A stretch of 64,000 nt of DNA, taken from assembly GCA_016182385.1 (NCBI GenBank), contig JACPGV010000007.1, forward strand, positions 12,147 to 76,146, read 5' to 3'. Shown here piece after piece: positions 1 to 64,000 of the stretch. Each line of letters begins with the position of its first letter. Position 1 is the stretch's first letter. The notes below the pieces were generated by a model. The model had not been told where the DNA came from. It saw nothing but the letters and a program-made list of their open reading frames with translations, and searched no databases. Position numbers and translations under genes: made by a program. The DNA is from Candidatus Moraniibacteriota bacterium (GTDB taxonomy: Bacteria; Patescibacteriota; Minisyncoccia; Moranbacterales; UBA1568).

Positions 1-1050
1 CAAGCTCCACGCGGCGCTTATCTTTTGTATCGGTTGTGGAGGGACAATATTTTCCTTCAACTGTCCATCAGGATTAAAAATACCATCCACAAAAAATTTT
101 CGTACCACGCCATCATTCACATCCAATAATCCATAACTTCCGATAAAGCCGCCGGTCGCGCGCAGTTCATGATTGTTTTGTAAAAGAAACAAATATTTCC
201 GCGGTCCATTTCCACCCAAAAGCTCTTCCAAGAGCGTTTCATTGTTTTCAATTTTTTTGGCGAGCGTCATGACCAGAGGCAACTGTTCGCGCGCCAAAAG
301 AAACATCTGTTGTTTATCAGTCGGGATATCATCCACACGCACGCGAGCAAGGGCTTCATTCCCTTGTTCAAGTGCCGTAATTGTTTTTCCGAGCGACCCG
401 TCAATACGCTGAAAAAACTCCAAAAAAGAAATCTGTTCGCCCGAAACGTATGCCTCTTTAGAAGAAGAAACTTCTTCGGCGATGGAAGAAAGCGGTATTC
501 CGGCGGCGGCAAAATGAGCGCCCGCCTTGAGCGCGTACTTTCCCGATATCGCCTGCGACAAACCAGGAATATAAGTAAAGACATCACATACGCGCCATCT
601 CAAGAAAGAAAGATTTTTTTCTCCCTCCGCAAAAAATTGTTCGGCTCGACGAAAATGAAGAAGCGACTCATCAAAGCGCCCATTTTTCATATCTTCCGCC
701 GCTATCACAAGCTCCCGAAACCCCTCCTCGCCATTTCGCGTAAGAGCATCTTTCATCGCTCTTACTTCTCGCGTTACCACCATGCCTCCAATCAGTATAC
801 AAATGACCACAGGAAGAATAAAAAACGGGTGCCGCAAACGTGAAAAAAGGCGCTCTTTTTTTTGTTCGTTATCCATTTTTTTTCCTCTGATTTCATGAGG
901 ATACCGAGAAGACTCTTCCTCTTCGGGAAACATTTCTTCAGAAAGAACAAAAGCGTGGTATGCCGATGAAGCACGCTCATCCGTCTCTTTGGTTACAGAG
1001 TCAGACGATTGAAGACGAATATCAGAAATGAAACGTTTATGTTGATTCAT
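1..1050 (-). CDS. DUF4012-domain membrane protein; 3' end runs off the window edge
   Basis: I reverse-complemented positions 1-1050 by hand and found one open frame with no stop, absent from the ORF track because no stop falls inside the window. The motif YLFLLQNNHELRATGGFIGSYG is the DUF4012 hallmark, and a TM helix FFILPVVICILIGGMVV lies near the N-terminus. The start could be ATG at 1050 or the internal MDNEQ at about 876. Confidence 0.65.
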   Translation of the reverse strand, partial: MNQHKRFISDIRLQSSDSVTKETDERASSAYHAFVLSEEMFPEEEESSRYPHEIRGKKMDNEQKKERLFSRLRHPFFILPVVICILIGGMVVTREVRAMKDALTRNGEEGFRELVIAAEDMKNGRFDESLLHFRRAEQFFAEGEKNLSFLRWRVCDVFTYIPGLSQAISGKYALKAGAHFAAAGIPLSSIAEEVSSSKEAYVSGEQISFLEFFQRIDGSLGKTITALEQGNEALARVRVDDIPTDKQQMFLLAREQLPLVMTLAKKIENNETLLEELLGGNGPRKYLFLLQNNHELRATGGFIGSYGLLDVNDGVVRKFFVDGIFNPDGQLKENIVPPQPIQKISAAWSL

Positions 1051-2269
1051 TATTCTTGTATTTTTTTGTTTGAACGACGCTCTCATACAAGAGGCGTGTT
1101 TTTTTTGCCATATCACTCCAATGATACAGGGCCACTTGTTCATGACCGCGTTTCCTCAGTTGCTCTCGTGTTTCCGAAGTCTCAAGGAGATCGCGCAAAC
1201 GCTGCGTGAACATCTGCGTATTATCCGGATCGGCGTATAAAGCCGCGGCACCCAAAATCTCAGGAAGCGATGCTCTATCAGAAGCAAGCACCGGCGTTCC
1301 ATAATTCATCGCCTCAAGTGGCGGCAAGCCAAATCCTTCATACAAAGAAGGGAAAACATAGCAAGAAGCAAAACGATACAAAGAACCAAGTTCGCTATCA
1401 TCGACAAAACCGGAAAAAATAATATTCCGCACTGCGCGCCGTGTTACTTGTCGTTCCAAGCGGCGATAAAAATAATCCTCCTTACCGACCAAAACAAATT
1501 GATATTCGGGAAAACAGGAAGCGATATCCAAAAAAATCTCCAAATTTTTATGCGGATACGCGTTACCGACATACAAACAATACGGCTTCAGTATATCATG
1601 AACAAGCCTGTCTGATTTATTCTCCGAGCTTTTTTCGTCTTTTACTATCAAACCTAAACGCTGAAACAAAACACGCGTCTTCCGCGGTGTCGGCATGAAA
1701 CAAAAATCATCAACCGCTTCATACGTCACTTCGATTTTGTGACACACAAAAGGATAGCGCTCCACAATATCACGCTTGGCGAAATGCGATACCGTGATGA
1801 CCTTGGCCGCCCGACGCAAAGCACAAAAAATCACCAAACGGTACGCTCCATACTTGATCCAATAAAAAAGTACCGAGCGCGTCGTTCCGCGAAGCGTCGG
1901 GTGACGCAACAAAATAAGATCATGAAGTGTCACCACAAATACCCCCGGATACAGTATCGGCACATTAAAATGAGGGAAGTGCACTACCCGGAGACGATAC
2001 TTGAGTAGCAAAAATGGAAAAAGAAGCTGTTCCGCCCATCCGTACCATGGATACTGTGCCAACACTTTATGAAAACGGGGATTACGAGGTTGATATTCAG
2101 AAAAATTTTCCCGGCGCAAAAAAACAACATACTCATTTTCCGTATCGAGTATTTCCAGATGTTCTATCAATTTTTGCGTGTACCGTCCGAGCCCCTTACC
2201 CACCGAACCATAAAAACGAGCGTCAATACCGATGCGCATACGATTAAACATTGGTTGTCTTCCTTCCAT
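1037..2269 (-). CDS. glycosyltransferase family 1 (GT4)
   Basis: C-terminal EGFGLPPLEAMNYGTPVLASD motif typical of group 1 glycosyltransferases, with a GT-B fold layout. Confidence 0.85.
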   Translation of the reverse strand: MEGRQPMFNRMRIGIDARFYGSVGKGLGRYTQKLIEHLEILDTENEYVVFLRRENFSEYQPRNPRFHKVLAQYPWYGWAEQLLFPFLLLKYRLRVVHFPHFNVPILYPGVFVVTLHDLILLRHPTLRGTTRSVLFYWIKYGAYRLVIFCALRRAAKVITVSHFAKRDIVERYPFVCHKIEVTYEAVDDFCFMPTPRKTRVLFQRLGLIVKDEKSSENKSDRLVHDILKPYCLYVGNAYPHKNLEIFLDIASCFPEYQFVLVGKEDYFYRRLERQVTRRAVRNIIFSGFVDDSELGSLYRFASCYVFPSLYEGFGLPPLEAMNYGTPVLASDRASLPEILGAAALYADPDNTQMFTQRLRDLLETSETREQLRKRGHEQVALYHWSDMAKKTRLLYESVVQTKKYKNNEST

Positions 2270-2305
2270 ATTCTCCCACGGGAAGAAAAAAAAGTATACG
2301 GCTGT

Positions 2306-3028
2306 TCACTCCACCACCAAAAGGAGTTTTTTACGCTCCTCCTCGACACAATACAAAAACAATGCCTGAGAAGCCAATACCTTGAAAATCTCTACATCTT
2401 CAATATGATTAACTTTTTTGGGGAAAACAACAAAAGCAACAATCCCACCGGCATCATGCGGTGAACGAATCATAGCGCATCCATTTTCCTCGGCAGATAA
2501 TTTGTTCGAATGAAGCAAAGTATTGGCTCCAAAAAAAGAAAAATTACGGCGACGATCGTCCTCAACTACCTTTTCAAGCTTACGCTCTTTCAGATTCACA
2601 AAACGAAGAGAGACCGTCTCGGTACGAGCGAGCAAACGCGCCGCCACAATCACCGGTCGATACATACCGGCGCCGCGCTTTTCCTCCCGTTTAAATCCCT
2701 CCAAAGTATCTTTCGGCAAACGAAAAGCAAGCTCCTTGATAATATCCAACTTCCTATTGATTTCTCCTATGTACGAATACGAATCGGAGAGGTCTCTCGT
2801 AATCGTATTGGCGCGTTTTTGCAAACGAAGTCTTTCCCGAAAAGAAGACAGGAGTGCTTTTTCTTTGGCGAGATATGTCATAAAACCAAGCATGCCAAAA
2901 CAAAGGATAAGAAAAGCCTCGACGTCTTCCTCTCCCAGAAACAATACGTCGCGATTGACCACTTCAGGGATAAAAACCGCTATCAAAAACAAAGAAAGAT
3001 ACACCCAATACATATTTTTATTCTTCAC
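2306..3028 (-). CDS. hypothetical membrane protein
   Basis: Long ORF with N-terminal hydrophobic helices. No family recognised. Confidence 0.4.
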   Translation of the reverse strand: MKNKNMYWVYLSLFLIAVFIPEVVNRDVLFLGEEDVEAFLILCFGMLGFMTYLAKEKALLSSFRERLRLQKRANTITRDLSDSYSYIGEINRKLDIIKELAFRLPKDTLEGFKREEKRGAGMYRPVIVAARLLARTETVSLRFVNLKERKLEKVVEDDRRRNFSFFGANTLLHSNKLSAEENGCAMIRSPHDAGGIVAFVVFPKKVNHIEDVEIFKVLASQALFLYCVEEERKKLLLVVE

Positions 3029-3055
3029 CGAGTCATTCTTTCTCTGTCGTTCTCC

Positions 3056-3946
3056 TTATGACAGAGATAGTCCTTTCAAATAAGATCGCAATTTCTCACC
3101 TACTTCCGGATGCTTAAGACCCAAATGAATGGTCGCTTGTAAAAAATTGAACTTATCGCCCGTATCGAGCCACATCCCCTCAAGCATTCGTCCGTACATC
3201 GGTCGCTTTTTCTCAAGCATGAGATCAAAAGCATCCGCCAATCTGATTTCGCCCGACTTACCGGAATCCATCGACGCGAGTGTCTCAAATACTTCACGCG
3301 TAATAATATATTTTCCTACCGCTACCGCCCGACTGGGGGCATTTTCCGGCTTCGGTTTTTCCACGATATGCGTCACTTTCCAGTCGCGTCCGGTCATCTG
3401 TTCGCCGCCGATCACGCCGAATTTTGATACATCTTCAAACGCTACCTCAGACAATCCGATGATCGGCGCTTGATGTTCTTCGTATGCCTCAATAAGCTGT
3501 TTGGCTGCCGGTACCACGCTATCATAAATACAATCACCAAAAATCACGAGAACCGATTCATCATCATCAACGAGATGCGCTGCTTGAAGAAGTGCGTGTC
3601 CGTCACCAAGCGGAACGGGCTGACGCACATAAGAAAACCTCGCCAATCCGGAAATCCTCTGAACTGTTTCAAGCAAATCATGCTTGTTTTTTTCAACCAA
3701 TGTCTCTTCAAGCTCGTAAGAAACATCAAAATGATCCTCGATGGCGCGTTTTCCACGACCGGTGACAAAAATAATTTCTTCAATACCCGATGCCACTGCT
3801 TCCTCTACCAAATATTGCACCACCGGTTTATCAACGACTGGCAACATCTCTTTTGGTTGCGCCTTGGTAGCCGGTAAAAAACGCGTGCCAAAACCCGCGA
3901 CTGGCAAAATAGCTTTTTTGATTTTTCTCGGTTGACTGCTTTGCAT
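3056..3946 (-). CDS. galU: UTP-glucose-1-phosphate uridylyltransferase
   Basis: KAILPVAGFGTRFLPATKAQPKEMLPVVDKP motif. Start placed at MQSSQPRKIKK to avoid overlap with rfbA. Confidence 0.9.
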   Translation of the reverse strand: MQSSQPRKIKKAILPVAGFGTRFLPATKAQPKEMLPVVDKPVVQYLVEEAVASGIEEIIFVTGRGKRAIEDHFDVSYELEETLVEKNKHDLLETVQRISGLARFSYVRQPVPLGDGHALLQAAHLVDDDESVLVIFGDCIYDSVVPAAKQLIEAYEEHQAPIIGLSEVAFEDVSKFGVIGGEQMTGRDWKVTHIVEKPKPENAPSRAVAVGKYIITREVFETLASMDSGKSGEIRLADAFDLMLEKKRPMYGRMLEGMWLDTGDKFNFLQATIHLGLKHPEVGEKLRSYLKGLSLS

Positions 3947-3962
3947 ATGTTTTTTCAAAAAA

Positions 3963-4757
3963 TTATTTTTTAAGAGAAATGATTTTCTTGAATTCTCCAG
4001 TAAACTCCACAATAGCCTCATTGATGCGCGAATCAAAACGCTCGGAAAAACGATGTTCTCTCACATACGCACTCGCCTCAAAAAGTGATTCGTGCGTCCC
4101 GGTATCAAAATAAGCGCCGGTAATCACGCGTACATCAAGCATCTCTTTAGCGAGATAGTGACGATGCAAATCAGTGATCTCGAGCTCTCCTCGTTCCGAC
4201 GGCACAAGCCCTTTGGCTATCTCCACCACGCTCGAATCGAAAATATAAATACCGGGAATAGCAAAATGACTTTTTGGTTGCGCGGGTTTTTCTTCAATCG
4301 AAATCGCTTTTCCCTTTGTGTCAAACTCCACTACGCCGAAACGCTCCGGATCCGGCACTTCCTTGGCAAAAATACGCCCGCCCTTCTCAAATGTCCGAAT
4401 AGCCTCGGTGAAATCGTCCTCAAAAATATTGTCACCAAGCACTAGTGTCGTCGCCTCGCCATCGATGAAATCCTCCGCAAGAATGAATGCTTCCGCGAGT
4501 CCCCGCGGCGATTTTTGGACGACGAACGAGAGATTGATACCAAATTTCCGGAACATCGAACCGAGCAAATTCAAAAAATGTCCCGAATGATCCGGCGCCA
4601 CGATGATGAGGATGTCCGTGATCCCCGCTTGAATGAGTGTGTTGAGCGGATAAAAGATCATCGGTCGATCATAGACCGGTAGCAATTGCTTGGAAGTGAT
4701 GGCGGTGAGCGGCAGGAGCCGCGTACCGGTTCCGCCGGCGAGAATGATTCCTTTCAT
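3963..4757 (-). CDS. rfbA: glucose-1-phosphate thymidylyltransferase
   Basis: MKGIILAGGTGTRLLPLT N-terminal nucleotidyltransferase signature. Part of the dTDP-rhamnose pathway together with rfbBCD nearby. Confidence 0.9.
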   Translation of the reverse strand: MKGIILAGGTGTRLLPLTAITSKQLLPVYDRPMIFYPLNTLIQAGITDILIIVAPDHSGHFLNLLGSMFRKFGINLSFVVQKSPRGLAEAFILAEDFIDGEATTLVLGDNIFEDDFTEAIRTFEKGGRIFAKEVPDPERFGVVEFDTKGKAISIEEKPAQPKSHFAIPGIYIFDSSVVEIAKGLVPSERGELEITDLHRHYLAKEMLDVRVITGAYFDTGTHESLFEASAYVREHRFSERFDSRINEAIVEFTGEFKKIISLKK

Positions 4758-4761
4758 ACGT

Positions 4762-6000
4762 TTATTTTTTATACACTGGAAATCGTTTACAAAGACTTTT
4801 CACCTCTTTTCGGATGTTTCCCAATACTTTCTTGTCACCGTTTGAACGCAATGTCTCCTCAATAAAACCCGCGAGTATCTTCATTTCTTTTTCTTTCATC
4901 CCCCGTGTCGTGACAGCCGGCACACCGATACGCACACCCGAAGGGTCGAGCGGACCCCGTGGATCATCCGGAATGACGTTTTTGTTGATCGTAATCCCGA
5001 CTTCATCCAAAAGTTTTTCCGCTTCTTTGCCTGTGATTCCGTAACTCTTCACCGTATCGATGACCAACATATGATTTTCGGTCGTCCCACCAAAAAGAAT
5101 TATCACGCCACATTTGGCTAATTTTTTTTCAAGCGTTTTGGCATTTTTTAAAATCTGTCTGGCATATTTTTTGAAATCAGAACGAAGCGCTTCGCCAAAC
5201 GCTACGGCTTTCGCGGCGATTGTATGCATATGTGGGCCACCTTGCGTTCCCGGAAAAACCGCCTTATCGATCGCTTTGGCATACTGCTCGCGGCACAAAA
5301 TCAATCCCCCGCGCGGACCACGCAAAGTCTTGTGTGTCGTCGCCGTCACGATATCGAAATATGGTACCGGATTCGGAAGCACACCCCCGGCAACAAGACC
5401 AGCAATATGTGCCATATCCATCATCGAGAGCGCACCTACCTTTCTTGCGATTGCCGTAAATTTCTCATAATCGATCTGTCGCGTATACGAGGAAAACCCC
5501 GCGAGCATCAACTTCGGTTTCGTTTCTTTCGCTAATTTTTCCAATTTCTTATAATCAATCGTCCCGTCCGCTTCGGTCTTGTACCGAACGAAGTTATACA
5601 CTTTCGCCGGAAGCGTCACCGGATGCCCGTGCGTCAAATGTCCACCGTGCGAGAGATCCATCCCGAGCACCGTGTCATCTGGTTCGAGAAGCGCCGCATA
5701 AACGGCCAAGTTGGCCTGTGCCCCCGAATGTGGCTGGACATTCGCGTGTTCCGCGCCAAAAAGTTTTTTCGCCCGATCGATAGCCAAAGTCTCCACGACA
5801 TCCGTCCATTCCTGTCCGCCGTAATAACGCCGACCTGGATACCCTTCGGAATACTTGTTCGTAAAAACCGTCCCGAGCGCCTCGAGCACCGCTTTCGACA
5901 CGTAATTTTCCGATGCTATCATTTCCAGACCTTCTTCCTGTCGCTTCTCTTCACCAAGAATCGCGCGCCACACTTCTTTATCATTTTTTTTATGCGCCAT
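4762..6000 (-). CDS. glyA: serine hydroxymethyltransferase
   Basis: [11 protein letters not shown] and the PLP-lysine region ([12 protein letters not shown]) are present. Start chosen at MAHKK by alignment to canonical GlyA N-termini. Confidence 0.95.
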
Positions 6001-6077
6001 AAATAAAGCAAAAATATCCGTCATGGAGATTACAAATATATTTTTATCCTAGCAAAAAAAGCCACCCACCGCACCAT

Positions 6078-6106
6078 TGACAGAATGTCAAAAAAGGTGT
6101 ATAATT
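6078..6106 (+). promoter_or_regulatory. sigma70-type promoter TTGACA-17-TATAAT
   Basis: Exact consensus -35 and -10 hexamers with a 17-nt spacer, upstream of the GC-rich ORF. Confidence 0.5.
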
Positions 6107-6175
6107 AACGTTTCAGAATGCACCACATTCTGGGCATGTACCTGAACAATTTTTTTTTTTTGATCCGTAGAAGTT

Positions 6176-7177
6176 TTGCGGATCGATGAAGTTTTGCCCT
6201 GCGGCATCGGGCGTGAAGAAAGTAGGCGTACCAGCGCCTTCAAATCCAAACATTCCTGCGTGCCTGGCATTGCACGTGGGAAAAGGAATCAAATGAAAAA
6301 AGTAACAATTGAACGCGGCCGCACGGTTGCGTTTGAAGATCTTCCCGCAAGGTCGATCGCCCTGGACGGGTATTGTCAAGGACCCGATGTCGACGTTGAG
6401 AACCAGCGGTTCTCGTTTGACCACCATGACAAGTGCCTTCGTCTTGTGACGAAGGCCACTTGCGAACAGGTCCTGGATGCACTCCTCCTAGGGCTCGATC
6501 CGACCGCGTTCACGATTTTCGTGAACGATGTTGACGGCGACACCGTTCTTTCGGTGTGGTTACTCCGCAACTCAAAGCGGGCCGCCGAAAAAACGGTGCG
6601 AGAGCTGGTTGCAACCGTGGGCGGTATCGATGCTCACGGCCCGGCCTACCCGGCAATCGACAATGCTCTGGCGGAGAAATTCTTCCAGGGCGTTATGAAG
6701 CCCGAGCTCGATCTGCGGCGCACGAAACAGTACGCAACGTGCGATCTCCAGACGCTCCTCGAACAATGCGTCGAAAATATCGACGCGTTACTCGCGGGAA
6801 AAATCGAGCTCGCCTCGAAAATGGAGCGTCATTTTGAAACCACTCACTGCGGTAGCGGCTGGGTGATGGCAAAGTCGGACGACTTCATTTTCGATCTCTT
6901 GTACGCGGAGGGGTACACTCGTGCCATTGCGTACAAGATTCTTCCCGACGGATCAGTGAACTATACCGTCGGCAAGAAATCCGAGCTGGTCGGCAAATTT
7001 CCCGTCGGCCCCGGTTCCAAGGTGAACTCCATCCTCTACGCGCTCAATGAGCGGGAAACGGGATGGGGAGGCGGTTCAACGATCGGTGGCTCCCCGCGCA
7101 ATGCGGATGGTTCCCGATCACGCCTTACCCCCGACGAGGTTTTTGAAATCGTCGAGAGAGTGGTGATGGAGGGATAA
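6176..7177 (+). CDS. hypothetical protein; GC-rich, likely horizontally acquired
   Basis: ORF with visibly higher GC than its neighbours. Alternative ATG start at 6293. Contains DHH-like and GGGS motifs in a non-canonical order, so no confident family call. Confidence 0.55.
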   Translation: MRIDEVLPCGIGREESRRTSAFKSKHSCVPGIARGKRNQMKKVTIERGRTVAFEDLPARSIALDGYCQGPDVDVENQRFSFDHHDKCLRLVTKATCEQVLDALLLGLDPTAFTIFVNDVDGDTVLSVWLLRNSKRAAEKTVRELVATVGGIDAHGPAYPAIDNALAEKFFQGVMKPELDLRRTKQYATCDLQTLLEQCVENIDALLAGKIELASKMERHFETTHCGSGWVMAKSDDFIFDLLYAEGYTRAIAYKILPDGSVNYTVGKKSELVGKFPVGPGSKVNSILYALNERETGWGGGSTIGGSPRNADGSRSRLTPDEVFEIVERVVMEG

Positions 7178-7254
7178 ATAAAGTCACCACACCGCCCAAC
7201 CTATCGGCTAATCACGATAGTGACTAGTCGACTGATGAATTAAGGAACTCATTA

Positions 7255-7316
7255 CCGCCACGCGGATACCCTGCGCAACACGCATCGGTATCCCGGGGCG
7301 GTTTTCTTTTTTTTAA
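7255..7316 (+). terminator. rho-independent terminator
   Basis: Long GC hairpin ccgccacgcggatacc...ggtatcccggggcgg followed by a T-run. Confidence 0.6.
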
Positions 7317-7353
7317 TTTCATCCCCCACTCATTTTTTAATCAAAACCACTTA

Positions 7354-7380
7354 TCTTACTATTTTCGCGATTGCGTAAAT
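7354..7380. repeat. left arm of a perfect 27-bp inverted repeat
   Basis: tcttactattttcgcgattgcgtaaat. Its exact reverse complement lies at 8157-8183. Confidence 0.85.
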
Positions 7381-7441
7381 AGTAAGACTTTTATATACTC
7401 TAAATATAATATACTTTTCATCTATATAGACACGAAAAGAT

Positions 7442-8128
7442 ATGGCACGATCTACGAATCATACAAAGAAACAGGTGTCCCGCAATAAAAAGAAAGTTCA
7501 GCTCCCGAAAAAATTTCTCGAACGAGCGGATGATTTCCTGCTTTCCGATACGCTATCGGCTACAGCGACGAAGTTTTTCCTCGTTCTCCTTACTCTGGGT
7601 GGAGTAGCATTTCTCGGAGCAACAGTTCCTGGTCTCATAAAAGCTGCTGACATTTTCAGACATCGTCGAGGAAGCAGACGAAAAACTGACAATGATTTTT
7701 CAAAGCGATCGATTACCAATTCCATCGCCTACATGAAGAAGCATAAACTCGTCAAAATATTGAAAGATGCTCACGGTAAGACCACGATAGTCCTGACAAA
7801 CAAAGGAAGACGTCGGGTAGCGGAATATTCTCTCGAGATGGTAGAAATTAAGAAGCCGACGCGTTGGGACGGAAAATGGCGGGTGCTCATATTCGATATC
7901 CCATCCAATTCAAAAGTAAACACATATGCCCGTGATGCCTTGCGGAACAAAATCAAGGAACTCGGCTTCTGCCAAATCCAAAAAAGTGTCTGGGCTCATC
8001 CTTATGATTGTGAGAATGAAATCCTTTTCATTGCTGAAATGTTCGGGATACAGAAATATATAGAAATCCTCACTGTAGAACGGATGCTCCACGAAAAGTT
8101 AGTTCGTGAAAGATTTCCAAAACTTTAG
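7442..8128 (+). CDS. PaaX-like transcriptional regulator with an N-terminal TM helix
   Basis: Basic N-terminus, TM helix FFLVLLTLGGVAFLGATV, a winged-helix-like segment, and a C-terminal WDGKWRVLIFDIPSNSKVNTYARDALRNKIKELGFCQIQKSVWAHP resembling PaaX_C/Cas2-like folds. A TATAAT -10 element lies upstream. Confidence 0.5.
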   Translation: MARSTNHTKKQVSRNKKKVQLPKKFLERADDFLLSDTLSATATKFFLVLLTLGGVAFLGATVPGLIKAADIFRHRRGSRRKTDNDFSKRSITNSIAYMKKHKLVKILKDAHGKTTIVLTNKGRRRVAEYSLEMVEIKKPTRWDGKWRVLIFDIPSNSKVNTYARDALRNKIKELGFCQIQKSVWAHPYDCENEILFIAEMFGIQKYIEILTVERMLHEKLVRERFPKL

Positions 8129-8156
8129 ATTCTCAGTGTTTTAAAAAAATCTTACA

Positions 8157-8183
8157 ATTTACGCAATCGCGAAAATAGTAAGA
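8157..8183. repeat. right arm of the 27-bp inverted repeat
   Basis: atttacgcaatcgcgaaaatagtaaga is the exact reverse complement of 7354-7380. It lies between the convergent ends of the regulator gene and rfbD. Confidence 0.85.
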
Positions 8184-8212
8184 CTATAAACAAACTGATC
8201 GCAAACCAGGTC

Positions 8213-9097
8213 TTAAGAAAACAAAGACTCCGTACCTCCCTTCAAAAACTTCTCCAGCGCTTCTTGATACGGACGGAGCGGAATAAATTTGGTATTGCGG
8301 AGCGTCGAATATTTGGGTCGCTTGGCGGGGCGAGGAAATGCATCGGCTGAAACCGGTTTTACAACGATATCCATCTCCGCCAACCGGAACAATTCCTGTG
8401 CCGCCCCGTACCATGTCGCAACACCCTCGTTCACCAAATGATAGATACCGTACGGCTTCTGATACATCTCGAGCACCTTGCTCGCGAGCGCCAGATCCGG
8501 CGCGTACGTGAAACAACTCTTCTCGTCATCGACGACCGTCACTTCTTTTTTGTCCTTCGCCACTTCAAGCATTTTCTCGAAAAAACTCTTCTTCCCGACC
8601 GCGGACGACGCCGGCTTGCCGAACAATTTCGACAAACGAATAAGATAATATTTTTCACCTTCCGCAATGACGTTTTTCTCCCCTTCCCATTTGCTTCTGC
8701 CATACCGAGAGATCGGTCGCGGTTCGGCATCCTCGGCATAACCGTCCGCATTCTCGCCATCAAAGACATAGTCCGAAGAATAATGAACGAACGTCCTATC
8801 GAGCTCTTTTGCCAGTCGCGCAAGAAATCCCGGAACATCGGCATTGAGCTTGATCGCCTTCGCGTATTCCTCCTCGTTTTCCTCGCACTGATCAACCGCG
8901 TTGTACGCCACAGCGTTTATAATAACCGCTGGCGCATACTCGCGGATCTTTTTTTCCGCCACAGAAAAATCCGTAAGATCAATCTCCTCATAGTCCCAGC
9001 CCGCGACCTCATATCCTTCGTCCTCACGGTAAACACGCACGAGCTCCTGCCCGAGCATTCCCTTCGCTCCGAGAATCAAGACTTTCCTCTTTTCCAT
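8213..9097 (-). CDS. rfbD: dTDP-4-dehydrorhamnose reductase
   Basis: MEKRKVLILGAKGMLGQ Rossmann N-terminus. RmlD family by length and context. Confidence 0.9.
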   Translation of the reverse strand: MEKRKVLILGAKGMLGQELVRVYREDEGYEVAGWDYEEIDLTDFSVAEKKIREYAPAVIINAVAYNAVDQCEENEEEYAKAIKLNADVPGFLARLAKELDRTFVHYSSDYVFDGENADGYAEDAEPRPISRYGRSKWEGEKNVIAEGEKYYLIRLSKLFGKPASSAVGKKSFFEKMLEVAKDKKEVTVVDDEKSCFTYAPDLALASKVLEMYQKPYGIYHLVNEGVATWYGAAQELFRLAEMDIVVKPVSADAFPRPAKRPKYSTLRNTKFIPLRPYQEALEKFLKGGTESLFS

Positions 9098-9100
9098 AGA

Positions 9101-10105
9101 CTAACGTTTCTGATACTGCTTTTCATAATACTTTTCATATTCGCCGCTCTTCATATTCTTCCACCAGACTTCGTTTTCTTTGAACCAAGCCACCGTATTC
9201 TTAAGACCTTCTTCGAGCGTGACGGACGGACGCCAACCAAGCTCTCGTTCTATTTTCGAAAAATCAATGGCGTAGCGGCGATCGTGACCCGCGCGATCCT
9301 TCACATATTCGATGGAACTTTCATCCTTGCCAAGCGCCGAAAGGAGCTGTTTCACAATCCAGATATTCGGTCGCTCACCATTCCCGCCTACGCAGTAGGT
9401 TTCACCGATCTTCCCCTGCCTAAGGACAAGATCGATCGCCCGACAATGATCCGATACATACAGCCAATCGCGTACCTGCATACCATCGCCATAGACCGGC
9501 ACTTTCTTTCCCTCAAAAAGATTGGTAATAATCAATGGTATAAATTTTTCTGGACAAGCATATGGCCCGTAATTATTTGAGCAATTAGAAATAGTGACCG
9601 GCAGATTATAGGTATGGAAATACGCGCGCACGAGATGATCCGACGAGGCTTTCGATGCACTATACGGGCTCCGCGGATCATACGGCGTCCTCTCATTGAA
9701 GGGCGCGTCATCCAAACCGAGACTGCCAAAAACCTCATCGGTCGAAACGTGATGAAAACGCTTGCCGTGTTTTTTTGCCGCCTCAAGTAAAACGTACGTC
9801 CCCCGCACATTGGTTTCGATAAAAGCGCTCGGATCAAGAATGGAGCGATCGACATGAGACTCGGCCGCAAAATGGACGATCGCATCGCACTCGGCCACGA
9901 GCGGCTCGACAAGAGCGGCGTCCGTGATACTGCCCTTCACGAAGCGATACCGTGGATCATCTTTCCACACCGCGAGATTCTCGAGGTTGCTCGCGTAGGT
10001 CAGGAGATCGAGATTGATCACCTCGTCCTTTGGATACGTTCCAAGGATAAAATGAATAAAATTGCTCCCGATAAATCCCGCTCCGCCAGTAACAAGTATT
10101 TTCAT
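9101..10105 (-). CDS. rfbB: dTDP-glucose 4,6-dehydratase
   Basis: MKILVTGGAGFIGSNF. SDR-type dehydratase with a YxxxK catalytic region. Confidence 0.95.
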   Translation of the reverse strand: MKILVTGGAGFIGSNFIHFILGTYPKDEVINLDLLTYASNLENLAVWKDDPRYRFVKGSITDAALVEPLVAECDAIVHFAAESHVDRSILDPSAFIETNVRGTYVLLEAAKKHGKRFHHVSTDEVFGSLGLDDAPFNERTPYDPRSPYSASKASSDHLVRAYFHTYNLPVTISNCSNNYGPYACPEKFIPLIITNLFEGKKVPVYGDGMQVRDWLYVSDHCRAIDLVLRQGKIGETYCVGGNGERPNIWIVKQLLSALGKDESSIEYVKDRAGHDRRYAIDFSKIERELGWRPSVTLEEGLKNTVAWFKENEVWWKNMKSGEYEKYYEKQYQKR

Positions 10106-10282
10106 AATTTGTTCTAATTTTATAAATCTCTCTTTTCATTCAGCCAGCAACCTTTCGAAGAATCACTCGTAAGACCCGACACGTCTTATTCGTTACGCTT
10201 TCGTCCTCGCTCTCTGCAATGAATCCATTGCAGAACCGTGCCCGCTCGAACTCCAGAGTTTCTTTGAAAAGGTTCTAGTTTC

Positions 10283-10348
10283 AGAAAAAAAATTGGTAAT
10301 AAAAAGCCGCGACCCTTCCAGTATACCAGATACCGGAAAAGCCGCGGC
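10283..10348 (-). terminator. probable intrinsic terminator downstream of rfbC
   Basis: Imperfect GC hairpin gccgcggc...gtcgcggc followed by a T-run on the minus strand. Confidence 0.4.
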
Positions 10349-10356
10349 CAGAAGCG

Positions 10357-10923
10357 TTAGTGTTCCTCGTTGTAAACAAATGCGTCAACAATCTCGCTCA
10401 AAGGTGGTGACGCCGCATCTTTCGAAGAAACTATCGGGGTGACATCTTTCGGCCAGGCGATATCCAAAGCCGGATCATTCCAAAGAATACCTCGATCCGA
10501 TTCTTTGTGATACAGGCCGGTCACTTTGTACGTGAAAATAGTATTATCGACAAGTGACATAAAGGCATGCGCGAATCCGGCCGGAATCCAGAATTGCTTA
10601 TGATTCACCCCTGAAAGTTCCACCATCACGTGCCTGCCGTATGTCGGCGAACCGACACGGATGTCTACCGCCACATCAAGCACGCGCCCACACAAAACTT
10701 GCACGAGTTTTCCTTGTTCAAAGGGCCTTGCCTGATAATGAAGCCCGCGCACGACGCCCCGTTTCGACTTGGAAACGTTGTCTTGGACGAAACGATCAGC
10801 CGGAATACCAAGTTTTTGGTATCGCTCCACGCTAAAAGATTCGAAAAAACAACCACGATCATCGATAAAAACTTCTGGCTGTAAAAGAACAGGTCCATCA
10901 ATAAAAAAGCGTTTTGTTTCCAT
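10357..10923 (-). CDS. rfbC: dTDP-4-dehydrorhamnose 3,5-epimerase
   Basis: RGLHYQ motif, cupin fold. Start chosen at METKRFF. Confidence 0.9.
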   Translation of the reverse strand: METKRFFIDGPVLLQPEVFIDDRGCFFESFSVERYQKLGIPADRFVQDNVSKSKRGVVRGLHYQARPFEQGKLVQVLCGRVLDVAVDIRVGSPTYGRHVMVELSGVNHKQFWIPAGFAHAFMSLVDNTIFTYKVTGLYHKESDRGILWNDPALDIAWPKDVTPIVSSKDAASPPLSEIVDAFVYNEEH

Positions 10924-11018
10924 AGCTTTCTCCTCCAAAAAATTACGGAATGGCATTATCCTATCACGCCACCCAAAAAAAACAAGACCCCGGAACAACC
11001 GGGGTCTTTCTGTATCAA

Positions 11019-11345
11019 TCAAATCTGGATGTCATTCATGACATCATCAAGAGTCTTTTTTTCCTCTGTCGCCGGACGCTCTTCACGTGGCGGACGCTCT
11101 GAACCTTCCGGTTCATTGATTTTCAAATTTACTCGGGCGTTGTTACGAGCACCAATAACACGCAAAAGTGTACGGAGCGCCTTGGCAGTCATACCCTCAC
11201 GGCCAATCACCATACCCATATCTTTTGGGTTCACATCAAGGGTAATCAACACTCCCATCTCATCAATCTTTCTTTCGACCTTCACATCATCCGGATTATC
11301 AACGAGCATTTTTACGACATACTCGATAAAATCCCTATCCTTCAT
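11019..11345 (-). CDS. KH-domain RNA-binding protein (KhpA-like)
   Basis: GMVIGREGMTAKALRTLLRV KH motif, with a charged C-terminal tail. Confidence 0.7.
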   Translation of the reverse strand: MKDRDFIEYVVKMLVDNPDDVKVERKIDEMGVLITLDVNPKDMGMVIGREGMTAKALRTLLRVIGARNNARVNLKINEPEGSERPPREERPATEEKKTLDDVMNDIQI

Positions 11346-11434
11346 ATTGTCTGTCATAAGACAAAACGTCACCGATTATCTGAATTAACCGAAGAAGTCT
11401 TCGCTCCCTCTATATTTGATTATACATTTTTTTT

Positions 11435-12373
11435 CTATACTGACAAGGTATTGTCAAGAAGAAGTTTCTGCCGGGAAAGATGAAAAAAATAGCCGATAAT
11501 AAAGAACGTGATGGCCGGAGCAAACCATTCGGGTATATGAAGGCCAAACGCATGACCCGTCATCACCAATCCGAGGAAAAAAATAGAATACATCGCTCCA
11601 TTTTTGAGAAATACATATTTTTTCACCCGATCGATATTAGAAATGGTTAATTGCCGCACTACCACGGCACCGATACCGTTACCGAGCAAAATAAGTGGTA
11701 CCGAAAGCGTAAAGGCGAACGCGCCAAGTACACCATCGATGGAAAAGCTCATATCAATCACTTCAAGAAAAAGGATTTTGCTGATATCAGACATGCCGCC
11801 ACTCATCAAACGACGTTCGGTTTCCTCGGCATGCTGACGAAATCCATGCGTGATAAAAAATGCCGTCGACCCGACTACCGCGCCAAAAGCAAGCATCGGG
11901 CTTTCTTTAAGAGCGTACCACACGATTACAGCAAGCGCGACCGAAACAAGAGCATAAAACCACGCTCCCTGATTGAGAAAAAAACATTCCGCGCGCAATC
12001 CGAAATGCTTGGGTTCGAGAAAAAGCCAGTGCAGAAAAAGAAATAAAAGAAACACTCCTCCCCCCAAAAGCAATATCGGTGCCGAGGATTGTATTGCCTG
12101 CCCCACCGCCGGATCATTGGAAAACGTCGCCAGAAACGAACCGACAAAACCGAGGTGTGGCACCGTCAAAAAGACGATGACCCATGGCAGGAGTCCGCGC
12201 ACGACGAACACCGCAAAAAAAATTCCCCATGTAATGAAAAAGCGACGCGCCTTCGCTCCCATCGTCGAAAGCACTTCGGCATTGATGACGGCATTATCGA
12301 TACTGGAAACGGTTTCAAACACCACCAGCCCGACAACAATAAACAACACAGAAAAAAAATCCATATCTTTCAA
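11435..12373 (-). CDS. TerC/DUF475-like integral membrane protein
   Basis: Multi-pass membrane protein with two SIDNA/SIDG repeats. Confidence 0.55.
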   Translation of the reverse strand: MKDMDFFSVLFIVVGLVVFETVSSIDNAVINAEVLSTMGAKARRFFITWGIFFAVFVVRGLLPWVIVFLTVPHLGFVGSFLATFSNDPAVGQAIQSSAPILLLGGGVFLLFLFLHWLFLEPKHFGLRAECFFLNQGAWFYALVSVALAVIVWYALKESPMLAFGAVVGSTAFFITHGFRQHAEETERRLMSGGMSDISKILFLEVIDMSFSIDGVLGAFAFTLSVPLILLGNGIGAVVVRQLTISNIDRVKKYVFLKNGAMYSIFFLGLVMTGHAFGLHIPEWFAPAITFFIIGYFFHLSRQKLLLDNTLSV

Positions 12374-12400
12374 TAAAAATATCAGAAATATTCTCGCATG

Positions 12401-13735
12401 TTATATTTTTTCTGTCCACTCTTCTGGCGGAGCAAACGGCTTGTCACGCCATTCAGGCGATTGACAACACAAAACATTTCGAGCGCTCGCGGGGTCGGCA
12501 AGCAAAATTTCCGTCATCTTTTCCATTCGCATACCGCGTGATCCTTTAATAAGAACAAGATCTCCCATTCGTAAAAAACCACACGCCACATCAAAAGCTG
12601 AAAACACGTCAGGAAACCAAAAAACCTGTTTCCGGGAAAACCCCCGATTGAGAAGTTCTTCAAAAAGAAAATGCATATGCTGTCCCACAAGAATAGCGAC
12701 GTGCACATCTCCGGCAATAATTTTTTCAGCAAGCGCCCGGTGCTCATTTTCCGCGTCGCCCCCCAATTCAAGCATATCACCCAGTATAACAACTCGCCGA
12801 GGAGCCATAAGCTCTTTCATAGTTTCAAGAGCTGCTGTTACTGATGCCGGAGACGCGTTGTACGTATCATCAAGCAAACTGCTACCTTCTCTTCCGGAAA
12901 GCAATTGCAATCGTCCCGGTAGTGGCGCAAAAGCTTCCAACGCTTGAGCTATTTCCACCAAGTTCATTTTCATAACAATACCACACCCCACGGCCCCCAA
13001 AACAGCGCTTATATGATGTCGGCCCACGATAAGTGGTAAACGCACAGGGATACTCTTGCCGGCATAATTCAACTTAAAACTAAATCCATCGATGTTTCTG
13101 ATATCTCGGTGAAATAAAAGATTATCCACATGCACCATTGCACCATCATCAAAACCATACGTCATCACCTGCGCCTTGGTTTTTTCCGCCATCTTTCTCA
13201 CTCGGGGATCATCATAATTAAGAATAACGTGTCCTTGCGCCGGTACAGCTAAAGGAAGTTTTCCCTTTTCTTTCGCGATCGCTTGTATCGAACCAAAAAA
13301 AGCAACGTGACTCAATGACACTTGCGTAACCACTGCCACGTCAATAGGAATAAAAGAAAGAAGATATTCCATATCTTTCGGTCGATCAATACCCATTTCC
13401 AAAACAAGTATTTTCGGATACCGTACGGGAAAAAGTATTGCGATACACCATCGCCCAAAGACACAAAGCCATCCCCACAAAGAATGCCCCCCGCTTCGGG
13501 CGCCTATGATAGTAAGAGGAATACCAATCTCATTGTTATAATTCCCTTCCGTTTTTCGCACATCATAAACCGACGACAATACATGAGCAATAGCTTCTTT
13601 TGTCGAACTTTTTCCCACCGAACCGGTAATACCAATCACCGTTGGCTTGTACTTCATAAGAAGCATCCTGGCACACCAACGAAGAAAAATCTGAAGAAAC
13701 GTTTTTTTTGTCATACAATTACTCTTTGGAGACAA
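12401..13735 (-). CDS. murF: UDP-N-acetylmuramoyl-tripeptide--D-alanyl-D-alanine ligase
   Basis: KPTVIGITGSVGKSSTKE P-loop and Mur ligase middle and C domains. The N-terminal domain is shortened. Confidence 0.9.
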   Translation of the reverse strand: MSPKSNCMTKKTFLQIFLRWCARMLLMKYKPTVIGITGSVGKSSTKEAIAHVLSSVYDVRKTEGNYNNEIGIPLTIIGARSGGHSLWGWLCVFGRWCIAILFPVRYPKILVLEMGIDRPKDMEYLLSFIPIDVAVVTQVSLSHVAFFGSIQAIAKEKGKLPLAVPAQGHVILNYDDPRVRKMAEKTKAQVMTYGFDDGAMVHVDNLLFHRDIRNIDGFSFKLNYAGKSIPVRLPLIVGRHHISAVLGAVGCGIVMKMNLVEIAQALEAFAPLPGRLQLLSGREGSSLLDDTYNASPASVTAALETMKELMAPRRVVILGDMLELGGDAENEHRALAEKIIAGDVHVAILVGQHMHFLFEELLNRGFSRKQVFWFPDVFSAFDVACGFLRMGDLVLIKGSRGMRMEKMTEILLADPASARNVLCCQSPEWRDKPFAPPEEWTEKI

Positions 13736-15500
13736 CAGACTCCGTCGGTTTTATCTTAGCGTATTCAAGTAAAAATTTCATTATGCGACCAAAAGTTGGC
13801 GCGGCGCTTGACTCCGCCCATTGAACGTCTTTTGGATTATCTATCTTCACCAACACAACAAAACGAGGATCATCTATGGGAGCATACCCGACAAATGAAC
13901 CAATGGTCAATCCTTCTTCATATCCCAAACTATTACTTTTCGCCACCTGAGCCGTACCGGTTTTGCCACCAACACGATATCCCGACACCTGTGCACGCTT
14001 CCCGTGACCGCGCACCACGACACTTTCAAGCATTTCTCCAATGCTCTCACTTGTTTCTTTGCTTACTACCCGCCGCACTTCTTCCGGTACCATCTTTTCT
14101 TTCGTTCCGTCAGGATATATCAGGGAATCAATAATGGCTGGTTTATATAATATTCCCCCATTGGCAAGCGCGGCATAGGCCATCACCATTTGAAGAGGTG
14201 TCACCGTAACGCCCTGTCCAAAAGAAGCGGTAAAAAATTGAATATCCGAACGAAGATTGCTCAAATTGCGCGTATCACCAGCAAGTTCTGCCGGCAACGC
14301 CACAGAAGTTTTTTTACCAAAACCAAAACGTTCAAAATAATCACGAAATGTTTGATTCCCAACAAGTTTTTCGACAAAGATAACTCCCGTATTGATCGAT
14401 TCTTCAAGTACCTTCATCATCGTGCTTCGGCCGTACACTTTATTTTCCGAATTACGAATATCATATCCGCTTATTTTCACCACTCCGGTATCAACATATT
14501 CGGTATGCGGCGATATCTTTTTTTCTTCAATGCCAATCGCCAAAGTAATCGGTTTCATGATTGATCCCGGCTCATACGAAAGACTGACGGCCGGATTAAG
14601 AAAAACTGAATAATCTTCTACCTTGGAATATTCATTGGGATCAAACTGTGGTAAAGAAGCCATCGCGAGAAGAGCGCCCGTTTTCGGATCGACAACAATT
14701 GCCGTCGCCCGATCGGCCTTATGTTTCTCCATTGCTTCACGAAGAATTTTCTCCGTCTCATACTGAATGACACGATCAAGTGTCAACACAACATCCGCCC
14801 CATGGCGAGGAGCAACAATCTCCCGATCAGACAAAGCGATCCAGCGTCCTCCCGCGTCTTTTTCTTGAGAAACCATACCGGTTTCACCACGCAAACGATT
14901 ATCTTGAGAGGATTCAATACCGTACCCACCCGCACCACCGTCTTCGCCAAGACTGGCAAAACCAACCACCTGAGCTCCCAATTCACCAGCCGGATAATAA
15001 CGATATTTCTCCGGCAAAAATGCCACTCCTGTTAAATGGGCCGAGCGGATACGTTCCTCCTCATCTTCCGTCAAACGTTTTTTGATAATTTCAAAAGGAT
15101 CATCAGGACGATTCACCTTCCCACGAATCTCTTCAATATCAATACCGACAATAGCGGAAAGCTCGGCGGCAACACGTTCTTTTTCCGTAACATCCTTGGG
15201 TACCACGTACGCCATTTTATACTCCCGATTGACCGCCAGCGGATACCAACCGTCACCATCACGCATAAAAATTTCTCCTCTTTCAGCAGAAAGTTCTTGA
15301 AAAACGTTGTGCTGATCTTCAGCAATAGATTTCCATTTTTTATGATCAACAATCTGAACATAGTACAACCGCCCTATAAGCGACACGCCAACCAATAAAA
15401 CACACAAAAAGAGACCTCTCATGCGCCACTCATCTCCAAAAGAGATCTTTTCCCGTTTCTTCATTTTTGGTCGTATGATTTCCGCACCGTGTGCTCTCAT
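13719..15500 (-). CDS. ftsI: peptidoglycan D,D-transpeptidase (PBP2/FtsI class)
   Basis: SIMKP (SxxK), KTGTA and SGYRVGGKTGTAQV motifs, with an N-terminal TM anchor. Confidence 0.9.
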   Translation of the reverse strand: MRAHGAEIIRPKMKKREKISFGDEWRMRGLFLCVLLVGVSLIGRLYYVQIVDHKKWKSIAEDQHNVFQELSAERGEIFMRDGDGWYPLAVNREYKMAYVVPKDVTEKERVAAELSAIVGIDIEEIRGKVNRPDDPFEIIKKRLTEDEEERIRSAHLTGVAFLPEKYRYYPAGELGAQVVGFASLGEDGGAGGYGIESSQDNRLRGETGMVSQEKDAGGRWIALSDREIVAPRHGADVVLTLDRVIQYETEKILREAMEKHKADRATAIVVDPKTGALLAMASLPQFDPNEYSKVEDYSVFLNPAVSLSYEPGSIMKPITLAIGIEEKKISPHTEYVDTGVVKISGYDIRNSENKVYGRSTMMKVLEESINTGVIFVEKLVGNQTFRDYFERFGFGKKTSVALPAELAGDTRNLSNLRSDIQFFTASFGQGVTVTPLQMVMAYAALANGGILYKPAIIDSLIYPDGTKEKMVPEEVRRVVSKETSESIGEMLESVVVRGHGKRAQVSGYRVGGKTGTAQVAKSNSLGYEEGLTIGSFVGYAPIDDPRFVVLVKIDNPKDVQWAESSAAPTFGRIMKFLLEYAKIKPTESVVSKE

Positions 15501-15577
15501 AATCGTGCTCTTCTTTCACCTCCACATACCATGACACCGGCGGCGATATATTTTTGGTTTAACAACAAAAATCCCTT

Positions 15578-15979
15578 CTAACGAACCGAGAATCGTGAGG
15601 AAATATCCCTCAAAACCAACGGGTCTTGCTCACGACGTGCTTCAAGATATATTGTTGCCTCCGCCTTCTGCATACGAAGCTCGCTCGTCGAGGCCTCTAT
15701 ACGATGCAATGAACGCAAGTCCGCCTCTCTAATAGCAAGCTCCGTATTTTCTTGTTGCAACGCGTGAAGCTCCTTTTCCAAAGAACGCACTTGATACCCG
15801 TGTACTGCCGTTTGGTTTACAGAATAAAGATACCCTCCTCCCATAACAAAAAGCATAAGCAACACCCCAAGCGCCAACACATCCACCGAACCAGCAAGTC
15901 TGGATTGTTTCTTTTCCCGATCAAATTTCTGCTCTGTCGCGGCAGACCATGTCTTGACGCGACAATATTTCGGTTGCAT
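15578..15979 (-). CDS. ftsL: FtsL-like cell division protein
   Basis: Small bitopic coiled-coil protein sitting between rsmH and ftsI in dcw-cluster order. Confidence 0.6.
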   Translation of the reverse strand: MQPKYCRVKTWSAATEQKFDREKKQSRLAGSVDVLALGVLLMLFVMGGGYLYSVNQTAVHGYQVRSLEKELHALQQENTELAIREADLRSLHRIEASTSELRMQKAEATIYLEARREQDPLVLRDISSRFSVR

Positions 15980-16019
15980 ATTCTTTTTTTGTTTTTTTGT
16001 TTTTGTTTACCGTCCCCTG

Positions 16020-16997
16020 CTATGGATTTTTTTGCGCTATCCGTAACTTGGCGCTTCTCGCTCGCGGATTACGATTCGTTTCATCAACACTCGGAATAAT
16101 CGGCTTCTTGGTGATAATTTTAAGCGACGCCTTTTTTCCGCATCGACAAACTGGGAAACCAAGAGGACATACGCATCCTCGAGACAATTCCTGAAAAAAA
16201 TGCTTGACGATCCTATCCTCTCCGGAGTGAAACGTAATCACTGCCAACCGCCCACCAGGACGCAGATATCGTACACTTTCTTCAAGAAACATCTTCAAAT
16301 GCTCATGCTCTTTATTTACTACGATGCGTAATGCTTGAAACGTTTTTGTTGCTGGATGAATTTTTAATTTTCTTCTTTTGGCGGCTGGATAAACATTTTC
16401 AATAATTTCACGAAGCATCGTCGTTGTTTCTATCGGTCGCTCTTCTCGCGCACGAATAATCGCCCGAGCAATACGAGATGCCTCTTCTTCATCTCCGTAC
16501 TCACGTATAATGTGACGAAGCTCATCGACAGAAGATGAGTGGAGGAGCATCGCTGCCGTCATTTCACTCTCTCTATCGAGTCGCATATCAAGCGGTCCAT
16601 CTTGTAAAAGACCAAAACCTCGCTCGCGATCTTCGATTTGATCGGATGAAAATCCGAGGTCCGCGAAAATAGCATCTACAAAGGCGACACCTTGTTGCTT
16701 GAGCACCCCTCCCAGGTCGGAATAATTTCCGTGCGCAAGCACAAGAGATTCATCTTCAAACATTGTTTGCACATCGGGATTGTCCGAAATTCGGTTACGA
16801 AAACGCTCAAGAGCAGACGCGTCGACATCAAGAGCTATCACTTTCCCGCCAGGGACAACGCCGTGACAAAAAGCAATCAAATGTCCGCCGCCACCTAGGG
16901 TTGCGTCAACAACCGTATTTCCGGATCCGATGGCAAGCATCGCGATCGCTTCATTTAAAAGAACCGGTATGTGCCTCGTCTCTTTCATAATCTTCAT
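16020..16997 (-). CDS. rsmH: 16S rRNA (cytosine1402-N4)-methyltransferase
   Basis: HIPVLLNEAI...DATLGGGGH signature of MraW/RsmH. Confidence 0.95.
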   Translation of the reverse strand: MKIMKETRHIPVLLNEAIAMLAIGSGNTVVDATLGGGGHLIAFCHGVVPGGKVIALDVDASALERFRNRISDNPDVQTMFEDESLVLAHGNYSDLGGVLKQQGVAFVDAIFADLGFSSDQIEDRERGFGLLQDGPLDMRLDRESEMTAAMLLHSSSVDELRHIIREYGDEEEASRIARAIIRAREERPIETTTMLREIIENVYPAAKRRKLKIHPATKTFQALRIVVNKEHEHLKMFLEESVRYLRPGGRLAVITFHSGEDRIVKHFFQELSRGCVCPLGFPVCRCGKKASLKIITKKPIIPSVDETNRNPRARSAKLRIAQKNP

Positions 16998-17079
16998 TCT
17001 CCATTCCTCGTTTTTAATTTCTCCAACACCGTGTACGTATCACCTTCCATGGATTAAAAATCAAAAACGAACAATTGAT

Positions 17080-17514
17080 TTAATAAATTCCCAATTTTCC
17101 AAGATTTTCCGCGATCTTCCCGGTATGTTTTTCCGCTTGCCCTTTATAACGTTTCCACTTCTCCGTGTCCCAAATTTCCAAACGATTGAAAAGACCAACC
17201 ACCGTTACTTCTTTTTTTAATCCACCGTCTTGTTTCAAATACTCAGGCAACAAAATTCTTCCTTGATTATCAAGTTCCACATCGGTCGCGCCGGCAAGCA
17301 TGACACGAATAAAACTCCGCGTACCTGCCTCACCAACCGGCAATGTTCCAAGTTTCGTTGCCAATTCTTCCCACACTTTCATTGGATAAACAAAAAGACA
17401 AGTATCCAATCCACGTGTCACTACCACCTTATTTCCCAATTCACCACGAAACTTCGAAGGAAGCGCTAGGCGCTTCTTGGGATCAATGATGTGTTTGTAT
17501 TCTCCGATGAACAT
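17080..17514 (-). CDS. mraZ: transcriptional regulator MraZ
   Basis: MFIGEYKHIIDPKKRLALPSKFR, a duplicated MraZ domain. Start placed at MFIG. Confidence 0.9.
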   Translation of the reverse strand: MFIGEYKHIIDPKKRLALPSKFRGELGNKVVVTRGLDTCLFVYPMKVWEELATKLGTLPVGEAGTRSFIRVMLAGATDVELDNQGRILLPEYLKQDGGLKKEVTVVGLFNRLEIWDTEKWKRYKGQAEKHTGKIAENLGKLGIY

Positions 17515-17544
17515 AGGCGCACAAAATGACGATAGTGTGAAATT

Positions 17545-17562
17545 CCCCACTTTCACCCACCT
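17545..17562 (-). promoter_or_regulatory. putative MraZ-binding direct repeats (GTGGG-N5-GTGGG)
   Basis: The minus strand reads aGGTGGGtgaaaGTGGGGaattt about 30 nt upstream of the mraZ start, with the 10-bp periodicity seen in E. coli MraZ boxes. Confidence 0.35.
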
Positions 17563-17625
17563 ATCTATAACTAGTCACCATTTTACTCCACATATTGTTC
17601 ACCAGTCAACACAATCACTTATCCA

Positions 17626-17656
17626 CCAAAAAAACGGCTCCTTCAAGCCGTTTTTA
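17626..17656 (-). terminator. intrinsic terminator downstream of pepA
   Basis: aaacggct-ccttca-agccgttt hairpin flanked by A and T runs. Confidence 0.5.
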
Positions 17657-17680
17657 CAATTTCCCTCAAAATTCAATCCT

Positions 17681-19090
17681 TTAAAGTTTTTCCAATACTT
17701 TCAAAAGCAGTTGAATAGACGCGCCAGCAGATCCCTTGGAAAGAAACTCGCTTTGAAGCGTCGTCATTCGTGGAGCAATATCAAGATGCACAAATGGATA
17801 CGCGTGATCAACAAACTGTTTGAGAAATACCGCCGCGGTAATTGCCCCTCCCCAGGGAGTTTTACTCATATTCGCCACATCACCGAACACTCCTTTGATG
17901 TCCTCAGCATATTCATCCCACAAGGGTAATGGCCACACAGGGTCATTACTTTCTTCACCGGCCTCACGAAATAATTTTTCCAAACTTTCATCCTCCGTAA
18001 AAAGAGCGGAAGCCCGTTCACCAAGAGCCACCAAAGCGGCTCCCGTAAGTGTCGCCACATCAACAACAAGTTTTGGTCGATATCGTTTGGCATAATGAAG
18101 CGCGTCAGCAAGAATAATTCTCCCCTCGGCATCAGTGTTGAGTACTTCAATAGTCTTACCGGACATCGATCGCAGAATATCGCCCGGGCGATAACTCGAT
18201 CCGGACGGCATATTTTCTACCGCCGGCACAAGCGCAATAATATTTTTTCGTATACGAAGACGGGCGGCAGCGGCAATCGTATGAATCACGGCCGCGCCAC
18301 CAGACATATCCATATTCATTCCCAAAAGCGCATCACTCGGTTTCAAGTTGATACCCCCCGTATCAAACGTCACACCTTTTCCTACCAACACAATCGGTTG
18401 TTCTTTTTTTGTTGTCCCAAGATATTCAAGAATAATAAAACGGGGCTTCTCATGAGAACCGCTCCCCACACCGACGATCCCTCCCATCTTTTGCCGTTTT
18501 ATTTCCCGTTCGTCAAAGACGGTAACTCGTACCGGCAACCCCTTCACGGATTGTCGTGCATGCTTCGCCAACAATTTTGGTGTCATTTCCCCACCCGGCA
18601 TTGTCGAAATGTAGCGTGATCGATTCACTTCTTCTCCAATAATGATACCTCGCTTAACGCCACTCAAAAAATCTTTTCCTGTGGCGTGCGCGAGAACGAT
18701 CGTGCGTATTTCCAAAAATCCCTCTTTCGGCTGAGACAAAAAATCACGAAAAGAAAAATCTGCCATTAAGAAATTTATAGCAAGCCATTCACCGAGCTCT
18801 CGTTCCGACATAAAAACGGAAGGGAAACGAAATTGCCGCACATCAAACACGATATCCTTACATTTTTTCAAGGCGGCCTCCCGCACCGCCCGACGCGCCA
18901 AAAGCGCTACTGTGCGACGCGTCATACTTTTTTTCTTTCCAGTCACAAAAAAGAGTGTCTCTCGGGTTCCTTTCTCTCGAAAAATTCCTTCGTTTCCTTC
19001 TTCAGAAAAACATATTGGTGTCATTCCTTTGTTTTTCCACCACGAAACCTCTTTTTTTGAAACATCGATATTCATATACATAACGTTCAC
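17681..19090 (-). CDS. pepA: leucyl aminopeptidase (M17)
   Basis: NTDAEGRIILADAL metal-binding signature. Confidence 0.9.
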   Translation of the reverse strand: MNVMYMNIDVSKKEVSWWKNKGMTPICFSEEGNEGIFREKGTRETLFFVTGKKKSMTRRTVALLARRAVREAALKKCKDIVFDVRQFRFPSVFMSERELGEWLAINFLMADFSFRDFLSQPKEGFLEIRTIVLAHATGKDFLSGVKRGIIIGEEVNRSRYISTMPGGEMTPKLLAKHARQSVKGLPVRVTVFDEREIKRQKMGGIVGVGSGSHEKPRFIILEYLGTTKKEQPIVLVGKGVTFDTGGINLKPSDALLGMNMDMSGGAAVIHTIAAAARLRIRKNIIALVPAVENMPSGSSYRPGDILRSMSGKTIEVLNTDAEGRIILADALHYAKRYRPKLVVDVATLTGAALVALGERASALFTEDESLEKLFREAGEESNDPVWPLPLWDEYAEDIKGVFGDVANMSKTPWGGAITAAVFLKQFVDHAYPFVHLDIAPRMTTLQSEFLSKGSAGASIQLLLKVLEKL

Positions 19091-19130
19091 TTATGAAACC
19101 CTATTCTAGCACATTTTCTCTCTTTTTCAA

Positions 19131-19168
19131 GAAAAAAATTCGGCGCAGAGAACTTATTTCCCGCGCCG
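19131..19168 (-). terminator. intrinsic terminator for the small gene
   Basis: cggcgc-N15-gcgccg hairpin followed by a T-run on the minus strand. Confidence 0.5.
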
Positions 19169-19181
19169 ATGATAACCTCCT

Positions 19182-19391
19182 TTATGTTTTTCGTTGCAAC
19201 AACACGCCTATCCCGAGATGAATCTCTCGGTGGCGCGCACACAAATTTACTACTTGTTCTTTATTGTTTTTTTGTTGTGCCCGAAGAACAAGCACACCCA
19301 ATATTTTTTTCATGGAGATAGCAGTAACCGTATCTCCACCAGCGATAGCTTTTTTCGCCCTGTCAAAGACCATATCGGGGCAAATTGACAT
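19182..19391 (-). CDS. small hypothetical protein (69 aa)
   Basis: AGGAGG Shine-Dalgarno 6 nt before the ATG, a candidate promoter upstream and a terminator immediately downstream. Confidence 0.45.
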   Translation of the reverse strand: MSICPDMVFDRAKKAIAGGDTVTAISMKKILGVLVLRAQQKNNKEQVVNLCARHREIHLGIGVLLQRKT

Positions 19392-19457
19392 ATTTTCCTC
19401 CTGTAAAGAACTAAAAAACGACGTGATGTCGCTCGGTTAAAAAAACTGACCAAAATA

Positions 19458-19486
19458 GGATACCGTATTTTTTTATTCTCGTCAAG
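19458..19486 (-). promoter_or_regulatory. candidate promoter TTGACG-17-TATCCT
   Basis: Minus-strand hexamers upstream of the 69-aa ORF. Confidence 0.3.
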
Positions 19487-19504
19487 CAATTATAACTTTC
19501 GATT

Positions 19505-20728
19505 TCAAATGCCATTCTTTTCGCCAAAATCAATATACTTTCTTCCCCTCAAATGCTCGGGAAAATATTCCTGTGCCGCCTCTTCTTCCGTTTTAAAATC
19601 AGGCGTATATTTATATCCCTTGCCATATTCAAGGTCCCTCATTAACTTGGTTGACGCGTTACGCAAATGAAGCGGTACCGACTCATTCGGAAATCTCGCC
19701 ACATCTTCTTTAACTTTTCCGTACGCGACATAAAGCGCGTTTGATTTTTTTGATTTCGCAAGATAAACGACCGCTTGTGCCAAATGCACCTCGCATTCCG
19801 GCATCCCAAGCATCTGACATGACTGAAACGCCGCTACCGCCTGAGGCAACGCGAACGAATTGGCCAATCCGATATCTTCCGATGCAAAACGAACCAATCG
19901 CCTTGCCACATAAAGAGGATCCTCACCTGCTTCAAGCATCCGTCCAAGCCAATAGAGTGCCGCGTCCGCGTCATCACCACGCAAAGATTTATGAAGTGCT
20001 GAAATAATACTATAGTGCTCCTCGCCCCCCTTGTCATAAAGAATATGTGAACGTTTGACAACTGTTTCAACCAAAATCGCATCGATCGGCCTGTTTCTCG
20101 AAACACACGCTTCAAACGTATTGAGCGCCGTACGCGCATCCCCACCAGAAACGGCCGCGATAAAACGGAGCGCTTCATCATCACAAGACACGCTTTTTCC
20201 AAAGTATTTTTTTGCATCCTTTACCGCTTTTTCCAAAAGTGTCACAAGCGCCCCTTCAGAATGTTTTTCCAGTGTAAGCACGCGTGTCCGTGATAAAAGA
20301 GCAGCATTTACTTCAAAACTCGGATTCTCAGTCGTCGCGCCAATAAGGGTTACTCTGCCCTGTTCCACATGAGGTAGAAGTGCATCTTGCTGAGACTTGT
20401 TCCAACGATGGATCTCGTCAATAAAAAGAATGGTCCTTCTGCCGTGTGCTTTATTCGTTTCCGCCTCCGCCAAGAGTGCGCGCAATTCTTTGACGCCACT
20501 TCCAACGGCTGAAAGTTGATAAAACTGAGATTGAGTTTCCTCGGCAATAAGAAGAGCGAGTGTCGTTTTTCCGCTTCCCGGCGGTCCCCAAAAAATAAGT
20601 GACGGCACCACGTCTCCCATAATCGCTTCCCGTAAAAAGGATCCCTCACCAAGCACCTTTTCCTGACCGATAAAATCATCAAGACTTTTCGGACGCATTT
20701 GTTCTGCGAGTGGAACATTTCTCTTCAT
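19505..20728 (-). CDS. rarA: replication-associated recombination protein A (AAA+ ATPase)
   Basis: GPPGSGKTTLA Walker A, ILFIDEIHRWNKSQQD Walker B, and the RarA C-terminal domain. Start placed at MKRNVPLAEQMRPKSLDDFIGQ. Confidence 0.9.
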   Translation of the reverse strand: MKRNVPLAEQMRPKSLDDFIGQEKVLGEGSFLREAIMGDVVPSLIFWGPPGSGKTTLALLIAEETQSQFYQLSAVGSGVKELRALLAEAETNKAHGRRTILFIDEIHRWNKSQQDALLPHVEQGRVTLIGATTENPSFEVNAALLSRTRVLTLEKHSEGALVTLLEKAVKDAKKYFGKSVSCDDEALRFIAAVSGGDARTALNTFEACVSRNRPIDAILVETVVKRSHILYDKGGEEHYSIISALHKSLRGDDADAALYWLGRMLEAGEDPLYVARRLVRFASEDIGLANSFALPQAVAAFQSCQMLGMPECEVHLAQAVVYLAKSKKSNALYVAYGKVKEDVARFPNESVPLHLRNASTKLMRDLEYGKGYKYTPDFKTEEEAAQEYFPEHLRGRKYIDFGEKNGI

Positions 20729-20736
20729 AGTGATCG

Positions 20737-21552
20737 TCATACAGCTATTCGTATTCCTACCGGACAATGATCCGAGCCAAAAACGTCCGGCAAAAGAAAC
20801 GCTTCCTCTATTTTCAAACGAAATTTTTTACTGACCAATACATAATCAATCCGCCAACCGATGTTTCTTTCGCGCGCGCGTTGCCAGTGTGACCACCAAC
20901 TATAAAATCCATTCCCTTGATGAAATAAGCGAAACGTATCGACAAAGCCAGCATCAAGAAAATTCTGAAATCCTTCTCGCTCCTCGTTCGTAAACCCATG
21001 TTTTCCTTTGTTCTCTTTCGGGTGGGCAAGATCATTCTCGGTATGAGCGACATTCAAATCACCACAAAAAATCACCGGTTTTTTTGTTTCCAACTCCCGA
21101 CAGTAGGCAAGAAATGCCGGATCCCACTGGTCATGCCGAAGTTTCAAACGAGAAAGATCTTCTTTCGAATTGGGCGTATAGACCGTCACGATAAAAAAAT
21201 CCTCAAACTCGGCGGTCGTCACGCGACCCTCTTCATTTACATCTCCGTATCCATCATGCTCGAGACGAAATTTTTTTCTTATCGTTTCAGGAAAACCATT
21301 CCGAACGGTGAGTGGTTTTTGCTTGGTGAAAATTGCCGTTCCGGAATATCCCTTCCGTTTTGCTGAGTTCCAATATTCCTCATATTCGGGAAGGTCGATT
21401 TCCGCTTGTCCTGGCAATGCCTTTGTTTCCTGTAAACAAAGAATATCTGGCTGATATTTTTCAATAAAAGGCAAAAACAAATCTTTCCTGTGCACCGCCC
21501 GAATACCGTTCACATTCCACGAAATGAGGGTTGTCGTTCTTTTTTTTGTCAT
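20737..21552 (-). CDS. xth: exodeoxyribonuclease III
   Basis: LISWNVNGIRA...LCLQETK, EEP-fold AP endonuclease. Confidence 0.9.
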   Translation of the reverse strand: MTKKRTTTLISWNVNGIRAVHRKDLFLPFIEKYQPDILCLQETKALPGQAEIDLPEYEEYWNSAKRKGYSGTAIFTKQKPLTVRNGFPETIRKKFRLEHDGYGDVNEEGRVTTAEFEDFFIVTVYTPNSKEDLSRLKLRHDQWDPAFLAYCRELETKKPVIFCGDLNVAHTENDLAHPKENKGKHGFTNEEREGFQNFLDAGFVDTFRLFHQGNGFYSWWSHWQRARERNIGWRIDYVLVSKKFRLKIEEAFLLPDVFGSDHCPVGIRIAV

Positions 21553-21601
21553 AAAAAGTATTTTTTATATTATCACTTTCCCATCAATTTGACCAAAAAC
21601 A

Positions 21602-21645
21602 CATAACTATACTTTTCTTGCAATTGCAAGAAAAGTATAGTTATG
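21602..21645 (-). terminator. 44-bp perfect palindrome; likely terminator of the upstream MTTase gene
   Basis: cataactatacttttcttgcaattgcaagaaaagtatagttatg is exactly self-complementary. On the minus strand it is followed by UGUUUUUGG. Confidence 0.55.
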
Positions 21646-21679
21646 GAGGAACGTAATAAAAAACTAAAAAATCACCAGT

Positions 21680-22834
21680 TTACATTTTCTTCCCGTGGCC
21701 CTTAAACGTCACGGCATCAAGCTCGGCAAAGCGACGTTTTTTTTCTTCAATCGATACGTTGTCCTTCATATTTTTCGTCGCGGCCGTACCAGGCCGAGGA
21801 CTGTACCATGCGATGAAAACCTTATCAAAATCCACACGTTTCACGAGATCAATCGTTTCTTCAAATTGTTCGCGCGTCTCGCCGGGAAATCCAACAATGA
21901 TATCGGTGGTAAACCGCACAGTGGGAATACGCGTACGAATACGATCAACAAGCGCGAGATATTCTTCCCGCGTGTACCAACGATTCATATTCTTCAAAAC
22001 CTCATTACTCCCCGCCTGAATAGGTAAATGAAGCGTGCGATCAATATTTTGATGGCGAGCAACAACGTCGATCAACTCGTCAGAAAAGTCCCAAGGATTG
22101 GACGAAAGAAAAGATATTTTTTTAAAACCGGGAATACTGGCTATTCGTTCCAAAAGATATGGGAAAAGGGTCGGGATACGATGACGATTCAAATGCTTTA
22201 CCATAACAGGCTTTACTTTTTCCCCGTCGGGCAATTCATACGCCTCACCCTCCTTTATTTTTTTCGCGAGAACGTCCGCCCCATAGGAATTGACATTCTG
22301 CCCCAGAAGCAACACCTCTTCATACCCATCTTCAGCGACGCGCTTTGCCTCGATCATGATATCTTGAAACGGTCTTGATTGTTCTTTACCGCGTGAAAAC
22401 GGTACGATACAAAACGCGCAAAAATTATTACATCCATTAGAAATAACAATTGAGGCCGTTTTTCCTTTGGCGCGTTCCGGTACATATTCAAAACCAACAT
22501 CTTCCATCGGCAAAAACTCGACGTCCGGCAAACGAGTAGTCAGTCGTTTCATCATCTTTCCATCAGGCACACGCGCCGCCGCACCGATCAAACAACCCGT
22601 GACAACCATACGCGGCGAAGCGAGCCCCAGACGCTGTCGCAAACTCCTGATCATACCATAGACTTTTTCTTCCGCTCGATCACGGACAACACAAGTATTC
22701 AAAATAAGAACATCGGTTAATTCCATTTTTTTCGCGCGGACAAAACCGCGGGATTCATAAAAACTCGCGAGACGCTCCGAATCCGCCACGTTCTGCTGAC
22801 AACCAAAGGTATGAATGAAATATTTTTGTGCCAT
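21680..22834 (-). CDS. MiaB/RimO-family radical-SAM methylthiotransferase
   Basis: MTTase N-domain (FIHTFGCQQN) and a CxxxCxxC radical-SAM core (CNNFCAFC). Shorter than canonical MiaB. Confidence 0.85.
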   Translation of the reverse strand: MAQKYFIHTFGCQQNVADSERLASFYESRGFVRAKKMELTDVLILNTCVVRDRAEEKVYGMIRSLRQRLGLASPRMVVTGCLIGAAARVPDGKMMKRLTTRLPDVEFLPMEDVGFEYVPERAKGKTASIVISNGCNNFCAFCIVPFSRGKEQSRPFQDIMIEAKRVAEDGYEEVLLLGQNVNSYGADVLAKKIKEGEAYELPDGEKVKPVMVKHLNRHRIPTLFPYLLERIASIPGFKKISFLSSNPWDFSDELIDVVARHQNIDRTLHLPIQAGSNEVLKNMNRWYTREEYLALVDRIRTRIPTVRFTTDIIVGFPGETREQFEETIDLVKRVDFDKVFIAWYSPRPGTAATKNMKDNVSIEEKKRRFAELDAVTFKGHGKKM

Positions 22835-22837
22835 ACT

Positions 22838-23905
22838 TTAAAGAGAATTTTTTTTCACGACAATCAATTGACCACATGCCGCGGCAATATCATCACCCAT
22901 CGTTCTCCGCCTCGTCACATTGACACCGGCTGATCGCAACATCTCTTCAAAACGATCAAATTGCCGAGCGGAGCTATCACGATAGACACTGCCCGTAAAA
23001 TTATACGGGATCAGATTGATACGCGCTTTGCCGACACGACGCGCAAAACGAATGAGTTTTTCCGCGTGCTCCTTGGTATCATTGATATCGGCAAGCATCA
23101 CATATTCAAATGTCAAATGTCGGCGCCGACTATCGAACACCAAAAAATAAGCGTTCGTCCACTCGGCAAGCTCATCAAGAAATCCATCAAACGAACTCGG
23201 CATCATTGCTTTTCTTGTCTCACTATCGGCACTGTGTAGCGATACAGCCAAGCGTACCGGCGGCCACGTCTGGTCCTCGAGTATTGTGCGAAGCATTGGG
23301 AGCAATCCCACTGTCGAGACCGTAATATGCGTCGGGCCAATATCCGTGTAGGTAAGTATTTGCCTCAGGGCTTCTTTGACATTGTCATAATTTGCCAATG
23401 GTTCACCCATTCCCATAAAAACGATATTACTGATGCGACCCTCTCTCTCCGGATGATCATGAAGAAATATTCTCCACAAACGATACTGGTCAACGATTTC
23501 ATCACTTGTGAGATTGCGAGAAAATCCCATTTTTCCGGTCGCGCAAAATGTGCACGCCATCGCGCATCCCACTTGAGCCGAAACACACACCGTCCATTGA
23601 CCTCGCGCGTTGCGCATCAAAACAGTCTCAACGCGTTTGTCATCACTGAGTTTTACGATTGCCTTAAAGGTGTCTTTTTTAACACTTTCGAGAATGTGCG
23701 CTGGATGCACAACAAGCCAAGAAATTTTTTCATCAAGTTTTTGACGTACAACGAGTGGGAGTGTGGAAACATCAGAAAATGATCGCTTCTTCACATCAAA
23801 AAGCGCTTCTTCAATTTGCCGAAAACGAAACGCTGGAAGATCACAAAAAAATGTTTGCACTTGCGCTGTGCGAGAAACAAGATGCATAGAAGAATACTGT
23901 AGCAC
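22838..23905 (-). CDS. rlmN: 23S rRNA (adenine2503-C2)-methyltransferase, radical SAM
   Basis: GCAMACTFCATG radical-SAM motif and RlmN/Cfr family layout. Confidence 0.9.
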   Translation of the reverse strand: MLQYSSMHLVSRTAQVQTFFCDLPAFRFRQIEEALFDVKKRSFSDVSTLPLVVRQKLDEKISWLVVHPAHILESVKKDTFKAIVKLSDDKRVETVLMRNARGQWTVCVSAQVGCAMACTFCATGKMGFSRNLTSDEIVDQYRLWRIFLHDHPEREGRISNIVFMGMGEPLANYDNVKEALRQILTYTDIGPTHITVSTVGLLPMLRTILEDQTWPPVRLAVSLHSADSETRKAMMPSSFDGFLDELAEWTNAYFLVFDSRRRHLTFEYVMLADINDTKEHAEKLIRFARRVGKARINLIPYNFTGSVYRDSSARQFDRFEEMLRSAGVNVTRRRTMGDDIAAACGQLIVVKKNSL

Positions 23906-23984
23906 GTTTTTCTAATAAAATCAACACGTCTCGCCAATGAGGAGACGTGTTGCGTGAAAAAGAGAACAAATTATTTTTCATCTA

Positions 23985-25976
23985 TCAATCTTTTTGCACA
24001 CATCGTTGCTTGAATCTCTCAGCTGAAAAACAACATGTTGTGCCAACACCACAACTTCCGGAAGGAAGAGAACATGTCATTCCAGTAGATGTTTTTACCC
24101 CATATTCATAATCACCCGCGAAAGGATCACACTGTGATCCGACGTCGTGGGGTCTCACGGCACCAATCATTTGATCGGTTGCACTAACCCAACCAGATCC
24201 CAAACTTACCGGTTCAGCCCATTTCCCTGTAATAATAACTCTTCCACAACCCGTGCCCGTCACAGTTGATCCACCGGCAGAAGGAGTGCATGTTGTCATG
24301 GTACCGTTGGGACAACACTGTGCTTTGATAGCGGGATCTCGTAAACACGATCGTGTTCCATCAGGAAGGGTGTCAACATACTCTTGTCTCGCCCAACCAC
24401 AGCTAATTGTTGTATTGTTAGTACCGCCTCCGCCACTACCAGTACCGCCACCCGTACCCTGTCCTTCGTCTGGTTTCCAAAGAACATTAAAGACGGAGCT
24501 TGAGATACAATACTGTGTTACTCTTTGACCATTTCTTCCTATCCATGATACATAATCATCTGTTTCTTGTGCATCCAAACAACGAGTACTTAACTGCTGA
24601 CGATCTTTACGCTTAATTGTATAGTAGTATGTTTTGCCAAATTGCAATGTCGGTTTTTTTGATTGACCATAGTATTCATTTATGGAAACAGTTTTTTCTT
24701 CCGGACCAACATTGTACCACACAGTTGTTGCAGAAGATATCATACTCACAAACACATCTTGAACCGTATCATCTTCACTTGCACAAGGATGATCGGAAAG
24801 TATGCCGATATAATCAGCCTCATCACCTTGTTTATAACTATAGAGTTCAAATTTACCTTCCCCAGTTATGTTTTCTCTGACTCGAAAAGGGAAAACGGCA
24901 ACCGAATGATAGTTCATTCGTTCCAATCCGGGAATATGAGGAAAACGGGAGGCAAAACTATCAATCGGTCCTCCGCTATACGTTACTTCATACGCCTGAC
25001 TTTCCGTAGAAAAAATCTCTCCGTTTTCATTCTTAATCACAATCGTCTTATCAAATCCCGGGCAACTGCCTGAGAAAGGTGTGGTGTTACCCTTGCTACC
25101 TCCACCTGTGCCATTTCCTGTATTCCCACCGCTTGTTGTCACATTGGTACCTGTCTTCACTGTGACATCAACCGTGTTTGTACTGATGGTTTCCTTGTCT
25201 TTGTTTTGCAAAGAAACACTGTAAGATCCCAAGACGATATCTTTGGGAACAGTAAAGGTGATGGAAGTCTTGGAGATATTCGTAAGAGGTATAGTATAGA
25301 CGGTACCAGTACTGGATGTGAGGGAAACTGAAAGATTGTCTTTGTTGAGATTATTTTCACCAAAGAATTCTTCGTATCGATCACCGTAAATGATGAGTCT
25401 TCCTTCGGTAGTAAGCGCGAGAGCTTTGTGGACGAAAGGCAGGAAAGAGCTCGGTGGAGGAGTCGGTACAACAGGAACAGTGACATCAGTATCGGGAGTA
25501 ACGGTCGTTTGAGTCGCTGTTTTGACATTGGAGGTCGTATCACAGCTGAAAGAAAAAGTACCATTGGCGTCCTTTTGTAGGCCCGGGATATTGGCAGAGA
25601 AAATGGAAAGGATGGTACTTACGATAAGCCACGCGGAGAGCATGACGGTCACACCGATGAGAGCGGCAAAGATGCCTCCTTTGGCTGTTTTCATGGTGCT
25701 TTCGTTACCAGAAGAGACAATATACAAAATAGCCATAGCGACAATAACCGCGATGGCGATATAGGTCATGATTTGAAGACCATACGAGATGACACCTTGA
25801 CCGCCAACAATAATATGGCAGGCGGTACAGGGTTTGGATTCATCGATATTTGTAGTTGTTGCATCATCCTGTGAACGACCGCAGGGTACTAAGGCAGCGT
25901 TTGATGTCTCAGGGAGAAGAAAGAAGAATGAAGAGGAGAGAAGAAGCACGAGAGAACACATACGAAGAAAAGACAT
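23985..25976 (-). CDS. large secreted Cys-, Gly- and Thr-rich protein with a TrbC/VirB2-like (T4SS-pilin-like) N-terminal module
   Basis: Signal peptide and a Cys pair (CGRS...CTAC), then two hydrophobic helices, then about 500 aa with G/T-rich linkers and many Cys residues. Confidence 0.5.
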   Translation of the reverse strand: MSFLRMCSLVLLLSSSFFFLLPETSNAALVPCGRSQDDATTTNIDESKPCTACHIIVGGQGVISYGLQIMTYIAIAVIVAMAILYIVSSGNESTMKTAKGGIFAALIGVTVMLSAWLIVSTILSIFSANIPGLQKDANGTFSFSCDTTSNVKTATQTTVTPDTDVTVPVVPTPPPSSFLPFVHKALALTTEGRLIIYGDRYEEFFGENNLNKDNLSVSLTSSTGTVYTIPLTNISKTSITFTVPKDIVLGSYSVSLQNKDKETISTNTVDVTVKTGTNVTTSGGNTGNGTGGGSKGNTTPFSGSCPGFDKTIVIKNENGEIFSTESQAYEVTYSGGPIDSFASRFPHIPGLERMNYHSVAVFPFRVRENITGEGKFELYSYKQGDEADYIGILSDHPCASEDDTVQDVFVSMISSATTVWYNVGPEEKTVSINEYYGQSKKPTLQFGKTYYYTIKRKDRQQLSTRCLDAQETDDYVSWIGRNGQRVTQYCISSSVFNVLWKPDEGQGTGGGTGSGGGGTNNTTISCGWARQEYVDTLPDGTRSCLRDPAIKAQCCPNGTMTTCTPSAGGSTVTGTGCGRVIITGKWAEPVSLGSGWVSATDQMIGAVRPHDVGSQCDPFAGDYEYGVKTSTGMTCSLPSGSCGVGTTCCFSAERFKQRCVQKD

Positions 25977-26025
25977 AAGAAAAGTTTTATTGTTTATGTT
26001 GGTTAGATTGTACCATGTTTTTTTA

Positions 26026-26355
26026 TTATTGGCTACTTTTCCCAGAAAAAATATCCCTCTTCAATACAGGTTGCTTTTCATGATCTATGGCGGCATGTTT
26101 CAATTGATCTACAGCTTCACGAAAACGACTCTCCCGAAAATTGGTTTCTTTAACATAGGAATCCAAAAATTTCTTTTTTTGTTCATCATTCCAACTATAA
26201 CGATGTAAACTATAATACCAAAACCACCCCCCAAAACCAAGTACCACGCAAAAACACAAAAAATAAAGAATTTTATAGTGTTTATACCAAAACACTAATG
26301 GCGCTCTTGATAAGAAAAAATTTTTTATCTGTTCAAATAATGAACGTATTTGCAT
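26026..26355 (-). CDS. small membrane protein, hypothetical
   Basis: One or two TM helices. Sits between the large secreted protein and pilO. Confidence 0.35.
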   Translation of the reverse strand: MQIRSLFEQIKNFFLSRAPLVFWYKHYKILYFLCFCVVLGFGGWFWYYSLHRYSWNDEQKKKFLDSYVKETNFRESRFREAVDQLKHAAIDHEKQPVLKRDIFSGKSSQ

Positions 26356-26360
26356 ACTCG

Positions 26361-27140
26361 TTATTTTTTATCCACATACACCGCTATTTCAAATGCCGCC
26401 TCAAGTGGTGGTCGTTTTTTTGTTTCCGCCTGTTGCTCAGGGGTATCAGTAACCGTCGACTCACCGGAACCAAAAGGAATAAAAGGATTGACTCCGTCTC
26501 CAAAAGAACGACCCGGACGGCCACTACTCTCTTCTTCATCATCGACATGGTGCATTTCTACGGAAAGCATATCCAGAGCAAATGGCAGCGTCTCTATCTT
26601 ATGCAGTAAAGTCACAATGTCAACATACTCTCCTCTCACAACAACAGTAATATGCAAATAACGATGAAACGGGAGATTGTCAATAATATTTTTTACATCT
26701 TTTTTCGTAGAAGACGGCGTATTCTCTTCGCCGATAGCTTCACGTGTTTCGGAAGATTTCTTCGGTTGATCGGGAGAGGCTACGATTTTTTTCTCAATAA
26801 TAGCTTTATCGCTTTTTGCTTCAATAATTATTTCAGTATTTGTTTCTTTGGCAAGTTGTTCAAGTGTTTTTACAAACGTCACGATACGATCTTCGGTCAA
26901 CATAATATCAAGCGTATTTTTTCCCGCCAAAATTTCATCGTATTGTTTTTCAAGCTCTGGCAACTTTTTAATTTGCCGATCACGATTTTCACGACTCGTA
27001 TAATATTTTTGAATATCATCTCTTTTATCAGATATTATTTGACGCAACGGTTTGATGCCAAACCACGCCACAAGTCCGATGAGCACGCATACTCCGACTA
27101 TAGAGAGACCAACTGTTTGTTTTTTGGAAAAAAATTTCAT
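26361..27140 (-). CDS. pilO: type IV pilus assembly protein PilO-like
   Basis: N-terminal TM anchor and coiled coil. Positioned after pilM and pilN. Confidence 0.55.
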   Translation of the reverse strand: MKFFSKKQTVGLSIVGVCVLIGLVAWFGIKPLRQIISDKRDDIQKYYTSRENRDRQIKKLPELEKQYDEILAGKNTLDIMLTEDRIVTFVKTLEQLAKETNTEIIIEAKSDKAIIEKKIVASPDQPKKSSETREAIGEENTPSSTKKDVKNIIDNLPFHRYLHITVVVRGEYVDIVTLLHKIETLPFALDMLSVEMHHVDDEEESSGRPGRSFGDGVNPFIPFGSGESTVTDTPEQQAETKKRPPLEAAFEIAVYVDKK

Positions 27141-27141
27141 A

Positions 27142-27705
27142 CTATTTATTTTTTCTGAGACATTCCATTTTTACGGAAAAATCCATTTCAAAATCAACAT
27201 TTTCCTGTGAAAAAAGATTCGAAATTGGCATATTAACATTCTCAACACAAGCGGCGCTTTTCAACCGGTGTTCAAACGAAAGAAGATCTTCGCGCTGTTT
27301 AGCCATACCGGATAACAAAACCGTATAATTTTTTGTTTGTATTGTATCCACAACAACACCTTCCGGTAACAACGCATCAAGCAAAATAAATACTTGCGTA
27401 AAATATAAGTGAAAATATTGAATTTTCCCTATCACGTCGGTTTTCTCGTTGGTTTCGCGAAAAGACATTTCGTATTCAGACAATTTCTTCTCTTGAGAGT
27501 ACATCGCTGTATCAATTCCGCTATCCACAGACTGATAACTTTTTAATTGAAAATCAAGAATAAAATAGATTCCAAAAAGAATACCAATATAAAAACATTC
27601 CAAAAGAAAAATCAAAAAAAGTTGCCATAACAAAAAACGAACGTGCAATCCTCGACGGATAATCGCTTTTTTTTCTTCTGGCAAAAGATTAAGCAAAGTC
27701 TTCAT
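27142..27705 (-). CDS. pilN: type IV pilus assembly protein PilN-like
   Basis: MKTLLNLLPEEKK (the INLLP motif) followed by a TM helix. Confidence 0.6.
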   Translation of the reverse strand: MKTLLNLLPEEKKAIIRRGLHVRFLLWQLFLIFLLECFYIGILFGIYFILDFQLKSYQSVDSGIDTAMYSQEKKLSEYEMSFRETNEKTDVIGKIQYFHLYFTQVFILLDALLPEGVVVDTIQTKNYTVLLSGMAKQREDLLSFEHRLKSAACVENVNMPISNLFSQENVDFEMDFSVKMECLRKNK

Positions 27706-28783
27706 ATTCGTCGAGGCCACGCAACGCGAGGCCGATAGCAGTTGAGTACTGCACTGAATGATTACGATCAATAAGCGGAATTTCTTTTCCTAACCGCACA
27801 TTCACCCACGGATTGCCAGATTCAACCGCTCGCTCCAAACGACGAGCCATATAGGGTAATAACCCAATCATATTTGATCCACCACCACAAAAGACAATCG
27901 TATCTACGGTATCAGAATAGCGAAGATTATTTAAATAAAAATCAATAGATTTTTCTATTTCCATGGCAATATTTTCCAATACCGGCTGTGCTGCCTTCAG
28001 TACCGGACTTTTGAGCGCAAGTGACCCCAACCCCTGTTTGATTTTTATCTCTTCCGCTTCATCAAAAGAAAGATGAAGTGCTTTGGAAATGGCATCCGTT
28101 ACCATCTGTGAAGAAAGAGGCACGCTCGAAGTAAAACACGGGGTACTACCAATGGCCACAAGAAAACTCGTTCGCCGATCACCAATATCTACGATGAGTG
28201 TCGTTCGTTTGTCATCTTTCTCGGGAAGCAAACTACGTGCCTGAGCAATAGATTCTGTTTCCAAACCGACCACTTCCAAACCAGCGCTTTCCAATACCGA
28301 CTGAAATTGATCGACAACGCTTCTCGCCACAGCCACCACCAAAATACTCATTTTCCCCTTCTCTTGAACCAAATCGGTATTAAGAATCTGCCAATCATAA
28401 TATACTTGATCAAGTGTCAGCGGTATATTGGCTTCCACTTCCCATTTGATTGCCTCTTGCGCTTCTTCTTTCTCCATTTTCGGTAACGTAATAATACGCA
28501 AAAAAGCCTTCGTTTCGGGTAAAGAACAAATCACTTTGCGAGTTTTAATCTTTTTTGGTCCAGCTTTTTCTAAGAGTTTGATTACTGCCTGACGCACCGG
28601 TTCAACATTCATGATTTCACCATCAATAACACTCCCCAGTGGCAAGGGAACAGAACCAAAACTCTCTATAGAATCTTGATTGCCCATACGATCAAGCCAC
28701 ACGGCTTTTATCGAAAGGTCAGAGAGATCCAGTCCAAAAGAATTAGGAAACAAATCAAAAATTTTTTTCTGTAAAATACTCAT
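27689..28783 (-). CDS. pilM: type IV pilus assembly protein PilM
   Basis: Actin-like ATPase fold, FGLDLSDLSIKAV N-terminus. Operon with pilN and pilO. Confidence 0.85.
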   Translation of the reverse strand: MSILQKKIFDLFPNSFGLDLSDLSIKAVWLDRMGNQDSIESFGSVPLPLGSVIDGEIMNVEPVRQAVIKLLEKAGPKKIKTRKVICSLPETKAFLRIITLPKMEKEEAQEAIKWEVEANIPLTLDQVYYDWQILNTDLVQEKGKMSILVVAVARSVVDQFQSVLESAGLEVVGLETESIAQARSLLPEKDDKRTTLIVDIGDRRTSFLVAIGSTPCFTSSVPLSSQMVTDAISKALHLSFDEAEEIKIKQGLGSLALKSPVLKAAQPVLENIAMEIEKSIDFYLNNLRYSDTVDTIVFCGGGSNMIGLLPYMARRLERAVESGNPWVNVRLGKEIPLIDRNHSVQYSTAIGLALRGLDEYEDFA

Positions 28784-28831
28784 TTGTTTTTCTTTTCCTT
28801 ACTATCATAGCATATTTCTTCTTCAAAAAAG

Positions 28832-30244
28832 CTATTTCTCCTCCCAAAGATCCATTTCATACTGTGTACCAGTCGGGAAATACGGTGGCGGACAATACAG
28901 AAGATTATTATCGTAATACAAATTACGTGTTTGATAACCAGTCCCATCCGTCCAAGCGAAACCATATCGTTCATTTGTAGCAATCGCTCCATAAATGGTG
29001 ATGGTACTCTTGGTAGAACCAGCGCCAGTATAATGCTGACGTCCCACACGTCCTTGTTGCGCCAAAAGCGCCGCGTCAATACGCAGATCGTCTTCGCTCC
29101 CCTTATAAATCTCCACGTTTTCTTGTCCAATAATACCGATGATATCAGTACAATCATAATGAGTGTAACGAACATCTTTTCCTATATACACACTTTTCAA
29201 TGATGCCGAGAGAAGATTCGCTGCCACGATAGTTACCCGTCTTCCGTCCACCGTTCCCTCAACCCACACATTATTTTCAACAAAAATCACTCCATCATTA
29301 GGAATCGGGTAATTCTGCCAACTTCCATAATAATTAGTAATTTGATTCGATGAACTACTTCCATTTCCACCATTAAAACTCTGCACTGTTCGGATATCAA
29401 AAGTATCATCACTCTTTAAAATAATATGCCGCCCCTGACGATTATTATCAAAATATAAACTCCCATTCACACCGGATTGCGCCTCACTTTTCATGTAATT
29501 CAAATCGCCTAACACTCCGTTGAAATCCGTGGTAGCCACTGGAAATACTCGTCCCGCCTCAAAAACATCTGTACGCGCGGGCACGGCCGCGGGTGGGAGT
29601 GGATCAGTCGGGCTATCATGCGTATGCACACCAAATTCATTTCCTCCCGTATGATCGGGGTCGTTAAAATCAGAAACCGAACTCGAAATAATATTGTGTG
29701 CCACGCCATCAAAACGAATGCCATAATTAGAATGAATTGGACCGAATGTTTCCGTTCCCGCGCCAAAACGAAGGAAGTCATTGGCTAAAACAATATTTTC
29801 ACTCCATGATGGACGGCGAAAACGCACCTCAAGAGTACGTGTTTCATTGGGATACCGATAAGTCCATCCCGTAGATTTCACGATAACACTTGTCGAGCCG
29901 GAATCAGGTGGCGTCACTTCCAAACGATATTTCCCAATAGCCGAACCGGAAGGATCATTGTATTCCACTTCATACGGCGTTCCCACGCCATACGGACTCC
30001 CCGTTTCCCAAAAATCACTGATCTGCTGAGTCGTTCTCCCTTCTACTTGATGCGCCAAATACCACCGATAAAAATGAATGCCCGACTCGGCAATTTGAAA
30101 AGCCTGTTCGCGACCATGCGTACGCAAAGAATACGTCGTTTGAGAAGATATAAAACCTAAAATAGCCGTCAAAATGACGGAAACGGTCGCCATCATTACA
30201 AGACCATACGCCACCATCGATCCCTTTTGTTTTTTCTTCATCAT
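28832..30244 (-). CDS. pilus-associated protein with a PilX-like N-terminus
   Basis: N-terminal hydrophobic anchor MVAYGLVMMATVSVILTAILGFISS and a large extracellular domain. Confidence 0.45.
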   Translation of the reverse strand: MMKKKQKGSMVAYGLVMMATVSVILTAILGFISSQTTYSLRTHGREQAFQIAESGIHFYRWYLAHQVEGRTTQQISDFWETGSPYGVGTPYEVEYNDPSGSAIGKYRLEVTPPDSGSTSVIVKSTGWTYRYPNETRTLEVRFRRPSWSENIVLANDFLRFGAGTETFGPIHSNYGIRFDGVAHNIISSSVSDFNDPDHTGGNEFGVHTHDSPTDPLPPAAVPARTDVFEAGRVFPVATTDFNGVLGDLNYMKSEAQSGVNGSLYFDNNRQGRHIILKSDDTFDIRTVQSFNGGNGSSSSNQITNYYGSWQNYPIPNDGVIFVENNVWVEGTVDGRRVTIVAANLLSASLKSVYIGKDVRYTHYDCTDIIGIIGQENVEIYKGSEDDLRIDAALLAQQGRVGRQHYTGAGSTKSTITIYGAIATNERYGFAWTDGTGYQTRNLYYDNNLLYCPPPYFPTGTQYEMDLWEEK

Positions 30245-30864
30245 AAAATTTCCAAATTACGTAGATCGGCAAACGATTCGATATTGATATTGTTCGGCGC
30301 GTGCACCGGGTCGATATTTACCAAAAGATGCACTCTTATCAAACGAACACTCTCCACGGCAACTGGCGTCGCGAGTGGGTTGTTTACCGTATCACCGGGA
30401 TAATTTTCATTATAAAAATAAAATACCGGGTCACTGTTTTCATTGACGATAAAATTGGCAAGTACCGTCACCGTATCATCAGAGGCAGGGTACGAAACAG
30501 GACTGGCACCTGTCGGATTGGTAACACCCATCTTAAACTGGTCGTTTGCCAAATCAAGAAAATAATGCACGCGCTCCACCACGCCATCATCATCAATATC
30601 GATATACACTTTCAAATCAAAGTCATCGCCCGATTCAACAGGAAAATCTCCATTATCCGCTTGTCGCACGCTTCGTAAAGTAGCAACAACATCATTTGTT
30701 GCCCGAGATGCGATACTCGAGGCCATTCCTTCCTCCAAGATAAACTTGTTATTATCCCAACTTCTCAAAAAAAGAAGTGTGAAACCTTCCATCGCAATGA
30801 GTGAAATACCCACCGCGATCAACATCTCCATAAGACTCATCCCTTTTCGTGTTCTAGTAATCAT
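30241..30864 (-). CDS. type IV pilin-like protein (minor pilin or pseudopilin)
   Basis: Class III signal peptide RKG|MSLMEMLIAVGI with Glu at +5. Confidence 0.65.
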   Translation of the reverse strand: MITRTRKGMSLMEMLIAVGISLIAMEGFTLLFLRSWDNNKFILEEGMASSIASRATNDVVATLRSVRQADNGDFPVESGDDFDLKVYIDIDDDGVVERVHYFLDLANDQFKMGVTNPTGASPVSYPASDDTVTVLANFIVNENSDPVFYFYNENYPGDTVNNPLATPVAVESVRLIRVHLLVNIDPVHAPNNINIESFADLRNLEIL

Positions 30865-30874
30865 AGGACAAAAA

Positions 30875-32248
30875 TCAACTGGGGTTTAACGCTACTGCTT
30901 CTTCAACCAAGCCACCTCCGATACCAATGGTAGAACTATCGGACTGAAATCCCGTCGCACTCACCTCAAGATCGTACGATCCTGCCACCAAAGCCGGTAA
31001 TGACTCAGGAAAATAGACGTACCCAAAAACATCTGTCGTCAACGTAACATCATACCCGGAAACACTCTCAACAAGATGTACCGTCGCCCCTTGTATCGGC
31101 GTACTGTCGGACTGATTAGTCACTTTGACCCAAAGAGAGTTCACGGCGTCATCAAGCATCACAAGAGAAATATTTTTATCTACTCCCGGAGAAACATCAA
31201 AGCCATCAACGGTTGTGCCGTCCGGAGTAATTTTATAAAAAGTATATCCTGCTTTCGTTACACCGCTTACCGTATACATTCCATAACTCTGATCAGAAAA
31301 ACTTTCTTCTCCGGAACCATCCGTCGTCGTCGTTTGTGAAAAACCATACACGGAAGTCGCTGGACTCACAGTAAGATCCGATCCGAGCACTCTTCCACCA
31401 GAAATGGTAAAAGCGACATCGGAAACAGCGGTACCAAAAGGATCTTCACTTTCTACGTTCATACTCGCGTCCTGATCAATAACCATCGTTACCTGATTCA
31501 AAACATCGGCTACCACGGAAGCGTGCGCGTCCACCGGACTGAAAGAAGCGCTGGGAGCATACGTGATAGCGCCATAATATCCTCCCTTAGAAACCGTCAA
31601 TTCATAACTCTGTGTTCCTGCCGGCGTTCCCGGAAGCATAATATTACCGGTCGAATCCGTTGATGTCGTCACATCAACCCCTGTAGAAGAATTTTCAATA
31701 TGGACCGTTGCTCCCGAAACACCGGAACCGGTAGCATCAATAATGTTGATCGAAAAAACACCTCCCCCCGCCGATGTTTCCACACCATTTGGAGAAAAAT
31801 TCGCAAAAACGGCTATTGATTGATCATCACCACCGCTCCCCCAAGACACCGTCAAACGAACACGCTTATAATCATTAGGAACGGTATCATTCGGGCTTCC
31901 GGACAAAACACCATCAAAAGAATCATCAACATACTGCACGAATGTATGGATATTGTACTGCGACGCATTGACTGATACCGCTTCATCTTCAAGAATATCT
32001 CCCGCTGGTATACCATACACCCACGCGGTCCCATTCCAACGTTTTGTGCCGATGGAATCATATTCGATACTTCTAATAATTTCCATTTTTTGATTGGCGA
32101 GCGCCGTCGCGCCAAGTCGGTTTTTTGACTCAATAATCATCCTTGAACCGGTAATGTACACTTCCAAAAAAGTGAATGAAACAACGGCAAACAGAAAAAG
32201 AAACGTCAAAGCCTCTATCAAAACTATTCCTTTCAGTGTTTTTCGCAT
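30875..32248 (-). CDS. large pilin-like protein with repeated CarboxypepD_reg-like (Ig-like) domains
   Basis: Prepilin-type N-terminus LKG|IVLIEAL. The pattern GATVHxxxSxxGxDVTxTTDxxG occurs twice. Confidence 0.55.
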   Translation of the reverse strand: MRKTLKGIVLIEALTFLFLFAVVSFTFLEVYITGSRMIIESKNRLGATALANQKMEIIRSIEYDSIGTKRWNGTAWVYGIPAGDILEDEAVSVNASQYNIHTFVQYVDDSFDGVLSGSPNDTVPNDYKRVRLTVSWGSGGDDQSIAVFANFSPNGVETSAGGGVFSINIIDATGSGVSGATVHIENSSTGVDVTTSTDSTGNIMLPGTPAGTQSYELTVSKGGYYGAITYAPSASFSPVDAHASVVADVLNQVTMVIDQDASMNVESEDPFGTAVSDVAFTISGGRVLGSDLTVSPATSVYGFSQTTTTDGSGEESFSDQSYGMYTVSGVTKAGYTFYKITPDGTTVDGFDVSPGVDKNISLVMLDDAVNSLWVKVTNQSDSTPIQGATVHLVESVSGYDVTLTTDVFGYVYFPESLPALVAGSYDLEVSATGFQSDSSTIGIGGGLVEEAVALNPS

Positions 32249-32270
32249 CCTCCTTATGCTTGCCATAAAA

Positions 32271-33491
32271 TTATTTGATATTTTCCAATACACTATACAT
32301 CGGCTGGAGCATCGCTACGGCAAAAAATCCGACCGATCCTCCGATAAGAAGCATAAGAATCGGTTCAATGATAGAAGACATGTTTTTGGTGATCTGTGAA
32401 ACTTCTTCTTCGTAAAACTCAGCCAAACGCTGAAGTACTGTTTCTGTTTTTCCCGTTTCCTCTCCCACTTCGAGAATCTGTGGCACGAGTATGGGAAAAA
32501 TGCGAGGATATTTGGAAATAATTTTACTGAGCTCGACACCTTTTTGGATTTCCGCCATAGCATCAGCGAGAGCGTCTTTGTAATACACGTTACTCAGTGT
32601 TTTGGAGACGATTGTCAAAGCGCTAATGACGGAAATACCACTTTTCAAAAGTGAACTATAAATACGAGCAAAACGGGCGCAATTTACTTTAACAACGATA
32701 TTACCAATGATAGGCATATAAATAAACAATAAACCAAAAAAACGCTTGCCAAAAGCCGTGCCGGAAAATATCTTGATCCCAAAGAGAAATCCCACGACAA
32801 CCAATACGCTTATGATGGCATGATTACGAAGAAAATCACTCAAGGCGATAATAAAAAGAGTTGTGGCCGGCAACTGCACCCCCATTTCACCGAAAACACC
32901 GGTGATTTTTGGTAAAATATATGTCAACATCAAAATAGCGATAGCTACCATTGCCAACAAAATCACTGCCGGATAAATAAGCGCGCCACGCACCTTGGAA
33001 AGAAGATCGTGTTCCTTTTCCAATTGAAGCGCCAAAATATCGAGCACTTCTTCAAGATTGCCGCTTACTTCGCCAACACTCACCATATTCACAAAGAGCT
33101 CGCTGAAAACCGATGGGTACTTGGCCAGTCCTTCAGAAAGAGTCTTGCCAGCCTGCACATCGTCATAAACACTGAGAAGAATCTTGTTAAATCGTTTATT
33201 TTTTGTCTGGAAACTGAGATTATGAACGGCTCGCGATACGGTAAGGCCAGACGACACCATAACCGAAAGGTTGCGCGTAAAAATCATTTTTTCCTTAAGC
33301 GGGACTGTGGCAAAACGATCAAAAAATTTGATATCAAGAGATGATGCCGCTTCCAATTCGCGATGTGATGTAAGCAACAACCCCTGCGCCCGCAAATCTT
33401 GCGCCAGTGTTTTCTCGTCTTTTGCTTCCATCTCACCGCCGGATGTTTCTCCGGTAGAGATATTTTTTGCCGTATACAAAAACTTCGGCAT
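32271..33491 (-). CDS. pilC: type IV pilus inner-membrane platform protein (GspF family)
   Basis: Duplicated GspF domains. Start placed at MPKFLYTAKNISTGE. Confidence 0.9.
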   Translation of the reverse strand: MPKFLYTAKNISTGETSGGEMEAKDEKTLAQDLRAQGLLLTSHRELEAASSLDIKFFDRFATVPLKEKMIFTRNLSVMVSSGLTVSRAVHNLSFQTKNKRFNKILLSVYDDVQAGKTLSEGLAKYPSVFSELFVNMVSVGEVSGNLEEVLDILALQLEKEHDLLSKVRGALIYPAVILLAMVAIAILMLTYILPKITGVFGEMGVQLPATTLFIIALSDFLRNHAIISVLVVVGFLFGIKIFSGTAFGKRFFGLLFIYMPIIGNIVVKVNCARFARIYSSLLKSGISVISALTIVSKTLSNVYYKDALADAMAEIQKGVELSKIISKYPRIFPILVPQILEVGEETGKTETVLQRLAEFYEEEVSQITKNMSSIIEPILMLLIGGSVGFFAVAMLQPMYSVLENIK

Positions 33492-33604
33492 AGCCAAAAT
33501 GTATTTTGGTTTTATACTCTTATAATAACACAAAACGCATTTTTCGTCTTTCTTGTTTTGATGAACCTCTTCTTCAGCGCCAAGCAAAAATCTCCTTGGC
33601 TCAC

Positions 33605-33625
33605 AAAACCAACGGCCGTGGTTTT
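33605..33625. repeat. palindromic motif AAAACCAACGGCCGTGGTTTT (copy 1)
   Basis: Near-identical to the perfect palindrome at 51779-51810. Both are intergenic and flanked by A and T runs. Confidence 0.5.
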
Positions 33626-33744
33626 TGGGAGCGAACACTGATTTATACTCTTTAACAAGAGAACATAACGAAAGAAGGTTTTGAAAAAATTATTTTCCCT
33701 GATTTTTTACTATATCACGAATATCTTCCACTCTCTCAAAGGGT

Positions 33745-34674
33745 TCAAATGCTGAGACGGGACTTAAATTTTTCAAATACTTTCGGTCCGCGAGGACAGG
33801 GTAAAAAAATCAGTGCGCGATCATTCGCCTCAATCAAGCTTCCCGAAAGATGCGTTTTGGGGTTACGTTCTATTTTCCGTTTCTGCCAGGAAGCAAGCCA
33901 TTGTTCTTTATCCACATTGTTACACATTCGCTCCAATATCGATTGTATCCGCCGAAAAACACTTGAATCCGCAAGTGTCCAAAAACTCGGCACCAGAGAC
34001 AATTCGAAATTCGGTCGAAACTCCCGAATCCAGAAATTTTTTAATTCAAACTTCTGAAATAAGCCTTGGTTCATCAAAGGGATAAAAAACCGGTATTCAT
34101 GAGCGGAAAAAAAATCCTTCGTGCCAATTTCCAGGTTATTCTCCGTTACAAAATAATTAAGACACACCCGATCCTTTATTTTTTTTCCATGTCGACGTTT
34201 ACCAAGAACATGCAAAAATCCGGTAAGAAGCGTCCGCCCGGTCCAAATCCTACCACTTCGTAAAACAACAAACATATCCCAATCACTTCCCTGATCACCG
34301 TTCTTCATCGCAAGGCTTCCCGTGGCTCCGATCATCCTCACATAAGGCACCATACGTAATATTTTTACTAGAAAATGCATCCGCTTCAATTTGGAAACGG
34401 ACGTTTTTTCCGCCTGAATGCGTGCCGCCACCAAAAAACCGCGTCCCCGCAAAAAATAAAACCCATTGTACGTATCTATTCGAGATACTAACTGTTCCGA
34501 AGTAAGCATGGCAGATACCGCGCCGAGCGTACACGGCTGATCACACAAACGATGTGCCGGCGACCACGACATCAAATGCTTCCATATTTCAAATGCGGTC
34601 AACGGAAAACCCAGAACGTCGTAATACGTAATGGTGGCAAGGATATTTTTTCCCAACTGGTAGGACCCGTGCAT
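33745..34674 (-). CDS. hypothetical protein with a Pol-beta-like nucleotidyltransferase motif
   Basis: IGATGSLAMKNGDQGSDWDMFVV fits the GS-X10-DxD pattern. Confidence 0.35.
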   Translation of the reverse strand: MHGSYQLGKNILATITYYDVLGFPLTAFEIWKHLMSWSPAHRLCDQPCTLGAVSAMLTSEQLVSRIDTYNGFYFLRGRGFLVAARIQAEKTSVSKLKRMHFLVKILRMVPYVRMIGATGSLAMKNGDQGSDWDMFVVLRSGRIWTGRTLLTGFLHVLGKRRHGKKIKDRVCLNYFVTENNLEIGTKDFFSAHEYRFFIPLMNQGLFQKFELKNFWIREFRPNFELSLVPSFWTLADSSVFRRIQSILERMCNNVDKEQWLASWQKRKIERNPKTHLSGSLIEANDRALIFLPCPRGPKVFEKFKSRLSI

Positions 34675-34710
34675 CGCGTTTATTCTCTTTTCACTGCTAA
34701 AATCTTATTT

Positions 34711-37524
34711 TTACAGGTATTTTGCCGTAAAACTTTTCTTGCATGTTTTCAGTTTCTCCGGATGTCCAGAAAAAATCATCTCCCCGCCACTTTCGCCACC
34801 ATCTGGTCCAAGTTCCAATACCCAATCCGCCGCGCGAATAACATCAATGTTGTGTTCTACCACAAGCACGCTGTTTCCTTTATCAACAAGCGCTTCCAAA
34901 ACTTCCAAAAGTCGACGTACATCCTCAAAATGCAATCCGATCGTCGGTTCATCAAGAATATACAGCGTCTTACCGGTCGACTTCCGCGCCAATTCGGTTG
35001 CCAATTTGATACGTTGAGCCTCACCGCCGGAAAGATTGGTTGCCGATTGTCCAAGCACCAAATATCCGAGACCTACCTCATCCAATACGCGAAGTTTCTC
35101 CTCAATCATCGGCTGATCGAGAAAAAACGATCGCGCTTCTGTAACTGTCATTCGGAGCACTTGAGCAATATTCGTTCCACGATATTCAATAGAAAGTGTT
35201 TTTTGATTATAACGCGTTCCCTGACACACTTCACACGGCACATAAACATCAGGCAAAAGATACATTTCTATTTTTTTCAAGCCCCCACCCTGACAAGCCT
35301 CGCACCGACCACCACGCATATTGAAACTGAAATGACTGGCAGAGTATTTTTCTCGTTCCGCTTCTCCTGTCGCCGCAAACAAATCACGGATAAGGCTAAA
35401 AACTCCCGTATAGGTCGCCGCATTAGAACGCGGTGTACGGCCGATCGGGTCTTGATTGACGGAAATAACTTTATCGATATTTCCTAGTCCTTCAATTTTC
35501 TTATATTTCCCCGGCTCCGCCTTGGCATGATAGAAATGTTTGGCAAGCGCACGCGACAAAATATCATGAACGAGACTTGATTTTCCCGATCCAGAAACAC
35601 CAGAAACCGCCACCAACATACCAAGCGGAATTTTCACGTCTATATTTTTCAAATTATGCTCTTTTGCTCCATAGATAGTGATGGCTTCTTTCCCTAACGC
35701 GCGCGCCTTCTTTTTTTCGGACACTTTGCGCTTACCAGAAAGGTATTGTCCCGTAAGCAGAGTAGAGCGCAACAATTTGTCCGGCGTACCAGAAAAAATA
35801 ATTTCACCGCCCTCGCTCCCCGCTCCCGGGCCAAGATCGATAATATAATCCGCCCGTCGCATAATGGCAACATCATGCTCGACAATAACCAGCGAGTTAT
35901 TAGCAGCACGCAAATCCTCCAACGCGTGAATAAGTTTTTCCGTATCACGACTATGAAGGCCCACCGACGGCTCATCAAGAACATAAATAATACCCGACAA
36001 ACCAGACTTCATCTGTACCGACAAACGAATACGTTGAGCCTCGCCACCAGAAAGCGTGTCAGCACTGCGAGAAAGTTCCAAATATCCCAAACCCACTTTT
36101 TCCACGGCGCGCATCCGTGTCTCCATCTCACGAAATAAGGGGTCAACCATGTCCTTTTCCCCTTCTTTCAAAAGTTTTTCTTTCAAAGGTTTCAACGCGA
36201 TAAGAAATTTTTCCACACTCAACGAAACCACTTCATGAAGTGATACGCCGTTTACCAATACCGCGAGAGAAGATTTTTTTAATCGCTTCCCCTCGCAGGC
36301 AGGACAAAGTTTCGTCAGCATATAGGCCTCAATCTCCGCCCGCAGATGATCAGATTTTGTCTCACGATATTTCCGTTCAAGTAAACTGATAACACCAGGA
36401 AAAGCATCCTCTCTCTTCTCTTCTTCACCAAACACGATTGAACGATACTGTTTTGACGATAATTTTTTTATGGGAACATCAAGAGAAAATCTCTGTCGAC
36501 GACTCAAATCACGCAGCCACTGCATCGGACCATGACTGGCTTGTCGGTCGCTATTCATTTTACTCCACGGTCGAATGGCCCCCTCGGCGATTGAAAGGTT
36601 TTTATTCGGAATGATAAGTTCCGGATCAAATTCAAGCGTCACGCCAAGACCGGCACATTTCTCACACGCGCCTTCAGGGCTATTGAAAGAAAAATGACTC
36701 GGCGTAAGCTCGGGAACACCAAGACCACACTCCTCACATCGATATTCTTCATTATAGACGCGTTCTTCCCCGCTTCCATTCACGCGCAAAAAAAGCGTAC
36801 CGCTTCCGACACGAAAAGCCGTTTGCAAAGAATCAATAATGCGCTCCTTATCCGGTCGCGCCAAATCAATAGTCAAACGATCAACGATAACCCCGATATT
36901 GGAAATCTCCGTAGCGGATGCACGTGCCAAAGCTTCAGCCAAAGGAAGAACCTCTCCGTGAAACAAAACACGCACATATCCCCACGCATTCACCAAAGAA
37001 AGTGCTTCCCGTTCAGTTTTTTCTTCCAACGTTTTGCTGTAAGCCAAAAAAATAAGCGGCGTGTTATCAGGAAACGTCAAAAGTTCCTCCAAAATCGCGC
37101 GCACACTTTTTCGTTTGAGCGGTTTGGCGCAAGTAGGACAATGCGGATGTCCCATCTTGGCATACAGAATACGCAAATAATCATACACTTCTGTCATTGT
37201 TCCAACGGTCGAACGCGGGCTTTTGGAAACACTTTTTTGATCAATGGAAATAGCCGGGGAAAGATTATGAATAGCGTCAACTTCCGGCTTCTCAAAACCA
37301 TCAAGAAAATTCCGCGCATACGAAGAAAGCGACTCGACGTATCGTCGATTCGCCTCCGCAAACAATGTATCAAAGGCCAGTGAAGATTTTCCCGATCCGG
37401 AAAGACCCGTCACGACAACGAGCGAATCACGCGGAATATCAACATCCACGTTTTTCAAATTATTCACTCGTGCACCTCTAATTTCAATCACTGATTTTTT
37501 GCCTGGCATAGGGCCACCGCTCAT
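34711..37524 (-). CDS. uvrA: excinuclease ABC subunit A
   Basis: 937 aa. Tandem ABC ATPase modules, LSGGE and Walker motifs, zinc modules. Confidence 0.95.
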
Positions 37525-37584
37525 TCCTACAAAAAGATACGATTGCTTTCCAGCATACTCTCTTTTTCACGTGCTGTAAAGCCG

Positions 37585-38844
37585 TCACCTCGCCGTCAAA
37601 AATTCCTTGTCCCGACGATGACGATGATACGCGATAGCAAAACGATGCGCCTCGCTATTCGCAAGCATGATACTTTCACGGAAATGAGCAAGTTCAACCG
37701 GAAGACCAATAATATCTTTTGGCCGATGATGTTTATCCTTCACGACACCAACCAAAAGAGGAAGCGTCCCACTTTGTGAAAATAATTTTTCCGCTACCTG
37801 ACGTTGCAACCACGCGCCGTCCGTCACCACGATATCAGGCATCCGCCATCGCGTATGTGTCAATCTCCGCCGGACAATTTCTTCCAACGCGGACAAATCA
37901 TTTCCCCGATGATTTTCCCGCAAACGAAACTTTCTGTATTCCTCCTTATTCTCTTTGCCGTTCTCAACGACTGTCATGACCCCAACGCTCGCCTCTCCTT
38001 GCAAGTGTGCCACATCAAAAGCCTCAATACGCACTCCCCAGCGTTTCTCCTCTGTCACCTCTTGATCCTGTCCTTTTATGAGAGCCACGTCCTGAATGTG
38101 TTCCAAAGCAAATACCGTTTTCTTTATCTCTCCCGCTCGTTCAAAATCAAGCTTCTTGGCCGCTTCTCGCATTTCACGTTGCAATTTTTTTATGATAGCT
38201 ATTTTATGTCCTTCAAAAAACAAACGAATATGAGTCACCGTTTGCCCATAGTCGCGCGCGGATACTTCTCCCACGCACACCCCAGGGCAAAGTCCGATCT
38301 GCGCGGAAAAACATTTTTTCGAATTCGGAACACACTTATCACGATACGGGAAAATCTTACGAATGATTTTCATTGCCTCGCGAAGCTGCGTCCCATGCGG
38401 AAATGGTCCAAAAATATATTTGACCGGATCGGTAAATTTTTTCTGTTCGATATCCCGACCACGAACAATAAGTATTCGCGGGAATTTTTCCTTAGTAATG
38501 ATTACATGATTATAGCTTTTGTCATCTTTGGCATCAGTATTATAAGGTGGTTGATATTTTTTGATGAGGCTGGTTTCGAGAATGAGCGCTTCAATGACCG
38601 AATCGGTTTCATGATAGCCGATGGCTCGCACACCCTCAAGCATCCGTGCGATTTTCGGCCCACGTGTTTCCATGATATCGGCTGAAAAATAACTTCTCAC
38701 CCGATCACGCAACACTGTTGCTTTACCGATATAGAGCACTTCTTGTTTCGCTCCCAAGAAAAAATACACTCCCGGAGTTTCCGGTAATGTGTTTTTCTTA
38801 CGAAACGTCGCCAATAATATTTTCTTTTTCCAAGGAAAAGACAT
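37585..38844 (-). CDS. uvrC: excinuclease ABC subunit C; lacks the C-terminal (HhH)2 domain
   Basis: GIY-YIG domain (GVYFF...YIGKA), UvrBC-interaction region and RNase H-like domain (IEAFDVAHLQG). Start placed at MSFPWKKK. Confidence 0.85.
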   Translation of the reverse strand: MSFPWKKKILLATFRKKNTLPETPGVYFFLGAKQEVLYIGKATVLRDRVRSYFSADIMETRGPKIARMLEGVRAIGYHETDSVIEALILETSLIKKYQPPYNTDAKDDKSYNHVIITKEKFPRILIVRGRDIEQKKFTDPVKYIFGPFPHGTQLREAMKIIRKIFPYRDKCVPNSKKCFSAQIGLCPGVCVGEVSARDYGQTVTHIRLFFEGHKIAIIKKLQREMREAAKKLDFERAGEIKKTVFALEHIQDVALIKGQDQEVTEEKRWGVRIEAFDVAHLQGEASVGVMTVVENGKENKEEYRKFRLRENHRGNDLSALEEIVRRRLTHTRWRMPDIVVTDGAWLQRQVAEKLFSQSGTLPLLVGVVKDKHHRPKDIIGLPVELAHFRESIMLANSEAHRFAIAYHRHRRDKEFLTAR

Positions 38845-38896
38845 AAGTAAAAACATTGAAACACTTCCCCAATAGAAAAGCAACTTTTGGCTCTCC

Positions 38897-38930
38897 TGTT
38901 GACTTTTTTTCATTTTGGATGTACAATATA
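38897..38930 (+). promoter_or_regulatory. promoter TTGACT-18-TACAAT
   Basis: Near-consensus hexamers upstream of the 38956 ORF, with a GAGGAG Shine-Dalgarno. Confidence 0.45.
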
Positions 38931-38955
38931 AGAAGTTCATTTTGAGGAGACTCAA

Positions 38956-39213
38956 ATGGAAGTTTCCGATATCTCCAAGCACGTTTTTTCACGCATGGGG
39001 GTACCAAGAAGTTTCTCCCTGGAAGCTTTTCAAAAAGCCTTCAGGGAAGAATTAAGAGCGAGGGGGCTTGGAAAAGACCTTGCTCAATATCGGTACCTTT
39101 TCGGACAAGTGGTCCGAAAGGTAAAGGGGTTTGTAAAAAAACCCCCAAAGAACCTTCCCGAGATACGGAAGGTACCCGATTTCAAAAGGTTAGCCGCTAA
39201 CGACTGCGACTAA
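38956..39213 (+). CDS. small basic ORF (85 aa), or the 5' part of a structured RNA
   Basis: Good promoter and SD, but the coding region is packed with strong hairpins. No family recognised. Confidence 0.3.
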   Translation: MEVSDISKHVFSRMGVPRSFSLEAFQKAFREELRARGLGKDLAQYRYLFGQVVRKVKGFVKKPPKNLPEIRKVPDFKRLAANDCD

Positions 39214-39353
39214 CCAAAACACAAATCCCCGGCCCAAAGGCCTTTCCGGTTTTTCTCCTGTCGTCGGAAACGCCTTATCCCCTGTGGCAGTTCCCCTGCT
39301 GTCGGGCCGGGTCTTCGATGCTAGTGCGCAATGCGTGCTGGCATCTTTTTTTA
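39214..39353 (+). ncRNA. candidate structured RNA segment or 3' UTR
   Basis: GC-rich. The long-range pairing ccccggccc / gggccggg encloses nested hairpins, and the terminator follows directly. Confidence 0.25.
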
Positions 39354-39380
39354 TAAAAAAAGAAGAACGATAGATATCGT
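39354..39380 (+). terminator. intrinsic terminator
   Basis: agaacgata-gat-atcgttct hairpin followed by a T-run. Confidence 0.55.
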
Positions 39381-39389
39381 TCTTTTTCT

Positions 39390-39722
39390 TCAAGTAAGCG
39401 TGAGAGGAGTCAAGACACCTCTTGATTCCGCTCGTCGCAAGAAGAAGCGGCACTCGAAAGTTTTTCCAAAGCGTTTCCGTACTTCCTGCATATACCGCAC
39501 CAACTCAAATGGAGCAATAAAAACGTTTCGTTCCTGTCCATGACGATCATACGCTGTTATTCCTCCTTTTTTCCCGAGCTGTCGTTCCATGAAACGCCTT
39601 GCTTCCAACGTGCACGGCTCAATAAAAAGCGTATATGATGATTGCGGTACCACTGTAGTTTTATTTCGAGGGAAAAATGGAATAACGTTCATTCTTTTCT
39701 CCTTCCTTTTTCTCTTCATCAA
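39390..39722 (-). CDS. hypothetical protein
   Basis: ORF only. No motif recognised. Confidence 0.3.
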   Translation of the reverse strand: MMKRKRKEKRMNVIPFFPRNKTTVVPQSSYTLFIEPCTLEARRFMERQLGKKGGITAYDRHGQERNVFIAPFELVRYMQEVRKRFGKTFECRFFLRRAESRGVLTPLTLT

Positions 39723-39854
39723 TAAAGTACTGCCCTCTCGATCACATCGAAAAAAGTAAGAATTAAATCATTAAACACTCCTTCATGATCTCCTCCACAG
39801 GGTAAAGAACGACCTTCAGGATAACGCTCTTCCTTTTTTTCGTCAATAATACGA

Positions 39855-42455
39855 TTATCTCGTAAGGTGTCGAGATAAAACCCGTTTCAAGTACCGCCCC
39901 GTATGCGAAAGTGCATTCTTCGCCACTTCTTCAGGTGTACCGGAAGCGACAATTTTTCCGCCACCCACTCCTCCCTCAGGACCAATGTCAATAATGTAGT
40001 CAGCCGATTTGATAAGATCCATATTGTGTTCGATAACTAGTACCGTGTTTCCTTTGACCACTAACGTCATAAGAATCTCAATCAATTTCCGCACATCTTC
40101 ATAATGCAGTCCGATCGTCGGTTCATCCAAAAGGTACACCGTGCGCTCAAGCATCGGCCGATACAATTCCGAAGCGATTTTAACACGTTGCGCTTCGCCG
40201 CCGGACAAAGTGGTCGCCGATTGACCAAGTTTCAGATATCCCAACCCGACTTCATTCAGCGTCTTCAAACGATCTGCTATCGCCGGAATATCGGAAAAAA
40301 ATGAAAAGGCTTCCTCAATGGTCATTTCGAGCACTTGATAAATATTCTTCTGTTTGTATTTCACCTCGAGAGTTTCCTTGGTAAAACGCTTTCCATCACA
40401 CACATCACACGGCACGTACACCGTCGGAAGAAAATGCATCTCCACGGCAAGAAATCCATTCCCCTCACATGTCTCGCAACGGCCACCGGGACGATTGAAA
40501 GAAAATCTTCCCACTTTCCAGCCGCGCACTCGCGCCTCTTCCGTCGAAGCAAACAAATCGCGAATATGCGTAAAAGCGCCGGTATACGTCGCCGGATTGG
40601 ATCGTGGCGTCCGACCAATCGGGCTCTGATCGATAAGCACCGCGCGCGACAGATACTCGCTCCCAACAAACGATTGACAATGAAAAACTTCGTTCGAACG
40701 ATAACGACGATCAAAGCGCGCTTGCAAATTTTTATAAACAATTTCGTACAGAAACGTCGATTTTCCTGATCCGGAGACGCCAGTAATAGCCACCAGACGA
40801 CCAAGCGGGATATCAACATTCAAATGAGCTATATTGAACAATCGCGCGCCACGAATTTTTATCGTCCCCTTCTCCTTGCTTCGGCGCGTTACTGGCACAG
40901 AAACCATCTCTTCGCCACGCAAATACCCCAGCGTGAGCGAACGAGAGTGATTTTTTTCCGCCATAAGCAATTCATCAAGGTATCCCGAAACAACCACGTT
41001 TCCGCCATGCACGCCGGCGCCGGGACCAATATCGACAATATAATCGGAAGCGTAAATAGTATCCTCATCATGTTCGACAATGATGATAGTATTGCCAAGA
41101 TCACGAAGCGATTGCAGTGTTTCGATCAAGCGTTCATTATCACGCTGATGCAAACCAATCGTCGGTTCATCAAGAACATAAAGTGCTCCAACCAACTGCG
41201 AACCGAGCTGACTCGCCAAACGAATACGCTGAGCCTCGCCGCCCGAAAGCGTGTTGGCGCGACGATCGAGTGTGAGATACGTCAGACCAACATTCAAAAG
41301 AAATGTAAGTCGCGCGCCAATCTCACGCAAAACAACCGCCGCGATCTGTTCTTCACGCTCAGAAAGCGTCAAAGTTTCGAAGAACGCGCTGGCTTCCTCA
41401 ATGGTCATCATGGAAAGCTCGACGATATTTTTTCCCCCGATACGGATATGCAACGCTTCCTCACGTAATCGCGACCCATGACACTCCCCGCATGGTTCAT
41501 CGCCAAAAAAATGTTTGGTACCAAGACCATTACACGCCGTGCACGCGCCGTACGGTGAATTAAAAGAAAAAAGTCGAGGTTCCACCTCCGGATAAGAAAA
41601 CCCATCATATGGACAAGAAAACTTCGAGGAAAGAACAAACGATTCTTTCCCGATACGAACAGTCACCAGACCACCGCTTTCTTCAAGCGCTCGTTCGACT
41701 GCCTCAGACAATCGTTCTCTCGATGTCTCGGGAAATTTCTCAAACTCCTCAAGTGTCATTTCATCAACGAGAAGATCGATGTCATGTTTCTTGTTTTTTG
41801 AAAGAAGAATTTGCTCTCGTAAACTTTTACGAACGCCGTCGAGAAATATTTCAGCAAACCCGTTGTGCAAAGCGTTGTACAAAAGTTGATAGTATTCCCC
41901 CTTTCGGCCGCGAACGACCGGCGCGGCAATGACGAGGGTTTCCGCCACTTTCTTTTTTCCTTTTTTCGGAAACGCCGCGCGAACACGTTCAGCGACAAGC
42001 AAAAGCATTTCTTCCGTCGACAATTTTTGTATTTCACGATCACACAGCAAACAATGCGGCCGACCAAGACGAGCATAGAACACTCGCAAATAATCATAGA
42101 TCTCCGTCACCGTCGCCACCGTCGAACGCGGATTCCGGCTGGCTGACTTTTGATCAATAGAAATAGCCGGCGACAAACCGACAATCTCATCGACATCGGG
42201 CTTTTGCATGGTATTCAAAAATTGTCGCGCGTACGCAGAAAGAGATTCGACGTATCGTCGTTGTCCTTCGGCAAAAATGGTGTCAAAAGCAAGAGAAGAC
42301 TTTCCCGATCCGGAAAGACCGGTAAACACTATCATCTTGTTTCGCGGCATGCGAACGGTAATATTTTTCAAGTTGTGCGTTCGTGCGCCGCGTACCTCAA
42401 TCCATTCACTGGGATCAATTTTTTTACGGCTAGAACGCTTCTGTTTCAAAAGCAT
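39855..42455 (-). CDS. UvrA paralog (second excinuclease ABC subunit A-like protein)
   Basis: [34 protein letters not shown] and two ABC modules. About 866 aa, shorter than the first uvrA. Confidence 0.9.
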   Translation of the reverse strand: MLLKQKRSSRKKIDPSEWIEVRGARTHNLKNITVRMPRNKMIVFTGLSGSGKSSLAFDTIFAEGQRRYVESLSAYARQFLNTMQKPDVDEIVGLSPAISIDQKSASRNPRSTVATVTEIYDYLRVFYARLGRPHCLLCDREIQKLSTEEMLLLVAERVRAAFPKKGKKKVAETLVIAAPVVRGRKGEYYQLLYNALHNGFAEIFLDGVRKSLREQILLSKNKKHDIDLLVDEMTLEEFEKFPETSRERLSEAVERALEESGGLVTVRIGKESFVLSSKFSCPYDGFSYPEVEPRLFSFNSPYGACTACNGLGTKHFFGDEPCGECHGSRLREEALHIRIGGKNIVELSMMTIEEASAFFETLTLSEREEQIAAVVLREIGARLTFLLNVGLTYLTLDRRANTLSGGEAQRIRLASQLGSQLVGALYVLDEPTIGLHQRDNERLIETLQSLRDLGNTIIIVEHDEDTIYASDYIVDIGPGAGVHGGNVVVSGYLDELLMAEKNHSRSLTLGYLRGEEMVSVPVTRRSKEKGTIKIRGARLFNIAHLNVDIPLGRLVAITGVSGSGKSTFLYEIVYKNLQARFDRRYRSNEVFHCQSFVGSEYLSRAVLIDQSPIGRTPRSNPATYTGAFTHIRDLFASTEEARVRGWKVGRFSFNRPGGRCETCEGNGFLAVEMHFLPTVYVPCDVCDGKRFTKETLEVKYKQKNIYQVLEMTIEEAFSFFSDIPAIADRLKTLNEVGLGYLKLGQSATTLSGGEAQRVKIASELYRPMLERTVYLLDEPTIGLHYEDVRKLIEILMTLVVKGNTVLVIEHNMDLIKSADYIIDIGPEGGVGGGKIVASGTPEEVAKNALSHTGRYLKRVLSRHLTR

Positions 42456-42502
42456 AGAATGACCCTTACGAATGGTCAGTATAGCCCAAAGAGAAGAAAG
42501 AA

Positions 42503-43201
42503 TCAAAGATATTCAAGAAGAGCACGATATTCGTCCTCCCGTTCCGGATGCACGACAAGCTCAATGGGACCCTGAGGGACCTGTTTGGCAAATGCGTTGA
42601 AATCACCAAACCAATCAAAGCTGACAAGATAATCGGATGTTGGCACCGGTTGTTTTTCATATGATGTCTTTGTTTGCTTCCAAAGAAAAGACAAAATATT
42701 TCCTACCAAAGCGCTATGCATATCGGTAAGCATACCCTTCTTTCCGAAACGCACATAACCAATATCATAACGTTTGGCGAGACCAAGAAAAACACGAAAA
42801 AATTTCGGAAAATGATGCACATATTCGTGCGAATTCAAACCATCCGGATATCGTCGGAAGAGTTCGTGAAAACGCTCTATCTGATCCCGCCATTCCGTTT
42901 CCACTTTTTTCGCGGTTAATAATCCAAAAAAATATCGCCACAAAAAGTTCGCTCCGCGCAAAAACGTATTTTCATGCATCTTATATCCGCGCTTGAGCAA
43001 TCCAATAAGCTCAAGATGAAGATCGATTTTTACACCGGTGGCCAGCAATGCTTCGGCCTGTTCGTGAGAAACATAATGAATAAGCACGGACACGCGATCA
43101 ATTTTTCCCTCACGCACCAAACGCAAAATGGGTTCCGCCGTTTGACGGATCCCATAATCATCAGCAACAACGACAAACCTCTCCCGCGTATCTTCTGTCA
43201 T
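42503..43201 (-). CDS. ChbG/YdjC-family carbohydrate deacetylase
   Basis: FVVVADDYGI N-terminal motif of the YdjC family. Confidence 0.7.
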   Translation of the reverse strand: MTEDTRERFVVVADDYGIRQTAEPILRLVREGKIDRVSVLIHYVSHEQAEALLATGVKIDLHLELIGLLKRGYKMHENTFLRGANFLWRYFFGLLTAKKVETEWRDQIERFHELFRRYPDGLNSHEYVHHFPKFFRVFLGLAKRYDIGYVRFGKKGMLTDMHSALVGNILSFLWKQTKTSYEKQPVPTSDYLVSFDWFGDFNAFAKQVPQGPIELVVHPEREDEYRALLEYL

Positions 43202-43310
43202 AGCGGAAACAGCTTTTCTATTACCAAACTATTGTGACAAAAAAATATAAAAAAGACAAGAAAAAATCACCAAAAAATACCATTTGCTTTTTTTTCCTCC
43301 ACCGAGTATT

Positions 43311-43922
43311 ATGTGTTCTGGTCCTTTGAAAGGAGAAAAAGCCGTGAATAAAAGACCGTTGCAAGCCTACGCCGCCATCATGGCGGCTCGCAAAGCTGAA
43401 ACAAGTGATCAGTGCGATCCCTTTACCATACGGGGAGGAACCGAAGAAAAAGATTTTCGGAATCAGATACTCGAATCTTCCCTCACGCCGGTCCAGCTCA
43501 TTATCGCAGAAAACGTCAGCCAAGCACGGGAAAACACCGACCATCTCATGAGCCACGCCCTCCCTGATGGAGGAGGATACCGCAATCAAATTTTTTCTCT
43601 CTCGGATATTTCAAAAAAAATTGACCTCTACCTCAGAACATTGAATGATCCATCTGGAAAAAGAAAACTTTTTTACCTTATCGGCGGATGGATATTTTTT
43701 CAACGAAGTGGAAATCTCTTGTCGGAAAAAAGGCTTCTGGTACAAAGTAGTGTCGGATACTGCCCGGAGGAAGCCGTGGCTGATTTCCTCACTCGCTTTC
43801 ATCATCTCATCGGCATGAAACACGTATTTCAAAACGGATATATCCTCCAATACCAAGAGGTTTCCGTGGAAAGACTTATGACCGACTATATTTCTCTCGT
43901 TCCTTTTGCCGTATGTCACTAA
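43311..43922 (+). CDS. hypothetical protein
   Basis: Plus-strand ORF ending at a bidirectional terminator. Confidence 0.4.
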   Translation: MCSGPLKGEKAVNKRPLQAYAAIMAARKAETSDQCDPFTIRGGTEEKDFRNQILESSLTPVQLIIAENVSQARENTDHLMSHALPDGGGYRNQIFSLSDISKKIDLYLRTLNDPSGKRKLFYLIGGWIFFQRSGNLLSEKRLLVQSSVGYCPEEAVADFLTRFHHLIGMKHVFQNGYILQYQEVSVERLMTDYISLVPFAVCH

Positions 43923-43960
43923 AAACCCCACTCCTCGGAGCGGGGTTTTCTTTTGCTAAA
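43923..43960. terminator. bidirectional terminator between convergent genes
   Basis: aaaaccccactcctcggagcggggtttt hairpin flanked by A and T runs. Confidence 0.45.
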
Positions 43961-43973
43961 AACCTCTCCTCTC

Positions 43974-44822
43974 TCAGTCCTCTTCTTCCGTTCCAAAAAC
44001 CTTTTTCAGCTCTTCACGAGCGGTTTTCATTGTTGCACGAAAATCATCAAACGCTTTTTTTACAGTTGTTCGACGCGTTTCTGCCAATTTTTTCACCTGC
44101 TCGCCGATTTTATCCGCGCTCTGTCGTTCGCTTATAAGCGTTTCGCGAGCAGTGGCCAAATCTTGTTTAAATGTTGATCGAATCGTTTCTGGATCAGCAC
44201 CGTCTTCACAACTTTTTTTCGCTTTTTCGAGAGCAGTTTCTACGGCCTCTTCAAATTTTTTCACCGCGCTCTCCATATCACCTTTCCGACCAACGAGAGC
44301 GGCATCCACACCATCACGAAAAGCCTGAATAGCAGCATCAACCGCCGCACGTCTCGTTTCAACGGCTTTTTCCGCCGTCTCCTGAAAAAGGGCTACAGCA
44401 GCTTTTTCTTCATCAGTATCGGCGCGAGCCTCCAAAGCAGCGTACATCGCCTTACGTCGTTCATCTCCTAAAGAACGCTTCTCATCAAGTTTCTCCTCAC
44501 GATCCTCGCGTTTATCCTCCATTTTACTTGTCCGCTCACTTTTTCGTTCTTCGAACTTCGATCGCCGTTCGGAAAGATTACTTGCTATTTTTTCTGCATG
44601 TTCAGTAAAACGATCACAAAAAGCCTCCTGTCGTTTTTCTTTCATTTCCGCAAGCTTCTCTTCACGTTTTGCTTTCCATTCCTCTGCTTTGGCCTCACGC
44701 TTCTCCTGTCGCTCTTCTGCCTTTGTTTGTTCGTCCGAAGATTCATTGGCAAAAACGCCGACTGGCACAATAAACGAAACAATCACGAATACGCCCACGA
44801 TAATTTTTGTTTTCATATTCAT
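43974..44822 (-). CDS. secreted, highly charged (E/K/R-rich) coiled-coil protein
   Basis: Signal peptide followed by long charged helical repeats. Confidence 0.5.
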   Translation of the reverse strand: MNMKTKIIVGVFVIVSFIVPVGVFANESSDEQTKAEERQEKREAKAEEWKAKREEKLAEMKEKRQEAFCDRFTEHAEKIASNLSERRSKFEERKSERTSKMEDKREDREEKLDEKRSLGDERRKAMYAALEARADTDEEKAAVALFQETAEKAVETRRAAVDAAIQAFRDGVDAALVGRKGDMESAVKKFEEAVETALEKAKKSCEDGADPETIRSTFKQDLATARETLISERQSADKIGEQVKKLAETRRTTVKKAFDDFRATMKTAREELKKVFGTEEED

Positions 44823-44824
44823 AG

Positions 44825-45172
44825 TTAATAATTCTTTTCGTCGTATGTTGTACCAAACTGAACAACGCTTTGACTATCCGATTCTATATCCTCAAGCTCA
44901 GTCCGTTCCTCATCAAAAAGAGCTTCCTCATCAAGAGAGGTTTCCGCGGTAATCTCCACAGTGATATCATCAACGGAAGATGGCACGACGACCATCTCTT
45001 TCCCTGGTGACTTTTTATCAAGTGGTAAAGGTTTTTTTTGAACAACTGTTCGCTCTTCTCCCGGAGTATATTTTTGATCCGCAAACTGACGATACACGGT
45101 CACCAAAACGAGACCGAGCACGATCACTCCAAGCAAAATCACAAGAATGTGTTTATAGGATATCGATTGCAT
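44825..45172 (-). CDS. small membrane-anchored protein, hypothetical
   Basis: N-terminal TM helix and an acidic C-terminus. Confidence 0.4.
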   Translation of the reverse strand: MQSISYKHILVILLGVIVLGLVLVTVYRQFADQKYTPGEERTVVQKKPLPLDKKSPGKEMVVVPSSVDDITVEITAETSLDEEALFDEERTELEDIESDSQSVVQFGTTYDEKNY

Positions 45173-45231
45173 GATAATTATTTATTTTACTTTTTACTTT
45201 CTTCTATTATACCACATTTCAAAAAATCTTG

Positions 45232-45260
45232 CATTGACATCTTTGTTCCCAAAGAGTACG
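45232..45260 (+). promoter_or_regulatory. candidate promoter TTGACA-17-TACGAT
   Basis: Hexamers upstream of the 45301 ORF. Confidence 0.4.
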
Positions 45261-45300
45261 ATGGCAACATCTTGTTCATTCGAAAAAGAAAGGATTCGCC

Positions 45301-45681
45301 ATGTCATGCGTATTACTGCACAAACCGGCACGTCCGGTGGCGTTTATCGTGAGCATCCACATCATTCCCTCAAAAAAAGCATTTTCTTCTTTCCCGAGAC
45401 TCCTTCCAAAGAGAAGTGTCGTCCGACTTTTCAGGGAAGTTATTTCCGCCGAACAAGAAAGTGAGGCTATTCAAGAAGCGCTCAGTCTTTTTTTTGCAGG
45501 GTATCGACCCCTCAAAGGACTTCCGCCAACGACCAAAAATCTTCCAGACTACATGTACGTTGACCCTGTTCCTTTGTACGCGCACGAACTGGAAAGAACA
45601 CTTTCCGGCTTTGTCAGGATATCTAAAGAGCGCTACGACGAAACGCGCGCGCTCCTCAAAAAAATTTCCGAGATGTCATAA
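45301..45681 (+). CDS. hypothetical protein (126 aa)
   Basis: A plus-strand island among minus-strand genes, with its own promoter, an AAGGA Shine-Dalgarno and a terminator. Confidence 0.4.
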   Translation: MSCVLLHKPARPVAFIVSIHIIPSKKAFSSFPRLLPKRSVVRLFREVISAEQESEAIQEALSLFFAGYRPLKGLPPTTKNLPDYMYVDPVPLYAHELERTLSGFVRISKERYDETRALLKKISEMS

Positions 45682-45696
45682 TCTCATCCGTATTCA

Positions 45697-45720
45697 AGTC
45701 CGCTCGTCGGACTTTTTTTC
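45697..45720 (+). terminator. intrinsic terminator
   Basis: agtccg-ctcgt-cggact followed by TTTTTTT. Confidence 0.55.
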
Positions 45721-45798
45721 TTGACAACCGCCATCACGCAACAACCAAAAACACGATTTCTGATCACAATTGTTTCGAAGAATTTTTTAAAAAAATAT

Positions 45799-47871
45799 TT
45801 ACGATTTTTTATTTTCCCGACGTTTTTTCGGAAAACTCTTCGATTCCAAAACGCGTATCTCGTCACGCAAAATCGCCGCCGTTTCAAAATCCAGCACTTT
45901 CACCGCCGCTCGCATTTCTCGCTCCTTAAGACGAATAAGTTTCGCCGGGTCACGCGCGAAAACTTCTTGATCAAGCAAAACATTGGCGCGTACCGCTTTG
46001 TCATGTTCACTTTCCAGCGATTCCGTAATATCGTGGATATTTTTCTTAATGGTTTGCGGTGTAATGTGATGTTTCTCATTATATGCCATCTGAAGTGCGC
46101 GCCGCCGATTGGTTTCATCAAGGGCAAAACGTATCGATCCGGTCATACTCTCGGCATACAGAATAACTCTTCCTTTTACATTACGTGCTGCCCGACCAAT
46201 GATCTGAATAAGCGATGTCTCCGAACGCAAAAAACCCTCCTTGTCCGCGTCAAGAATACCGATAAAGGATACTTCCGGTAAATCAAGGCCTTCTCGCAAC
46301 AAATTCACACCAACCAGACAATCAAACACCCCTTTGCGAAACGCCGTCAAAATCTTGATGCGATCAATCGTTTTGATGTCACTATGCAGGTACTCGGCTC
46401 GTATACCTTTCTCCTTCAAATAATGACTCAGGTCTTCCGCCATTTTTTTGGTGAGTGTCGTAGCAATAACGCGCCCTCTCTCTTCTTTGTTTTTCACCGT
46501 ATCTTTTTTGATTTCTTTTTCCGCTTCACGGATGAAATCTCCAATCTGTCCCGGGTACCCTTCTTTTTCATGAATCGGCCTTACCTCCACAAGCGGATCA
46601 ATAAGTCCCGTCGGGCGAATAACTTGTTCGACAATATTCTTGCTTATTTCACGTTCATATTCATTTGGTGTCGCGGATGTAAAAATAATTGGCCCCACTC
46701 GATCAAAAAATTCCTCAAAGCGAAGCGGCCGGTTATCAAGCGCGCTCGGCAAACGAAAACCATATTCAACAAGGGTTTTCTTACGCGACTGATCACCGGC
46801 ATACATACCGCGAAGTTGAGGCAACGTAACATGTGATTCGTCAACAATGGTAAGAAAGTCAGAACTTCCATCAGCCATATGAGGAAAATATGAAAGTAGC
46901 GTCTCCGGTGGATCGCCCGGTTTTTTTCCTGAAAGATGTCGGGAATAATTTTCGATCCCATTGCAGTAACCGATTTCTTTCATCATCGCGAGATCATAGT
47001 TCGTACGGCGTTTCAAACGTTCCGCTTCAAGAATCTTTCCCTCCGTCGCAAGCGTTTCCAAACGCTCGCCGAGCTCATGGCGAATCGAAGAGAGTGCCCG
47101 CTCTTGTTTCTTTTTATCCGTAACAAAGTGTTTGGCGGGAAACAAAAACACCGCCTTTGGAGTATCAAGTATTTTCTGTGATACTGGATCGATCTTGGTA
47201 ATAGCGTCCAATCGTCCATTATTCATCTCCAAAAGATACGTGATTTTTTCCGACACTGGCATCACCTCGATACGATTACCAAGACTGCGAAATTTCCCGG
47301 GACCGAGATCGGCATTGGTACGTTCGAAAAAGATGGCCACCAGTCGATGCAACAACTCCGTCCGCGTAAGTCGCATACCAATCTCCAGTCGCATATTTTC
47401 CTTTTCATATTCCTCCGGACTCCCCAAACCATAAATACAAGATACCGATGCGACAATAATCACGTCGCGGCGCGTAAGAAGTGACTGCGTGGAAGCATGC
47501 CGCAGACGATCTATTTCTTCATTGATCTGCGCGTCTTTTTCAATGTAAGTATCCGTCATGGGCAAATATGCTTCCGGTTGATAATAATCATAATACGAAA
47601 CAAAATAATGCACGGCCGCGTCAGGAAAAAACTCTTGATATTCCTGCGCCAACTGAGCGGCAAGCGTCTTGTTGTGCGCGATGACAAGTGCCGGCCTCTC
47701 TCCCGATGCGATAACATTCGCGGCGGTAAAAGTTTTTCCCGATCCTGTCACGCCAAGGAGCGTTTGAAAACGCTTCTTCTCGTTCAGCCCTTGGCAAAGC
47801 GAGCGAATAGCTCGCGGCTGATCACCGGTTGGTTGATATTTTGATTGAAGATGAAAAAGAGACATGGGCAT
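45799..47871 (-). CDS. uvrB: excinuclease ABC subunit B
   Basis: Helicase motifs (GVTGSGKTFT), the beta-hairpin region and the C-terminal UvrBC-interaction domain. Confidence 0.95.
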   Translation of the reverse strand: MPMSLFHLQSKYQPTGDQPRAIRSLCQGLNEKKRFQTLLGVTGSGKTFTAANVIASGERPALVIAHNKTLAAQLAQEYQEFFPDAAVHYFVSYYDYYQPEAYLPMTDTYIEKDAQINEEIDRLRHASTQSLLTRRDVIIVASVSCIYGLGSPEEYEKENMRLEIGMRLTRTELLHRLVAIFFERTNADLGPGKFRSLGNRIEVMPVSEKITYLLEMNNGRLDAITKIDPVSQKILDTPKAVFLFPAKHFVTDKKKQERALSSIRHELGERLETLATEGKILEAERLKRRTNYDLAMMKEIGYCNGIENYSRHLSGKKPGDPPETLLSYFPHMADGSSDFLTIVDESHVTLPQLRGMYAGDQSRKKTLVEYGFRLPSALDNRPLRFEEFFDRVGPIIFTSATPNEYEREISKNIVEQVIRPTGLIDPLVEVRPIHEKEGYPGQIGDFIREAEKEIKKDTVKNKEERGRVIATTLTKKMAEDLSHYLKEKGIRAEYLHSDIKTIDRIKILTAFRKGVFDCLVGVNLLREGLDLPEVSFIGILDADKEGFLRSETSLIQIIGRAARNVKGRVILYAESMTGSIRFALDETNRRRALQMAYNEKHHITPQTIKKNIHDITESLESEHDKAVRANVLLDQEVFARDPAKLIRLKEREMRAAVKVLDFETAAILRDEIRVLESKSFPKKRRENKKS

Positions 47872-48554
47872 TATAACCAGCGTTTCAAAAAAATACCGAC
47901 AGCGTTGATGAGTGATTGACCGGCACCACGATAGACATACAAAAAGAAAAGAAACGATACGATAATCACGCCAATCAATATATCTACATTGGGCTTGATG
48001 TGCTCTATGTCACGCCATATTTTCTGTACCGTACCGATGCCAGCATAACCGACATACAAATACGCGAAATCCTTAAAAAAATTACCAGCATACGTCGCGC
48101 AAAGAAATACCCGAATATCCATCTTGATGATTCCGGCGGCAAGCGACACCGGCGTCGTTGGAAACGGCGGTAATAATCGAAGAAGAAATAAAAGCCCCCC
48201 ATCTTTCCAATGATGACCGGTGAATCGTTTACCGAAACTCTCTATTTCTTCGTGACGAATTCCCAAATACTTCGTTATCGGTTTTACCAAAAGATCTTCA
48301 AGTGTATCACCCAAAAAATAATACAACCACGCGCCAAGCGTTTTACCAATATTGCCGAGAAGTGCCAAAAAGAAAAGATACCAGATGGTTTCTCCTTGCA
48401 TCAGTGCAAGTGATCCGGAAAGTCCCATAACGAGTGCTGCTGGAATGGGACTAATGACTTCCTCGAGAAACGATCCGACAAATACAAACACTTCAAGCGG
48501 CATGCTGGTCGCCAAAGCTTTCACATAATAATCAAATGTCTCCAAAGAATACAT
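47871..48554 (-). CDS. DedA/SNARE-associated family membrane protein
   Basis: DedA signature region GxxxGxxxP...LRLLPxFP. Confidence 0.85.
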   Translation of the reverse strand: MYSLETFDYYVKALATSMPLEVFVFVGSFLEEVISPIPAALVMGLSGSLALMQGETIWYLFFLALLGNIGKTLGAWLYYFLGDTLEDLLVKPITKYLGIRHEEIESFGKRFTGHHWKDGGLLFLLRLLPPFPTTPVSLAAGIIKMDIRVFLCATYAGNFFKDFAYLYVGYAGIGTVQKIWRDIEHIKPNVDILIGVIIVSFLFFLYVYRGAGQSLINAVGIFLKRWL

Positions 48555-48635
48555 AGAAAAAATACGGCATTATACAGGCCTCCCTTACAAGGTCTCCTTC
48601 TCTATTATACAAGGATACAAGAAAGCGAGAAATGC

Positions 48636-49844
48636 TCAGTCAACAAACGTCAACGCGTTTCCTTTCTTGTTGCCACGACCGGTACGACCGATACGATGGA
48701 TATAATCTTCATAGTTTTCCGGCAATTCGTAGTTGATAACGTGCGTAACATCCGGAATATCCAATCCACGCGCCGCCACATCGGTTGCCACGAGAATAGT
48801 AATCTCATCCTTACTAAAACGACGCAAAGCGCGCTGGCGTTGTGATTGCGATTTGTCGCCATGGATCGAATCCGCGGAAAATCCTCGTTCTACCAATCGA
48901 TGTGCCAATTTATCGACACCATGCTTCGTGCGTCCGAAAATAAGCACTTTCTGCAATTCCGGCTTGAGGAGGAGATTGTGCAAAACTTCTATCTTTTCCT
49001 CACGCGGATCGACACGAACAATATCCTGATCAACATTTTCCGACGTCGCTCGTGATTTGATAGTTATTGTTACCGGATCATTAAGGAATTTTTTGGCCAA
49101 TTCCGAAATTTCTCGCGGCATAGTTGCCGAAAAAAAGAGTGATTGACGCGGCTCCTTCATCAACGCGACAAGATATTTGATATCTTTGATAAAACCCATA
49201 TCAAGCATTCGATCTACCTCATCAAGCACGATATTATTGAATTCCGCGATGTGAAGTTTTTTGCGCTCGATAAGATCTTTCAAGCGTCCCGGCGTCCCAA
49301 TAACAAAACTGGGATCACGCGCCAGACTACGTAATTGATCATTGATATGCGCCCCACCAATACAAAGTGCTGAGCGGAGTCCCGATCCGGCGGCAAATTT
49401 GCGCAATTCATCCTCGATTTGAAGCGCCAACTCGCGCGTCGGTACGATAATGAGCACTTTTTCCGCCTGATGTTTGAACGTCTTATGAATAAGCGGCAAA
49501 AGAAACGCCGCTGTCTTACCGGTACCGGTATTGGCGATGCCAATAACATCTCGCCCTTTCAAGATATGTGGGATTGCCCCATCTTGAATCGGCGTCGGAT
49601 GCACATAACCAGCAAGAGCAACATTCGCTTTCAGCTTGCTATGCATCTCAAAATCAGCAAAACGATGTCGCGGATTATAGGTTTCCGTTTCCGTGGTCTG
49701 AATAGCCTTCTTTACAAATTGAGTAAAATCAAGCTCGTCCGCCATACCACGCTTCCCGCCACGTCCACTCTTCGAACGCGCGCCAAAACGGTTGCCGCCA
49801 CGAGTACGCTTACTAAAAGTCTTCTTCGGATTCTTTTTAAACAT
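48636..49844 (-). CDS. DEAD-box ATP-dependent RNA helicase
   Basis: Q-motif, ANTGTGKT, DEVDRMLDMGF, SAT and HRIGRTGR motifs. Confidence 0.9.
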   Translation of the reverse strand: MFKKNPKKTFSKRTRGGNRFGARSKSGRGGKRGMADELDFTQFVKKAIQTTETETYNPRHRFADFEMHSKLKANVALAGYVHPTPIQDGAIPHILKGRDVIGIANTGTGKTAAFLLPLIHKTFKHQAEKVLIIVPTRELALQIEDELRKFAAGSGLRSALCIGGAHINDQLRSLARDPSFVIGTPGRLKDLIERKKLHIAEFNNIVLDEVDRMLDMGFIKDIKYLVALMKEPRQSLFFSATMPREISELAKKFLNDPVTITIKSRATSENVDQDIVRVDPREEKIEVLHNLLLKPELQKVLIFGRTKHGVDKLAHRLVERGFSADSIHGDKSQSQRQRALRRFSKDEITILVATDVAARGLDIPDVTHVINYELPENYEDYIHRIGRTGRGNKKGNALTFVD

Positions 49845-49983
49845 TCCGATTATTCTTAATAATTGAAAATCTTCTTTCTCCCCCTCACAGAGAAAGGATT
49901 CTCAAAAGGGTCTAAAGAGTATTCATTAAAACAGAAAAAATATATTCTGTCAATCTTGCTGTTGATATTCTCGAGAAAAATGT

Positions 49984-50535
49984 TCACAAAAGCCTTAATT
50001 CTCGACGAAGGAGAGGATAATCTGGAAATGTTTTTCCGACCAATTGCCAAAACTTCGATGAGTGATTAAATTCAAGCAAATGACATATTTCGTGCACAAT
50101 AACGTACTCTCGCAAATGTTTTGGGAGAAACAAAAGCCGATAATGAAAAGAAAGTGTTCCGTTTCGCGAACAACTACCAAAACGTGTTTTTTGATTACGA
50201 ATAGAAACCTTTGCACAACGCACCCCGTATACTTTCTGAAAATATTCAACGAGTTTCTCGATGGCGATGTGTGCTTCTTCTTTCCGCTCTCGATACTCCT
50301 CCAAAGAACCACGAAAAAGAAAACGTTTTGGGCTTTCTCGCAACACCTTTCTTTTCTCGCGAATCCACTCAAGACGATTTTCTAATAATTGTTTGCCTCT
50401 CTCATAGGAAACGTGCCGCGGAAGCGAAAGTGTCACCGCGCCCTCCGGAGAGAAGATGATGCGCGCGCATTTCGCGTTACGATACTTTCTTACGACGCAC
50501 ACGACATCATCGGCTACGACGATTTCTTGTTTCAC
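49984..50535 (-). CDS. YgjP/DUF45-family metal-dependent hydrolase
   Basis: HEICHLLEFNHSSKFWQLV zinc-binding signature. Confidence 0.75.
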   Translation of the reverse strand: MKQEIVVADDVVCVVRKYRNAKCARIIFSPEGAVTLSLPRHVSYERGKQLLENRLEWIREKRKVLRESPKRFLFRGSLEEYRERKEEAHIAIEKLVEYFQKVYGVRCAKVSIRNQKTRFGSCSRNGTLSFHYRLLFLPKHLREYVIVHEICHLLEFNHSSKFWQLVGKTFPDYPLLRRELRLL

Positions 50536-50536
50536 A

Positions 50537-50830
50537 TTACAAATATTTATTCAAAATATCCTCCAATTTCTCGACATCACGCCGATCAATACCGTCATGA
50601 GGATTGTCACGAAAACTTTTCAAAACAGCATCCACTTCCGATCTGCTGATACCGTTAAAGTTTTTCCCCAAATCCCGATCCATACTCAATTCCAAAATCT
50701 GCACGATCCGTTCACCCTTTGTTCTTCCGAACGCGTCAATAAGCTCATGCCGCGCGCTCTTAAATTCTCTTCCAGAAATATCGCCATCATGAGAAGCTGT
50801 TTTTCCTCCTGATATACCAAAAAATCCCAT
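50537..50830 (-). CDS. hypothetical small protein
   Basis: ORF between the YgjP-like gene and the C39-like gene. No motif recognised. Confidence 0.3.
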   Translation of the reverse strand: MGFFGISGGKTASHDGDISGREFKSARHELIDAFGRTKGERIVQILELSMDRDLGKNFNGISRSEVDAVLKSFRDNPHDGIDRRDVEKLEDILNKYL

Positions 50831-50841
50831 ACTTTTATTGA

Positions 50842-51681
50842 TTACTTCTTTACCTTTTCCAGTATAGCATCTTTTTCCTCATTCGGCGCGATCGTCATCA
50901 TCGCTTTTCGTATCTTTTTGGAAGGTACATGATCACCCGTCGGATAATCCTGAAGCGCCCCATAAAAAACATCTTCATCGTACCGATAGCCTTTACCATT
51001 TTTTGTTCCCGGATCATTGGTAATAAATTGTTTTTTCTTGGTATCGTACCCGATTACGACAAGCATATGTGTTATGGGCCCCGGACGGGTAAAATTCGGA
51101 TTTTTCAACTTTTGTCCATGAGCCGGTACGATGACGAGCTTGCCCTCTCCGAGCGCCCGACGAATATCCCCAAGCTCTATATCATAATGCAACTTAGTTG
51201 CATTATATCCATAATACTCATTGAAAATTCTCTCCGTATCGGCTACCGACGTATCAATAGCGTGCCCAAATTTCTTTTCCGTGAACTTCGCAAGAGACAC
51301 AATTTCTTTCTTCGCGACATCTCCGGTAAGAGCTTCTCTCGTAAGCCAAAACCGCACCATCGTAAGTGACGCCTCCTCACAACCATCTTGAAACATTGGA
51401 TTACTCCATTCACCAAACGGTGCCTGTGACGTAAACGGAACATCTTCCAAAAGAACATCTTTGGGAAGCGATTCTTTTGTTTCCCTCGCAGGTATCTCCT
51501 CGGGAATCACTTGTGACACCTCTTCAGACAGTGCTTCCGACAAAAGCGATTCCTGTCTGACTTCAATTCTTTCTTGATTATCAGAAAAAATATTTTCCGA
51601 TGGAAAGTTTTCATAAAAAAAATATGCTCCCCCGCCCAGAATGATCAAGAAAAGAAAAAAATGTATTTTTCGCATAGTCAT
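50842..51681 (-). CDS. secreted C39-like peptidase-domain protein
   Basis: Signal anchor, then VPFTSQAPFGEWSNPMFQDGCEEASLTM, a C39_2-like papain-fold Cys region. Confidence 0.5.
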   Translation of the reverse strand: MTMRKIHFFLFLIILGGGAYFFYENFPSENIFSDNQERIEVRQESLLSEALSEEVSQVIPEEIPARETKESLPKDVLLEDVPFTSQAPFGEWSNPMFQDGCEEASLTMVRFWLTREALTGDVAKKEIVSLAKFTEKKFGHAIDTSVADTERIFNEYYGYNATKLHYDIELGDIRRALGEGKLVIVPAHGQKLKNPNFTRPGPITHMLVVIGYDTKKKQFITNDPGTKNGKGYRYDEDVFYGALQDYPTGDHVPSKKIRKAMMTIAPNEEKDAILEKVKK

Positions 51682-51778
51682 GCCTTGTCACAAAAAGCAG
51701 AATACTTAAACAAAATTTTTCAAAAGCATTTCTCTATATCCCCAAACACCACTCAAAAAACTCCCACGCTCTCAAAAA

Positions 51779-51810
51779 CCACGGCCGTGGTTTTTGAGAG
51801 CAAGAAAAAA
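51779..51810. repeat. 32-bp perfect palindrome CTCTCAAAAACCACGGCCGTGGTTTTTGAGAG (copy 2); likely a bidirectional terminator
   Basis: Exactly self-complementary. Shares its core with 33605-33625. Confidence 0.55.
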
Positions 51811-51886
51811 TGCCTACTCTAGAGATACCATTTTTTTATTTAATGCAGTATACCATGAAAAATACCCTCTTTATTTCCCAGTAACA

Positions 51887-51921
51887 TTAAAAAAGCCCCG
51901 CTTACTTACGTAGCAGGGCTT
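51887..51921 (-). terminator. intrinsic terminator downstream of nrdG
   Basis: gccccgc...gcagggc hairpin followed by a T-run on the minus strand. Confidence 0.45.
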
Positions 51922-52125
51922 CAACTTTCAACACAACACCTCCGGCAATGACGATCGGCTTTCCCTCCGTCATCAAAAACGAGACCAAGAGATCATCTTT
52001 CTTGATTTCACAGGTAAAGTGTTCGACAACGTACAAAAACTTCTGCACCGGGATTTCTCGTCGTAAATTTCTCTACTCCGGATACGTTCCACCGAGATTG
52101 ACTTGGCCAATATGCTTTAACATCC

Positions 52126-52833
52126 CTATTCTTCCCGGATGTTGACTTCATCAACGCTATCGGAGAAGAGCGTGGCGATATCTCGCATCTCTTCCGGCGA
52201 AAAAGCATGATAATCCTTAAATGAGGGATGAAGAGTGACCCCGTTGCGAAAAGTCTGAAGATACAAACGCTTGGCACCCTGCGTCATCTCTCGCATTGCA
52301 TCGAGAATTTCAGGTGTATGCACTTCCCTGATAAGGGTCGAGCGGAATTCATAATCAACTCGCCCCTCTTTTAAAATATCGATACTCTCCCGAAGTTTCA
52401 TCTCATCTGCCCACTTCCCAACAAGTGCCTGATATGCCGGCAAACTCGTCTTCACGTCCATAGCGATATAATCAACAAGACCTTTATCAATAAGCGCGCG
52501 AAGCACTTCCGGCTTGTTGCCATTAGAATCAAGTTTTACCGCGAATCCGAGATGACGTACATCCATAATAAATGACTCGAGATCAGGCATAATAGTCGGC
52601 TCACCGCCGGTAATCACCACGCCGTCGAGTAAACCTTTTCGTTTTTGTAAAAAATGAAGCGCCGCTTCTTTGGGGATAAAGCTTTTGGAAAGTCTGGCGA
52701 GCTCTTCCGGCAAAACGAATTCTGGATTATGACAAAATCCACAACGATAATTACAACCACCCGTAAAAATAATACAAGAAATCTTTCCCGGAAAATCAAT
52801 CAAAGTAAATTTTTGGATGCCGCTAATGATCAT
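52126..52833 (-). CDS. nrdG: anaerobic ribonucleotide reductase activating protein (radical SAM)
   Basis: FTGGCNYRCGFCHNPE CxxxCxxC motif. Confidence 0.9.
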   Translation of the reverse strand: MIISGIQKFTLIDFPGKISCIIFTGGCNYRCGFCHNPEFVLPEELARLSKSFIPKEAALHFLQKRKGLLDGVVITGGEPTIMPDLESFIMDVRHLGFAVKLDSNGNKPEVLRALIDKGLVDYIAMDVKTSLPAYQALVGKWADEMKLRESIDILKEGRVDYEFRSTLIREVHTPEILDAMREMTQGAKRLYLQTFRNGVTLHPSFKDYHAFSPEEMRDIATLFSDSVDEVNIREE

Positions 52834-53075
52834 ATCAACAATAAAATCAATCCCCTAAAAGGTCGAGGGACTTTTTAAAAAAACTTCCAGCAAGAGAGGT
52901 GTCTTTCCGAAAAACTCTGGGGACCAAACAAACCGATTCTGTTCCATAAAGAATGGAGGCGAAGACAAAACATACTGAGTCTCTCTCGCTTGGACAAACA
53001 AGCAACACAAGAAAAAATTGTTTATCAAACAGGAAGGGGACAACAAAAAAATCCCAAAAAAAACTTACACCTCAC

Positions 53076-53282
53076 CTAGCATGCAACACATTCGTACTTT
53101 TGACAAAACTCGTTGTTCGCGGCGACCGTTTCGGTAAAATGTTTCCGCGAATAATGCTCCGCCTTTTTCCCAATATTGAAATGCGATACCGGACGATGGT
53201 ATCCCATAACGCGCGTCCACACTTCGCAACGTGTTCGTTTGGCATTTACATCCTCCCCTTCTTTCATAATGTTTTCCGACAT
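53076..53282 (-). CDS. NrdD C-terminal glycyl-radical domain, encoded out of frame downstream of nrdD
   Basis: RTRCEVWTRVMGYHRPVSHFNIGKKAEHYSRKHF matches the class III RNR glycyl-radical signature (E. coli TRRVCGYLGSPDARPFNAGKQEEVKRRVKH). Confidence 0.55.
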   Translation of the reverse strand: MSENIMKEGEDVNAKRTRCEVWTRVMGYHRPVSHFNIGKKAEHYSRKHFTETVAANNEFCQKYECVAC

Positions 53283-53322
53283 AGGTATATGTTGGTTAGG
53301 TTGATTATTTTTTATTGAATAA

Positions 53323-55440
53323 TTATTTTGCCGCTTCGGCACTCTGATACTTCTCATGCAACGCCTGATCATATCGCTCACCGTTTTCAATGCCCAATTC
53401 CTGATCACACTTGGGACAATAATCATGTTCTCCTTCGAGATACCCGTGTTTGGGACAAATGGAGAACGTCGGTGTGATCGTGATATACGGCAAACGGAAA
53501 CGAGAAAGAATGCTCCGTACCAATTTACGGCAAGCCTCTCCCGAACTCACTCGTTCGTTCATGTAGCAATGAAGTACTGTTCCACCGGTATACTTCGTCT
53601 GAAGGCTATCCTGTAATTCAAGCACTTCAAAAACATCATCCGTATACCCGACCGGAATCTGTGAGGAATTGGTATAGTACGGCGCTTCTTCGGTGCCCGC
53701 CTGCAAAATACCCTGAAACCGCTTGCGATCTTCTTTGGCAAAACGATAGGTTGTTCCTTCGGCTGGTGTTGCCTCAAGATTGTAAAAATTTCCAGTCTCT
53801 TCTTGATAATCTTTAATTTTCTCACGCATAAAATCAAGCAACTCCTCAGCAAACTTATGTCCTTCAGCGGTCGTGATGTTCTCCTTATCGTTGGTAAAGT
53901 TACGAATAGCCTCGTTGATGCCGTTTATACCAATCGTTGAAAAATGATTCTTAAGATAACCAAGGTAACGCTTCGTGTAAGGGAAAAGTCCCCGATCGAT
54001 CCACTTCTGTATTTCTTGACGCTTAATTTCAAGCGATGTTTTGGCGAGTTCCATCAAATATTCAACACGCTTCATGAATTTTTCCTTATCGCCTTTGCAG
54101 AGGTAGCCAATACGCGCCGCATTGATGGTCACTACACCGATCGAGCCGGTCATCTCCGCTGAACCAAACAATCCGCCGCCACGTTTCCGCAGTTCACGCA
54201 AATCAAGCTGAAGTCTGCAGCACATCGAACGCACGTCGCCGGGATTGAGATCAGAATTAACAAAGTTCTGAAAATATGGTGTGCCATATTTCGCTGTCAT
54301 TTCAAAAAGCGGTAAGTTTTTCGGATCCTCCCAATCAAAATCCTTGGTCACATTGTACGTCGGTATCGGAAAAGTAAAGGTGCGTCCCTTGGCGTCGCCT
54401 TTGGACATCACTTTGATAAAAGCGCTGTTAATAATATCCATCTCGTGTTGAAGCTCACCAAACGTGTACTGAAATGGCTCACCACCGAGAAGGAGACGTT
54501 TCTCACTCATATCCTTCGGACAATCCCAATCAAGCGTGACGTTGGTAAAGGGTGTTTGTGTCCCCCAACGTGACGGAATATTCAGATTGAAAACGAATGA
54601 TTGAACGTTCTGATAAACGTATTCGGAAACCTGCTCGGCGACATATGCCTCTTTTTCCTTTTCTGATGGAAAACGCATTTTATATTTCTCAATATCTGCA
54701 CGCAGTTCCAATTCATACTTCTTCACGAACGGAGCCATATAGGTATCAAAGCTTGAGAACGCTTGCGCACCAGCCCATTCATTTTGTAGCGTACCAAGAA
54801 AATTGACCATCATTGCCACCGCCGAAGAAAGATGTTTGGGCGGAGCGGATTCGATTTTATTTGGTACACCGTTAAATCCTTCTTCAAGGAGCACGCGCAA
54901 ACTCCAACCGGCACAATAACCGGAAAACATATCAAGATCATGAATGTGATAATCACCGTTACGGTGAGCATCACCCACATTCTTGGGATAAATATGAGAG
55001 AGCCAATAATTAGCAATAACACTCCCCGCCGTATTCAAAATCATTCCACCCAAAGAATATCCCTGATTGGAATTGGCATTAACGCGCCAATCAAGTTTTT
55101 CCAAATATTCCGTTACCGTTTTTTGCACTTGCACGACGACGTTTTTCTCTTCGCGTACCTCCCGACGTTTTTCACGATACAAAATATACGCCTTTGCTGT
55201 TTCAGTATATCCATATCTCATGAGAACGTCTTCCACTACATCCTGCACTTCTTCAACTGTCGGGATTTTATCTTCAAATTTTTCTTCCAACCCCGCGTAA
55301 ACGTCCTGTGCAAGAATATAAGAAGTAATATCATCTTTCTTCTCTGTTGCTTCCGCTGCCTTCTCAATAGCCAGCTCAATTTTTTTCAGATCAAAATCAA
55401 CGATACTTCCATTACGCTTCTGGATCTTATATACCGGCAT
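53323..55440 (-). CDS. nrdD: anaerobic ribonucleoside-triphosphate reductase; the ORF ends after the zinc ribbon and lacks the Gly-radical motif
   Basis: ATP-cone N-terminus, class III RNR core, C-terminal CxxH...CxxC ribbon, then a stop. Confidence 0.9.
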   Translation of the reverse strand: MPVYKIQKRNGSIVDFDLKKIELAIEKAAEATEKKDDITSYILAQDVYAGLEEKFEDKIPTVEEVQDVVEDVLMRYGYTETAKAYILYREKRREVREEKNVVVQVQKTVTEYLEKLDWRVNANSNQGYSLGGMILNTAGSVIANYWLSHIYPKNVGDAHRNGDYHIHDLDMFSGYCAGWSLRVLLEEGFNGVPNKIESAPPKHLSSAVAMMVNFLGTLQNEWAGAQAFSSFDTYMAPFVKKYELELRADIEKYKMRFPSEKEKEAYVAEQVSEYVYQNVQSFVFNLNIPSRWGTQTPFTNVTLDWDCPKDMSEKRLLLGGEPFQYTFGELQHEMDIINSAFIKVMSKGDAKGRTFTFPIPTYNVTKDFDWEDPKNLPLFEMTAKYGTPYFQNFVNSDLNPGDVRSMCCRLQLDLRELRKRGGGLFGSAEMTGSIGVVTINAARIGYLCKGDKEKFMKRVEYLMELAKTSLEIKRQEIQKWIDRGLFPYTKRYLGYLKNHFSTIGINGINEAIRNFTNDKENITTAEGHKFAEELLDFMREKIKDYQEETGNFYNLEATPAEGTTYRFAKEDRKRFQGILQAGTEEAPYYTNSSQIPVGYTDDVFEVLELQDSLQTKYTGGTVLHCYMNERVSSGEACRKLVRSILSRFRLPYITITPTFSICPKHGYLEGEHDYCPKCDQELGIENGERYDQALHEKYQSAEAAK

Positions 55441-55590
55441 ATCTCTTTGTTTTATTTACGAATTATCATCGTCTGATCGCTCACCAGAGAAGAAAAAGCG
55501 GCTCCATTCAAAGCCCCCTTCACTTCTTCTTTTTCGTTTCCCATGAAACAAAATATTTTTTGAGTACAAGTGTTACATTTCTCTGACAAC

Positions 55591-55606
55591 ACACTACATA
55601 TAGTGT
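55591..55606. promoter_or_regulatory. NrdR-box-like 16-bp palindrome ACACTACATATAGTGT
   Basis: Matches 15 of 16 positions of the acaCwAtATaTwGtgt consensus. Lies about 150 nt upstream of nrdD. Confidence 0.35.
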
Positions 55607-55816
55607 ATTATTCACTTTTCTTGCGAAAAACGCAATCCCCTCGCTCAGTCTTTTCTCAAGTAAATAATACCATATCAATAAAAAAAGAAGCAACTGTTTT
55701 TTACGTGCCTCAACAAAAGGATTTTTGACCGATACCACAAAGTTATCCACATACCAAAAAAACACTCTCCCTATCACGATCACCACAAAAAACGGTCTGC
55801 CGAACACCTTTCGTCG

Positions 55817-56332
55817 TCATACATGTTTCTTTTCTTTTTCTTCCCGTCCTCTTTTTCTGATAAAAAATGAACCATACAAGACGATGAGTAGAATGACGTT
55901 AGAAACAAAAATAAACGGATTGTTCCACGGAATACCGTACACAACAAAATCAGAAAGTGGCCACAAAAATGGCGTAGGAAAAAAACTCGCATGAGTAGGA
56001 ATATCCAAAAGAATATGAAATCCCCATGCGACAAGAGGAAAAAAGGGCTTGCCCCGTATCAACCAAATGAGCAAAAACACACCAAGAAAAATGACGAGAC
56101 TGTGTGTGTAATCATACAACGTATAAACAAAGAGTGGGATTTGTGAAGCGTCGGGATGCTGGCCAGAACGCCAATCAGGATGATCAAAAAACCCAAACCA
56201 AACACCGAGGAGAAAAAAACCAAAAGACAAAAGATCGGGCGCAACGCCAAACAGAAACGCCATGAAAAAATCGCGACGACTTCGACGACCAAAAATGCCT
56301 GATCCCCACAACCCATGCGAAACGATATCCAT
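55817..56332 (-). CDS. DUF457/YdjM-like membrane-bound metal-dependent hydrolase
   Basis: MDIVSHGLWG N-terminus and multiple TM helices with His residues. Confidence 0.5.
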   Translation of the reverse strand: MDIVSHGLWGSGIFGRRSRRDFFMAFLFGVAPDLLSFGFFLLGVWFGFFDHPDWRSGQHPDASQIPLFVYTLYDYTHSLVIFLGVFLLIWLIRGKPFFPLVAWGFHILLDIPTHASFFPTPFLWPLSDFVVYGIPWNNPFIFVSNVILLIVLYGSFFIRKRGREEKEKKHV

Positions 56333-56350
56333 ACAGAATACTATGCTCAA

Positions 56351-56896
56351 TTATTCTACAATGAGCGTTCCTTGCATCTCACCGTGCCCTTCACCGCAAT
56401 AGACCGCGCAGAAAGACCTAAACGTCCCTTTCTTGCTTGCGACAAATTCCACGACAGCTCCTTCAGGGGGAATATCTTCATTAATGCCAAGATCCGGAAT
56501 GACAATACCATGCTTCACGTCAGCGTTGTGAATCACAAGACGGACAAGCTCGCCCTGCTTCACGCGTAAGACGGCGGGATCCCAAGCATACTGCCGCACC
56601 CCCATATGAATGGTGCGTTCAATCCGGTTGTTCACTTCTTCCACGCTTATTCGCGGATAAGCCCCGGTACCCTGAGAATCCTCGAGACCGTTATTTTCGA
56701 TGACGACTGGTATTTCTTCCAATCTCTTTGTTTCTTTCGATATTATTTGCGATTCCACAACAATCCGCTCTGTCGCCTGCTCCTTATCCGTGGACGAACC
56801 ACTCGTGGGTTTGTCCTGCGCGGTCCGATACACCCACCACGAAATCCCCTCCATAAAGACAAACAGCGTAATAATGAATGCGATAATTTTTTTCAT
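56351..56896 (-). CDS. cupredoxin-domain (plastocyanin-like) copper-binding protein
   Basis: Signal anchor. C-terminal CAVYCGEGHGEMQGTLIV carries Cys/His/Met copper ligands. Confidence 0.6.
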   Translation of the reverse strand: MKKIIAFIITLFVFMEGISWWVYRTAQDKPTSGSSTDKEQATERIVVESQIISKETKRLEEIPVVIENNGLEDSQGTGAYPRISVEEVNNRIERTIHMGVRQYAWDPAVLRVKQGELVRLVIHNADVKHGIVIPDLGINEDIPPEGAVVEFVASKKGTFRSFCAVYCGEGHGEMQGTLIVE

Positions 56897-56921
56897 GGCG
56901 TTTTTTTTCTACAACATCTAT

Positions 56922-59900
56922 CTACGGCGTTCCTCCGACTTTGGATGACCAGAAACTGATGCCATTTGGTTGTTTGCCGACCGTGATGCGAGCAATCTCT
57001 CGATCTTCCCTCGTATCAACCACGGAAACATCCCCACCTAAAAGATTCGTCACATATGCGAATCGTCCATCCGGAGAAACAACGATTCCATGTGCCGCCT
57101 CTCCCACCGGAATGGTTTGTACGACTTCTTTTCCAACGATATCGATCTTATAGAGCATCTTTCCTACCGGCTGGTCAAAATAATATCCTTGATCCGCCAC
57201 ATAGAGAAAGCGACTGTCCGGCGTGGGATAAAGCTGTACCGGCCCCCTCGCTTCTTTTGAAAGAGAAATCTCCTGGATCTTCTGCGTATCTCGCTCCATC
57301 AGAATGATACTTTTTCTATCATAGAGAGAAGCGGCTACCCATTTCCCATCCGGCGTCACTGCTGCTTGAACGCCTTTGCCCTCGCTCACAACTTTTTGGA
57401 TTGTGCCACTAGCAATGTCGAGCGACCAAAAACCGCCTCCGATAAAAGCAATATAGGCTGTCTGATCATCGATTGAAAGTCGCAAACCGTGCGGGCTGCT
57501 TCCTTTCGGCAATGTGATCTCACGCAAAACCTTGAAACTCTTCGCGTCTATCTCATAGACCAAATCGGATGCTTGGGCCGCAACATACGCCCGCTCTCCA
57601 AAACGGCTCATCACGACATGAGCGAGATGCGATTCTGACGCCAAAGAAATACGCTTCATCACCGTATCCGTTTTCGGATCAATAACGATAACTTGATCTT
57701 TTTCACTCATTTCTCCTTTCATGGTATCCGCACGCACTACGGAAATGATACGGCGGAAAATACTCACCTTCTCATCTTTCATAGCGACATTGGCGGTCAC
57801 CCACACGCTTTGCCCGTCCGGAGCGACTTGGATATTATGGGCAGAAAATGAAATTTCTTCATTTCCCATCCGGCGCGTCAAATCGATTTCTCGAATCATT
57901 TTTTTTGTTTCCGGATCAAGCACGACTACCGTACTTTCTCCTTCAAGCGCCACGTACACCTTGTTCTCTATCTGTCCAGCATATGAAGCTGCGTCCTGTA
58001 TATTTTCATCATTCATGGCTATACTGCTCCATCTTGCAAATTGAAAAAACAACAATGAGAAAATAACTACCAGAATCATCGGTGTCATAAGAGACAACCA
58101 GTTTTTCTTTCCCGGACGAAAAAAACGAAGAAACAAAGAATTCGTCACGACCGATACCGACGAAAGTGCCATAGCAAGACCGGCAAGTTCCGGCTTCAAC
58201 ACGAGACCGACATCCGCGAACAATCGTGCGGCGATCGGAATTCCCATCACGTTATACAAAAGCGCGAAAAAGAAATTCTGTTTTATTTTTTGCATCGTCT
58301 CTCGGGAAAGCTCAAACGCTGTCACAACATCGCGCAAATCATTTTTCATAAGAACGATGCCACCAGTCTCCATTGCCACGTCCGTCCCCGCTCCCATCGC
58401 AATACCAAGATCTGCCTGTGCAAGAGCCGGCGCGTCATTGATACCATCGCCGACCATGGCTACTTTTTTTCCGTGAGATTGCAATTCCTTAACCTTAGCG
58501 GATTTTTCTTCCGGGAGCACTCCCGCCAATACGTTCTTGATACCAACCGTTTCCGCAATGGCACGCGCCGTCCGCTCATTGTCGCCCGTAATCATCCATA
58601 CGTTAAGACCAAGCTTTCCGAGTTTTGCCACCGCCTCTTTCGATGTTTCCTTGACGGTATCCGCAACCGCGATTCCGCCAACAGCCCCTTCCGGTGTCGC
58701 CAGGATCATCACGGTCTTGCCTTGTTTTTCCAACTCAAAAATTTTCTCATTCATCTGATGAGGCAATACACCGCTATCGCTCACCAGCTTATAATTCCCA
58801 AAACAATATTCTTTTCCATCTATCTCTCCTCGTACACCACGTCCCGGAATCGCTCGAAAACTCCTCACCTCAAAAAGTTTTAATTTTTTTTCATTCGCAC
58901 GAGCATAAATCGCTTCCGCAAGTGGATGCTCAGAAAGCTTCTCAAGACTTGCAGCAATCGAAAGAATATCATCCTCCGTCATGTCGCAAAAAGAAAAAGT
59001 GTCCGTTACTTCCGGCTTTCCCCGAGTAATAGTTCCTGTCTTGTCAAAAATAATCGTCGTAATCTTTCTCGTCATTTCGAGCGGCTCGCCACCTTTGATA
59101 AGAATACCGTTCTCCGCGCCCTTGCCGGTACCTACCATAAGCGCCGTCGGCGTCGCTAATCCCAAAGCACACGGACACGCGATCACGATCACCGCAGTAA
59201 AAGCCATCAGGGCAAATGATAGATCCGCTCCGAGCAACACGTACCACACACCAAAAGTCAAAAACGCGATACCGATAACGGTCGGCACAAACCACGCGGA
59301 AACTCGATCAGCAAAATCCTGAATCGGCGCTTTGGACCCCTGGGCTTCTTCGATAAGTCGTATAATATTGGCAAGCACTGTCTCACTCCCCACGCGCGTC
59401 GCCTCACACTCAAAGCTGCCGGCCTTGTTCATCGTTCCGCCAATCACGGAGTCACCAACATTTTTTTCCACTGGCAAACTTTCACCGGTAACCATCGATT
59501 CATCAACAGCCGAGACACCACTTCTTATTTTTCCATCAACAGGAATTCTTTCTCCCGGGCGCACGACTACGATATCGCCATGCACCACTTCTCCTATCGG
59601 AACATCTTCTGTCGCGCCCCCGCGCACCACCCGAGCCGTCTTTACCGTAAAATCCATTAATTTTCTCACCGCCTCTGATGTTTTGTTCTTCGTTCTTGTT
59701 TCAAGCCATTTTCCAAGCACTACAAATGTGATCAAAAACGCGGCTGTTTCAAAATACAATTCTGGAATTTTTTCCCCGGCAAGACCGATAAAAGAATCAT
59801 TCTCCCATACATATCGCCCATAATTCGTCACGCTGTACAAAAACGCCGTTGTTGTTCCTAAAGCGATAAGACTATCCATATTAAACATCTTCATCCGAAG

Positions 59901-60347
59901 CGATGACCACGCACCACGATAAAATCCCGCACCGATCCAAAATTGCACCGGGAGAGTAAGAAAAAGCGATACGACCCCGACATACGGCAACAACGTGTCT
60001 TTGCCAAAAACTTGAAAAAAATCAAAGAGCATAAAATAAAACATCGGCATCGAGAATACCAGTCCCCAGATAAATTTCCGCCGATATGTGCCGACCACAA
60101 GCTCTTGTTTCTTTTTTTCATATTCCGTATCTTCAGAATTGATTTCTTCCGCCTCGTATCCGGCCGCCCGTACCGTCTGTTTCAAGACGGCAACAGTGGT
60201 TTGATTATCATCAAACAGCACGGTGACTTTTTCGGTAGCGAAGTTCACGTTTGCCGATTCCACACCGCGTACCTTCTTGAGTGCCCGCTCAATGATGCTC
60301 GCGCATGAAGCACAATGCATCCCCGAAAGAGAAAGTTGCTTTTTCAT
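56922..60347 (-). CDS. copA: copper-translocating P1B-type ATPase fused to a C-terminal YVTN beta-propeller domain
   Basis: HMA domain (GMHCASCA), CPC motif, DKTGTIT and GDGINDAP. After an extra TM helix there are about 390 aa of YVTN repeats ([15 protein letters not shown]). Confidence 0.9.
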
Positions 60348-60365
60348 ATATTTTCAAATTACCTA

Positions 60366-61709
60366 TTACTCTACGACGTTGATCACGCCACGATACATAC
60401 CCATAGAACAACTAAAAGGAATCTGTCCGGTCTTATCCGGCACAAATTCAAAAACGTTTTCACCGGGCGAAAGCACTTTACGAATACCGGCTCTGGGCGC
60501 CACGAAACTCACCGCGCAACTATATGATTCCTGTGAATCAACAATAAGCTTTACCGGTTGACCCTTTTTGACAGTCAATTGATTGGGGAAATATCCATTA
60601 GCTTTTTGCGTAACACGAATGATTTGAGGTTCTTGCAAAAAGGAGTTTTCTCCAGCAATATTTTTTTCTTTCTGTTCGTCGCTTCCAAGTCCTACCAACA
60701 CTTGTCCATTTTGGACATTAAAAACACCCAACAAAACAACAATGATGCCGGCTACTTTGAAGAAAAAACCACGTGTCGCCCCCTTGACTGCCGCCGCCGC
60801 ACCACCGATGCCAAGAAGTCCTGGTGCCGTGCCGAGAGCAAACACTCCCATAACAAGAGCGCCGACGGACGGGCTCCCCTGTGTCACGACAAAAAGTTGC
60901 GCCAATTGCGTAAAACCACAGGGCAGAAAAAATGTCACCACGCCAAGGAATATCGTCCGCGTGTGACTATACTCTTTTTCTGTATGAGACCGAATACCAA
61001 ATATCCGAGCAATACCCTTCGGCAGTGTCAGTTTCCACAAAGATAACCGTGGAAAAAGTTCAAGGAGTTGTACACCGATAAGAACCATCACCGCACCAAC
61101 CGCCACGGTAAGTACGCCTATCAAAAGAGATGAAGGCTGAAATGTCGAACCAAACCATCCCAAAAGCGTGCCCAACACCGTAAATCCTCCGATACGCCCA
61201 AGATTAAAATACACATGTGGCACAAATTTCTGACGAACACCCAACTCAGGATGAAGCTTGTTATACCGCGCAGAAATCGCCAATGTCAATCCGCCAACGA
61301 TCGCCATGCACGTCGACAAGCCAGCCACCAATCCAACCAAAAACACAAACGGCAAACTCTCTAAACGCTCAGGGGAACCGAACGACACGTCAAACAATCC
61401 GAAAAACTTTGCGAAAACAAAAAGCACAAACACAATACCTATCGCGAACAATGTTTCCACCCAAACAGTCACGTCTTTGGAAAACCATGATTGTTCACTG
61501 GCACCACCAATCTTGTATCCGATCTTTTCAACTACTTCTTTGAGTGCATTGAGAGAAGGTGCGGTCTCTTCATATGATATTTCCGCTTTCCCTGTACGAA
61601 AATTCGTTTTTGCCTTTTGTACGCCCGGCACCTCAAGCAAGGCCTCTTCCGTAAGCAACTCACAAGAGCGACAATGCATACCAGAAATCTGAAATGTTTT
61701 TTTCTTCAT
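60366..61709 (-). CDS. HMA-domain protein with a TauE/DsbD_2-like permease and a C-terminal cupredoxin-like domain
   Basis: N-terminal GMHCRSCE metal-binding motif, about 8 TM helices, and a C-terminal beta domain with FSCSMGMYRGV. Confidence 0.6.
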   Translation of the reverse strand: MKKKTFQISGMHCRSCELLTEEALLEVPGVQKAKTNFRTGKAEISYEETAPSLNALKEVVEKIGYKIGGASEQSWFSKDVTVWVETLFAIGIVFVLFVFAKFFGLFDVSFGSPERLESLPFVFLVGLVAGLSTCMAIVGGLTLAISARYNKLHPELGVRQKFVPHVYFNLGRIGGFTVLGTLLGWFGSTFQPSSLLIGVLTVAVGAVMVLIGVQLLELFPRLSLWKLTLPKGIARIFGIRSHTEKEYSHTRTIFLGVVTFFLPCGFTQLAQLFVVTQGSPSVGALVMGVFALGTAPGLLGIGGAAAAVKGATRGFFFKVAGIIVVLLGVFNVQNGQVLVGLGSDEQKEKNIAGENSFLQEPQIIRVTQKANGYFPNQLTVKKGQPVKLIVDSQESYSCAVSFVAPRAGIRKVLSPGENVFEFVPDKTGQIPFSCSMGMYRGVINVVE

Positions 61710-61781
61710 AGGAAAAAATTATATCTTTACACGACAATCAATCTCCCGAAAAAAGGGAGCCTCCAACCACAAAGAAAAAAC

Positions 61782-62207
61782 TCATTCTTTCTTCGGGACG
61801 AATGTTATCATTCCAAGAAGTGGGGGCGATGTATCATCAACACTCATCACATCGCCCAAAATATCATCTTTGAAATTACCGTACCCATTCGTCGTTACCG
61901 CCCCATCTACAATAGAAAAAAAACTGAATTTTTTTGTAACAAGAGCCTCCGGCAAAATATCCGCGCAAGTCAAAGTACATTTATTCAATGTTTTTTCAAT
62001 AGTGTTTCCTGACAAAACATCGTTTCCATGATGGAGAGAAACTTCTGGTCCGTTTTCGTTTTTCTCTTCATTTACTATCGCCCCGTTCATCGTCATCGCA
62101 ACTGACGAAGAAGTAATGGCAAACACATTATACGGACACGTCATACCGGCAAATACCATCAGTATCCCAATAAGACTGCCGATATACATTTTCCTTAAAA
62201 ACTTCAT
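61782..62207 (-). CDS. secreted hypothetical protein
   Basis: Signal peptide. Lies upstream in the copper cluster. Confidence 0.35.
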   Translation of the reverse strand: MKFLRKMYIGSLIGILMVFAGMTCPYNVFAITSSSVAMTMNGAIVNEEKNENGPEVSLHHGNDVLSGNTIEKTLNKCTLTCADILPEALVTKKFSFFSIVDGAVTTNGYGNFKDDILGDVMSVDDTSPPLLGMITFVPKKE

Positions 62208-62213
62208 ATTTCT

Positions 62214-62600
62214 TCAATGTAATACTTCTCGAACATAATCCACCGCTTTCTGCGGATCAGTGAGTGACTTGATAAGATAAAAACGTGTTTCGAATTTTCC
62301 CACTTCGTGAAACGCCTCTTCACTATCCACGTTGCTCAAAATAATCACCGGGATTCGAGAAAGCGCTTCGTCATTCTTCAGCTCCTCCAACACTTCCATA
62401 CCGTCCTTTACCGGCATTTGAAGATCAAGCAAAATAATATCCGGCTTTTTCTCGCGAATAACTTTCAATCCCTCTTCGCCGTTTTTCGCCGCTGACACAT
62501 CAAAACCTTCGAGATTGAATTTCATGATATAAATCTCGCGGATGTTATCGTCATCATCGATAACGCACACTTTCTTTTTTGCCCAAATATCTTCATCCAT
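62214..62600 (-). CDS. standalone response-regulator receiver (REC) domain protein
   Basis: DDDD acidic pocket, the phospho-acceptor Asp in IILLDLQMP, and the conserved Lys region. Confidence 0.8.
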   Translation of the reverse strand: MDEDIWAKKKVCVIDDDDNIREIYIMKFNLEGFDVSAAKNGEEGLKVIREKKPDIILLDLQMPVKDGMEVLEELKNDEALSRIPVIILSNVDSEEAFHEVGKFETRFYLIKSLTDPQKAVDYVREVLH

Positions 62601-62838
62601 ACAGTTTTCTTCTTTTATTCTATTATACCACATCCCTATTGATACCCTCACCAAAAAGCGTTTCATTAAATATGCTATACTGAAAACAAAGCCTTCAGAA
62701 TGGAGAGTGAGGGAGTTGTAAAAAACTCCTCAATTGAAACCCACCTAAAATATCAGGGAAAAATGTAATTTTTTCCGTTACTCTTTTTCAAGGGATTCAG
62801 CCGCTTTCCTGCATTGAGGGCTTTTTGTATCTCAAAAA

Positions 62839-63393
62839 TCAGTGTTCATACGGTTTATCGCCTTGCAAAGAGTAGCGACACCCACAGTACTTCTGCTCAT
62901 AGATACCTCTCTCCTTCACCATTTTCCGCGCTGTCTTTTCCCGTCCCTTTTTTTTCCAATCTTCCGCATAAAAAGATACGCCGTAGCGTCGTGCCGCCAC
63001 TTCACCAATCGGAAAAATAACCTTTGCGCTCTTTCGTCGCCCCATCGTAAGGGTTGTACCAAAAATAAAAAACCCTCGCCCTTTCGCTTCGCGAGCCGTC
63101 TGCATAAGACGCATACCAATACAGGTAAAACAACGTTTTCCTTGCTCCGGTTCATTTTCCAAACCACGAACACGGGCCGCCCACTCTTCTGGAGAATAAT
63201 CCATATCAACCATCGGAATATTCCATTCCGCGCATACGCGCACAACGTCGCTCTTCCGCTTACTATATTCTTCTTCCGGAAAAATATTAGGATTAAAAAA
63301 AAGCGCCGTGAGATCAAACACCTGACGCAACTCATCGATGACGGCGATACTGCATGGAGCACAACACACGTGCAAAAGAAATTTTTCACGCAT
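62839..63393 (-). CDS. queH: epoxyqueuosine reductase QueH (DUF208)
   Basis: LLHVCCAPCS motif. Confidence 0.85.
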   Translation of the reverse strand: MREKFLLHVCCAPCSIAVIDELRQVFDLTALFFNPNIFPEEEYSKRKSDVVRVCAEWNIPMVDMDYSPEEWAARVRGLENEPEQGKRCFTCIGMRLMQTAREAKGRGFFIFGTTLTMGRRKSAKVIFPIGEVAARRYGVSFYAEDWKKKGREKTARKMVKERGIYEQKYCGCRYSLQGDKPYEH

Positions 63394-63982
63394 ACTTCTT
63401 TCTTTCCATAAAATATTTCTTCTCACGCGCATTCATTCGTTCAAGAGCATACCGAAGCGCGGTTCGAGGCATTGTTTTTGCGTATCGCTCAAGAAACATT
63501 TTTTCTTCTTGTAATGAACAACGTTTACCCACCTCACGAAGCATCCAACCAACCGCCTTGTGGATAAGATCCTGTTTGTCATCGATGAGTTTCTCCGCGA
63601 TCGCAAGCGCAGGCGAGGCATCGCCCTGATTCGTAAAATAAAACGTAGCGATCATTGCAATCCGTCGTTCCCAAAGCGATTCTGATCGTGCCAAACGGTC
63701 CAATATCTTCCTCTCTTTTTTCTCAAGATGCGCCCCGACAATGTGGTGTGCCGAAAGATCAACCAAGTCCCAATTATTGATAAAACGAGTATTATCAAGA
63801 TACAGCCGATATATTTTGTTTCGTGTTTTGATGTCGCCGCGCTCATATTGCCGCACAAGGACCAGAAGAGCAAACAAGCGCTCCTCATGAAAGGAAGAAT
63901 GAAGAAATGTTAAAATTTCCTGAACGGAAAGAGCATCATACTGCCGCACCAGTGACCGGATCTGCGGTACCGTTATACCCAA
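63386..63982 (-). CDS. AlkD-like DNA alkylation repair protein (HEAT-like repeats); may extend past the window
   Basis: DNA_alkylation family repeat pattern including the WMLREVGKR region. Confidence 0.65.
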   Translation of the reverse strand: MGITVPQIRSLVRQYDALSVQEILTFLHSSFHEERLFALLVLVRQYERGDIKTRNKIYRLYLDNTRFINNWDLVDLSAHHIVGAHLEKKERKILDRLARSESLWERRIAMIATFYFTNQGDASPALAIAEKLIDDKQDLIHKAVGWMLREVGKRCSLQEEKMFLERYAKTMPRTALRYALERMNAREKKYFMERKKYA

Positions 63983-64000
63983 AAAACGATCTCCTTCAGC

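Follow-up and report, generated by a model that had tools for sequence, protein, structure and literature searches.

The repair locus within the 64,000-nt stretch of DNA analysed here (the window) probably holds the complete UvrABC nucleotide excision repair (NER) genes of a Candidatus Moranbacteria bacterium (Patescibacteria/CPR) in a form streamlined in the manner of the Parcubacteria (GTDB Paceibacteria), together with one extra paralogue, with UvrA2 serving as the main sensor. The main UvrA sensor of the Moranbacteria would then naturally be without the insertion domain (ID), a domain which recent structural work treats as central. The two uvrA copies are named uvrA1 (937 aa) and uvrA2 (866 aa, alias UvrA-deltaID), and from the observed architectures, residue states, distribution and synteny we infer their activities and the division of labour between them.

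All genes of the locus are encoded on the minus strand in the order dedA, uvrB, two genes of 282 and 115 aa, ydjC, uvrA2, a gap of about 1 kb, a short uvrC and uvrA1 (Table 1). This minus-strand order had been given in a preliminary description of the sequence; every ORF was found to be present and protein identities were assigned from Pfam and NCBIfam profile matches. UvrB (PF17757, PF12344, PF02151, and PF00271) has a UVR domain at its C terminus in addition to the helicase domains, UvrA-interaction domain 2 and the UvrB motif. Its ATG is overlapped by 1 nt by the TAA stop of dedA (TAATG), in agreement with the overlap of these two genes described previously.

Table 1. Features of the repair locus, with positions numbered from the first nucleotide of the window.
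Feature	Position	Strand	Details
309-aa gene after uvrA1	33745..34674	-	motif GS...SDWD
uvrA1	34711..37524	-	937 aa; PF17760, PF17755; NF001503 score 1216 (cut-off 1147)
uvrC	37585..38844	-	about 419 aa from M47; ORF runs to 38982
uvrA2–uvrC spacer, ~1 kb	38845..39854	.	terminator-like hairpins
uvrA2 (UvrA-deltaID)	39855..42455	-	866 aa from ATG; NF001503 score 1232 (cut-off 1147)
uvrA2 insertion-domain junction	41481..41543	-	CTACNGLGTKHFFGDEPCGEC; from translation and alignment
ydjC (YdjC-family), just upstream of uvrA2	42503..43201	-	232 aa; PF04794, 87 bits
282-aa and 115-aa conserved genes between uvrB and ydjC	43974..45172	-	tblastn/tblastx conservation in L002–L012
uvrB	45799..47871	-	690 aa, canonical; NF003673 score 944 (cut-off 743)
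DedA/VTT membrane protein gene	47871..48554	-	PF09335

The public annotation begins uvrA2 at the ATG at 42455 (P0001, 866 aa, 100% coverage), a start which agrees with the N-termini of homologues; this ATG lies 47 nt past the stop codon of ydjC, with AAGGG in front of it. An upstream TTG at 42506 would give a protein of 883 aa, and it is only with this start, which overlaps the ydjC stop (TTGA), that the translational coupling of ydjC and uvrA2 suggested earlier holds; with the annotated ATG it does not. The alignment to class I and class II references that had been proposed for this protein showed the UvrB-binding domain to be present (PF17760, 71 bits) and the insertion domain to be absent (no PF17755). 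Against the UvrA chain of B. stearothermophilus the alignment covers positions 24–303 and 417–960 and skips 304–416. UvrA2 has 131 residues in the UvrB-binding-domain columns and a single one in those of the ID. The missing segment is exactly the ~110-aa insertion (DNA-clamp) domain. Between the CxxC halves of zinc module 2 there are 13 residues in place of about 125, and none of the junction cysteines (C305, C308, C322, and C325) varies among 40 sequences.

Of the functional residues defined experimentally (PMC3025350), UvrA2 keeps K37, K646, G502, R216, E222, R712, R722, R724, and R730, among which R216 and E222 belong to the UvrB interface. These residues are invariant in all 88 members of the uvrA2 family, except for E222 (E in 74, Q in nine and D in five) and R722 (R or K in 87 of 88). 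The UvrB-binding domain has the canonical motif APVVRGRKGEY, and zinc module 1 has Asp, not Cys, as its fourth ligand in 88 of 88 uvrA2-type proteins. Core identity to the UvrA proteins of E. coli, Bacillus, and Azospirillum is 55–59%, compared with 48–54% for UvrA1, and the phylogeny that had been called for, a neighbour-joining tree with few references and no support values, groups UvrA2 with these three. The AF2 model (pLDDT 80.5) has as its best PDB match 3uwx_A (TM 0.87), the UvrA of the UvrA–UvrB complex. Judged by sequence, uvrA2 is closer to the canonical form than uvrA1 and most likely encodes the ordinary NER damage sensor and UvrB loader of the lineage.

The distribution of the ID-less UvrA was followed in 80 related Parcubacteria loci from GTDB species genomes, each covered for about 10 kb either side of uvrA. 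The protein was found in all 80, which include Moran-, Taylor-, Zambryski-, Lloyd-, Nomura-, and Adlerbacteria, with the same junction in each, and PF17760 without PF17755 was also the state of a further 120 + 120 protein clusters (240/240). The usual order is uvrB-uvrA-uvrC, with uvrB upstream and uvrC downstream in most loci; the uvrB of the window shares 60–83% identity with the uvrB copies lying upstream of uvrA in most of them, and the uvrA2-type UvrA is conserved with uvrB and uvrC across the Parcubacteria loci at 67–87% identity. On these alignments the insertion domain has been lost naturally, and its absence is fixed and maintained throughout a large bacterial lineage. As most of the loci show the ID-less UvrA alone within the ~10-kb flanks, it must at least be capable of functioning as a homodimer.

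UvrA1 possesses the full class I architecture of UvrB-binding domain, insertion domain and three zinc modules, and aligns with 2r6f as one continuous stretch. Its core identity to canonical UvrAs is 47–54%. It carries Lys at position 502 (G502K), is without E222 and retains only a minority of the groove arginines, with E, E/A/D, and H/Y standing in its family (n = 118) where R722, R724, and R730, respectively, would be; the RGRKGEH and KKH motifs are missing from its UvrB-binding domain. UvrA1 does keep R216, the two Walker A lysines, every zinc ligand and the conserved insertion-domain motifs. Within-family identity of the UvrB-binding domain is 50–55% for uvrA1 compared with 65–66% for uvrA2, by which measure this domain evolves faster in uvrA1. 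Going by these residues, it is uvrA1, not uvrA2, which has the altered functional surface.

The 120 uvrA1-type protein clusters listed show 67–100% identity. The gene is conserved throughout the Moranbacteria and in every case stands at the start of a type IV pilus cluster. In the window and in loci L001, L002, and L088 it comes immediately downstream of uvrC, and it is adjacent to uvrA2 only in the subclade of the window, L001, and L002; outside this subclade it is found beside pilus genes more than 10 kb from uvrA2. In fifteen pairs of a uvrA1-type with a uvrA2-type cluster the longest contigs are of equal length, from which the two members of each pair were taken to lie on the same contig. 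The comparison identifies uvrA1 as an old, Moranbacteria-specific diverged paralogue, with a role that is most likely accessory or in specialised DNA-sensing and not that of the main UvrB loader.

The likely true start of uvrC is M47 at 38844. The protein (PF01541, PF02151, and PF08459; TIGR00194 score 303 against a cut-off of 285) comprises a GIY-YIG domain, a Cys-rich region, a UVR motif and a catalytic RNase H domain, and ends where the RNase H domain of Thermotoga maritima UvrC (2nrt) ends. The (HhH)2 tail is therefore lacking, as had been noted before, and the protein is further reduced in that the central, inactive RNase H1-like domain is also absent; residues 255–393 and 552–610 of E. 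coli UvrC have no counterpart in it. All 59 related uvrC genes stop 0–21 aa past the RNase H alignment. The protein retains its two nuclease active sites together with the UVR motif that binds UvrB, and in this it resembles D. radiodurans UvrC-delta(HhH)2 (PMC10085695), although its loss of the tail is natural and lineage-wide and is accompanied by that of the central domain. Assignment to E. coli Cho was rejected, as the C-terminal RNase H nuclease is kept and the NF007833 score is 59 against a cut-off of 367.

In UvrA2 the two ATPase sites are intact, as are the signature motifs, the groove arginines, zinc modules 2 and 3 and the UvrB-binding domain. A UvrA2 dimer would bind DNA via the signature-II groove and the zinc-3 hairpins, sense damage by ATP-driven changes of the core and load UvrB through its UvrB-binding domain, and UvrC would then cut 3' and 5'. 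Judging from engineered E. coli mutants, damage discrimination and 5' incision would be expected to fall short of their efficiency in E. coli. E. coli UvrA delta290-400 and the Bacillus delta-ID UvrA, in which the same segment is gone and the rest is intact as in UvrA2, support incision of a short damaged duplex, with poorer discrimination and with global NER hit harder than Mfd-coupled repair (PMC3025350). These are laboratory constructs, whereas the deletion in UvrA2 is natural, with the half-sites of zinc module 2 joined by a conserved 13-residue linker. For D. radiodurans UvrC-delta(HhH)2, dual incision is kept and 5' cutting is weaker (PMC10085695). However, recent cryo-EM gives the insertion domains a central part in clamping and melting DNA and in passing it on to UvrB (PMC11985968); on that view an ID-less UvrA should be badly impaired, which counts against UvrA2 as the main sensor.

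It is conceivable, if rather unlikely, that UvrA1 and UvrA2 form an asymmetric heterodimer, in which UvrA2 would give the UvrB-binding domain and groove and UvrA1 a single insertion-domain clamp; the pair would then be an unfused version of the tandem double-UvrA proteins. UvrA1 and UvrA2 have complementary features and are conserved together across the Moranbacteria, and it has been proposed that the two insertion domains within a dimer divide their tasks (PMC11985968). Many tandem UvrAs (1.6–2.3 kaa) also combine an ID-bearing module with one in which only 0–38 residues replace the insertion domain (P0242, P0243, P0250, P0259, P0307, P0274 from Verrucomicrobium sp. GAS474, WP_093288394.1, and P0271 from a Planctomycetota MAG). 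However, the homodimeric capacity required of the ID-less UvrA in most Parcubacteria loci and the separation of the two genes outside the window, L001, and L002 argue against such a partnership, and distance analysis puts neither paralogue close to the tandem-UvrA modules. The tandem proteins of about 1800 aa (NF001885), many of which have an ID-poor module, usually beside an ID-bearing one as a parallel to the UvrA1 and UvrA2 pair, are single polypeptides, unlike the separate UvrA1 and UvrA2, which score 615–626 on this model against a cut-off of 3054. The ID losses are apparently independent, since the tandem ID-less modules are not close to the Parcubacteria UvrA.

That full-length UvrA1 is the real NER sensor of the Moranbacteria, with UvrA2 degenerate or auxiliary, is improbable. 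UvrA1 could be the more important sensor because it passes the NF001503 cut-off and keeps R216, the Walker A lysines, the zinc ligands and the ID motifs; it has every class I domain, adjoins uvrC in the four loci named above and carries the domain stressed in the literature (PMC11985968). Against this, UvrA2 is the copy kept with uvrB and uvrC in all Parcubacteria loci and retains every tested functional residue, whereas UvrA1 is without E222 and most groove arginines, has the faster-evolving UvrB-binding domain and bears G502K, at a position where G502D in E. coli abolishes damage discrimination (PMC3025350).

Both proteins pass the NCBIfam UvrA equivalog and, like the class I UvrAs of E. coli, B. 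stearothermophilus (2R6F/3UWX), and M. tuberculosis (3ZQJ), combine two ABC ATPase modules and a UvrB-binding domain with the signature motifs and zinc modules. In UvrA2 the likeness extends to the tested residues and the modelled fold, and the differences are the missing ID and the Asp ligand of zinc module 1; UvrA1 has the complete domain order and differs in its G502K, acidic or neutral groove positions, missing E222 and lost motifs. The preliminary description had suggested that the 866-aa protein may be a class II-like UvrA with an export, drug or defence role. It is indeed shorter than class I UvrA, and it matched the PADLOC mad3 model (E = 1e-95), but a function outside NER, in drug or lesion tolerance or defence, is very improbable and the class II reading is refuted at the level of domain architecture. 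What defines a class II UvrA is that it has no UvrB-binding domain (PMC5128194, PMC3167621, PMC10192343), and two class II references have 0 residues in its columns; UvrA2, with its UvrB-interface residues, has this domain and is without the insertion domain, on which DNA binding by class II proteins depends (PMC10192343). It is in effect their mirror image, as D. radiodurans UvrA2 (2VF7), Ecm16 (7SH1), and DrrC keep the insertion domain and are without the UvrB-binding domain and zinc module 1, and the structures 2vf7 and 7sh1 fit the UvrA2 model worse than class I structures do. The mad3 match, the sole one in the defence library, covers the second ABC module only and is common to UvrA1, which indicates generic similarity; in a PADLOC scan of three neighbouring ORFs no other model matched, mad3 and mad8 included. 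By its sequence UvrA2 is the more canonical copy, and it is common to all related Parcubacteria. Class II proteins likewise occur as paralogues beside a main UvrA, and UvrA1 shares with them its overall divergence (48% core identity) and the absence of Gly at 502; however, it has both the UvrB-binding and insertion domains.

A recent duplication or assembly artefact, for which nothing speaks except that two uvrA genes lie inside 8 kb, is refuted as the least credible reading of all, since the copies are 42–48% identical (47% over 805 core columns), each has more than 100 orthologous clusters, the arrangement recurs in two independent genomes (L001 and L002) and a search for compositional anomaly found none; the copies are old, divergent and non-redundant, as first described.

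Several neighbouring genes are of narrower distribution. Among the loci compared, ydjC lies directly upstream of uvrA2 only in Moranbacteria (47–68% identity in L001–L012, the other loci being without it), and nothing evident ties it to repair. The 282-aa and 115-aa genes are likewise restricted to Moranbacteria, and family searches with them gave no match above threshold; dedA is syntenic in Moranbacteria loci. The spacer between uvrA2 and uvrC gave 0 matches by blastn and tblastx against the 80 loci, no conserved ORF and no Rfam match. It contains terminator-like hairpins at 39384–39363 (-), 39146–39125 (-), and 39317–39345 (+) and probably separates two transcription units. A search for LexA boxes, of which none had been seen by eye, returned matches not above chance. 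The 309-aa gene always comes after uvrA1, adjoining it in the window, L001, L002, L086/L087, and L088/L089; it may encode a Pol-beta-type nucleotidyltransferase, its matches to PF18765 and PF01909 being weak (E only ~0.06–0.08), and it heads a type IV pilus cluster which includes T2SSF (32271–33638) and PilM (27689–28783).

The genes of the repair region were found on the minus strand throughout, and their arrangement, as reported in the preliminary description, was confirmed by the ORF listing and by Pfam and NCBIfam, from which gene identities were assigned (see the table below). A DedA/VTT gene comes first in transcription order, and its stop codon shares one base with the uvrB start codon in a TAATG junction. 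The uvrB product scored as an equivalog and was found to carry the UvrA-interaction domain PF17757 and the C-terminal UVR domain PF02151. Between the two conserved genes that follow and ydjC lies a poorly defined stretch. A 212-aa plus-strand ORF located there was matched by tblastx in L002, one of the related uvrA loci. No conservation was seen for the two minus-strand ORFs overlapping it and, on this comparison, the true gene may be on the plus strand.

Features of the repair region and other genes discussed, in descending order of position within the window
Feature	Position	Strand	Remarks
Copper-type P-type ATPase gene	56922-60347	-	1141 aa
Anaerobic ribonucleotide reductase NrdD and radical-SAM activase	52126-55440	-	genome-maintenance genes
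DedA/VTT gene	47871-48554	-	before uvrB
uvrB	45799-47871	-	690 aa; NF003673 944 vs cut-off 743; TIGR00631 928 vs 750
Conserved gene, no family	44825-45172	-	downstream of uvrB
Conserved gene, no family	43974-44822	-	downstream of uvrB
Poorly defined stretch	43202-43973		between conserved gene pair and ydjC
ORF in this stretch	43611-43931	-	overlaps 212-aa ORF
ORF in this stretch	43284-43922	+	212 aa; TTG start
ORF in this stretch	43221-43589	-	overlaps 212-aa ORF
YdjC-family gene	42503-43201	-	upstream of uvrA2
uvrA2	39855-42455	-	866 aa; NF001503 1232.5 vs cut-off 1147
Spacer between uvrA2 and uvrC	38845-39854		~1 kb; three terminator-like hairpins
uvrC	37585-38844	-	TIGR00194 303 vs cut-off 285
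uvrA1	34711-37524	-	937 aa; NF001503 1216.1 vs cut-off 1147
309-aa ORF	33745-34674	-	after uvrA1
Type IV pilus cluster	27689-33638	-	T2SSF, CarboxypepD_reg-domain protein, PilM, several genes of no family; downstream of uvrA1
MgsA/RarA AAA+ ATPase gene	19505-20767	-	genome-maintenance gene

It had been proposed that uvrA2 is translationally coupled to ydjC. The ydjC stop does overlap a possible TTG start, but an ATG lies 47 nt past it, is preceded by AAGGG and is the annotated start in the public record; since this start also matches the N-termini of homologues, the coupling is doubtful. The spacer between uvrA2 and uvrC gave no Rfam or tRNA match, no blastn or tblastx conservation and no Pfam match for its ORFs, and a hidden gene or RNA was therefore dropped from consideration. 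The spacers at this place in L001 (a second related locus) and L002, 1.3-1.4 kb long, showed no similarity to it. A LexA-box search, as advised in the preliminary description, returned Cheo-box and E. coli LexA-box patterns no more often than chance would produce, with no occurrence upstream of any uvr gene, so SOS regulation of the uvr genes was not retained. Base composition is even over the repair region and gave no indication that uvrA1 was acquired horizontally.

The two UvrA proteins are far from identical, sharing 42-48% identity by BLASTP and 47% over 805 common core columns. Each has its own orthologues, with at least 120 clusters of the UvrA2 type (78-100% identity to the window protein) and at least 120 of the UvrA1 type (67-100%). 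An artefact of assembly is ruled out, as is a recent duplication, by this divergence, the separate orthologue clusters and the arrangement in L001 and L002. In fifteen cases a UvrA1-type and a UvrA2-type cluster have longest contigs of equal length, from which we infer that both genes are found on the same contigs across Moranbacteria.

Class II UvrA proteins are defined by absence of the UvrB-binding domain (PF17760) and presence of the insertion domain, or DNA clamp (PF17755) (PMC5128194, PMC3167621, PMC10192343), and the 866-aa protein had been suggested as possibly of this kind. Alignment of both proteins with class I and class II references gave the opposite result. In the columns of the UvrB-binding domain the two window proteins have 119-131 residues, compared with 0 in the two class II references (Klebsiella IncN plasmid and Streptomyces plasmid), which have 108 and 118 insertion-domain residues, respectively; a Microbacterium plasmid uvrA was left out of the alignment as it was split or frameshifted. 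Neither protein is therefore of class II. Of UvrA2 itself, 131 residues fall in the UvrB-binding-domain columns of the 108-sequence alignment and a single one in the 112 insertion-domain columns, and Pfam returned PF17760 at 71 bits and no match to PF17755. Class II UvrA thus keeps the insertion domain, whereas UvrA2 keeps the UvrB-binding domain. Against Bacillus stearothermophilus UvrA, UvrA2 aligns over positions 24-303 and 417-960, skipping 304-416, the insertion domain. This domain is normally flanked by the CxxC halves of zinc module 2, which in UvrA2 are connected by a 13-residue join, CTACNGLGTKHFFGDEPCGEC (41481-41543). An AlphaFold2 model of UvrA2 (pLDDT 80.5) had as its best structural match the UvrA of the UvrA-UvrB complex, 3uwx_A (TM 0.87), with class II structures ranking below those of class I, consistent with this assignment.

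The remainder of UvrA2 appears to be that of a canonical UvrA. Both window proteins exceed the equivalog cut-off of NF001503 and have two copies of the LSGGEAQR signature, and the Walker A lysines K37 and K646 (E. coli numbering, here and below) are invariant in both families. Among 88 members of the UvrA2 family, all functional residues defined by E. coli mutagenesis and listed in PMC3025350 are kept, being invariant or nearly so. In the basic DNA-binding patch on signature domain II, R712, R724 (as R/K/H) and R730 are found in 88/88, as is G502, and R722 is R or K in 87/88. At the UvrB interface, the residues of which were also defined after PMC3025350, R216 is present in all 88 and E222 in 74. 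Core identity to the UvrAs of E. coli, Bacillus and Azospirillum is 55-59% (48-54% for UvrA1), and a neighbour-joining tree, built with few references and without support values, groups the clade lacking the insertion domain with these same three. One ligand does deviate: the fourth of zinc module 1 is Asp rather than Cys (C-x2-C ... C-P-x-D; residue 239, at the E. coli C256 position) in 88/88 of the UvrAs without the insertion domain, whereas UvrA1 keeps four Cys.

Distribution was scanned with one genome per GTDB species, viewing ~10 kb either side of uvrA. All 80 loci returned (67-85% identity) belong to the Parcubacteria/Paceibacteria group of the Patescibacteria (Moran-, Taylor-, Zambryski-, Lloyd-, Nomura- and Adlerbacteria, among others), and in every one of them the UvrB-binding domain is present and the insertion domain missing. 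A typical locus is a compact uvrB-uvrA-uvrC set, in most cases with uvrB just upstream and uvrC just downstream of uvrA. Judged by these 80 loci and their ~10 kb surroundings, UvrA2 is most likely the ordinary UvrA of the lineage. Among the best 150 matches in a search of representatives of the whole library, the sole single-module protein without the insertion domain outside the 50%-identity cluster of UvrA2 was P0350 (60% identity). Its best 120 relatives, from Harrison-, Wolfe-, Azam- or Pacebacteria or Parcubacteria, all have PF17760 and lack PF17755.

The UvrC that accompanies UvrA2 is also reduced, at two places. Its likely start is M47, resulting in a protein of about 419 aa, which keeps the GIY-YIG domain (PF01541), the four-Cys region, the UVR motif (PF02151) and the RNase H domain (PF08459) with its Asp, Asp and His. 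As its C-terminus coincides with the RNase H end of Thermotoga maritima UvrC, only 3 residues past the alignment, the (HhH)2 tail is absent, in agreement with the preliminary description. Residues 552-610 and 255-393 of E. coli UvrC have no counterpart, the latter forming the central part that PMC10085695 regards as an RNase H1-like domain without activity. All 59 related uvrC genes examined end 0-21 aa after the RNase H alignment, and by this comparison the truncated UvrC is a feature of the lineage. Cho corresponds to the N-terminal half of UvrC only, whereas the window protein keeps the C-terminal nuclease; together with a score of 58.8 against an NF007833 cut-off of 367, this rules out a Cho identity.

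UvrA1 has the class I architecture, aligning end to end with Bacillus UvrA and having both the insertion domain (PF17755 81 bits, 102 residues) and a UvrB-binding domain, although the latter is recognized weakly (PF17760 49 bits). Its surfaces are altered. In the UvrB-binding domain R216 is kept, E222 has given way to Q/A/S/H, and neither the RGRKGEH motif nor KKH is left; identity within the family for this domain is 50-55%, compared with 65-66% for UvrA2, at like divergence of the second ATPase (82% vs 83%). At the position of G502, 117/118 family members have Lys or Arg (K in the window protein); in E. coli, damage discrimination is lost with G502D (PMC3025350). In the groove R712 is kept and basic residues are found instead at two adjacent positions, while R722 is replaced by Glu in 85/118 (basic in only 6/118), R724 by Glu, Ala or Asp in 117/118 and R730 by His or Tyr in 113/118. 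The distance of UvrA1 to canonical UvrAs is about that of class II (48%), and UvrA1 falls outside the group of canonical proteins and those lacking the insertion domain in both neighbour-joining trees, which contain few references and no support values.

The most stable neighbours of uvrA1 are a gene of 308-309 aa, following it at a spacing of 12-36 nt in every locus examined, and the type IV pilus cluster (window, L001, L002 and the locus pairs L086/L087 and L088/L089). The motif GATGSLAMKNGDQGSDWDMFVV in the 309-aa ORF resembles a Pol-beta-type nucleotidyltransferase, with a Pfam E-value of only ~0.06-0.08; NCBIfam and PADLOC searches with this ORF gave no match. The synteny of uvrA1 and the pilus genes is kept in distant Moranbacteria in which uvrA1 is no longer near uvrA2, and the gene upstream of uvrA1 varies, being uvrC in some loci and a Na/H exchanger in another. 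Since the stable neighbourhood of uvrA1 is one of pilus genes and not of repair genes, the 'supercluster' of the preliminary description, the genes of which are all present, is better seen as a local juxtaposition found only in the window, L001 and L002.

The representative search was ranked by total score, and its top 150 (P0241-P0390) were accordingly filled mainly by tandem UvrAs. In these proteins (1.6-2.3 kaa) a module may have or lack the UvrB-binding domain and the insertion domain, and every combination occurs. Presence of the insertion domain was judged by residue counts between the zinc-2 half-sites, and a frequent pattern is the fusion of a module that has the domain with another that has 0-38 residues there, as in P0274 (WP_093288394.1, Verrucomicrobium sp. 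GAS474) and MEW6747171.1 (Planctomycetota MAG). A tandem UvrA has two modules in one polypeptide, whereas the window UvrAs are two genes, parted by uvrC and a 1-kb gap, and score 626 and 615 with the tandem model NF001885 (at least 3054 required, ~1800 aa). By distance analysis the tandem modules without the domain are not close to the Parcubacteria protein, and there thus appear to have been at least two losses of the insertion domain. Going by their sequences, the tandem proteins show that evolution can stably maintain a 'dimer' having just one insertion domain, which keeps alive the idea of a UvrA1-UvrA2 heterodimer.

A defence role had also been raised for the second UvrA. The PADLOC models mad3 (E = 1e-80 for UvrA1 and 1e-95 for UvrA2) and mad8 do match the second ABC module, but this similarity is generic and common to both UvrAs, and no model, those of mad3/mad8 partners included, matched in a scan of three neighbouring ORFs; a MADS role was therefore dropped. 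The match suggests that the mad3/mad8 defence ATPases are UvrA-derived half-proteins.

For UvrA2-driven repair, the dimers would scan DNA by means of the signature-II groove and the zinc-3 hairpins, UvrB would be loaded via the UvrB-binding domain of UvrA2, and both incisions would be made by the short UvrC. Such repair is plausible by analogy with engineered proteins. E. coli UvrA delta290-400 and a Bacillus UvrA without the insertion domain incised a short damaged duplex as well as the wild type and discriminated damage more poorly amid excess undamaged DNA, and global repair was hurt more than Mfd-coupled repair by this deletion (PMC3025350). Deinococcus radiodurans UvrC without (HhH)2 kept dual incision, with weaker 5' cutting (PMC10085695). 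A loss of specificity may be tolerable in very small genomes. The role of UvrA1 is probably accessory or specialised, and UvrA1 could act by itself or pair with UvrA2 as a heterodimer. A more elaborate model, which we consider improbable as a whole, is that Parcubacteria would excise with a UvrA lacking the insertion domain and that Moranbacteria would have split the sensor between UvrA2 (UvrB loading, canonical groove) and UvrA1 (sole insertion-domain clamp, re-charged groove); the asymmetric heterodimer would then be an unfused form of the tandem UvrA of Planctomycetes and Verrucomicrobia, with UvrA1 maybe tied to pilus-imported DNA.

Damage recognition by UvrA is debated. In a 2025 cryo-EM study the insertion domains have the central part: they clamp and melt DNA, flip a base and drag the lesion to UvrB, and an essential mechanistic role is assigned to them (PMC11985968). 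Elsewhere their mobility and ATP-driven changes of the core are stressed (PMC12796330), deletion mutants have given mixed results (PMC3025350), and the domain is treated as a hallmark of UvrA (PMC7835731, PMC3167621). No description of a natural UvrA without it, or of excision repair in CPR bacteria, was found in the literature searched, outside which lay the older review founding the UvrA classes. What would be new here is a naturally occurring single-module UvrA that lacks the insertion domain across a whole lineage, together with a doubly reduced UvrC, to which the Moranbacteria add a diverged full-length UvrA paralogue. The conserved uvrB-uvrA-uvrC set would represent a natural minimal excision-repair system. 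Should this set prove functional, neither the insertion domain (ID) nor the (HhH)2 tail belongs to the core of bacterial excision repair, and both are accessories. That asymmetric one-clamp sensors are common is suggested by the Moranbacteria pair and by the numerous tandem UvrAs with a single ID module, a point relevant to the division of labour proposed between a 'recognition-ID' and a 'support-ID'. Three architectures are hidden by the uniform automatic annotation 'excinuclease ABC subunit UvrA'.

The gene content of the window fits Patescibacteria (CPR), with type IV pilus genes, an anaerobic ribonucleotide reductase, many ORFs of no family and genes that almost all share one orientation. 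The window has no gene for Mfd. An ORF of 1141 aa, considered as a candidate, was rejected as it is a copper-type P-type ATPase with HMA, E1-E2 ATPase and hydrolase domains. This protein has a C-terminal extension of ~400 aa with beta-propeller-like matches (DUF5074, YNCE), and its gene adjoins those for cupredoxin and DsbD_2/HMA proteins. Further genome-maintenance genes in the window are those for a MgsA/RarA AAA+ ATPase and for the anaerobic reductase NrdD with its radical-SAM activase.

Follow-up and report, generated by a model that had tools for sequence, protein, structure and literature searches.

Organization of the transcription unit

The window analysed here, that is, the whole 64-kb stretch of DNA, comes from a metagenome-assembled genome of Candidatus Moranbacteria, which belongs to the candidate phyla radiation (CPR). 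The genome is represented in the DNA runs SRR12113420 and SRR12113421. Nearly all the other genes of the window are carried on the minus strand. On the plus strand, a compact unit begins with a -35 hexamer TTGACT (38899-38904) and a -10 hexamer TACAAT (38922-38927), both located by a consensus scan. The spacer between them is 17 nt long; a first-pass annotation of this DNA had named the same two hexamers but had counted 18 nt between them. The 5'UTR carries the motif AGTTCATTTT (38934-38943), recognized when the upstream regions of 18 loci were compared, and then the Shine-Dalgarno (SD) sequence GAGGAG (38944-38949), with the ATG 6 nt further on. In the predicted fold, the SD sequence lies partly inside a small local hairpin, UUUGAG/CUCAAA. 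The ORF, defined by ORF listing and homology, extends from the ATG at 38956 to 39213 and encodes 85 aa; the product is named hypothetical protein HYV45_02955 in GenBank. From 39214, the ORF is followed by a GC-rich tail of approximately 100 nt (GC 0.53-0.54 vs. ~0.45 nearby), and the unit ends in an intrinsic terminator (39317-39352) detected by a terminator scan and by folding. The terminator hairpin, GAUGCUAGUGCGC-AAU-GCGUGCUGGCAUC, consists of a 13-bp stem (39317-39345) with 7 GC pairs and a 3-nt loop, with seven U residues (T7 in the DNA) directly after it. A similar GGAUACC...GGUAUCC terminator hairpin was observed in the window only at the unit 6079-7320.

The neighbors of the unit on the minus strand are uvrC (37585-38844) and uvrA (34711-37524), both confirmed by Pfam and transcribed divergently from it. 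Convergent with the unit and downstream of it are an ORF of 100 aa, which has a terminator of its own, and a second uvrA-like gene. The terminator, the basic 85-aa ORF with its GAGGAG SD sequence, and the position divergently upstream of uvrC-uvrA had all been proposed from the letters of the DNA, and all of them were found to be present.

A small-protein family linked to uvrC

The 85-aa protein is strongly basic, with a pI of 10.1 and 19 Lys and Arg residues vs. 10 Asp and Glu residues. Helices are predicted at residues 3-14, 22-36, and 42-61, and the remaining tail, with PDFKRLAANDCD at its end, is predicted to be disordered; the three-helix core was called confident by AlphaFold2 (pLDDT 77). 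When 5.8 billion proteins were searched with the single sequence by a word-indexed method, the ORF itself was the sole match. This lone self-match first suggested a spurious ORF, a reading that was overturned by a synteny-guided comparison of 80 uvrC loci taken from species-representative genomes. Most Moranbacteria have a divergent ORF of 80-190 aa at this position upstream of uvrC (L001-L015, L085-L088, and L092-L097), and L084 is an exception to the head-to-head arrangement. The 85-aa ORF is found in the family position, being head-to-head with uvrC, monocistronic, and on the opposite strand; the second uvrA downstream is also common to L085-L087.

A BLASTP comparison of the 85-aa ORF with the syntenic ORFs gave matches to L005 (2e-8) and L011 (2e-7). 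When 1.84 billion cluster representatives were searched exhaustively with a profile, 49 relatives were found at E <= 1e-3; 47 of them (74-205 aa) were kept, and the longer repeat-rich P0042 and P0052 were left out of the family. A leave-one-out HMM, built from 55 members without the 85-aa ORF, found a single match among 1198 six-frame segments, and this match was the annotated frame (+38932-39210; E = 1.8e-4 at a modest 18 bits; runner-up 0.76). Scans of the family against Pfam, PHROGs, and NCBIfam returned nothing meaningful. Among four close orthologues (L001, L095, L096, and L097), which form a well-sampled subclade apart from the lineage of the 85-aa ORF, dN/dS was 0.12-0.24. The nearest relatives of the 85-aa ORF share at most ~35% amino-acid identity with it; in the close strain variants L081 and L082, the sequence does not differ from that of the window (100% identity), so that they carry no information. 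The suggestion of a small ORF in the first-pass annotation is thus borne out by syntenic homologues, a frame-specific profile match, and purifying selection in the family.

The core motif of the family reads F..(A)F..VAH.H.I.H......YN.FF..V...V, in which the Phe, Ala-His, and Tyr residues are nearly invariant. The 85-aa protein keeps F25 and Y45, has L33 R34 in place of Ala-His, and lacks the H.H..H cluster. Its C-terminal PDFKRLAANDCD resembles RPDFKQLAAHDID in P0046, VDYKQLAAHDLFN in L005, and VDNKMLAAGDYDD in L011. Judged by these comparisons, the 85-aa protein is a divergent family member, and the ORF may represent a copy that is decaying or has been re-purposed. The family as a whole is a previously undescribed group of small proteins that is restricted to Candidatus Moranbacteria and tightly linked to uvrC and uvrA.

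The family also shares the region upstream of its coding sequences. A promoter of the form TTGACT-17-TATAAT is conserved in 18 family loci, and comparison of these loci showed that the 5'UTR motif AGTTnnTTTTAACAA, also written AGTTnnTTTTAA, is family-wide and lies just 3' of the -10 box. The versions in the unit studied here are TACAAT and AGTTCATTTT. The 5'UTR motif may serve as an operator or as an RNA element. Promoter, 5'UTR, and terminator are all better conserved than the coding sequence between them. The protein itself evolves fast.

Folding of the unit

The predicted transcript (38930-39350) has a minimum free energy of -173.3 kcal/mol, compared with -126.1 +/- 6.3 kcal/mol in dinucleotide shuffles (z = -7.55). 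By themselves, the ORF and the tail gave z-scores of -4.6 and -6.2, respectively. Across the 64 kb, 152 tiles of 420 nt had a mean z of -0.83 (sd 1.57), and the unit is the strongest outlier among them; its opposite (minus) strand folds slightly more weakly (z = -6.05).

Within the ORF, several hairpins are predicted on the plus strand. The first, at 39010-39053, has 18 bp with internal mismatches and covers codons 19-33 (SFSLEAFQKAFREEL). It is followed by a hairpin over RARGLGKDLAQ (39056-39085), a 12-bp hairpin taccttttcgga/tccgaaaggta over YLFGQVVRKV (39094-39123), and two 7-bp hairpins, GGGGUUU/AAACCCC (39126-39145) and ACCUUCC/GGAAGGU (39152-39173). The stems listed in the first-pass annotation are real, except that the 5' arm of its first example had been misread; the actual arm, in the hairpin at 39010-39053, is tctccctggaagc. 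The possibility that the hairpins derive from a repeat or a mobile element was considered and rejected, as no second copy was found in the 64-kb window.

Codons were also permuted synonymously with the protein and the codon counts fixed. The native ORF had a free energy of -94.0 kcal/mol vs. -71.0 +/- 5.2 kcal/mol in the permuted sequences (z = -4.43), and none of 200 shuffles was equally stable. This indicates that codon choice contributes to the hairpins. The exceptional folding that had been noticed by eye is therefore upheld, since it exceeds both dinucleotide and synonymous-codon shuffles. In the relatives, the z-score of the synonymous permutation was +0.6 to -1.0 in L092, L084, L083, and L089, and -2.5 to -3.8 in L085 and L088; with dinucleotide shuffles, most others gave +0.2 to -3.3 and L014 alone reached -5.0. 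Because excess structure in the ORF is found in only some relatives, it is lineage-specific, and it is written partly into synonymous sites. Some of the hairpins stand at homologous places across relatives, for example in helix 3 (YLFGQV...). Where the 85-aa protein departs from the consensus of the family, its gene carries the 3' arm of the hairpin 39010-39053 and the hairpin 39056-39085. This overlap of protein divergence with hairpins is compatible both with selection for structure and with mutational palindromization in a relaxed copy.

No match to Rfam 15 was found at the gathering score in the whole 64-kb window. At E <= 10, the region 38700-39900 gave chance-level matches only, the best of which inside the unit reached 21.7 bits against a gathering threshold of 141. 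ARAGORN found no tRNA or tmRNA. The first-pass annotation could not match the unit by eye to tmRNA, SRP RNA, RNase P, or 6S RNA, which agrees with these Rfam and ARAGORN results.

A C-rich module in the 3'UTR

In the predicted fold of the plus strand, the 3'UTR contains a domain (39228-39311) that is closed by CCCGGCCC/GGGCCGGG and encloses two hairpins. The long-range pairing of the tail that had been proposed was found here, with cccggccc (39228-39235) pairing with gggccggg (39304-39311). C-rich motifs sit in the loops of both enclosed hairpins and in the junction between them. The first, UCUCCUG (39254-39260), lies in a 14-nt apical loop and is complementary to AGGAGA of the unit's own SD region. 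The second, UCCCCUG (39278-39284), lies in the junction and is predicted to be unpaired; the third, also UCCCCUG (39292-39298), lies in or at the second apical loop and aligns in MAFFT with the family core CCUCCCUG. UCYCCUG is therefore present in three copies within 45 nt, compared with 13 copies in the whole 64-kb window on both strands.

Comparable 3'UTR stem-loops were found in L083, L085, L088, L089, L011, L014, and L015. The branch of the family with short proteins was represented by 11 tails, namely those of the window, L083, L085, L088, L089, L092, L003, L005, L011, L014, and L015. These tails are built of a C-rich stem-loop domain, with the motifs in loops or single-stranded stretches, and then a two-tier terminator. 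Across the 11 independent tails, the density of C-rich pentamers is 0.068 per nt, which is 13 times the 0.0052 per nt of the same genomes. The core aligned by MAFFT (CCUCCCUG/UCCCCUG) is kept in 10-11 diverged 3'UTRs. All 11 tails are richer in C (0.25-0.50) than in G (0.12-0.24). When 10 tails were aligned with MAFFT and folded with RNAalifold, the basal terminator stem alone aligned, the upstream stem-loops being too varied in architecture for a covariation analysis. In this basal stem, GAYRCC/GGYRUC, compensatory changes keep the pairing, and 4 of the 6 positions have pairs changed on both sides.

A covariance model of the module was run over 516 kb, comprising the window and the loci. It matched only 3'UTRs of the family; among these were L003 (E = 0.064), which had not been used for training, and possibly L013 (E = 0.48). 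No extra copies outside the gene family were found in these 516 kb. The branch with longer proteins has the terminator only, without the C-rich motif. It was also considered whether the tail reflects a generic terminator style of the genome, and this was rejected, as the other terminators in the 64-kb window are simple hairpins. The earlier description of structure in the GC-rich tail thus proved sound, in that a conserved RNA element does lie within it. These comparisons show a 3'UTR module that is conserved in the short-protein branch and specific to this family.

Discussion

The unit is most probably (about 0.8) a monocistronic protein-coding gene, with the hairpins being features of its mRNA and not a separate RNA gene. 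The sigma-70-type promoter (38899-38927) is strong and would drive a transcript of ~415-420 nt. Ribosomes would start at GAGGAG/ATG and produce the 85-aa basic protein, with its three predicted helices and disordered, motif-bearing tail, a member of an uncharacterized Moranbacteria family that is kept head-to-head with uvrC. Transcription would end at the intrinsic terminator (39317-39352). The hairpins in the ORF may stabilize the message or slow its translation, and the 3'UTR module may protect the 3' end and regulate translation; most simply, the module and the terminator would act together as a 3'-end stabilizer. The best-supported description of the unit is therefore an ordinary mRNA for a small basic protein, monocistronic and probably strongly expressed.

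Such a unit resembles an ordinary bacterial small-protein gene in its sigma-70 promoter, SD sequence, ORF, GC-rich hairpin, and U-tract. It differs from one in three respects. It folds far more strongly than any other 420-nt stretch of the 64 kb, its fold is stronger than synonymous recoding allows, and its promoter, 5'UTR, and terminator outconserve its coding sequence.

A tentative extension of this protein-coding reading is that the transcript has a dual function, with the 3'UTR (39214-39352) also working as a riboregulator whose looped UCYCCUG motifs pair with SD sequences. The target could be the unit's own SD sequence, through an interaction between 5' and 3'UTR as in icaR, or it could be other mRNAs, in the manner of a small RNA derived from a 3'UTR with a C-rich seed. 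A putative trans target that was considered is the ribosome-binding site of uvrC. Pairing of this kind would block ribosome loading and make substrates for RNase III. The density of UCYCCUG, its placement mostly in predicted loops or the junction, the retention and enrichment of the CCUCCCUG core in diverged 3'UTRs, and the restriction of the module to one gene family are all consistent with such a role. A complementarity of 5-8 bp to the own SD sequence is possible in every locus, and in L015 the CCUCCCUG core pairs perfectly over 8 bp with its own SD sequence CAGGGAGG. However, any C-rich tract matches any purine-rich SD sequence, and the energies of the duplexes between own SD sequence and tail were no better than those of dinucleotide shuffles (summed p = 0.16), with L015 as the sole locus to reach 0.024. 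Moreover, the longer-protein branch lacks the motif, and neither an internal promoter nor a processing site could be recognized. Since the duplex energies do not rise above shuffles, an anti-SD function of the 3'UTR, in cis or in trans, is put forward here only as a conjecture.

The closest precedent is found in S. aureus. The UCCCCUG motif in the icaR 3'UTR pairs with the ribosome-binding site of the same mRNA, blocks initiation, and makes a substrate for RNase III; the UCCCC motifs of S. aureus sRNAs likewise bind their targets and block initiation (PMC3868564). UCCCCUG of the present unit is identical to this experimentally validated anti-SD motif (PMC3868564). In both cases, a monocistronic small-protein mRNA carries the motif in its 3'UTR, and the motif is C-rich and complementary to purine-rich ribosome-binding sites. 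The icaR motif is located 260 nt past the stop codon, its 3'UTR extending over several hundred nt (PMC3868564), whereas three motifs are present here, less than 100 nt from the stop codon and in a closed stem-loop domain beside the terminator. In addition, the putative pairing with the own SD sequence lacks statistical support here, and the host is an uncultivated CPR bacterium.

The module can also be compared with the C-rich-loop small RNAs of Firmicutes (e.g., RsaE/RoxS), which carry UCCC seed motifs. Like them, it presents C-rich motifs in the loops of hairpins that precede an intrinsic terminator. Unlike them, it gave no meaningful match to a small-RNA family of Rfam 15 at E <= 10, and it forms the 3' end of an mRNA, a putative independent transcript being unsupported.

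To our knowledge, no riboregulators have been characterized in CPR bacteria. A conserved 3'UTR element of the anti-SD type would offer a cheap entry to asking about 3'UTR-based post-transcriptional regulation in this group. A bolder proposal, and a more doubtful one, is a CPR dual-function mRNA in which the three looped UCYCCUG motifs and the conserved terminator act as a regulatory RNA in cis or in trans and the structure of the ORF has been selected for a long-lived RNA. If this were true, the expression of a repair-linked small protein would be coupled to post-transcriptional control.

The hairpins in the ORF might instead be a neutral by-product, arising by template-switch "correction" of quasi-palindromes in a degenerating or relaxed copy and not by selection for RNA structure. 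The stems are nearly perfect and stand in tandem, the excess of structure is lineage-specific, and the Ala-His/His motif of the family has been lost exactly at the 3' arm of 39010-39053 and over the whole hairpin 39056-39085, all as would be expected of such a process. However, the reading frame is unbroken, and neither the promoter nor the ribosome-binding site nor the terminator has been lost; the C-terminal DFK.LAA.D is also retained, as in P0046, L005, and L011. Excess structure is also seen independently in L014, L088, and L085, and the plus strand folds more strongly than the minus strand, which palindromes at the DNA level alone would not predict. A purely mutational origin is regarded as improbable.

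Another reading of the C-rich, G-poor tail is a Rho-utilization (rut) site that provides back-up termination before the convergent downstream gene. The excess of C over G in all 11 tails suits this reading, and the region is untranslated and faces the convergent gene. Known rut sites are unstructured, and here a specific sequence core is conserved, beyond base composition, and is embedded in stable stems. A rut site is therefore very unlikely; in addition, a strong intrinsic terminator stands directly after the tail.

Finally, a stand-alone structured non-coding RNA of ~420 nt with a fortuitous ORF (the first-pass annotation had offered one of about 450 nt), to which the extreme folding z-score and the lone self-match among 5.8 billion proteins had lent weight, is now largely refuted and extremely improbable, because the ORF has its homologues in a protein family on which purifying selection acts (dN/dS 0.12-0.24 in a well-sampled subclade), its reading frame is uniquely recovered by the family profile, the unit lacks any Rfam, tRNA, or tmRNA match, and the ORF stems are not kept across orthologues. 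At the family level, this agrees with the outcome that the first-pass annotation had itself named as speaking against a stand-alone RNA. A false lead is thereby removed, as the strongest RNA-structure signal of the 64 kb is attributed to an mRNA and not to a new ribozyme or large ncRNA.

The strict association with uvrC and uvrA, together with a QLxLF motif in relatives, suggests a link to nucleotide excision repair or the replisome, which is only a lead. QLxLF is the consensus beta-clamp-binding peptide (PMC4549789). Many relatives resemble beta-sliding-clamp binders (PMC4549789) in carrying a C-terminal QLxLF and in being encoded beside repair genes; clamp binding by these relatives is putative. 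The 85-aa protein differs in having no QLxLF-type motif and is therefore not filed as a clamp binder, and its N-terminal three-helix domain bears no resemblance to any known clamp partner. The family is a concrete candidate, in the reduced genomes of CPR bacteria, for an accessory factor in DNA repair or at the replisome. Of the 57 family sequences analysed, 11 carry the strict QLxLF motif, compared with an expected 0.09; for a looser form, the count is 24 of 57, compared with an expected 2.5. The motif typically lies 20-30 residues from the C-terminus, and in L015 it stands at the very end (QQLRLF).

Genes and regulatory sequences around the unit

The locus of the small-protein unit is flanked by two uvrA-like genes on the minus strand. 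The first (34711-37524) matched both the UvrA_inter and the UvrA_DNA-bind domains; the second (39855-42506) may be a class-II-type UvrA paralogue, because UvrA_inter stood alone among the matches listed for it. The same uvrA pair also flanks the orthologous unit at L085-L087, which are family loci in other Moranbacteria genomes. An ORF of 100 aa (39390-39692, minus strand), with its own terminator at 39363-39384, lies convergent to the unit. A Pfam scan of this ORF returned no match, and its similarity in the fetched loci was confined to a single weak match (36% over 47 aa, in L004). In relatives, its position is occupied by a different ORF of approximately 160 aa (MSGYVESHV...).

On the other side of the unit, the motif GGGGAAsTGyTTsAATG, read on the minus strand, is found in the uvrC leader/promoter region just upstream of the uvrC start (38854-38873), and is fully or partially conserved at the uvrC loci L003, L014, L085, and L088. 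This motif may serve as an operator; alternatively, it may belong to the ribosome-binding site of uvrC, with an alternative ATG located at 38856. The shared intergenic region also holds a fourth copy of the heptamer TCTCCTG, the DNA form of the C-rich motif in the unit's 3'UTR, at 38892-38898 on the plus strand. It is located directly 5' of the unit's -35 box and reads CAGGAGA on the uvrC strand.

Variation among related units

In some genomes, namely those of L001 (upstream-region coordinates 653-1072), L096, and L097, the unit is followed by a second copy in tandem. This copy, a paralogue similar to the L009/L010 type, has its own TTGACTTTTATGG promoter and lies directly downstream of the first copy's terminator. 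L085/L086 and L087 are strain variants encoding an identical protein; they differ at one position of the terminator stem (GGGGAUGUU vs. GGGGACGUU), where a U-G wobble becomes a C-G pair opposite ...AGCGUCCCC.

Many relatives within the family (among P0002-P0044 from the protein profile search, and L015) contain a motif of the form QLxLF or QLxLP(G)F, which is not found in the 85-aa ORF of the window. The motif either precedes the C-terminus by 20-30 residues or forms the extreme C-terminal end, as in L015 (QQLRLF) and L014 (QQQLPL), and is followed in relatives by a conserved helix, PPEEFLQWR... or LRDELAxRP. It resembles a beta-clamp-binding peptide.

A second structured unit

Another plus-strand promoter-to-terminator unit was found at 6079-7320, in surroundings that are otherwise minus-strand. 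Its promoter (ttgaca-17-tataat, 6079-6107) precedes a hairpin-rich 5' leader of approximately 190 nt (z = -2.8) and an ORF at 6176-7177 (plus strand), which has a GC content of approximately 0.57 vs. approximately 0.45 for the window and gave no match in a Pfam scan. In the window-wide tiling, 420-nt windows at this unit reached z values of -5.0 to -5.6, second in structure only to the small-protein unit. Its 3' end is a GGAUACC...GGUAUCC terminator in the style of those of the small-protein family.

Follow-up and report, generated by a model that had tools for sequence, protein, structure and literature searches.

Class III ribonucleotide reductase (RNR) is presented in reviews as one catalytic chain, NrdD, with a C-terminal radical domain, plus an activase. 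One-piece enzymes of this type, accompanied by the activase NrdG, are found in phage T4, Thermotoga maritima and Prevotella copri (1h78, 4coi and 8p23). In class I RNR the stable radical resides on a separate beta polypeptide that docks on the catalytic alpha chain; beta is a ferritin-like metalloprotein, and its radical, made with O2, is passed on by long-range transfer. NrdJa/NrdJb of Pseudomonas aeruginosa is a split class II RNR whose chain is encoded by two adjacent genes, with the C-terminal module in the second. The small proteins GrcA/YfiD of E. coli and Y06I of phage T4 act as autonomous glycyl radical cofactors for pyruvate formate-lyase and are activated in trans by the activase of their partner (PMC8683613). 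According to a 2026 review (PMC13450708), such spare-part proteins are known, among glycyl radical enzymes, for the formate lyases only.

The locus studied here is located in a 64-kb stretch of DNA (the window) from a Candidatus Moraniibacteriota bacterium. It belongs to the same family as the one-piece NrdD and presumably performs the same chemistry. An ATP-cone, a barrel with finger-loop cysteines, a zinc ribbon, the RVxGY loop and an adjacent radical-SAM activase are common to both forms, but the split chain ends after the ribbon, the loop is a separate product of 48-83 aa, and the second ribbon ligand is His (CxxH), not Cys. The most probable explanation, to which we assign a probability of about 85%, is that the locus is a three-gene class III RNR operon in which the radical domain forms a small subunit of its own that NrdG activates and that docks without a covalent link.

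Both reading frames of the split nrdD are present in the ORF list and in the sequence, and all genes of the locus are on the minus strand. The gene of the large (catalytic) subunit (53323-55440), assigned from the ORF list, Pfam and NCBIfam, encodes 705 aa followed by a TAA codon at 53325-53323, and its product terminates in ...CPKCDQELGIENGERYDQALHEKYQSAEAAK. A 40-nt A+T-rich intergenic spacer (53283-53322) separates it from the gene of the small glycyl-radical subunit (53076-53282; 68 aa followed by TAG). Beyond a further spacer of 242 nt (52834-53075) lies nrdG (52126-52833), which encodes a radical-SAM activase of 235 aa matching NCBIfam TIGR02495 (NrdG2; E 2e-56, 190.5 bits, cutoff 131) and Pfam Radical_SAM. 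The preliminary description of this DNA had reported that the main NrdD frame stops at 53323 without the glycyl-radical motif, that a separate frame (ATG at 53282 or 53267, stop at 53076) carries the radical loop about 40 nt downstream, and that the two frames overlap, all of which was confirmed. The second frame is open from the ATG at 53426, past the stop of the large ORF, to the TAG at 53076-53078, with in-frame ATGs at 53282 and 53267, and encodes ...RTRCEVWTRVMGYHRPVSHFNIGKKAEHYSRKHF...; the distance from the large-ORF stop to the Cys codon of the small ORF is 94 nt (94 mod 3 = 1), so that the frames differ. In relatives the 242-nt spacer is weakly conserved, and no terminator-like site was found in it. 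An Rfam search of 52000-56000, including the junction and the spacers, returned no match, and a promoter/terminator scan of the region gave scores no better than those of shuffles. No second nrdD is present within the window.

Profile comparisons revealed that the NRDD family is divided exactly between the large and the small ORF. The large ORF matches PF13597 (NRDD) with 585.9 bits (cutoff 26.2; E 1e-175) over profile positions 2-530 of 562, and the small ORF completes it with positions 532-562 (E 8e-8). Likewise, the NF006126 match of the large ORF (1083 bits, cutoff 548) extends up to position 653 of 684, and that of the small ORF covers positions 648-682. The large ORF also matches TIGR02487 with 458 bits (cutoff 326). 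As it stops at position 530 of the NRDD profile, the RVxGY glycyl-radical loop is absent from the large polypeptide.

The large subunit begins with an ATP-cone (residues 5-94; 55159-55428; PF03477, E 6e-23, 81.7 bits), and in a PDB sequence search its residues 5-680 aligned to the NrdD of P. copri (8p23). Cys407 and Cys408 in the motif SMCCRL (54217-54222), read from the sequence, are the presumed finger-loop cysteines at the site of the thiyl radical; they may represent the double-Cys finger loop of the Thermotoga-type lineage, following Burnim et al. 2022. The zinc ribbon, C662-P-K-H665...C675-P-K-C678 (53407-53457), is complete in the large subunit, and this predicted zinc site (C662-x2-H665...C675-x2-C678) aligns with CxxC...CPKC of 8p23. 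The ribbon motif TPTFSICPxHGY..GEH.FCPxCD is invariant across 76 split and four contiguous loci. It is followed by a 27-residue tail, DQELGIENGERYDQALHEKYQSAEAAK (53326-53406), at the place where contiguous enzymes have a short linker. The pattern ELGI..G.R.D...R..Y of this tail is conserved in Patescibacteria, and the proteobacterial tail is shorter and different. Among the 150 best cluster representatives (50% identity) of the large subunit, about 97 have no glycyl-radical motif; of these, 48 were seen to end just past a standard zinc ribbon, and for the other 49 the observation is the absence of the motif only. Two of the motif-less representatives had their loci inspected, and a small NRDD ORF was found near the large gene in both. 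Inteins are also frequent in this NrdD subfamily: many large subunits reach 900-1800 aa, with the match to the query broken into 3-6 stretches, and one locus (L170) has an Intein_splicing annotation.

A database search with the small ORF retrieved 4232 relatives at E<=1e-3, the best with E 5e-41, and the match is therefore far beyond chance. The best 120 of the 4232 are all stand-alone proteins of 54-117 aa. With the Pseudomonas small ORF as query the best relatives were again stand-alone, and the homologues overall are 48-117 aa long. The names given to these ORFs in databases vary, including 'oxidoreductase', 'hypothetical protein' and even 'integrase/recombinase'. The sole Pfam match of the small ORF is NRDD PF13597, and Pfam Gly_radical gave no match in it at E<=0.01. 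Comparison of 253 small subunits delimited a conserved core, R16-F49 (53136-53237), in which R, C, E, W, T, R, V, G, Y, R, P and N show little or no variation, and the N-terminal leader is variable. Within the core, the predicted radical site is Gly27 of RVMGY (codon 53202-53204), and the invariant Cys19 is encoded at 53226-53228. The C-terminal tail, TETVAANNEFCQKYECVAC (53079-53135), contains three cysteines, one of which is the last residue; an F-C-x7-10-C-terminus pattern is recurrent in the small subunits of Moranbacteria, and at least two tail cysteines occur in 57 of 255 small subunits.

Translation of the small gene likely starts at the ATG at 53282 (MSENIMK...), and five Moranbacteria junctions all share the start context 'TATGTC'. 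The identical protein in GenBank, MBI2439549.1, is named 'oxidoreductase' and starts at the ATG at 53267, giving 63 aa. An AlphaFold2 model of the small subunit alone, based on a 60-sequence alignment, had a pLDDT of 54 and a pTM of 0.21, with no confident fold. The low confidence would be compatible with folding on binding and is no proof of it. When the C-terminal 97 residues of the large subunit were joined to the small subunit and compared with PDB sequences, no match was returned.

The split layout is not restricted to this genome, recurring in bacteria by the thousand and in phages. It was found in 76 of 84 species-representative loci and in hundreds of independent assemblies from many phyla, complete genomes and plasmids included. 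The gene order large-small-nrdG is kept in Magasanikbacteria, Moranbacteria and one 1.9-Mb genome. P. aeruginosa has a 675-aa nrdD, a 48-aa ORF and nrdG, and the finished plasmid pHG1 of Cupriavidus necator has a 676-aa nrdD, a 66-aa ORF and nrdG. In both species genetic data show that anaerobic growth requires nrdDG: the nrdD mutants of P. aeruginosa (PMC4860495) and of C. necator (PMC2864759) have anaerobic phenotypes and were complemented by nrdDG clones; judged from the gene order, these clones probably carried the small ORF as well.

Comparison of orthologues, which had been proposed as a search for the same stop and frame offset, revealed a variable geometry: the distance from stop to motif varies from 10 to 469 nt, and frame offsets of 0, 1 and 2 occur in 18, 20 and 38 loci. 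The junction is mostly a spacer and not an overlap, with ATGA stop/start overlaps in two loci. Even in the closest relatives the spacer between the large and small genes is unconserved in length and sequence, with indels that are not multiples of three. The small gene has translation signals of its own in proteobacteria such as Halomonas, Pseudomonas and Stutzerimonas, in which a canonical Shine-Dalgarno sequence, AAGGAG, is located 6-8 nt upstream of its ATG. The small gene is also separable from the large one. In one locus (L171) it follows nrdG, 1.7 kb from the large gene, and in about 48 of 80 phage loci it is present without a large gene, adjoining endolysin, integrase or tail-fibre genes. 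A tblastn search of GenBank phages with a phage-type small protein gave no match, and the copies found so far are from metagenomic viral contigs only. On a neighbour-joining tree of 63 representatives the split and contiguous forms are interleaved, with 15 parsimony changes; inteins and fragments make this tree unreliable, so that no conclusion is drawn on single versus repeated fission or fusion.

These data bear on several other ways in which the locus could be read. A stop codon followed by the missing domain in another frame has the look of a single-base error, and a sequencing or assembly indel near 53323, with the real nrdD being one continuous gene, was among the explanations offered in the preliminary description. 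This explanation is practically untenable, as the split is conserved over hundreds of independent assemblies. The break, flanked on either side by additional residues (the 27-aa tail and a 15-aa leader), recurs in many phyla, and finished sequences such as those of P. aeruginosa and C. necator pHG1, complete genomes and plasmids alike, show it too; four separate datasets contain the identical small protein, and all three frame offsets are found. Recoding, by a frameshift or a hop over the stop that would yield a fused NrdD, had also been considered, with AAA-TAA at 53328-53323 and an in-frame AAA at 53264-53262 as take-off and landing sites. Both elements are there, forming matched AAA codons around a 61-nt gap with the stop directly after the take-off codon, and in this respect the junction resembles the bypass of T4 gene 60. 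The likeness is superficial, however: AAA is a common codon in this genome, which has 45% G+C, the landing AAA is missing in the closest relatives, and the split nrdD has neither a conserved geometry nor a hairpin. The hairpin sought at the take-off site was not evident in the fold of 53240-53360, whose energy of -16.6 kcal/mol compares with a shuffle mean of -16.0 (z = -0.21). A programmed frameshift is opposed by the free variation of spacer and frame offset, there being no constant offset paired with a slippery site conserved in overlapping frames, and both forms of recoding by the orthologues that initiate independently at their own ATG with their own Shine-Dalgarno sequence, and by the small genes that follow nrdG or stand alone in phages. 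It is true, as the preliminary description noted, that no strong Shine-Dalgarno sequence precedes the small ORF in the window, which is weak counter-evidence to initiation of its own. The argument that ribosomes therefore arrive from upstream nevertheless fails, because a recognisable Shine-Dalgarno sequence is missing from 25 of the 46 long ORFs of the window, nrdD and nrdG among them. Overall, recoding is highly improbable.

Rejoining of the two products into a one-piece NrdD by split-intein trans-splicing could be imagined in a subfamily so rich in inteins, and the small subunit does have a Cys near the junction. The tail of the large subunit (10-40 aa) and the leader of the small one (about 10-20 aa) are, however, too short and too variable for intein halves, the conserved Cys is preceded by Arg, in contrast to the His-Asn at an intein end, and neither ORF has a match to an intein family in Pfam; the chance that trans-splicing operates here is close to nil. 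The small protein could alternatively be a facultative spare, a true analogue of GrcA, for a full-length NrdD encoded elsewhere, with the truncated large ORF being inactive or having another role. The lone phage genes demonstrate that supply of the peptide in trans is possible, but the truncated large gene is kept in a conserved operon together with the small gene and nrdG, and the catalytic domain of the large subunit is full-scoring (1083 bits). Moreover, the literature consulted names only the nrdDG locus, whose mutants show the anaerobic phenotypes, as the class III RNR of P. aeruginosa and of C. necator pHG1 (PMC4860495, PMC2864759), and the 64-kb window has no other nrdD that such a spare could serve. 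A facultative role is thus very unlikely.

A truly split enzyme whose radical domain is detachable, which the preliminary description had listed among its possibilities, is strongly supported by the 76 split loci of 84, by the Shine-Dalgarno sequences and start codons proper to the small gene and by its separability. The accompanying comparison with a GrcA-like spare part calls for one amendment. The likeness extends to a small stand-alone glycyl-radical protein with phage versions in both systems, but the homology of GrcA is to the C-terminal end of pyruvate formate-lyase, whereas the protein described here has matches to NRDD only, and GrcA rescues an O2-damaged enzyme that has its own radical domain, which the large subunit lacks in the window and in the 76 split loci. 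Since the large subunit never has a radical domain, the small protein would be obligatory and not a spare. Compared with NrdJa/NrdJb, the split class III RNR has the same arrangement of an RNR chain in two adjacent genes, but the former belongs to the B12-dependent class, and NrdJb is large and, in place of the radical site, bears a zinc finger and a redox cysteine tail. As in class I RNR, the radical would be kept on a separate docking chain; here, however, that chain is a short peptide activated by a radical-SAM enzyme, for which insertion beside the active-site cysteine is proposed.

In the proposed mechanism, the 705-aa large subunit would supply the ATP-cone, a catalytic barrel bearing the finger-loop cysteines, and the whole zinc ribbon, where the chain ends. 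The 68-aa protein, made from its own start, would contribute the radical loop with Gly27 between a variable 15-residue leader and a short tail. NrdG would abstract a hydrogen atom from Gly27 of the small subunit, which would then enter the barrel of the large subunit non-covalently, at the position occupied by the C-terminal domain in the one-piece NrdD, and once docked would generate the thiyl radical for nucleotide reduction. Formation of the complex, activation by NrdG and catalysis are predicted here from the genes and their conservation. The advantage of such an arrangement may be that the radical module is disposable: cleavage by O2 at the glycyl radical would cost a peptide of 5-8 kDa and not an 80 kDa enzyme. 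We regard this tentatively, at slightly less than an even chance, and the interleaving of split and contiguous forms on the crude tree makes the selective logic of a disposable module less plain. An added advantage could be that the glycine would be accessible to the activase with no need to draw a domain from the barrel.

A full-text literature search, with the 1999 papers of Jordan et al. on Pseudomonas and of Siedow et al. on A. eutrophus nrdDG lying outside its coverage, found no description of a split NrdD. If the present reading is correct, the enzymes of P. aeruginosa and C. necator, which have been studied genetically as 'nrdDG', would have a third essential gene that has gone unmentioned. 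The split enzyme would also be a natural system for the study of activase access to a buried glycine and of radical-domain exchange between enzyme molecules. In annotation, a truncation flag on the large subunit would then be wrong, and the small ORF would merit a family and a name of its own. The idea of a spare part, which has been speculated upon in the field beyond pyruvate formate-lyase and not found so far, would be extended past that enzyme, and the small protein would be the first obligatory 'radical cofactor protein' of glycyl radical enzymes, comparable in function to the radical subunit that class I RNR has. The phage-borne copies would suggest a new kind of auxiliary metabolic gene. 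There is, in our estimate, an even chance that these genes represent a large, hitherto undescribed branch of class III RNR, in which the radical is carried on a diffusible 5-9 kDa peptide that is activated by NrdG off the enzyme and is consumed and replaced upon O2 damage, and to which phages bring copies to boost dNTP synthesis of the host. Such a branch would include Pseudomonas aeruginosa, Cupriavidus necator, Halomonas, Paracoccus, Bradyrhizobium and much of the Patescibacteria.

The large subunit of the class III (anaerobic) ribonucleotide reductase is encoded by nrdD at 53323-55440 of the minus strand, a 705-aa open reading frame with the end ...CPKCDQELGIENGERYDQALHEKYQSAEAAK-TAA. A second minus-strand frame has no stop codon from 53426 until TAG at 53076-53078, contains in-frame ATG codons at 53282 and 53267 and encodes ...RTRCEVWTRVMGYHRPVSHFNIGKKAEHYSRKHF..., and the next gene (52126-52833) was assigned by NCBIfam to nrdG, an activase of the NrdG2 type. 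A Pfam profile search revealed that the NRDD family is divided exactly between the two ORFs: positions 2-530 of 562, together with the ATP-cone, belong to the large ORF and positions 532-562 to the small one. Likewise, the large ORF matches NCBIfam NF006126 up to position 653 of 684, and the small ORF covers positions 648-682. The small protein is identical to GenBank MBI2439549.1, a 63-aa 'oxidoreductase' from a Candidatus Moranbacteria MAG whose annotation begins at the second ATG (53267); other gene callers predict 68 or 93 aa. The start at 53282 (68 aa) is favoured over 53267, because an 'ATG TCN' start is conserved in relatives. Further upstream, a 1141-aa ORF (56922-60347, minus strand) resembles a heavy-metal P-type ATPase at its start and has about 390 additional residues at the C-terminus, seemingly rich in repeats; upstream of nrdD in locus L004 there is likewise a related ATPase.

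The preliminary description had placed the end of nrdD, the second frame, its two ATG codons and its stop correctly, as well as the 40-nt spacer, the difference in frame and the AAA codons at 53328-53326 and 53264-53262. It offered four explanations: a sequencing or assembly indel, a genuinely split enzyme, a programmed frameshift and translational bypass. Comparison with orthologues bears out the second. Database searching with the 68-aa small protein gave 4232 relatives; every one of the best 120 is a stand-alone protein of 54-117 aa, and many of these come from Moranbacteria, Magasanikbacteria and other Patescibacteria. The same gene order, consisting of a 704-706-aa NrdD, a 56-68-aa NRDD-domain ORF and a radical-SAM activase, was present in all three contexts fetched, and spacers in fetched contexts measure 20, 38, 78 and 201 nt. 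When one genome per species was scanned, at least 600 matches were obtained; among the matches listed, 84 loci could be classified, comprising 76 split, 4 contiguous (with the radical loop on the same chain as NrdD) and 4 undetermined. All four contiguous loci are from Actinobacteria (Occultella, Bifidobacteriaceae, Cellulomonadaceae). Beyond uncultured lineages, split forms occur in Halomonas, Billgrantia, Pseudomonas, Stutzerimonas, Thiocapsa and Alloalcanivorax, and also in Betaproteobacteria, Omnitrophota and Elusimicrobia. Searching plasmids gave further matches in Cupriavidus, Ralstonia, Paracoccus, Bradyrhizobium and Allochromatium, the split layout being inspected in C. necator pHG1 alone. 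An indel is incompatible with this conservation across relatives, which include P. aeruginosa and C. necator pHG1, and on these sequence comparisons split nrdD is a conserved gene arrangement rather than an error.

Some loci show peculiarities. In L032 and L085 (Gracilibacteria) and L051 (Peribacteria), translation with the standard bacterial code reveals no long nrdD ORF upstream of the small gene; for the two Gracilibacteria loci the reason is presumably that UGA is a sense codon in this lineage. In L003, from a 1.9-Mb genome, an 81-aa thioredoxin/glutaredoxin-like ORF with a CQKC motif (4200-4445) lies between the small gene and nrdG, and may encode a reductant for the split reductase.

The two recoding explanations require ribosomes to reach the small frame from nrdD. 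Across the 76 split loci, between 10 and 469 nt separate the large-gene stop from the conserved cysteine codon of the small gene, and this distance modulo 3 is 0, 1 and 2 in 18, 20 and 38 loci, respectively, which contradicts a programmed frameshift; the longest spacer, 469 nt in L031, compares with 10-228 nt elsewhere. Five junctions from closely related Moranbacteria share an invariant TATGTC start context; their spacer indels are not multiples of three, and the AAA proposed as a landing codon is not conserved. Neither is there a sign of the suggested take-off hairpin: the junction RNA is no more stably folded than shuffled sequences (z = -0.21), and an Rfam search over the junction gave no match. 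Where bacteria use Shine-Dalgarno (SD) sequences, the small gene is preceded by a canonical ribosome-binding site of its own. In Halomonas, Pseudomonas, Stutzerimonas and Alloalcanivorax this is AAGGAG, 6-8 nt ahead of the ATG (in P. aeruginosa the start context is ...cagcAAGGAGtacccccgATG), and in an Omnitrophota genome it is AGGAGG. In two loci the large and small genes overlap in an ATGA stop/start. The missing SD before the small ORF, taken earlier as a hint of recoding, carries no weight: 25 of the 46 window ORFs of at least 200 aa, including nrdD and nrdG, have no recognisable SD and only 9 have a match of at least 4 nt, so arguments from a missing SD are inapplicable in this genome. Finally, the genes in L171 (3001-7023) are ordered large subunit, DUF7487 (353 aa), nrdG and small gene, the last being 1.7 kb from the large one. 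Variable distance and frame, independent start signals, the lack of structure and this non-adjacent small gene exclude recoding. Neighbours in L171 include DnaB, MazG and Rad50-like genes.

The large subunit was also searched against 1.84 billion cluster representatives and the best 150 were classified. The radical loop is on the same chain in 46, and 7 are ambiguous. Another 48 end 0-44 residues past the CxxH...CxxC ribbon with no loop, and 49, not individually checked for truncation, lack both the loop and a match to the ribbon pattern used, many of them having the variant ribbon CPxHGY...CP[YF]xH. Loci were fetched for two loop-less representatives, and each contains a small NRDD ORF close by; one of the two representatives is of the variant-ribbon type, and its small protein reads ...PCEVYSRIVGYLRPV.... 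Many large subunits of this subfamily (P0256-P0405) are 900-1800 aa long and align to the query in 3-6 separate stretches, a sign of inteins; given also the Intein_splicing annotation in L170 (762-4556), the subfamily is unusually rich in them. Split and contiguous forms are interleaved on a crude tree, which is too unreliable to tell a single origin of the split from repeated ones.

The ribbon ...TPTFSICPxHGY..GEH.FCPxCD is invariant among relatives of the large subunit. It aligns with the CxxC...CPKC of Prevotella copri NrdD, the second Cys being replaced by His, so that the whole zinc ribbon seems to lie in the large subunit. The tail behind it is lineage-specific (ELGI..G.R.D...R..Y... in Patescibacteria, EALLA... 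in Proteobacteria), whereas contiguous relatives have a linker of only 4-12 residues there. The small subunit consists of a variable leader, a core and a variable tail, and the core, R-x-R-C-E-V/I-W-T-R-V-M-G-Y-H-R-P-V..F-N.G-K..E-H..R.H-F, is essentially invariant (n=253). A cysteine eight residues before the radical glycine (Cys19 in the window, codon 53226-53228) is found in 252 of the 253; contiguous representatives have Thr (24), Cys (18) or others, including Ala, at this position. All four zinc-ribbon ligands are already in the large subunit, thus Cys19 has no evident role. AlphaFold2 gave no confident structure for the small protein alone. Moranbacteria small subunits have paired cysteines right at the C-terminal end (F-C-x7-10-C-end; window 53079-53135), and some loop-less large subunits end in CxxC, CxC or CC, with CCGGCGG in P. 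aeruginosa (instances are P0257, P0260, P0263, P0264, P0300, P0400 and L166 3941-3957); these ends resemble the tails that act as redox shuttles in class I and II reductases.

Two cultured bacteria link this layout to physiology. P. aeruginosa has a 675-aa nrdD, a 48-aa radical-loop ORF 43 nt downstream, and nrdG overlapping the stop of the latter; C. necator H16 carries on megaplasmid pHG1 genes for a 676-aa reductase, a 66-aa product (RefSeq name 'nrdD') and nrdG. Anaerobic growth and biofilm formation are impaired in P. aeruginosa nrdD mutants, and the cloned nrdDG region complements them (PMC4860495); from gene order, we infer that these constructs contained the small ORF. In C. necator H16 nrdDG was reported to be essential for full denitrification, and C. 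metallidurans 'NrdDG' was listed as Rmet_5137 and Rmet_5139, skipping one gene between (PMC2864759). The published genetics support the function of the split layout in P. aeruginosa and C. necator.

Among the readings considered, an obligatory two-chain catalytic unit has the best support. In such a unit the small subunit would receive its radical at Gly27 from NrdG, and its loop would sit in the large-subunit barrel beside Cys407/Cys408 (SMCCRL), as does the C-terminal domain of one-piece enzymes. The genetic architecture can be stated with high confidence, its functional rationale with moderate confidence. Possibly, no domain would have to leave the barrel for the activase to gain access to the glycine; O2 cleavage at the radical might also destroy only a cheap peptide. 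The latter advantage fits the hosts, many of which (Pseudomonas, Halomonas, Cupriavidus, Paracoccus, Bradyrhizobium) are denitrifiers or facultative anaerobes.

Known class III reductases are alike in every tested respect, except that their radical domain is on the same chain. GrcA/YfiD works in a similar mode, but the small subunit belongs to a different homology family and its large subunit has no radical domain of its own. Split class II NrdJa/NrdJb offers a parallel, and the separate radical subunit of class I a functional one. Full-text literature searches found no description of a split NrdD. In P. aeruginosa the class II split was called 'exceptional' and class III treated as nrdDG (PMC4860495); large phylogenetic surveys describe the class III radical domain as C-terminal, and one removed sequences below 400 residues, which would have discarded small subunits. 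Database names for the small ORFs range from 'anaerobic ribonucleoside-triphosphate reductase' to 'oxidoreductase'.

In about 48 of 80 related loci on metagenomic viral contigs, the small gene has neither a large subunit nor nrdG within about 3.5 kb (L091, L093, L163, L126, L097 and about 40 further loci, with the match at about 3501-3660 in each). Its neighbours include endolysins, an integrase, tail-fibre genes and a phosphoesterase; a search of GenBank phages gave no match to the phage-type small protein. Since these contigs carry the small gene alone, mirroring the GrcA homologue Y06I of phage T4, they argue that the small peptide can serve a host large subunit in trans, and the phage gene may be an auxiliary gene supplying the radical subunit of the host reductase. 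The window locus is one ordinary member of a very widespread, apparently undescribed architecture.

Follow-up and report, generated by a model that had tools for sequence, protein, structure and literature searches.

What is a beta-propeller doing at the C-terminus of a copper pump? For the well-studied P1B transporters, the way in which Cu(I) exits and the identity of the outside protein that takes it over are still counted among the open questions (PMC7558416). In the window (the whole stretch of DNA analysed here, 64,000 nucleotides from an ultrasmall Candidatus Moraniibacteriota bacterium) a CopA-type gene continues beyond its last canonical helix as one uninterrupted open reading frame of 1,141 codons for amino acids with zero internal stops (Table 1). 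A sequence-only reading of this DNA had proposed a CopA that runs on through an extra transmembrane (TM) segment into about 390 residues of YVTN-type repeats. The estimate was close, as 391 residues run from residue 751 to the end, which is everything after M6, and the folded propeller accounts for approximately 347 of them.

Table 1. Features of the fusion gene and its gene row, in window coordinates.
Feature	Position	Strand	Basis or remark
Whole fusion gene: HMA / Cu(I) P1B-1 ATPase / TM9 / seven-bladed propeller	56922..60347	-	single ORF; stop codon 56922-56924
N-terminal cytoplasmic HMA metal-binding domain, aa 5-65	60153..60335	-	Pfam HMA 64.8 bits; MHCASC motif
CopA core, aa 80-745: 8 canonical TM helices and A, P, N domains	58113..60110	-	TIGR01511
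Ninth transmembrane helix (TM9), aa ~750-772	58032..58100	-	hydropathy 2.31; conserved motif
TM9-propeller linker, aa 773-794	57966..58031	-	low to intermediate pLDDT, one short helix in model
Seven-bladed YVTN-type beta-propeller, aa 795-1141	56925..57965	-	predicted fold, confident model
Disordered insert between blades 1 and 2, aa 854-884	57696..57788	-	pLDDT <50
Upstream gene, 447 aa: HMA / DsbD_2 membrane domain / C-terminal Cupredoxin_1	60366..61709	-	Pfam
Downstream gene, 181-aa membrane-anchored CuA-type cupredoxin, 25 nt after fusion	56351..56896	-	Pfam Cupredoxin_1 and COX2
177-aa polytopic His-containing membrane protein, ends gene row	55817..56350	-	no family match
Recombination tract, ~1.95 kb: CopA M5-M6, TM9, propeller, cupredoxin gene	56300..58250	.	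sliding-window DNA and protein identity vs L002/P0122

A CopA-type pump with a ninth transmembrane helix

The protein scored 627.6 bits against the NCBIfam Cu-ATPase model TIGR01511 (cut-off 397) and 661.1 bits against TIGR01525 (cut-off 346). Pfam domains were placed at residues 5-65 (HMA), 235-412 (E1-E2_ATPase) and 429-646 (HAD), followed by a C-terminal part that matches propeller-type models. The CxxC of the HMA domain is CASC (residues 12-15), and the catalytic motifs of the pump are TGES (287-290), DKTGT (435-439), SEHPL (472-476) with its HP dipeptide, and GDGINDAP (633-640). The transmembrane Cu(I) site signature is complete, with CPC in M4 (391-393), LYN in M5 (697-699) and MALSS in M6 (726-730). 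On these family models, catalytic motifs, Cu(I) site and CxxC-bearing HMA domain, we identify the ATPase core as that of a bona fide CopA-type P1B-1 pump, and its predicted function is ATP-driven Cu(I) export. Core and motifs are the same as in the canonical CopA proteins of Archaeoglobus fulgidus, Legionella pneumophila and Escherichia coli. Canonical CopA has eight TM helices and a cytoplasmic C-terminus (PMC7558416), whereas the fusion continues through a ninth helix into a covalently linked outside domain and is thus a topological variant with an otherwise canonical core.

Residues 748-778 are the most hydrophobic segment of the tail (Kyte-Doolittle hydropathy 2.31), and a short basic loop (FFRPGKKN) lies between M6 and this helix. 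With nine TM helices and a basic, cytoplasmic loop before TM9, the C-terminus and the propeller are predicted to lie outside, because TM9 adds a ninth membrane crossing. The extra helix and the extracytoplasmic placement of the propeller had both been foreseen, but the helix is no peculiarity of the fusion protein. TM9 is kept across the whole related clade of Patescibacteria CopAs, including members with an outside tail of only ~15 residues, and its motif (ending ...FS.LFFQFA) is conserved in the short-tailed homologues too. Several different outside modules occur on related Patescibacteria CopAs, the propeller being a rare one. A conserved TM9 with interchangeable outside modules suggests that CopA has become a modular surface platform for copper handling in Patescibacteria, which bears on how cells thought to lack a periplasm cope with metals.

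The fusion is genuine and rare

The same architecture was recovered outside the window. An identical 1,141-aa protein is present in both the NCBI assembly and an independent Logan assembly (P0121), and a protein with 81% identity and the same junction (P0122) was found in two independent assemblies. Two further fusions with 58-59% identity (P0123 and P0124), from ENA and Logan, also have this junction, and the sequence of the linker varies among the four. A frameshift or assembly join at about position 58100, which the sequence-only reading had considered, was rejected on the continuous reading frame, the identical protein from independent assemblies and the junction common to the three other fusions; at this position GC content and GC skew show no more than a gradual shift. 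DNA identity to the nearest relative does jump sharply from 71% to 95% at ~58250, so that a strain-chimeric contig is conceivable in principle, but this change falls within helix M5 of CopA, ~150 nt upstream of TM9 and away from the domain junction, and with both versions of the protein recovered from independent assemblies it is extremely improbable that a missed stop, a frameshift or a chimeric assembly has joined two genes. The jump is one edge of a recombination tract whose DNA identity to a second Moranbacteria genome (L002) is mostly 91-97%, falling to 85-89% at 56900-56600, with flanks at 61-76%.

The fusion had been called an unusual architecture, and exhaustive searches support this. 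Only one of 1.84 billion cluster representatives spans the ATPase-propeller junction, with no more distant fusion found among them beyond the known cluster, and the fusion makes up four 90%-identity clusters among 5.8 billion. The coordinates of a further candidate (P0367) fitted, but it was rejected as its anchor is a different polytopic membrane segment. In the propeller tree the two groups of fusions do not branch together, and the propeller of each is 52-55% identical to stand-alone proteins compared with 44% to the other fusion group. This suggests that the propeller was joined to CopA twice independently.

A propeller family with copper-pump genes as neighbours

The isolated C-terminal domain scored 97.9 bits against the NCBIfam YVTN repeat model TIGR02276 (cut-off 27.85), in four stretches, and its predicted fold has seven blades. 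Three Pfam models also matched above their cut-offs, DUF5074 (37.4 bits, cut-off 27.2), YNCE (31.2 bits, cut-off 27.1) and Cytochrom_D1 (28.1 bits, cut-off 25.5). The profile searches and the fold thus uphold the YVTN-type propeller named in the sequence-only reading, whose example peptide of 15 residues lies at residues 1097-1111 (window positions 57015-57059). It is no generic YVTN repeat domain, however, but one member of a particular family whose stand-alone proteins are recurrent neighbours of P1B-ATPase genes.

Members of this family have a ring of invariant residues, H837, H907/H910 (HxxH), H953 (in PHGLR), Q994, Q1038, H1086 and N1128 in the window protein. In the alignment and the model, each of these residues occupies one of positions 2-4 of its blade's inner strand or lies immediately before them; in the generic S-layer YVTN protein the ring positions are taken by M, Q, L, K, S and A. 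Strand positions and NosZ homology together suggest that the ring would line one mouth of the central channel. Further invariant residues are R956 (in PHGLR) and the motif ADQGYYF. The disordered loop between blades 1 and 2 is approximately three-fold enriched in His, Met and Glu across the family; in 109 homologues, His makes up 7.3% of the loop compared with 2.2% of the whole protein, Met 6.4% compared with 2.1% and Glu 14.6% compared with 5.1%. One family member (P0376) also has an N-terminal Met-rich tract (MSGM/MxM).

The linkage of the family to copper pumps was counted in 80 loci from species-representative genomes, with flanks of up to 10 kb. One locus holds the fusion, and in 26 a P1B-ATPase gene lies within 300 bp on the same strand, in both gene orders. 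A P1B-ATPase is found within 3 kb in 15 more and farther than 3 kb but within the flanks in 4 more, leaving 34 of the 80 loci without an ATPase, many of them on short contigs. The hosts of linked loci are Patescibacteria, Gammaproteobacteria (Methylococcaceae and unclassified MAGs) and a DPANN archaeon (a Woesearchaeote). Typical companions of pump-linked propellers are genes for CsoR, multicopper oxidase and cupredoxins, and two gene orders recur as operons, CsoR-CopA-propeller-DsbD_2-cupredoxin and CsoR-propeller-CopA-multicopper oxidase. A signal peptide, lipobox or TM anchor is present at the N-terminus of 107 of 118 stand-alone homologues, and the pumps adjoining stand-alone propellers are ordinary CopAs with eight TM helices. 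In the literature on YVTN or propeller proteins in connection with copper resistance or P-type ATPases, on copper in Patescibacteria, on C-terminal extensions of CopA and on YncE with CsoR, we found no description of the fusion or of the family. The propeller family is distinct, widespread and previously unstudied, and is encoded next to copper pumps.

The genes on either side of the fusion also belong to a copper context. The product of the downstream gene matches Pfam COX2 (28.6 bits, cut-off 22), and compared with the CuA domain of Thermus thermophilus ba3 oxidase (2cua and others; E about 1e-9) it keeps all of the ligands (H, C, C, H and M) in the pattern H...C-x3-C-x3-H-x2-M within a COX2-type cupredoxin fold. 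The HMA/DsbD_2/Cupredoxin_1 gene precedes the fusion in L001, L002 and L003, and precedes an unfused CopA in L095 and L097.

A candidate copper acceptor of the pump

We modestly favour a role for the propeller as the extracytoplasmic copper acceptor of the pump, a metallochaperone or buffer by analogy with AztD. TM9 would tether the seven-bladed propeller next to the exit of the Cu(I)-exporting pump. The flexible Met/His/Glu-rich loop would be the first to capture Cu(I) as it exits, and the metal would then bind at the invariant His/Gln/Asn ring at one mouth of the central channel. The next step may be its passage to the CuA-type cupredoxin, to the cupredoxin domain of the DsbD_2 protein or to a multicopper oxidase, or it may be released away from the membrane. 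Patescibacteria are generally regarded as single-membrane cells, and here the tether may replace confinement in a periplasm. What the analysis shows is the architecture, the logic of the topology, the fold, the invariant ring, the make-up of the loop, the gene linkage and the fusion itself; that the ring binds copper, that the pump delivers it and which proteins receive it next are inferences, and physical contact between pump and propeller is suggested only by their adjacency and the rare fusions. Of the three roles offered in the sequence-only reading, metal hand-off or chaperone-like capture agrees with the His ring, the His/Met-rich loop and the conserved adjacency to copper pumps, whereas surface attachment does not fit.

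Several observations count against a simple carrier. The blade 1-2 loop of the window protein itself has four Met and no His, and near about 14 of the stand-alone homologues whose flanks extend the full 10 kb there is no P1B-ATPase. One of these (P0002) has redox genes as neighbours (a nitroreductase, a ferredoxin-reductase-like gene and a short-chain dehydrogenase). R956 and ADQGYYF look more like parts of a substrate site than of a simple metal site. With other outside copper proteins, namely multicopper oxidases and cupredoxins, already encoded at many loci, nothing requires the propeller to be a pure chaperone.

The analogue, AztD, is a periplasmic zinc chaperone, a beta-propeller encoded in a transporter operon, with a three-His site in its central pore and disordered His-rich tracts (PMC6689063). 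AztD (of the AztABCD ABC importer; PDB 6n01) and the fusion propeller are alike as outside propellers that are encoded with a transporter and have disordered tracts of this kind. AztD hands metal directly to a transporter component, and the site in its central pore has a possible counterpart in the predicted ring on the inner strands of the fusion family. The differences are that AztD has eight blades (PMC6689063) and works with zinc, on the uptake side and together with a solute-binding protein, whereas the fusion propeller has seven blades and is found in a copper context on the efflux side. The three His of the AztD site also contrast with the five His plus Gln and Asn of the ring, and the fusion propeller is occasionally joined to its pump. 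AztD ranked 17th among the Foldseek matches to the propeller, and the domain scored weakly against the NCBIfam model NF038015 (25.3 bits, cut-off 400); with this score, and with seven blades in the model, membership of the AztD family was rejected.

That exported Cu(I) is passed to a protein on the outside has been established in the cases of CusF and CueO (PMC7558416). Outside partners of CopA are CusF, CueO, CopG/DUF411 and CueP, and we did not find a propeller described among copper chaperones. In the operons of sister Moranbacteria (L095 and L097), the slot directly after CopA holds DUF411, which we take to be the CopG family. If the proposed role is correct, this would be only the second propeller known in metal trafficking, after AztD with its zinc, and the first to work in efflux or with copper. 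As a natural 'Rosetta stone', the fusion physically links the pump to a specific, widespread and unstudied propeller family, and it names a concrete, testable candidate acceptor for the Cu(I) leaving a P1B pump.

Alternative roles

It is possible, if somewhat unlikely, that the propeller is instead a copper-cluster enzyme resembling NosZ or thiocyanate dehydrogenase, with a metal centre loaded directly by the fused pump and electrons supplied through the CuA-type cupredoxin; it could oxidise Cu(I), or reduce a small molecule, for example N2O or O2. NosZ (clades I and II, and L-NosZ as clade III) and thiocyanate dehydrogenase share with the propeller seven blades and His residues on inner strands around a channel, and local motifs (HGLR, PHG..PDG) recur. 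In an hhalign comparison of the propeller with Sinorhizobium meliloti NosZ (probability 71%, E 3.7e-5), H907, H953 and H1086 align with the His of the motifs DLHHPH, VHGLR and PHG; the comparison of ligands covered this NosZ only, with its sequence recovered from pSymA DNA. We take the His of these motifs to be the CuZ ligands seen in NosZ structures. L-NosZ (NF052460) is the second-best NCBIfam model for the domain. The next gene, with its complete CuA ligand set, matches the cupredoxin end of the L-NosZ model, and its place directly after the propeller repeats the domain order of NosZ. Propeller and cupredoxin are encoded within one recently exchanged 1.95-kb tract, and the invariant non-ligand residues suggest a substrate pocket.

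On the other hand, the L-NosZ score (83.7 bits for the propeller alone, 72.3 for the full protein) is far below the cut-off of 700, the models for NosZ clades I and II (TIGR04244 and TIGR04246) gave 14-15 bits against a cut-off of 625, and the ring of five His, two Gln and one Asn, with three His on ligand motifs, differs from the seven His of CuZ; membership of all three clades was rejected. L-NosZ also combines propeller and CuA cupredoxin in a single polypeptide, whereas the cupredoxin here has a gene and a TM anchor of its own and goes with the cop operon, not with the propeller. It is general in cop operons of Patescibacteria, whether or not a propeller is present, and is absent beside the P0123 fusion, which weakens the notion of a 'split NosZ' in which propeller and CuA cupredoxin form one enzyme. 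The host operons are copper-stress operons of CsoR type and not respiratory clusters, and nos accessory genes were not found in the window. A broader version holds that the family is an unrecognised class of extracytoplasmic copper centres near the root of the NosZ, L-NosZ and thiocyanate dehydrogenase propellers, the Moranbacteria protein being a cuproenzyme joined to its metallating pump with the CuA cupredoxin as electron partner. We regard this as unlikely; if true, it would place a surface redox module, such as a cuprous oxidase or small-molecule reductase, in organisms thought to lack respiratory chains.

A role without metal handling, with the propeller as an outside sensor, a gate or stabiliser that tunes export, or a scaffold for partners in the cell envelope, seems quite improbable. 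It would suit a propeller tethered within ~22 residues of TM9, itself directly after M6, but the family consists mostly of separate proteins, with many lipoproteins among them, beside pumps with eight TM helices, and an invariant His/Gln/Asn ring with His/Met-rich tracts is typical of metal sites and not of protein-protein interfaces.

Still less probable is a propeller unrelated to copper, either a YVTN domain for episymbiotic surface adhesion or of S-layer type, or a lactonase-type hydrolase, that was fused by chance. The best match in both sequence and fold is indeed the archaeal S-layer YVTN propeller 1l0q, the Pfam models Lactonase and SGL match the propeller part weakly, and giant multi-YVTN surface proteins are among the matches of the exhaustive search. 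These giant proteins were matched through many short generic repeat stretches, however, and 1l0q lacks the ring residues, which are specific to the family. Neither the Methanosarcina S-layer propeller (1l0q) nor E. coli YncE, with their structural or DNA-binding roles, has the invariant ring, the His/Met-rich loop or the linkage to copper genes. The adjacency to P1B-ATPase, CsoR and multicopper oxidase genes recurs in several phyla, including in Gammaproteobacteria, and there were probably two independent fusions, both of which argue against this reading.

Other features of the gene row

No queried copper genes were found in the window outside the gene row of the fusion, and a scan of the row for promoters and terminators gave nothing above the shuffled expectation. 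The 177-aa membrane protein that ends the row had no Pfam or NCBIfam match, but has homologues in three further cop-type loci (L014, L029 and L030).

Architecture of the CopA-propeller fusion

A single ORF of 1141 codons without internal stops encodes a complete Cu(I) P1B-1 ATPase (TIGR01511 score of 627.6 bits against a cut-off of 397), with an HMA domain carrying CxxC and the motifs TGES, CPC (M4), DKTGT, SEHPL, GDGINDAP, YN (M5) and MALSS (M6). A short basic loop (FFRPGKKN) directly follows M6 and leads into a strongly hydrophobic segment, in line with the extra membrane segment noted in the sequence-only reading. As this ninth helix (TM9) is preceded by eight canonical helices, everything C-terminal to it, including the seven-bladed propeller, is predicted to lie outside.

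That reading had also allowed for a missed stop separating two genes and suggested a search for the same fusion in relatives. The frame is continuous, and three more fusions were recovered: P0122 (81% identical to the window fusion and present in both NCBI and Logan assemblies) and P0123 and P0124 (58-59% identical, from ENA and Logan). All share the junction of M6, basic loop, TM9, linker and propeller. The fusion is rare, and the view that its architecture is unusual holds: when 1.84 billion cluster representatives were searched exhaustively with phmmer and a junction-spanning query, the junction was covered only by the window protein's own cluster. Full-text literature searches found no description of a CopA-propeller fusion or of this propeller family in cop operons. 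Public databases already list the window protein, with a generic name. It is a pump of known kind, unusual in topology and joined to a partner, and it exposes an uncharacterised copper-linked propeller family.

Positions of the fusion, its parts and neighbouring genes (nucleotides refer to the window, residues to the 1141-aa protein)
Feature	Position	Strand	Evidence or context
CopA-propeller fusion	56922..60347	-	single ORF
Cu(I) P1B-1 ATPase, complete	first 745 residues	-	motifs and TIGR01511
Predicted ninth TM helix (TM9)	aa ~750-772 (58032-58100)	-	hydrophobic stretch
Ring, blade 1	H837		motif HNxQV
Ring, blade 2	H907 and H910		motif HLxH
Ring, blade 3	H953		motif PHGLR
Ring, blade 4	Q994		motif VQ
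Ring, blade 5	Q1038		motif GPxQ
Ring, blade 6	H1086		motif PHG
Ring, blade 7	N1128		motif PNG
HMA/DsbD_2/Cupredoxin_1 membrane protein	60366..61709	-	upstream of fusion
Membrane-anchored cupredoxin	56351..56896	-	25 nt downstream of fusion
177-aa polytopic membrane protein	55817-56350	-	after cupredoxin gene
Anaerobic (class III, NrdD-type) ribonucleotide reductase	53323-55440	-	a few genes downstream of the cop genes

A ninth helix in Patescibacteria CopAs

Judged from sequence, TM9 is a clade feature and not a peculiarity of the window protein. Among the 120 best CopA homologues, every one with a source-named organism is from Patescibacteria, and the motif ...FS.LFFQFAKLSS after M6 is conserved (seen across P0125-P0240), even in ~790-aa CopAs with an outside tail of only ~15 residues. 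Many CopAs of this clade bear different modules at the propeller position, and the propeller is one rare option in a modular scheme of outside domains. One such module (P0130, P0134, P0139) is a Cys-rich region of ~270 aa (YRPCCNNSTFFPDCNHGMA ... GGGSCGV) for which a Pfam search gave no match; another is a rhodanese domain (P0160).

A review describes eight helices in Archaeoglobus fulgidus CopA and treats the path of exit and the partners outside as unsettled (PMC7558416). Full-text literature searches did not find a ninth CopA helix, or this topological variant of P1B-1 pumps, described. The CopAs adjoining stand-alone propellers stop seven residues after M6 and are thus ordinary eight-helix pumps. 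The C-terminus of the nine-helix clade already faces outward, which would make fusion with a propeller possible there.

The propeller family and its linkage to copper pumps

The window propeller's nearest relatives, at 45-52% identity, stand alone as proteins of 340-400 aa, or of ~520 aa with a DUF1573 domain, and 107 of 118 stand-alone relatives have a signal peptide, lipobox or TM anchor at the N-terminus. Alignments of 61 and 124 family members revealed a ring of invariant His, Gln and Asn residues: in every blade they occupy positions 2-4 of the inner strand or lie immediately before them. A generic S-layer YVTN protein has M, Q, L, K, S and A at the equivalent positions, which marks the ring as a trait of this family. 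The insert between blades 1 and 2 is disordered in the AF2 model and, across 109 members, shows a roughly three-fold excess of His, Met and Glu (typical sequence HGHGEHDENEDHQESDIHGG); the window protein's loop contains four Met and no His. Family member P0376 carries a long, low-complexity N-terminal tract rich in Met/His (MSGMSMSGMNMPHTSMSGMDMSHMSMSGMMM); its MSGMSMSGMNMPH... sequence is one that we class with the well-known 'Mets' motifs for Cu(I). In P0367 the same propeller follows an unrelated polytopic membrane domain of ~165 aa, with the linker PHGHDEEEE. These two proteins represent other modes of anchoring or decorating the propeller.

Propeller-family members were placed in 80 loci from species-representative genomes, spanning many Patescibacteria classes, Gammaproteobacteria (including Methylococcaceae and Francisellaceae), Acidobacteria and one Woesearchaeote. 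The nearest P1B-type ATPase is fused in one locus, on the same strand within 300 bp in 26 (pump then propeller in 15, propeller then pump in 11), within 3 kb in 15, and further away within flanks of ≤10 kb in four; the remaining 34 loci, many of them short contigs, contain none. By our estimate, such adjacency would arise by chance at well below 1%, assuming genomes of ~1 Mb with one or two pumps. Two gene orders recur, CsoR-CopA-propeller-DsbD_2-cupredoxin and CsoR-propeller-CopA-multicopper oxidase, and YHS, SHOCT, DUF2933 and ICMT genes are frequent nearby. Clusters of ATPase, cupredoxin, DUF2933 and ICMT genes from copper-adapted Alteromonas and related bacteria are listed in published work (PMC8478169).

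Independent fusions and recent exchange

The two fusion groups are not sisters when the propellers are placed in a rough neighbour-joining tree. The window propeller is nearest in the tree to a clade of stand-alone proteins of ~385-440 aa and, by pairwise identity, to P0002 from Peribacteraceae (52%), while that of P0123 and P0124 is nearest to DUF1573-type proteins (53-55%); the propellers of the two groups are 44% identical. Their CopA parts are each closer to unfused CopAs than to one another. This suggests two independent fusions, which would strengthen the functional link between pump and propeller.

DNA identity between the window and the nearest relative, the P0122 locus of a second Moranbacteria genome, is 61-76% across the CopA core, mostly 91-97% between ~58250, in helix M5, and ~56300, where the cupredoxin gene ends, with 85-89% at 56900-56600, and 66-74% beyond. 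This sharp rise and fall points to a recent exchange of a ~1.95-kb piece between two Moranbacteria lineages, and the mosaic indicates homologous recombination of a 3' cassette holding M5-M6, TM9, the propeller and the cupredoxin gene, which fits swappable C-terminal modules. Misassembly was rejected because identity breaks within the conserved pump and away from the domain junction, and both versions occur in independent assemblies.

A candidate outside copper acceptor

The closest functional precedent is AztD, a periplasmic beta-propeller zinc chaperone encoded in the operon of its transporter, with a three-His site in its central pore and disordered His-rich tracts, and presented by its authors as the first propeller with a metal-transfer role (PMC6689063). 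AztD is among the propeller's Foldseek matches. By this analogy, and from the architecture, fold, ring, loop composition and linkage observed here, we lean towards the propeller being the pump's outside copper acceptor. The flexible Met/His/Glu loop would catch Cu(I) at the pump exit and the ring would then hold it, before hand-off to the operon's outside cuproproteins or release away from the membrane.

A less likely alternative is that the propeller is an enzyme with a NosZ-like copper cluster. Profile comparison with Sinorhizobium meliloti NosZ, recovered from pSymA DNA, gave a probability of 71% (E 3.7e-5) and aligned H907, H953 and H1086 with the histidines of the NosZ motifs DLHHPH, VHGLR and PHG, which we take to be CuZ ligands. 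This match also supports a ring orientation towards the central channel. Some stand-alone propellers of Peribacteraceae (P0002 locus, L004/L005) have no adjoining pump; their neighbours encode a nitroreductase, a DUF305 protein, a short-chain dehydrogenase and an FAD/NAD protein resembling ferredoxin reductases. Such redox surroundings suit an enzyme better than a chaperone.

Gene order from propeller to CuA cupredoxin resembles the domain order of NosZ, and both the fusion and the downstream cupredoxin gene have weak NCBIfam L-NosZ matches. In an alignment the cupredoxin conserves all five side-chain ligands of the Thermus thermophilus ba3 CuA domain. The idea of a split NosZ is nevertheless weakened: the cupredoxin family (217 matches, 165-198 aa) occurs in Patescibacteria cop operons with short-tailed or other-module CopAs (L095, L096, L097), often after a DUF411 gene, and is absent beside the P0123 fusion, so the cupredoxin is an operon member and not a dedicated propeller partner. 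Membership of L-NosZ (83.7 bits against a cut-off of 700), NosZ (14-15 against 625) and AztD (25.3 against 400) was excluded.

Neighbouring genes

The DsbD_2 part of the upstream membrane protein has two membrane-embedded Cys, and its cupredoxin end has Cys/Met (FSCSMGMY) in place of type-1 His ligands. Its gene is conserved upstream of fused and unfused CopA genes, and its product may act as a metal permease or convey reductant. Outside this gene row, queries for copper-related genes other than oxidase subunit I and nos detected no additional copper gene in the window. The 177-aa protein has no family match and several conserved-looking His; it recurs in the cop-type loci L014, L029 and L030, in the last directly after a multicopper oxidase gene. 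An NrdD-type gene also lies some genes downstream of the cop row in the unfused Moranbacteria locus L095 (12298-12579), so synteny reaches past the operon.
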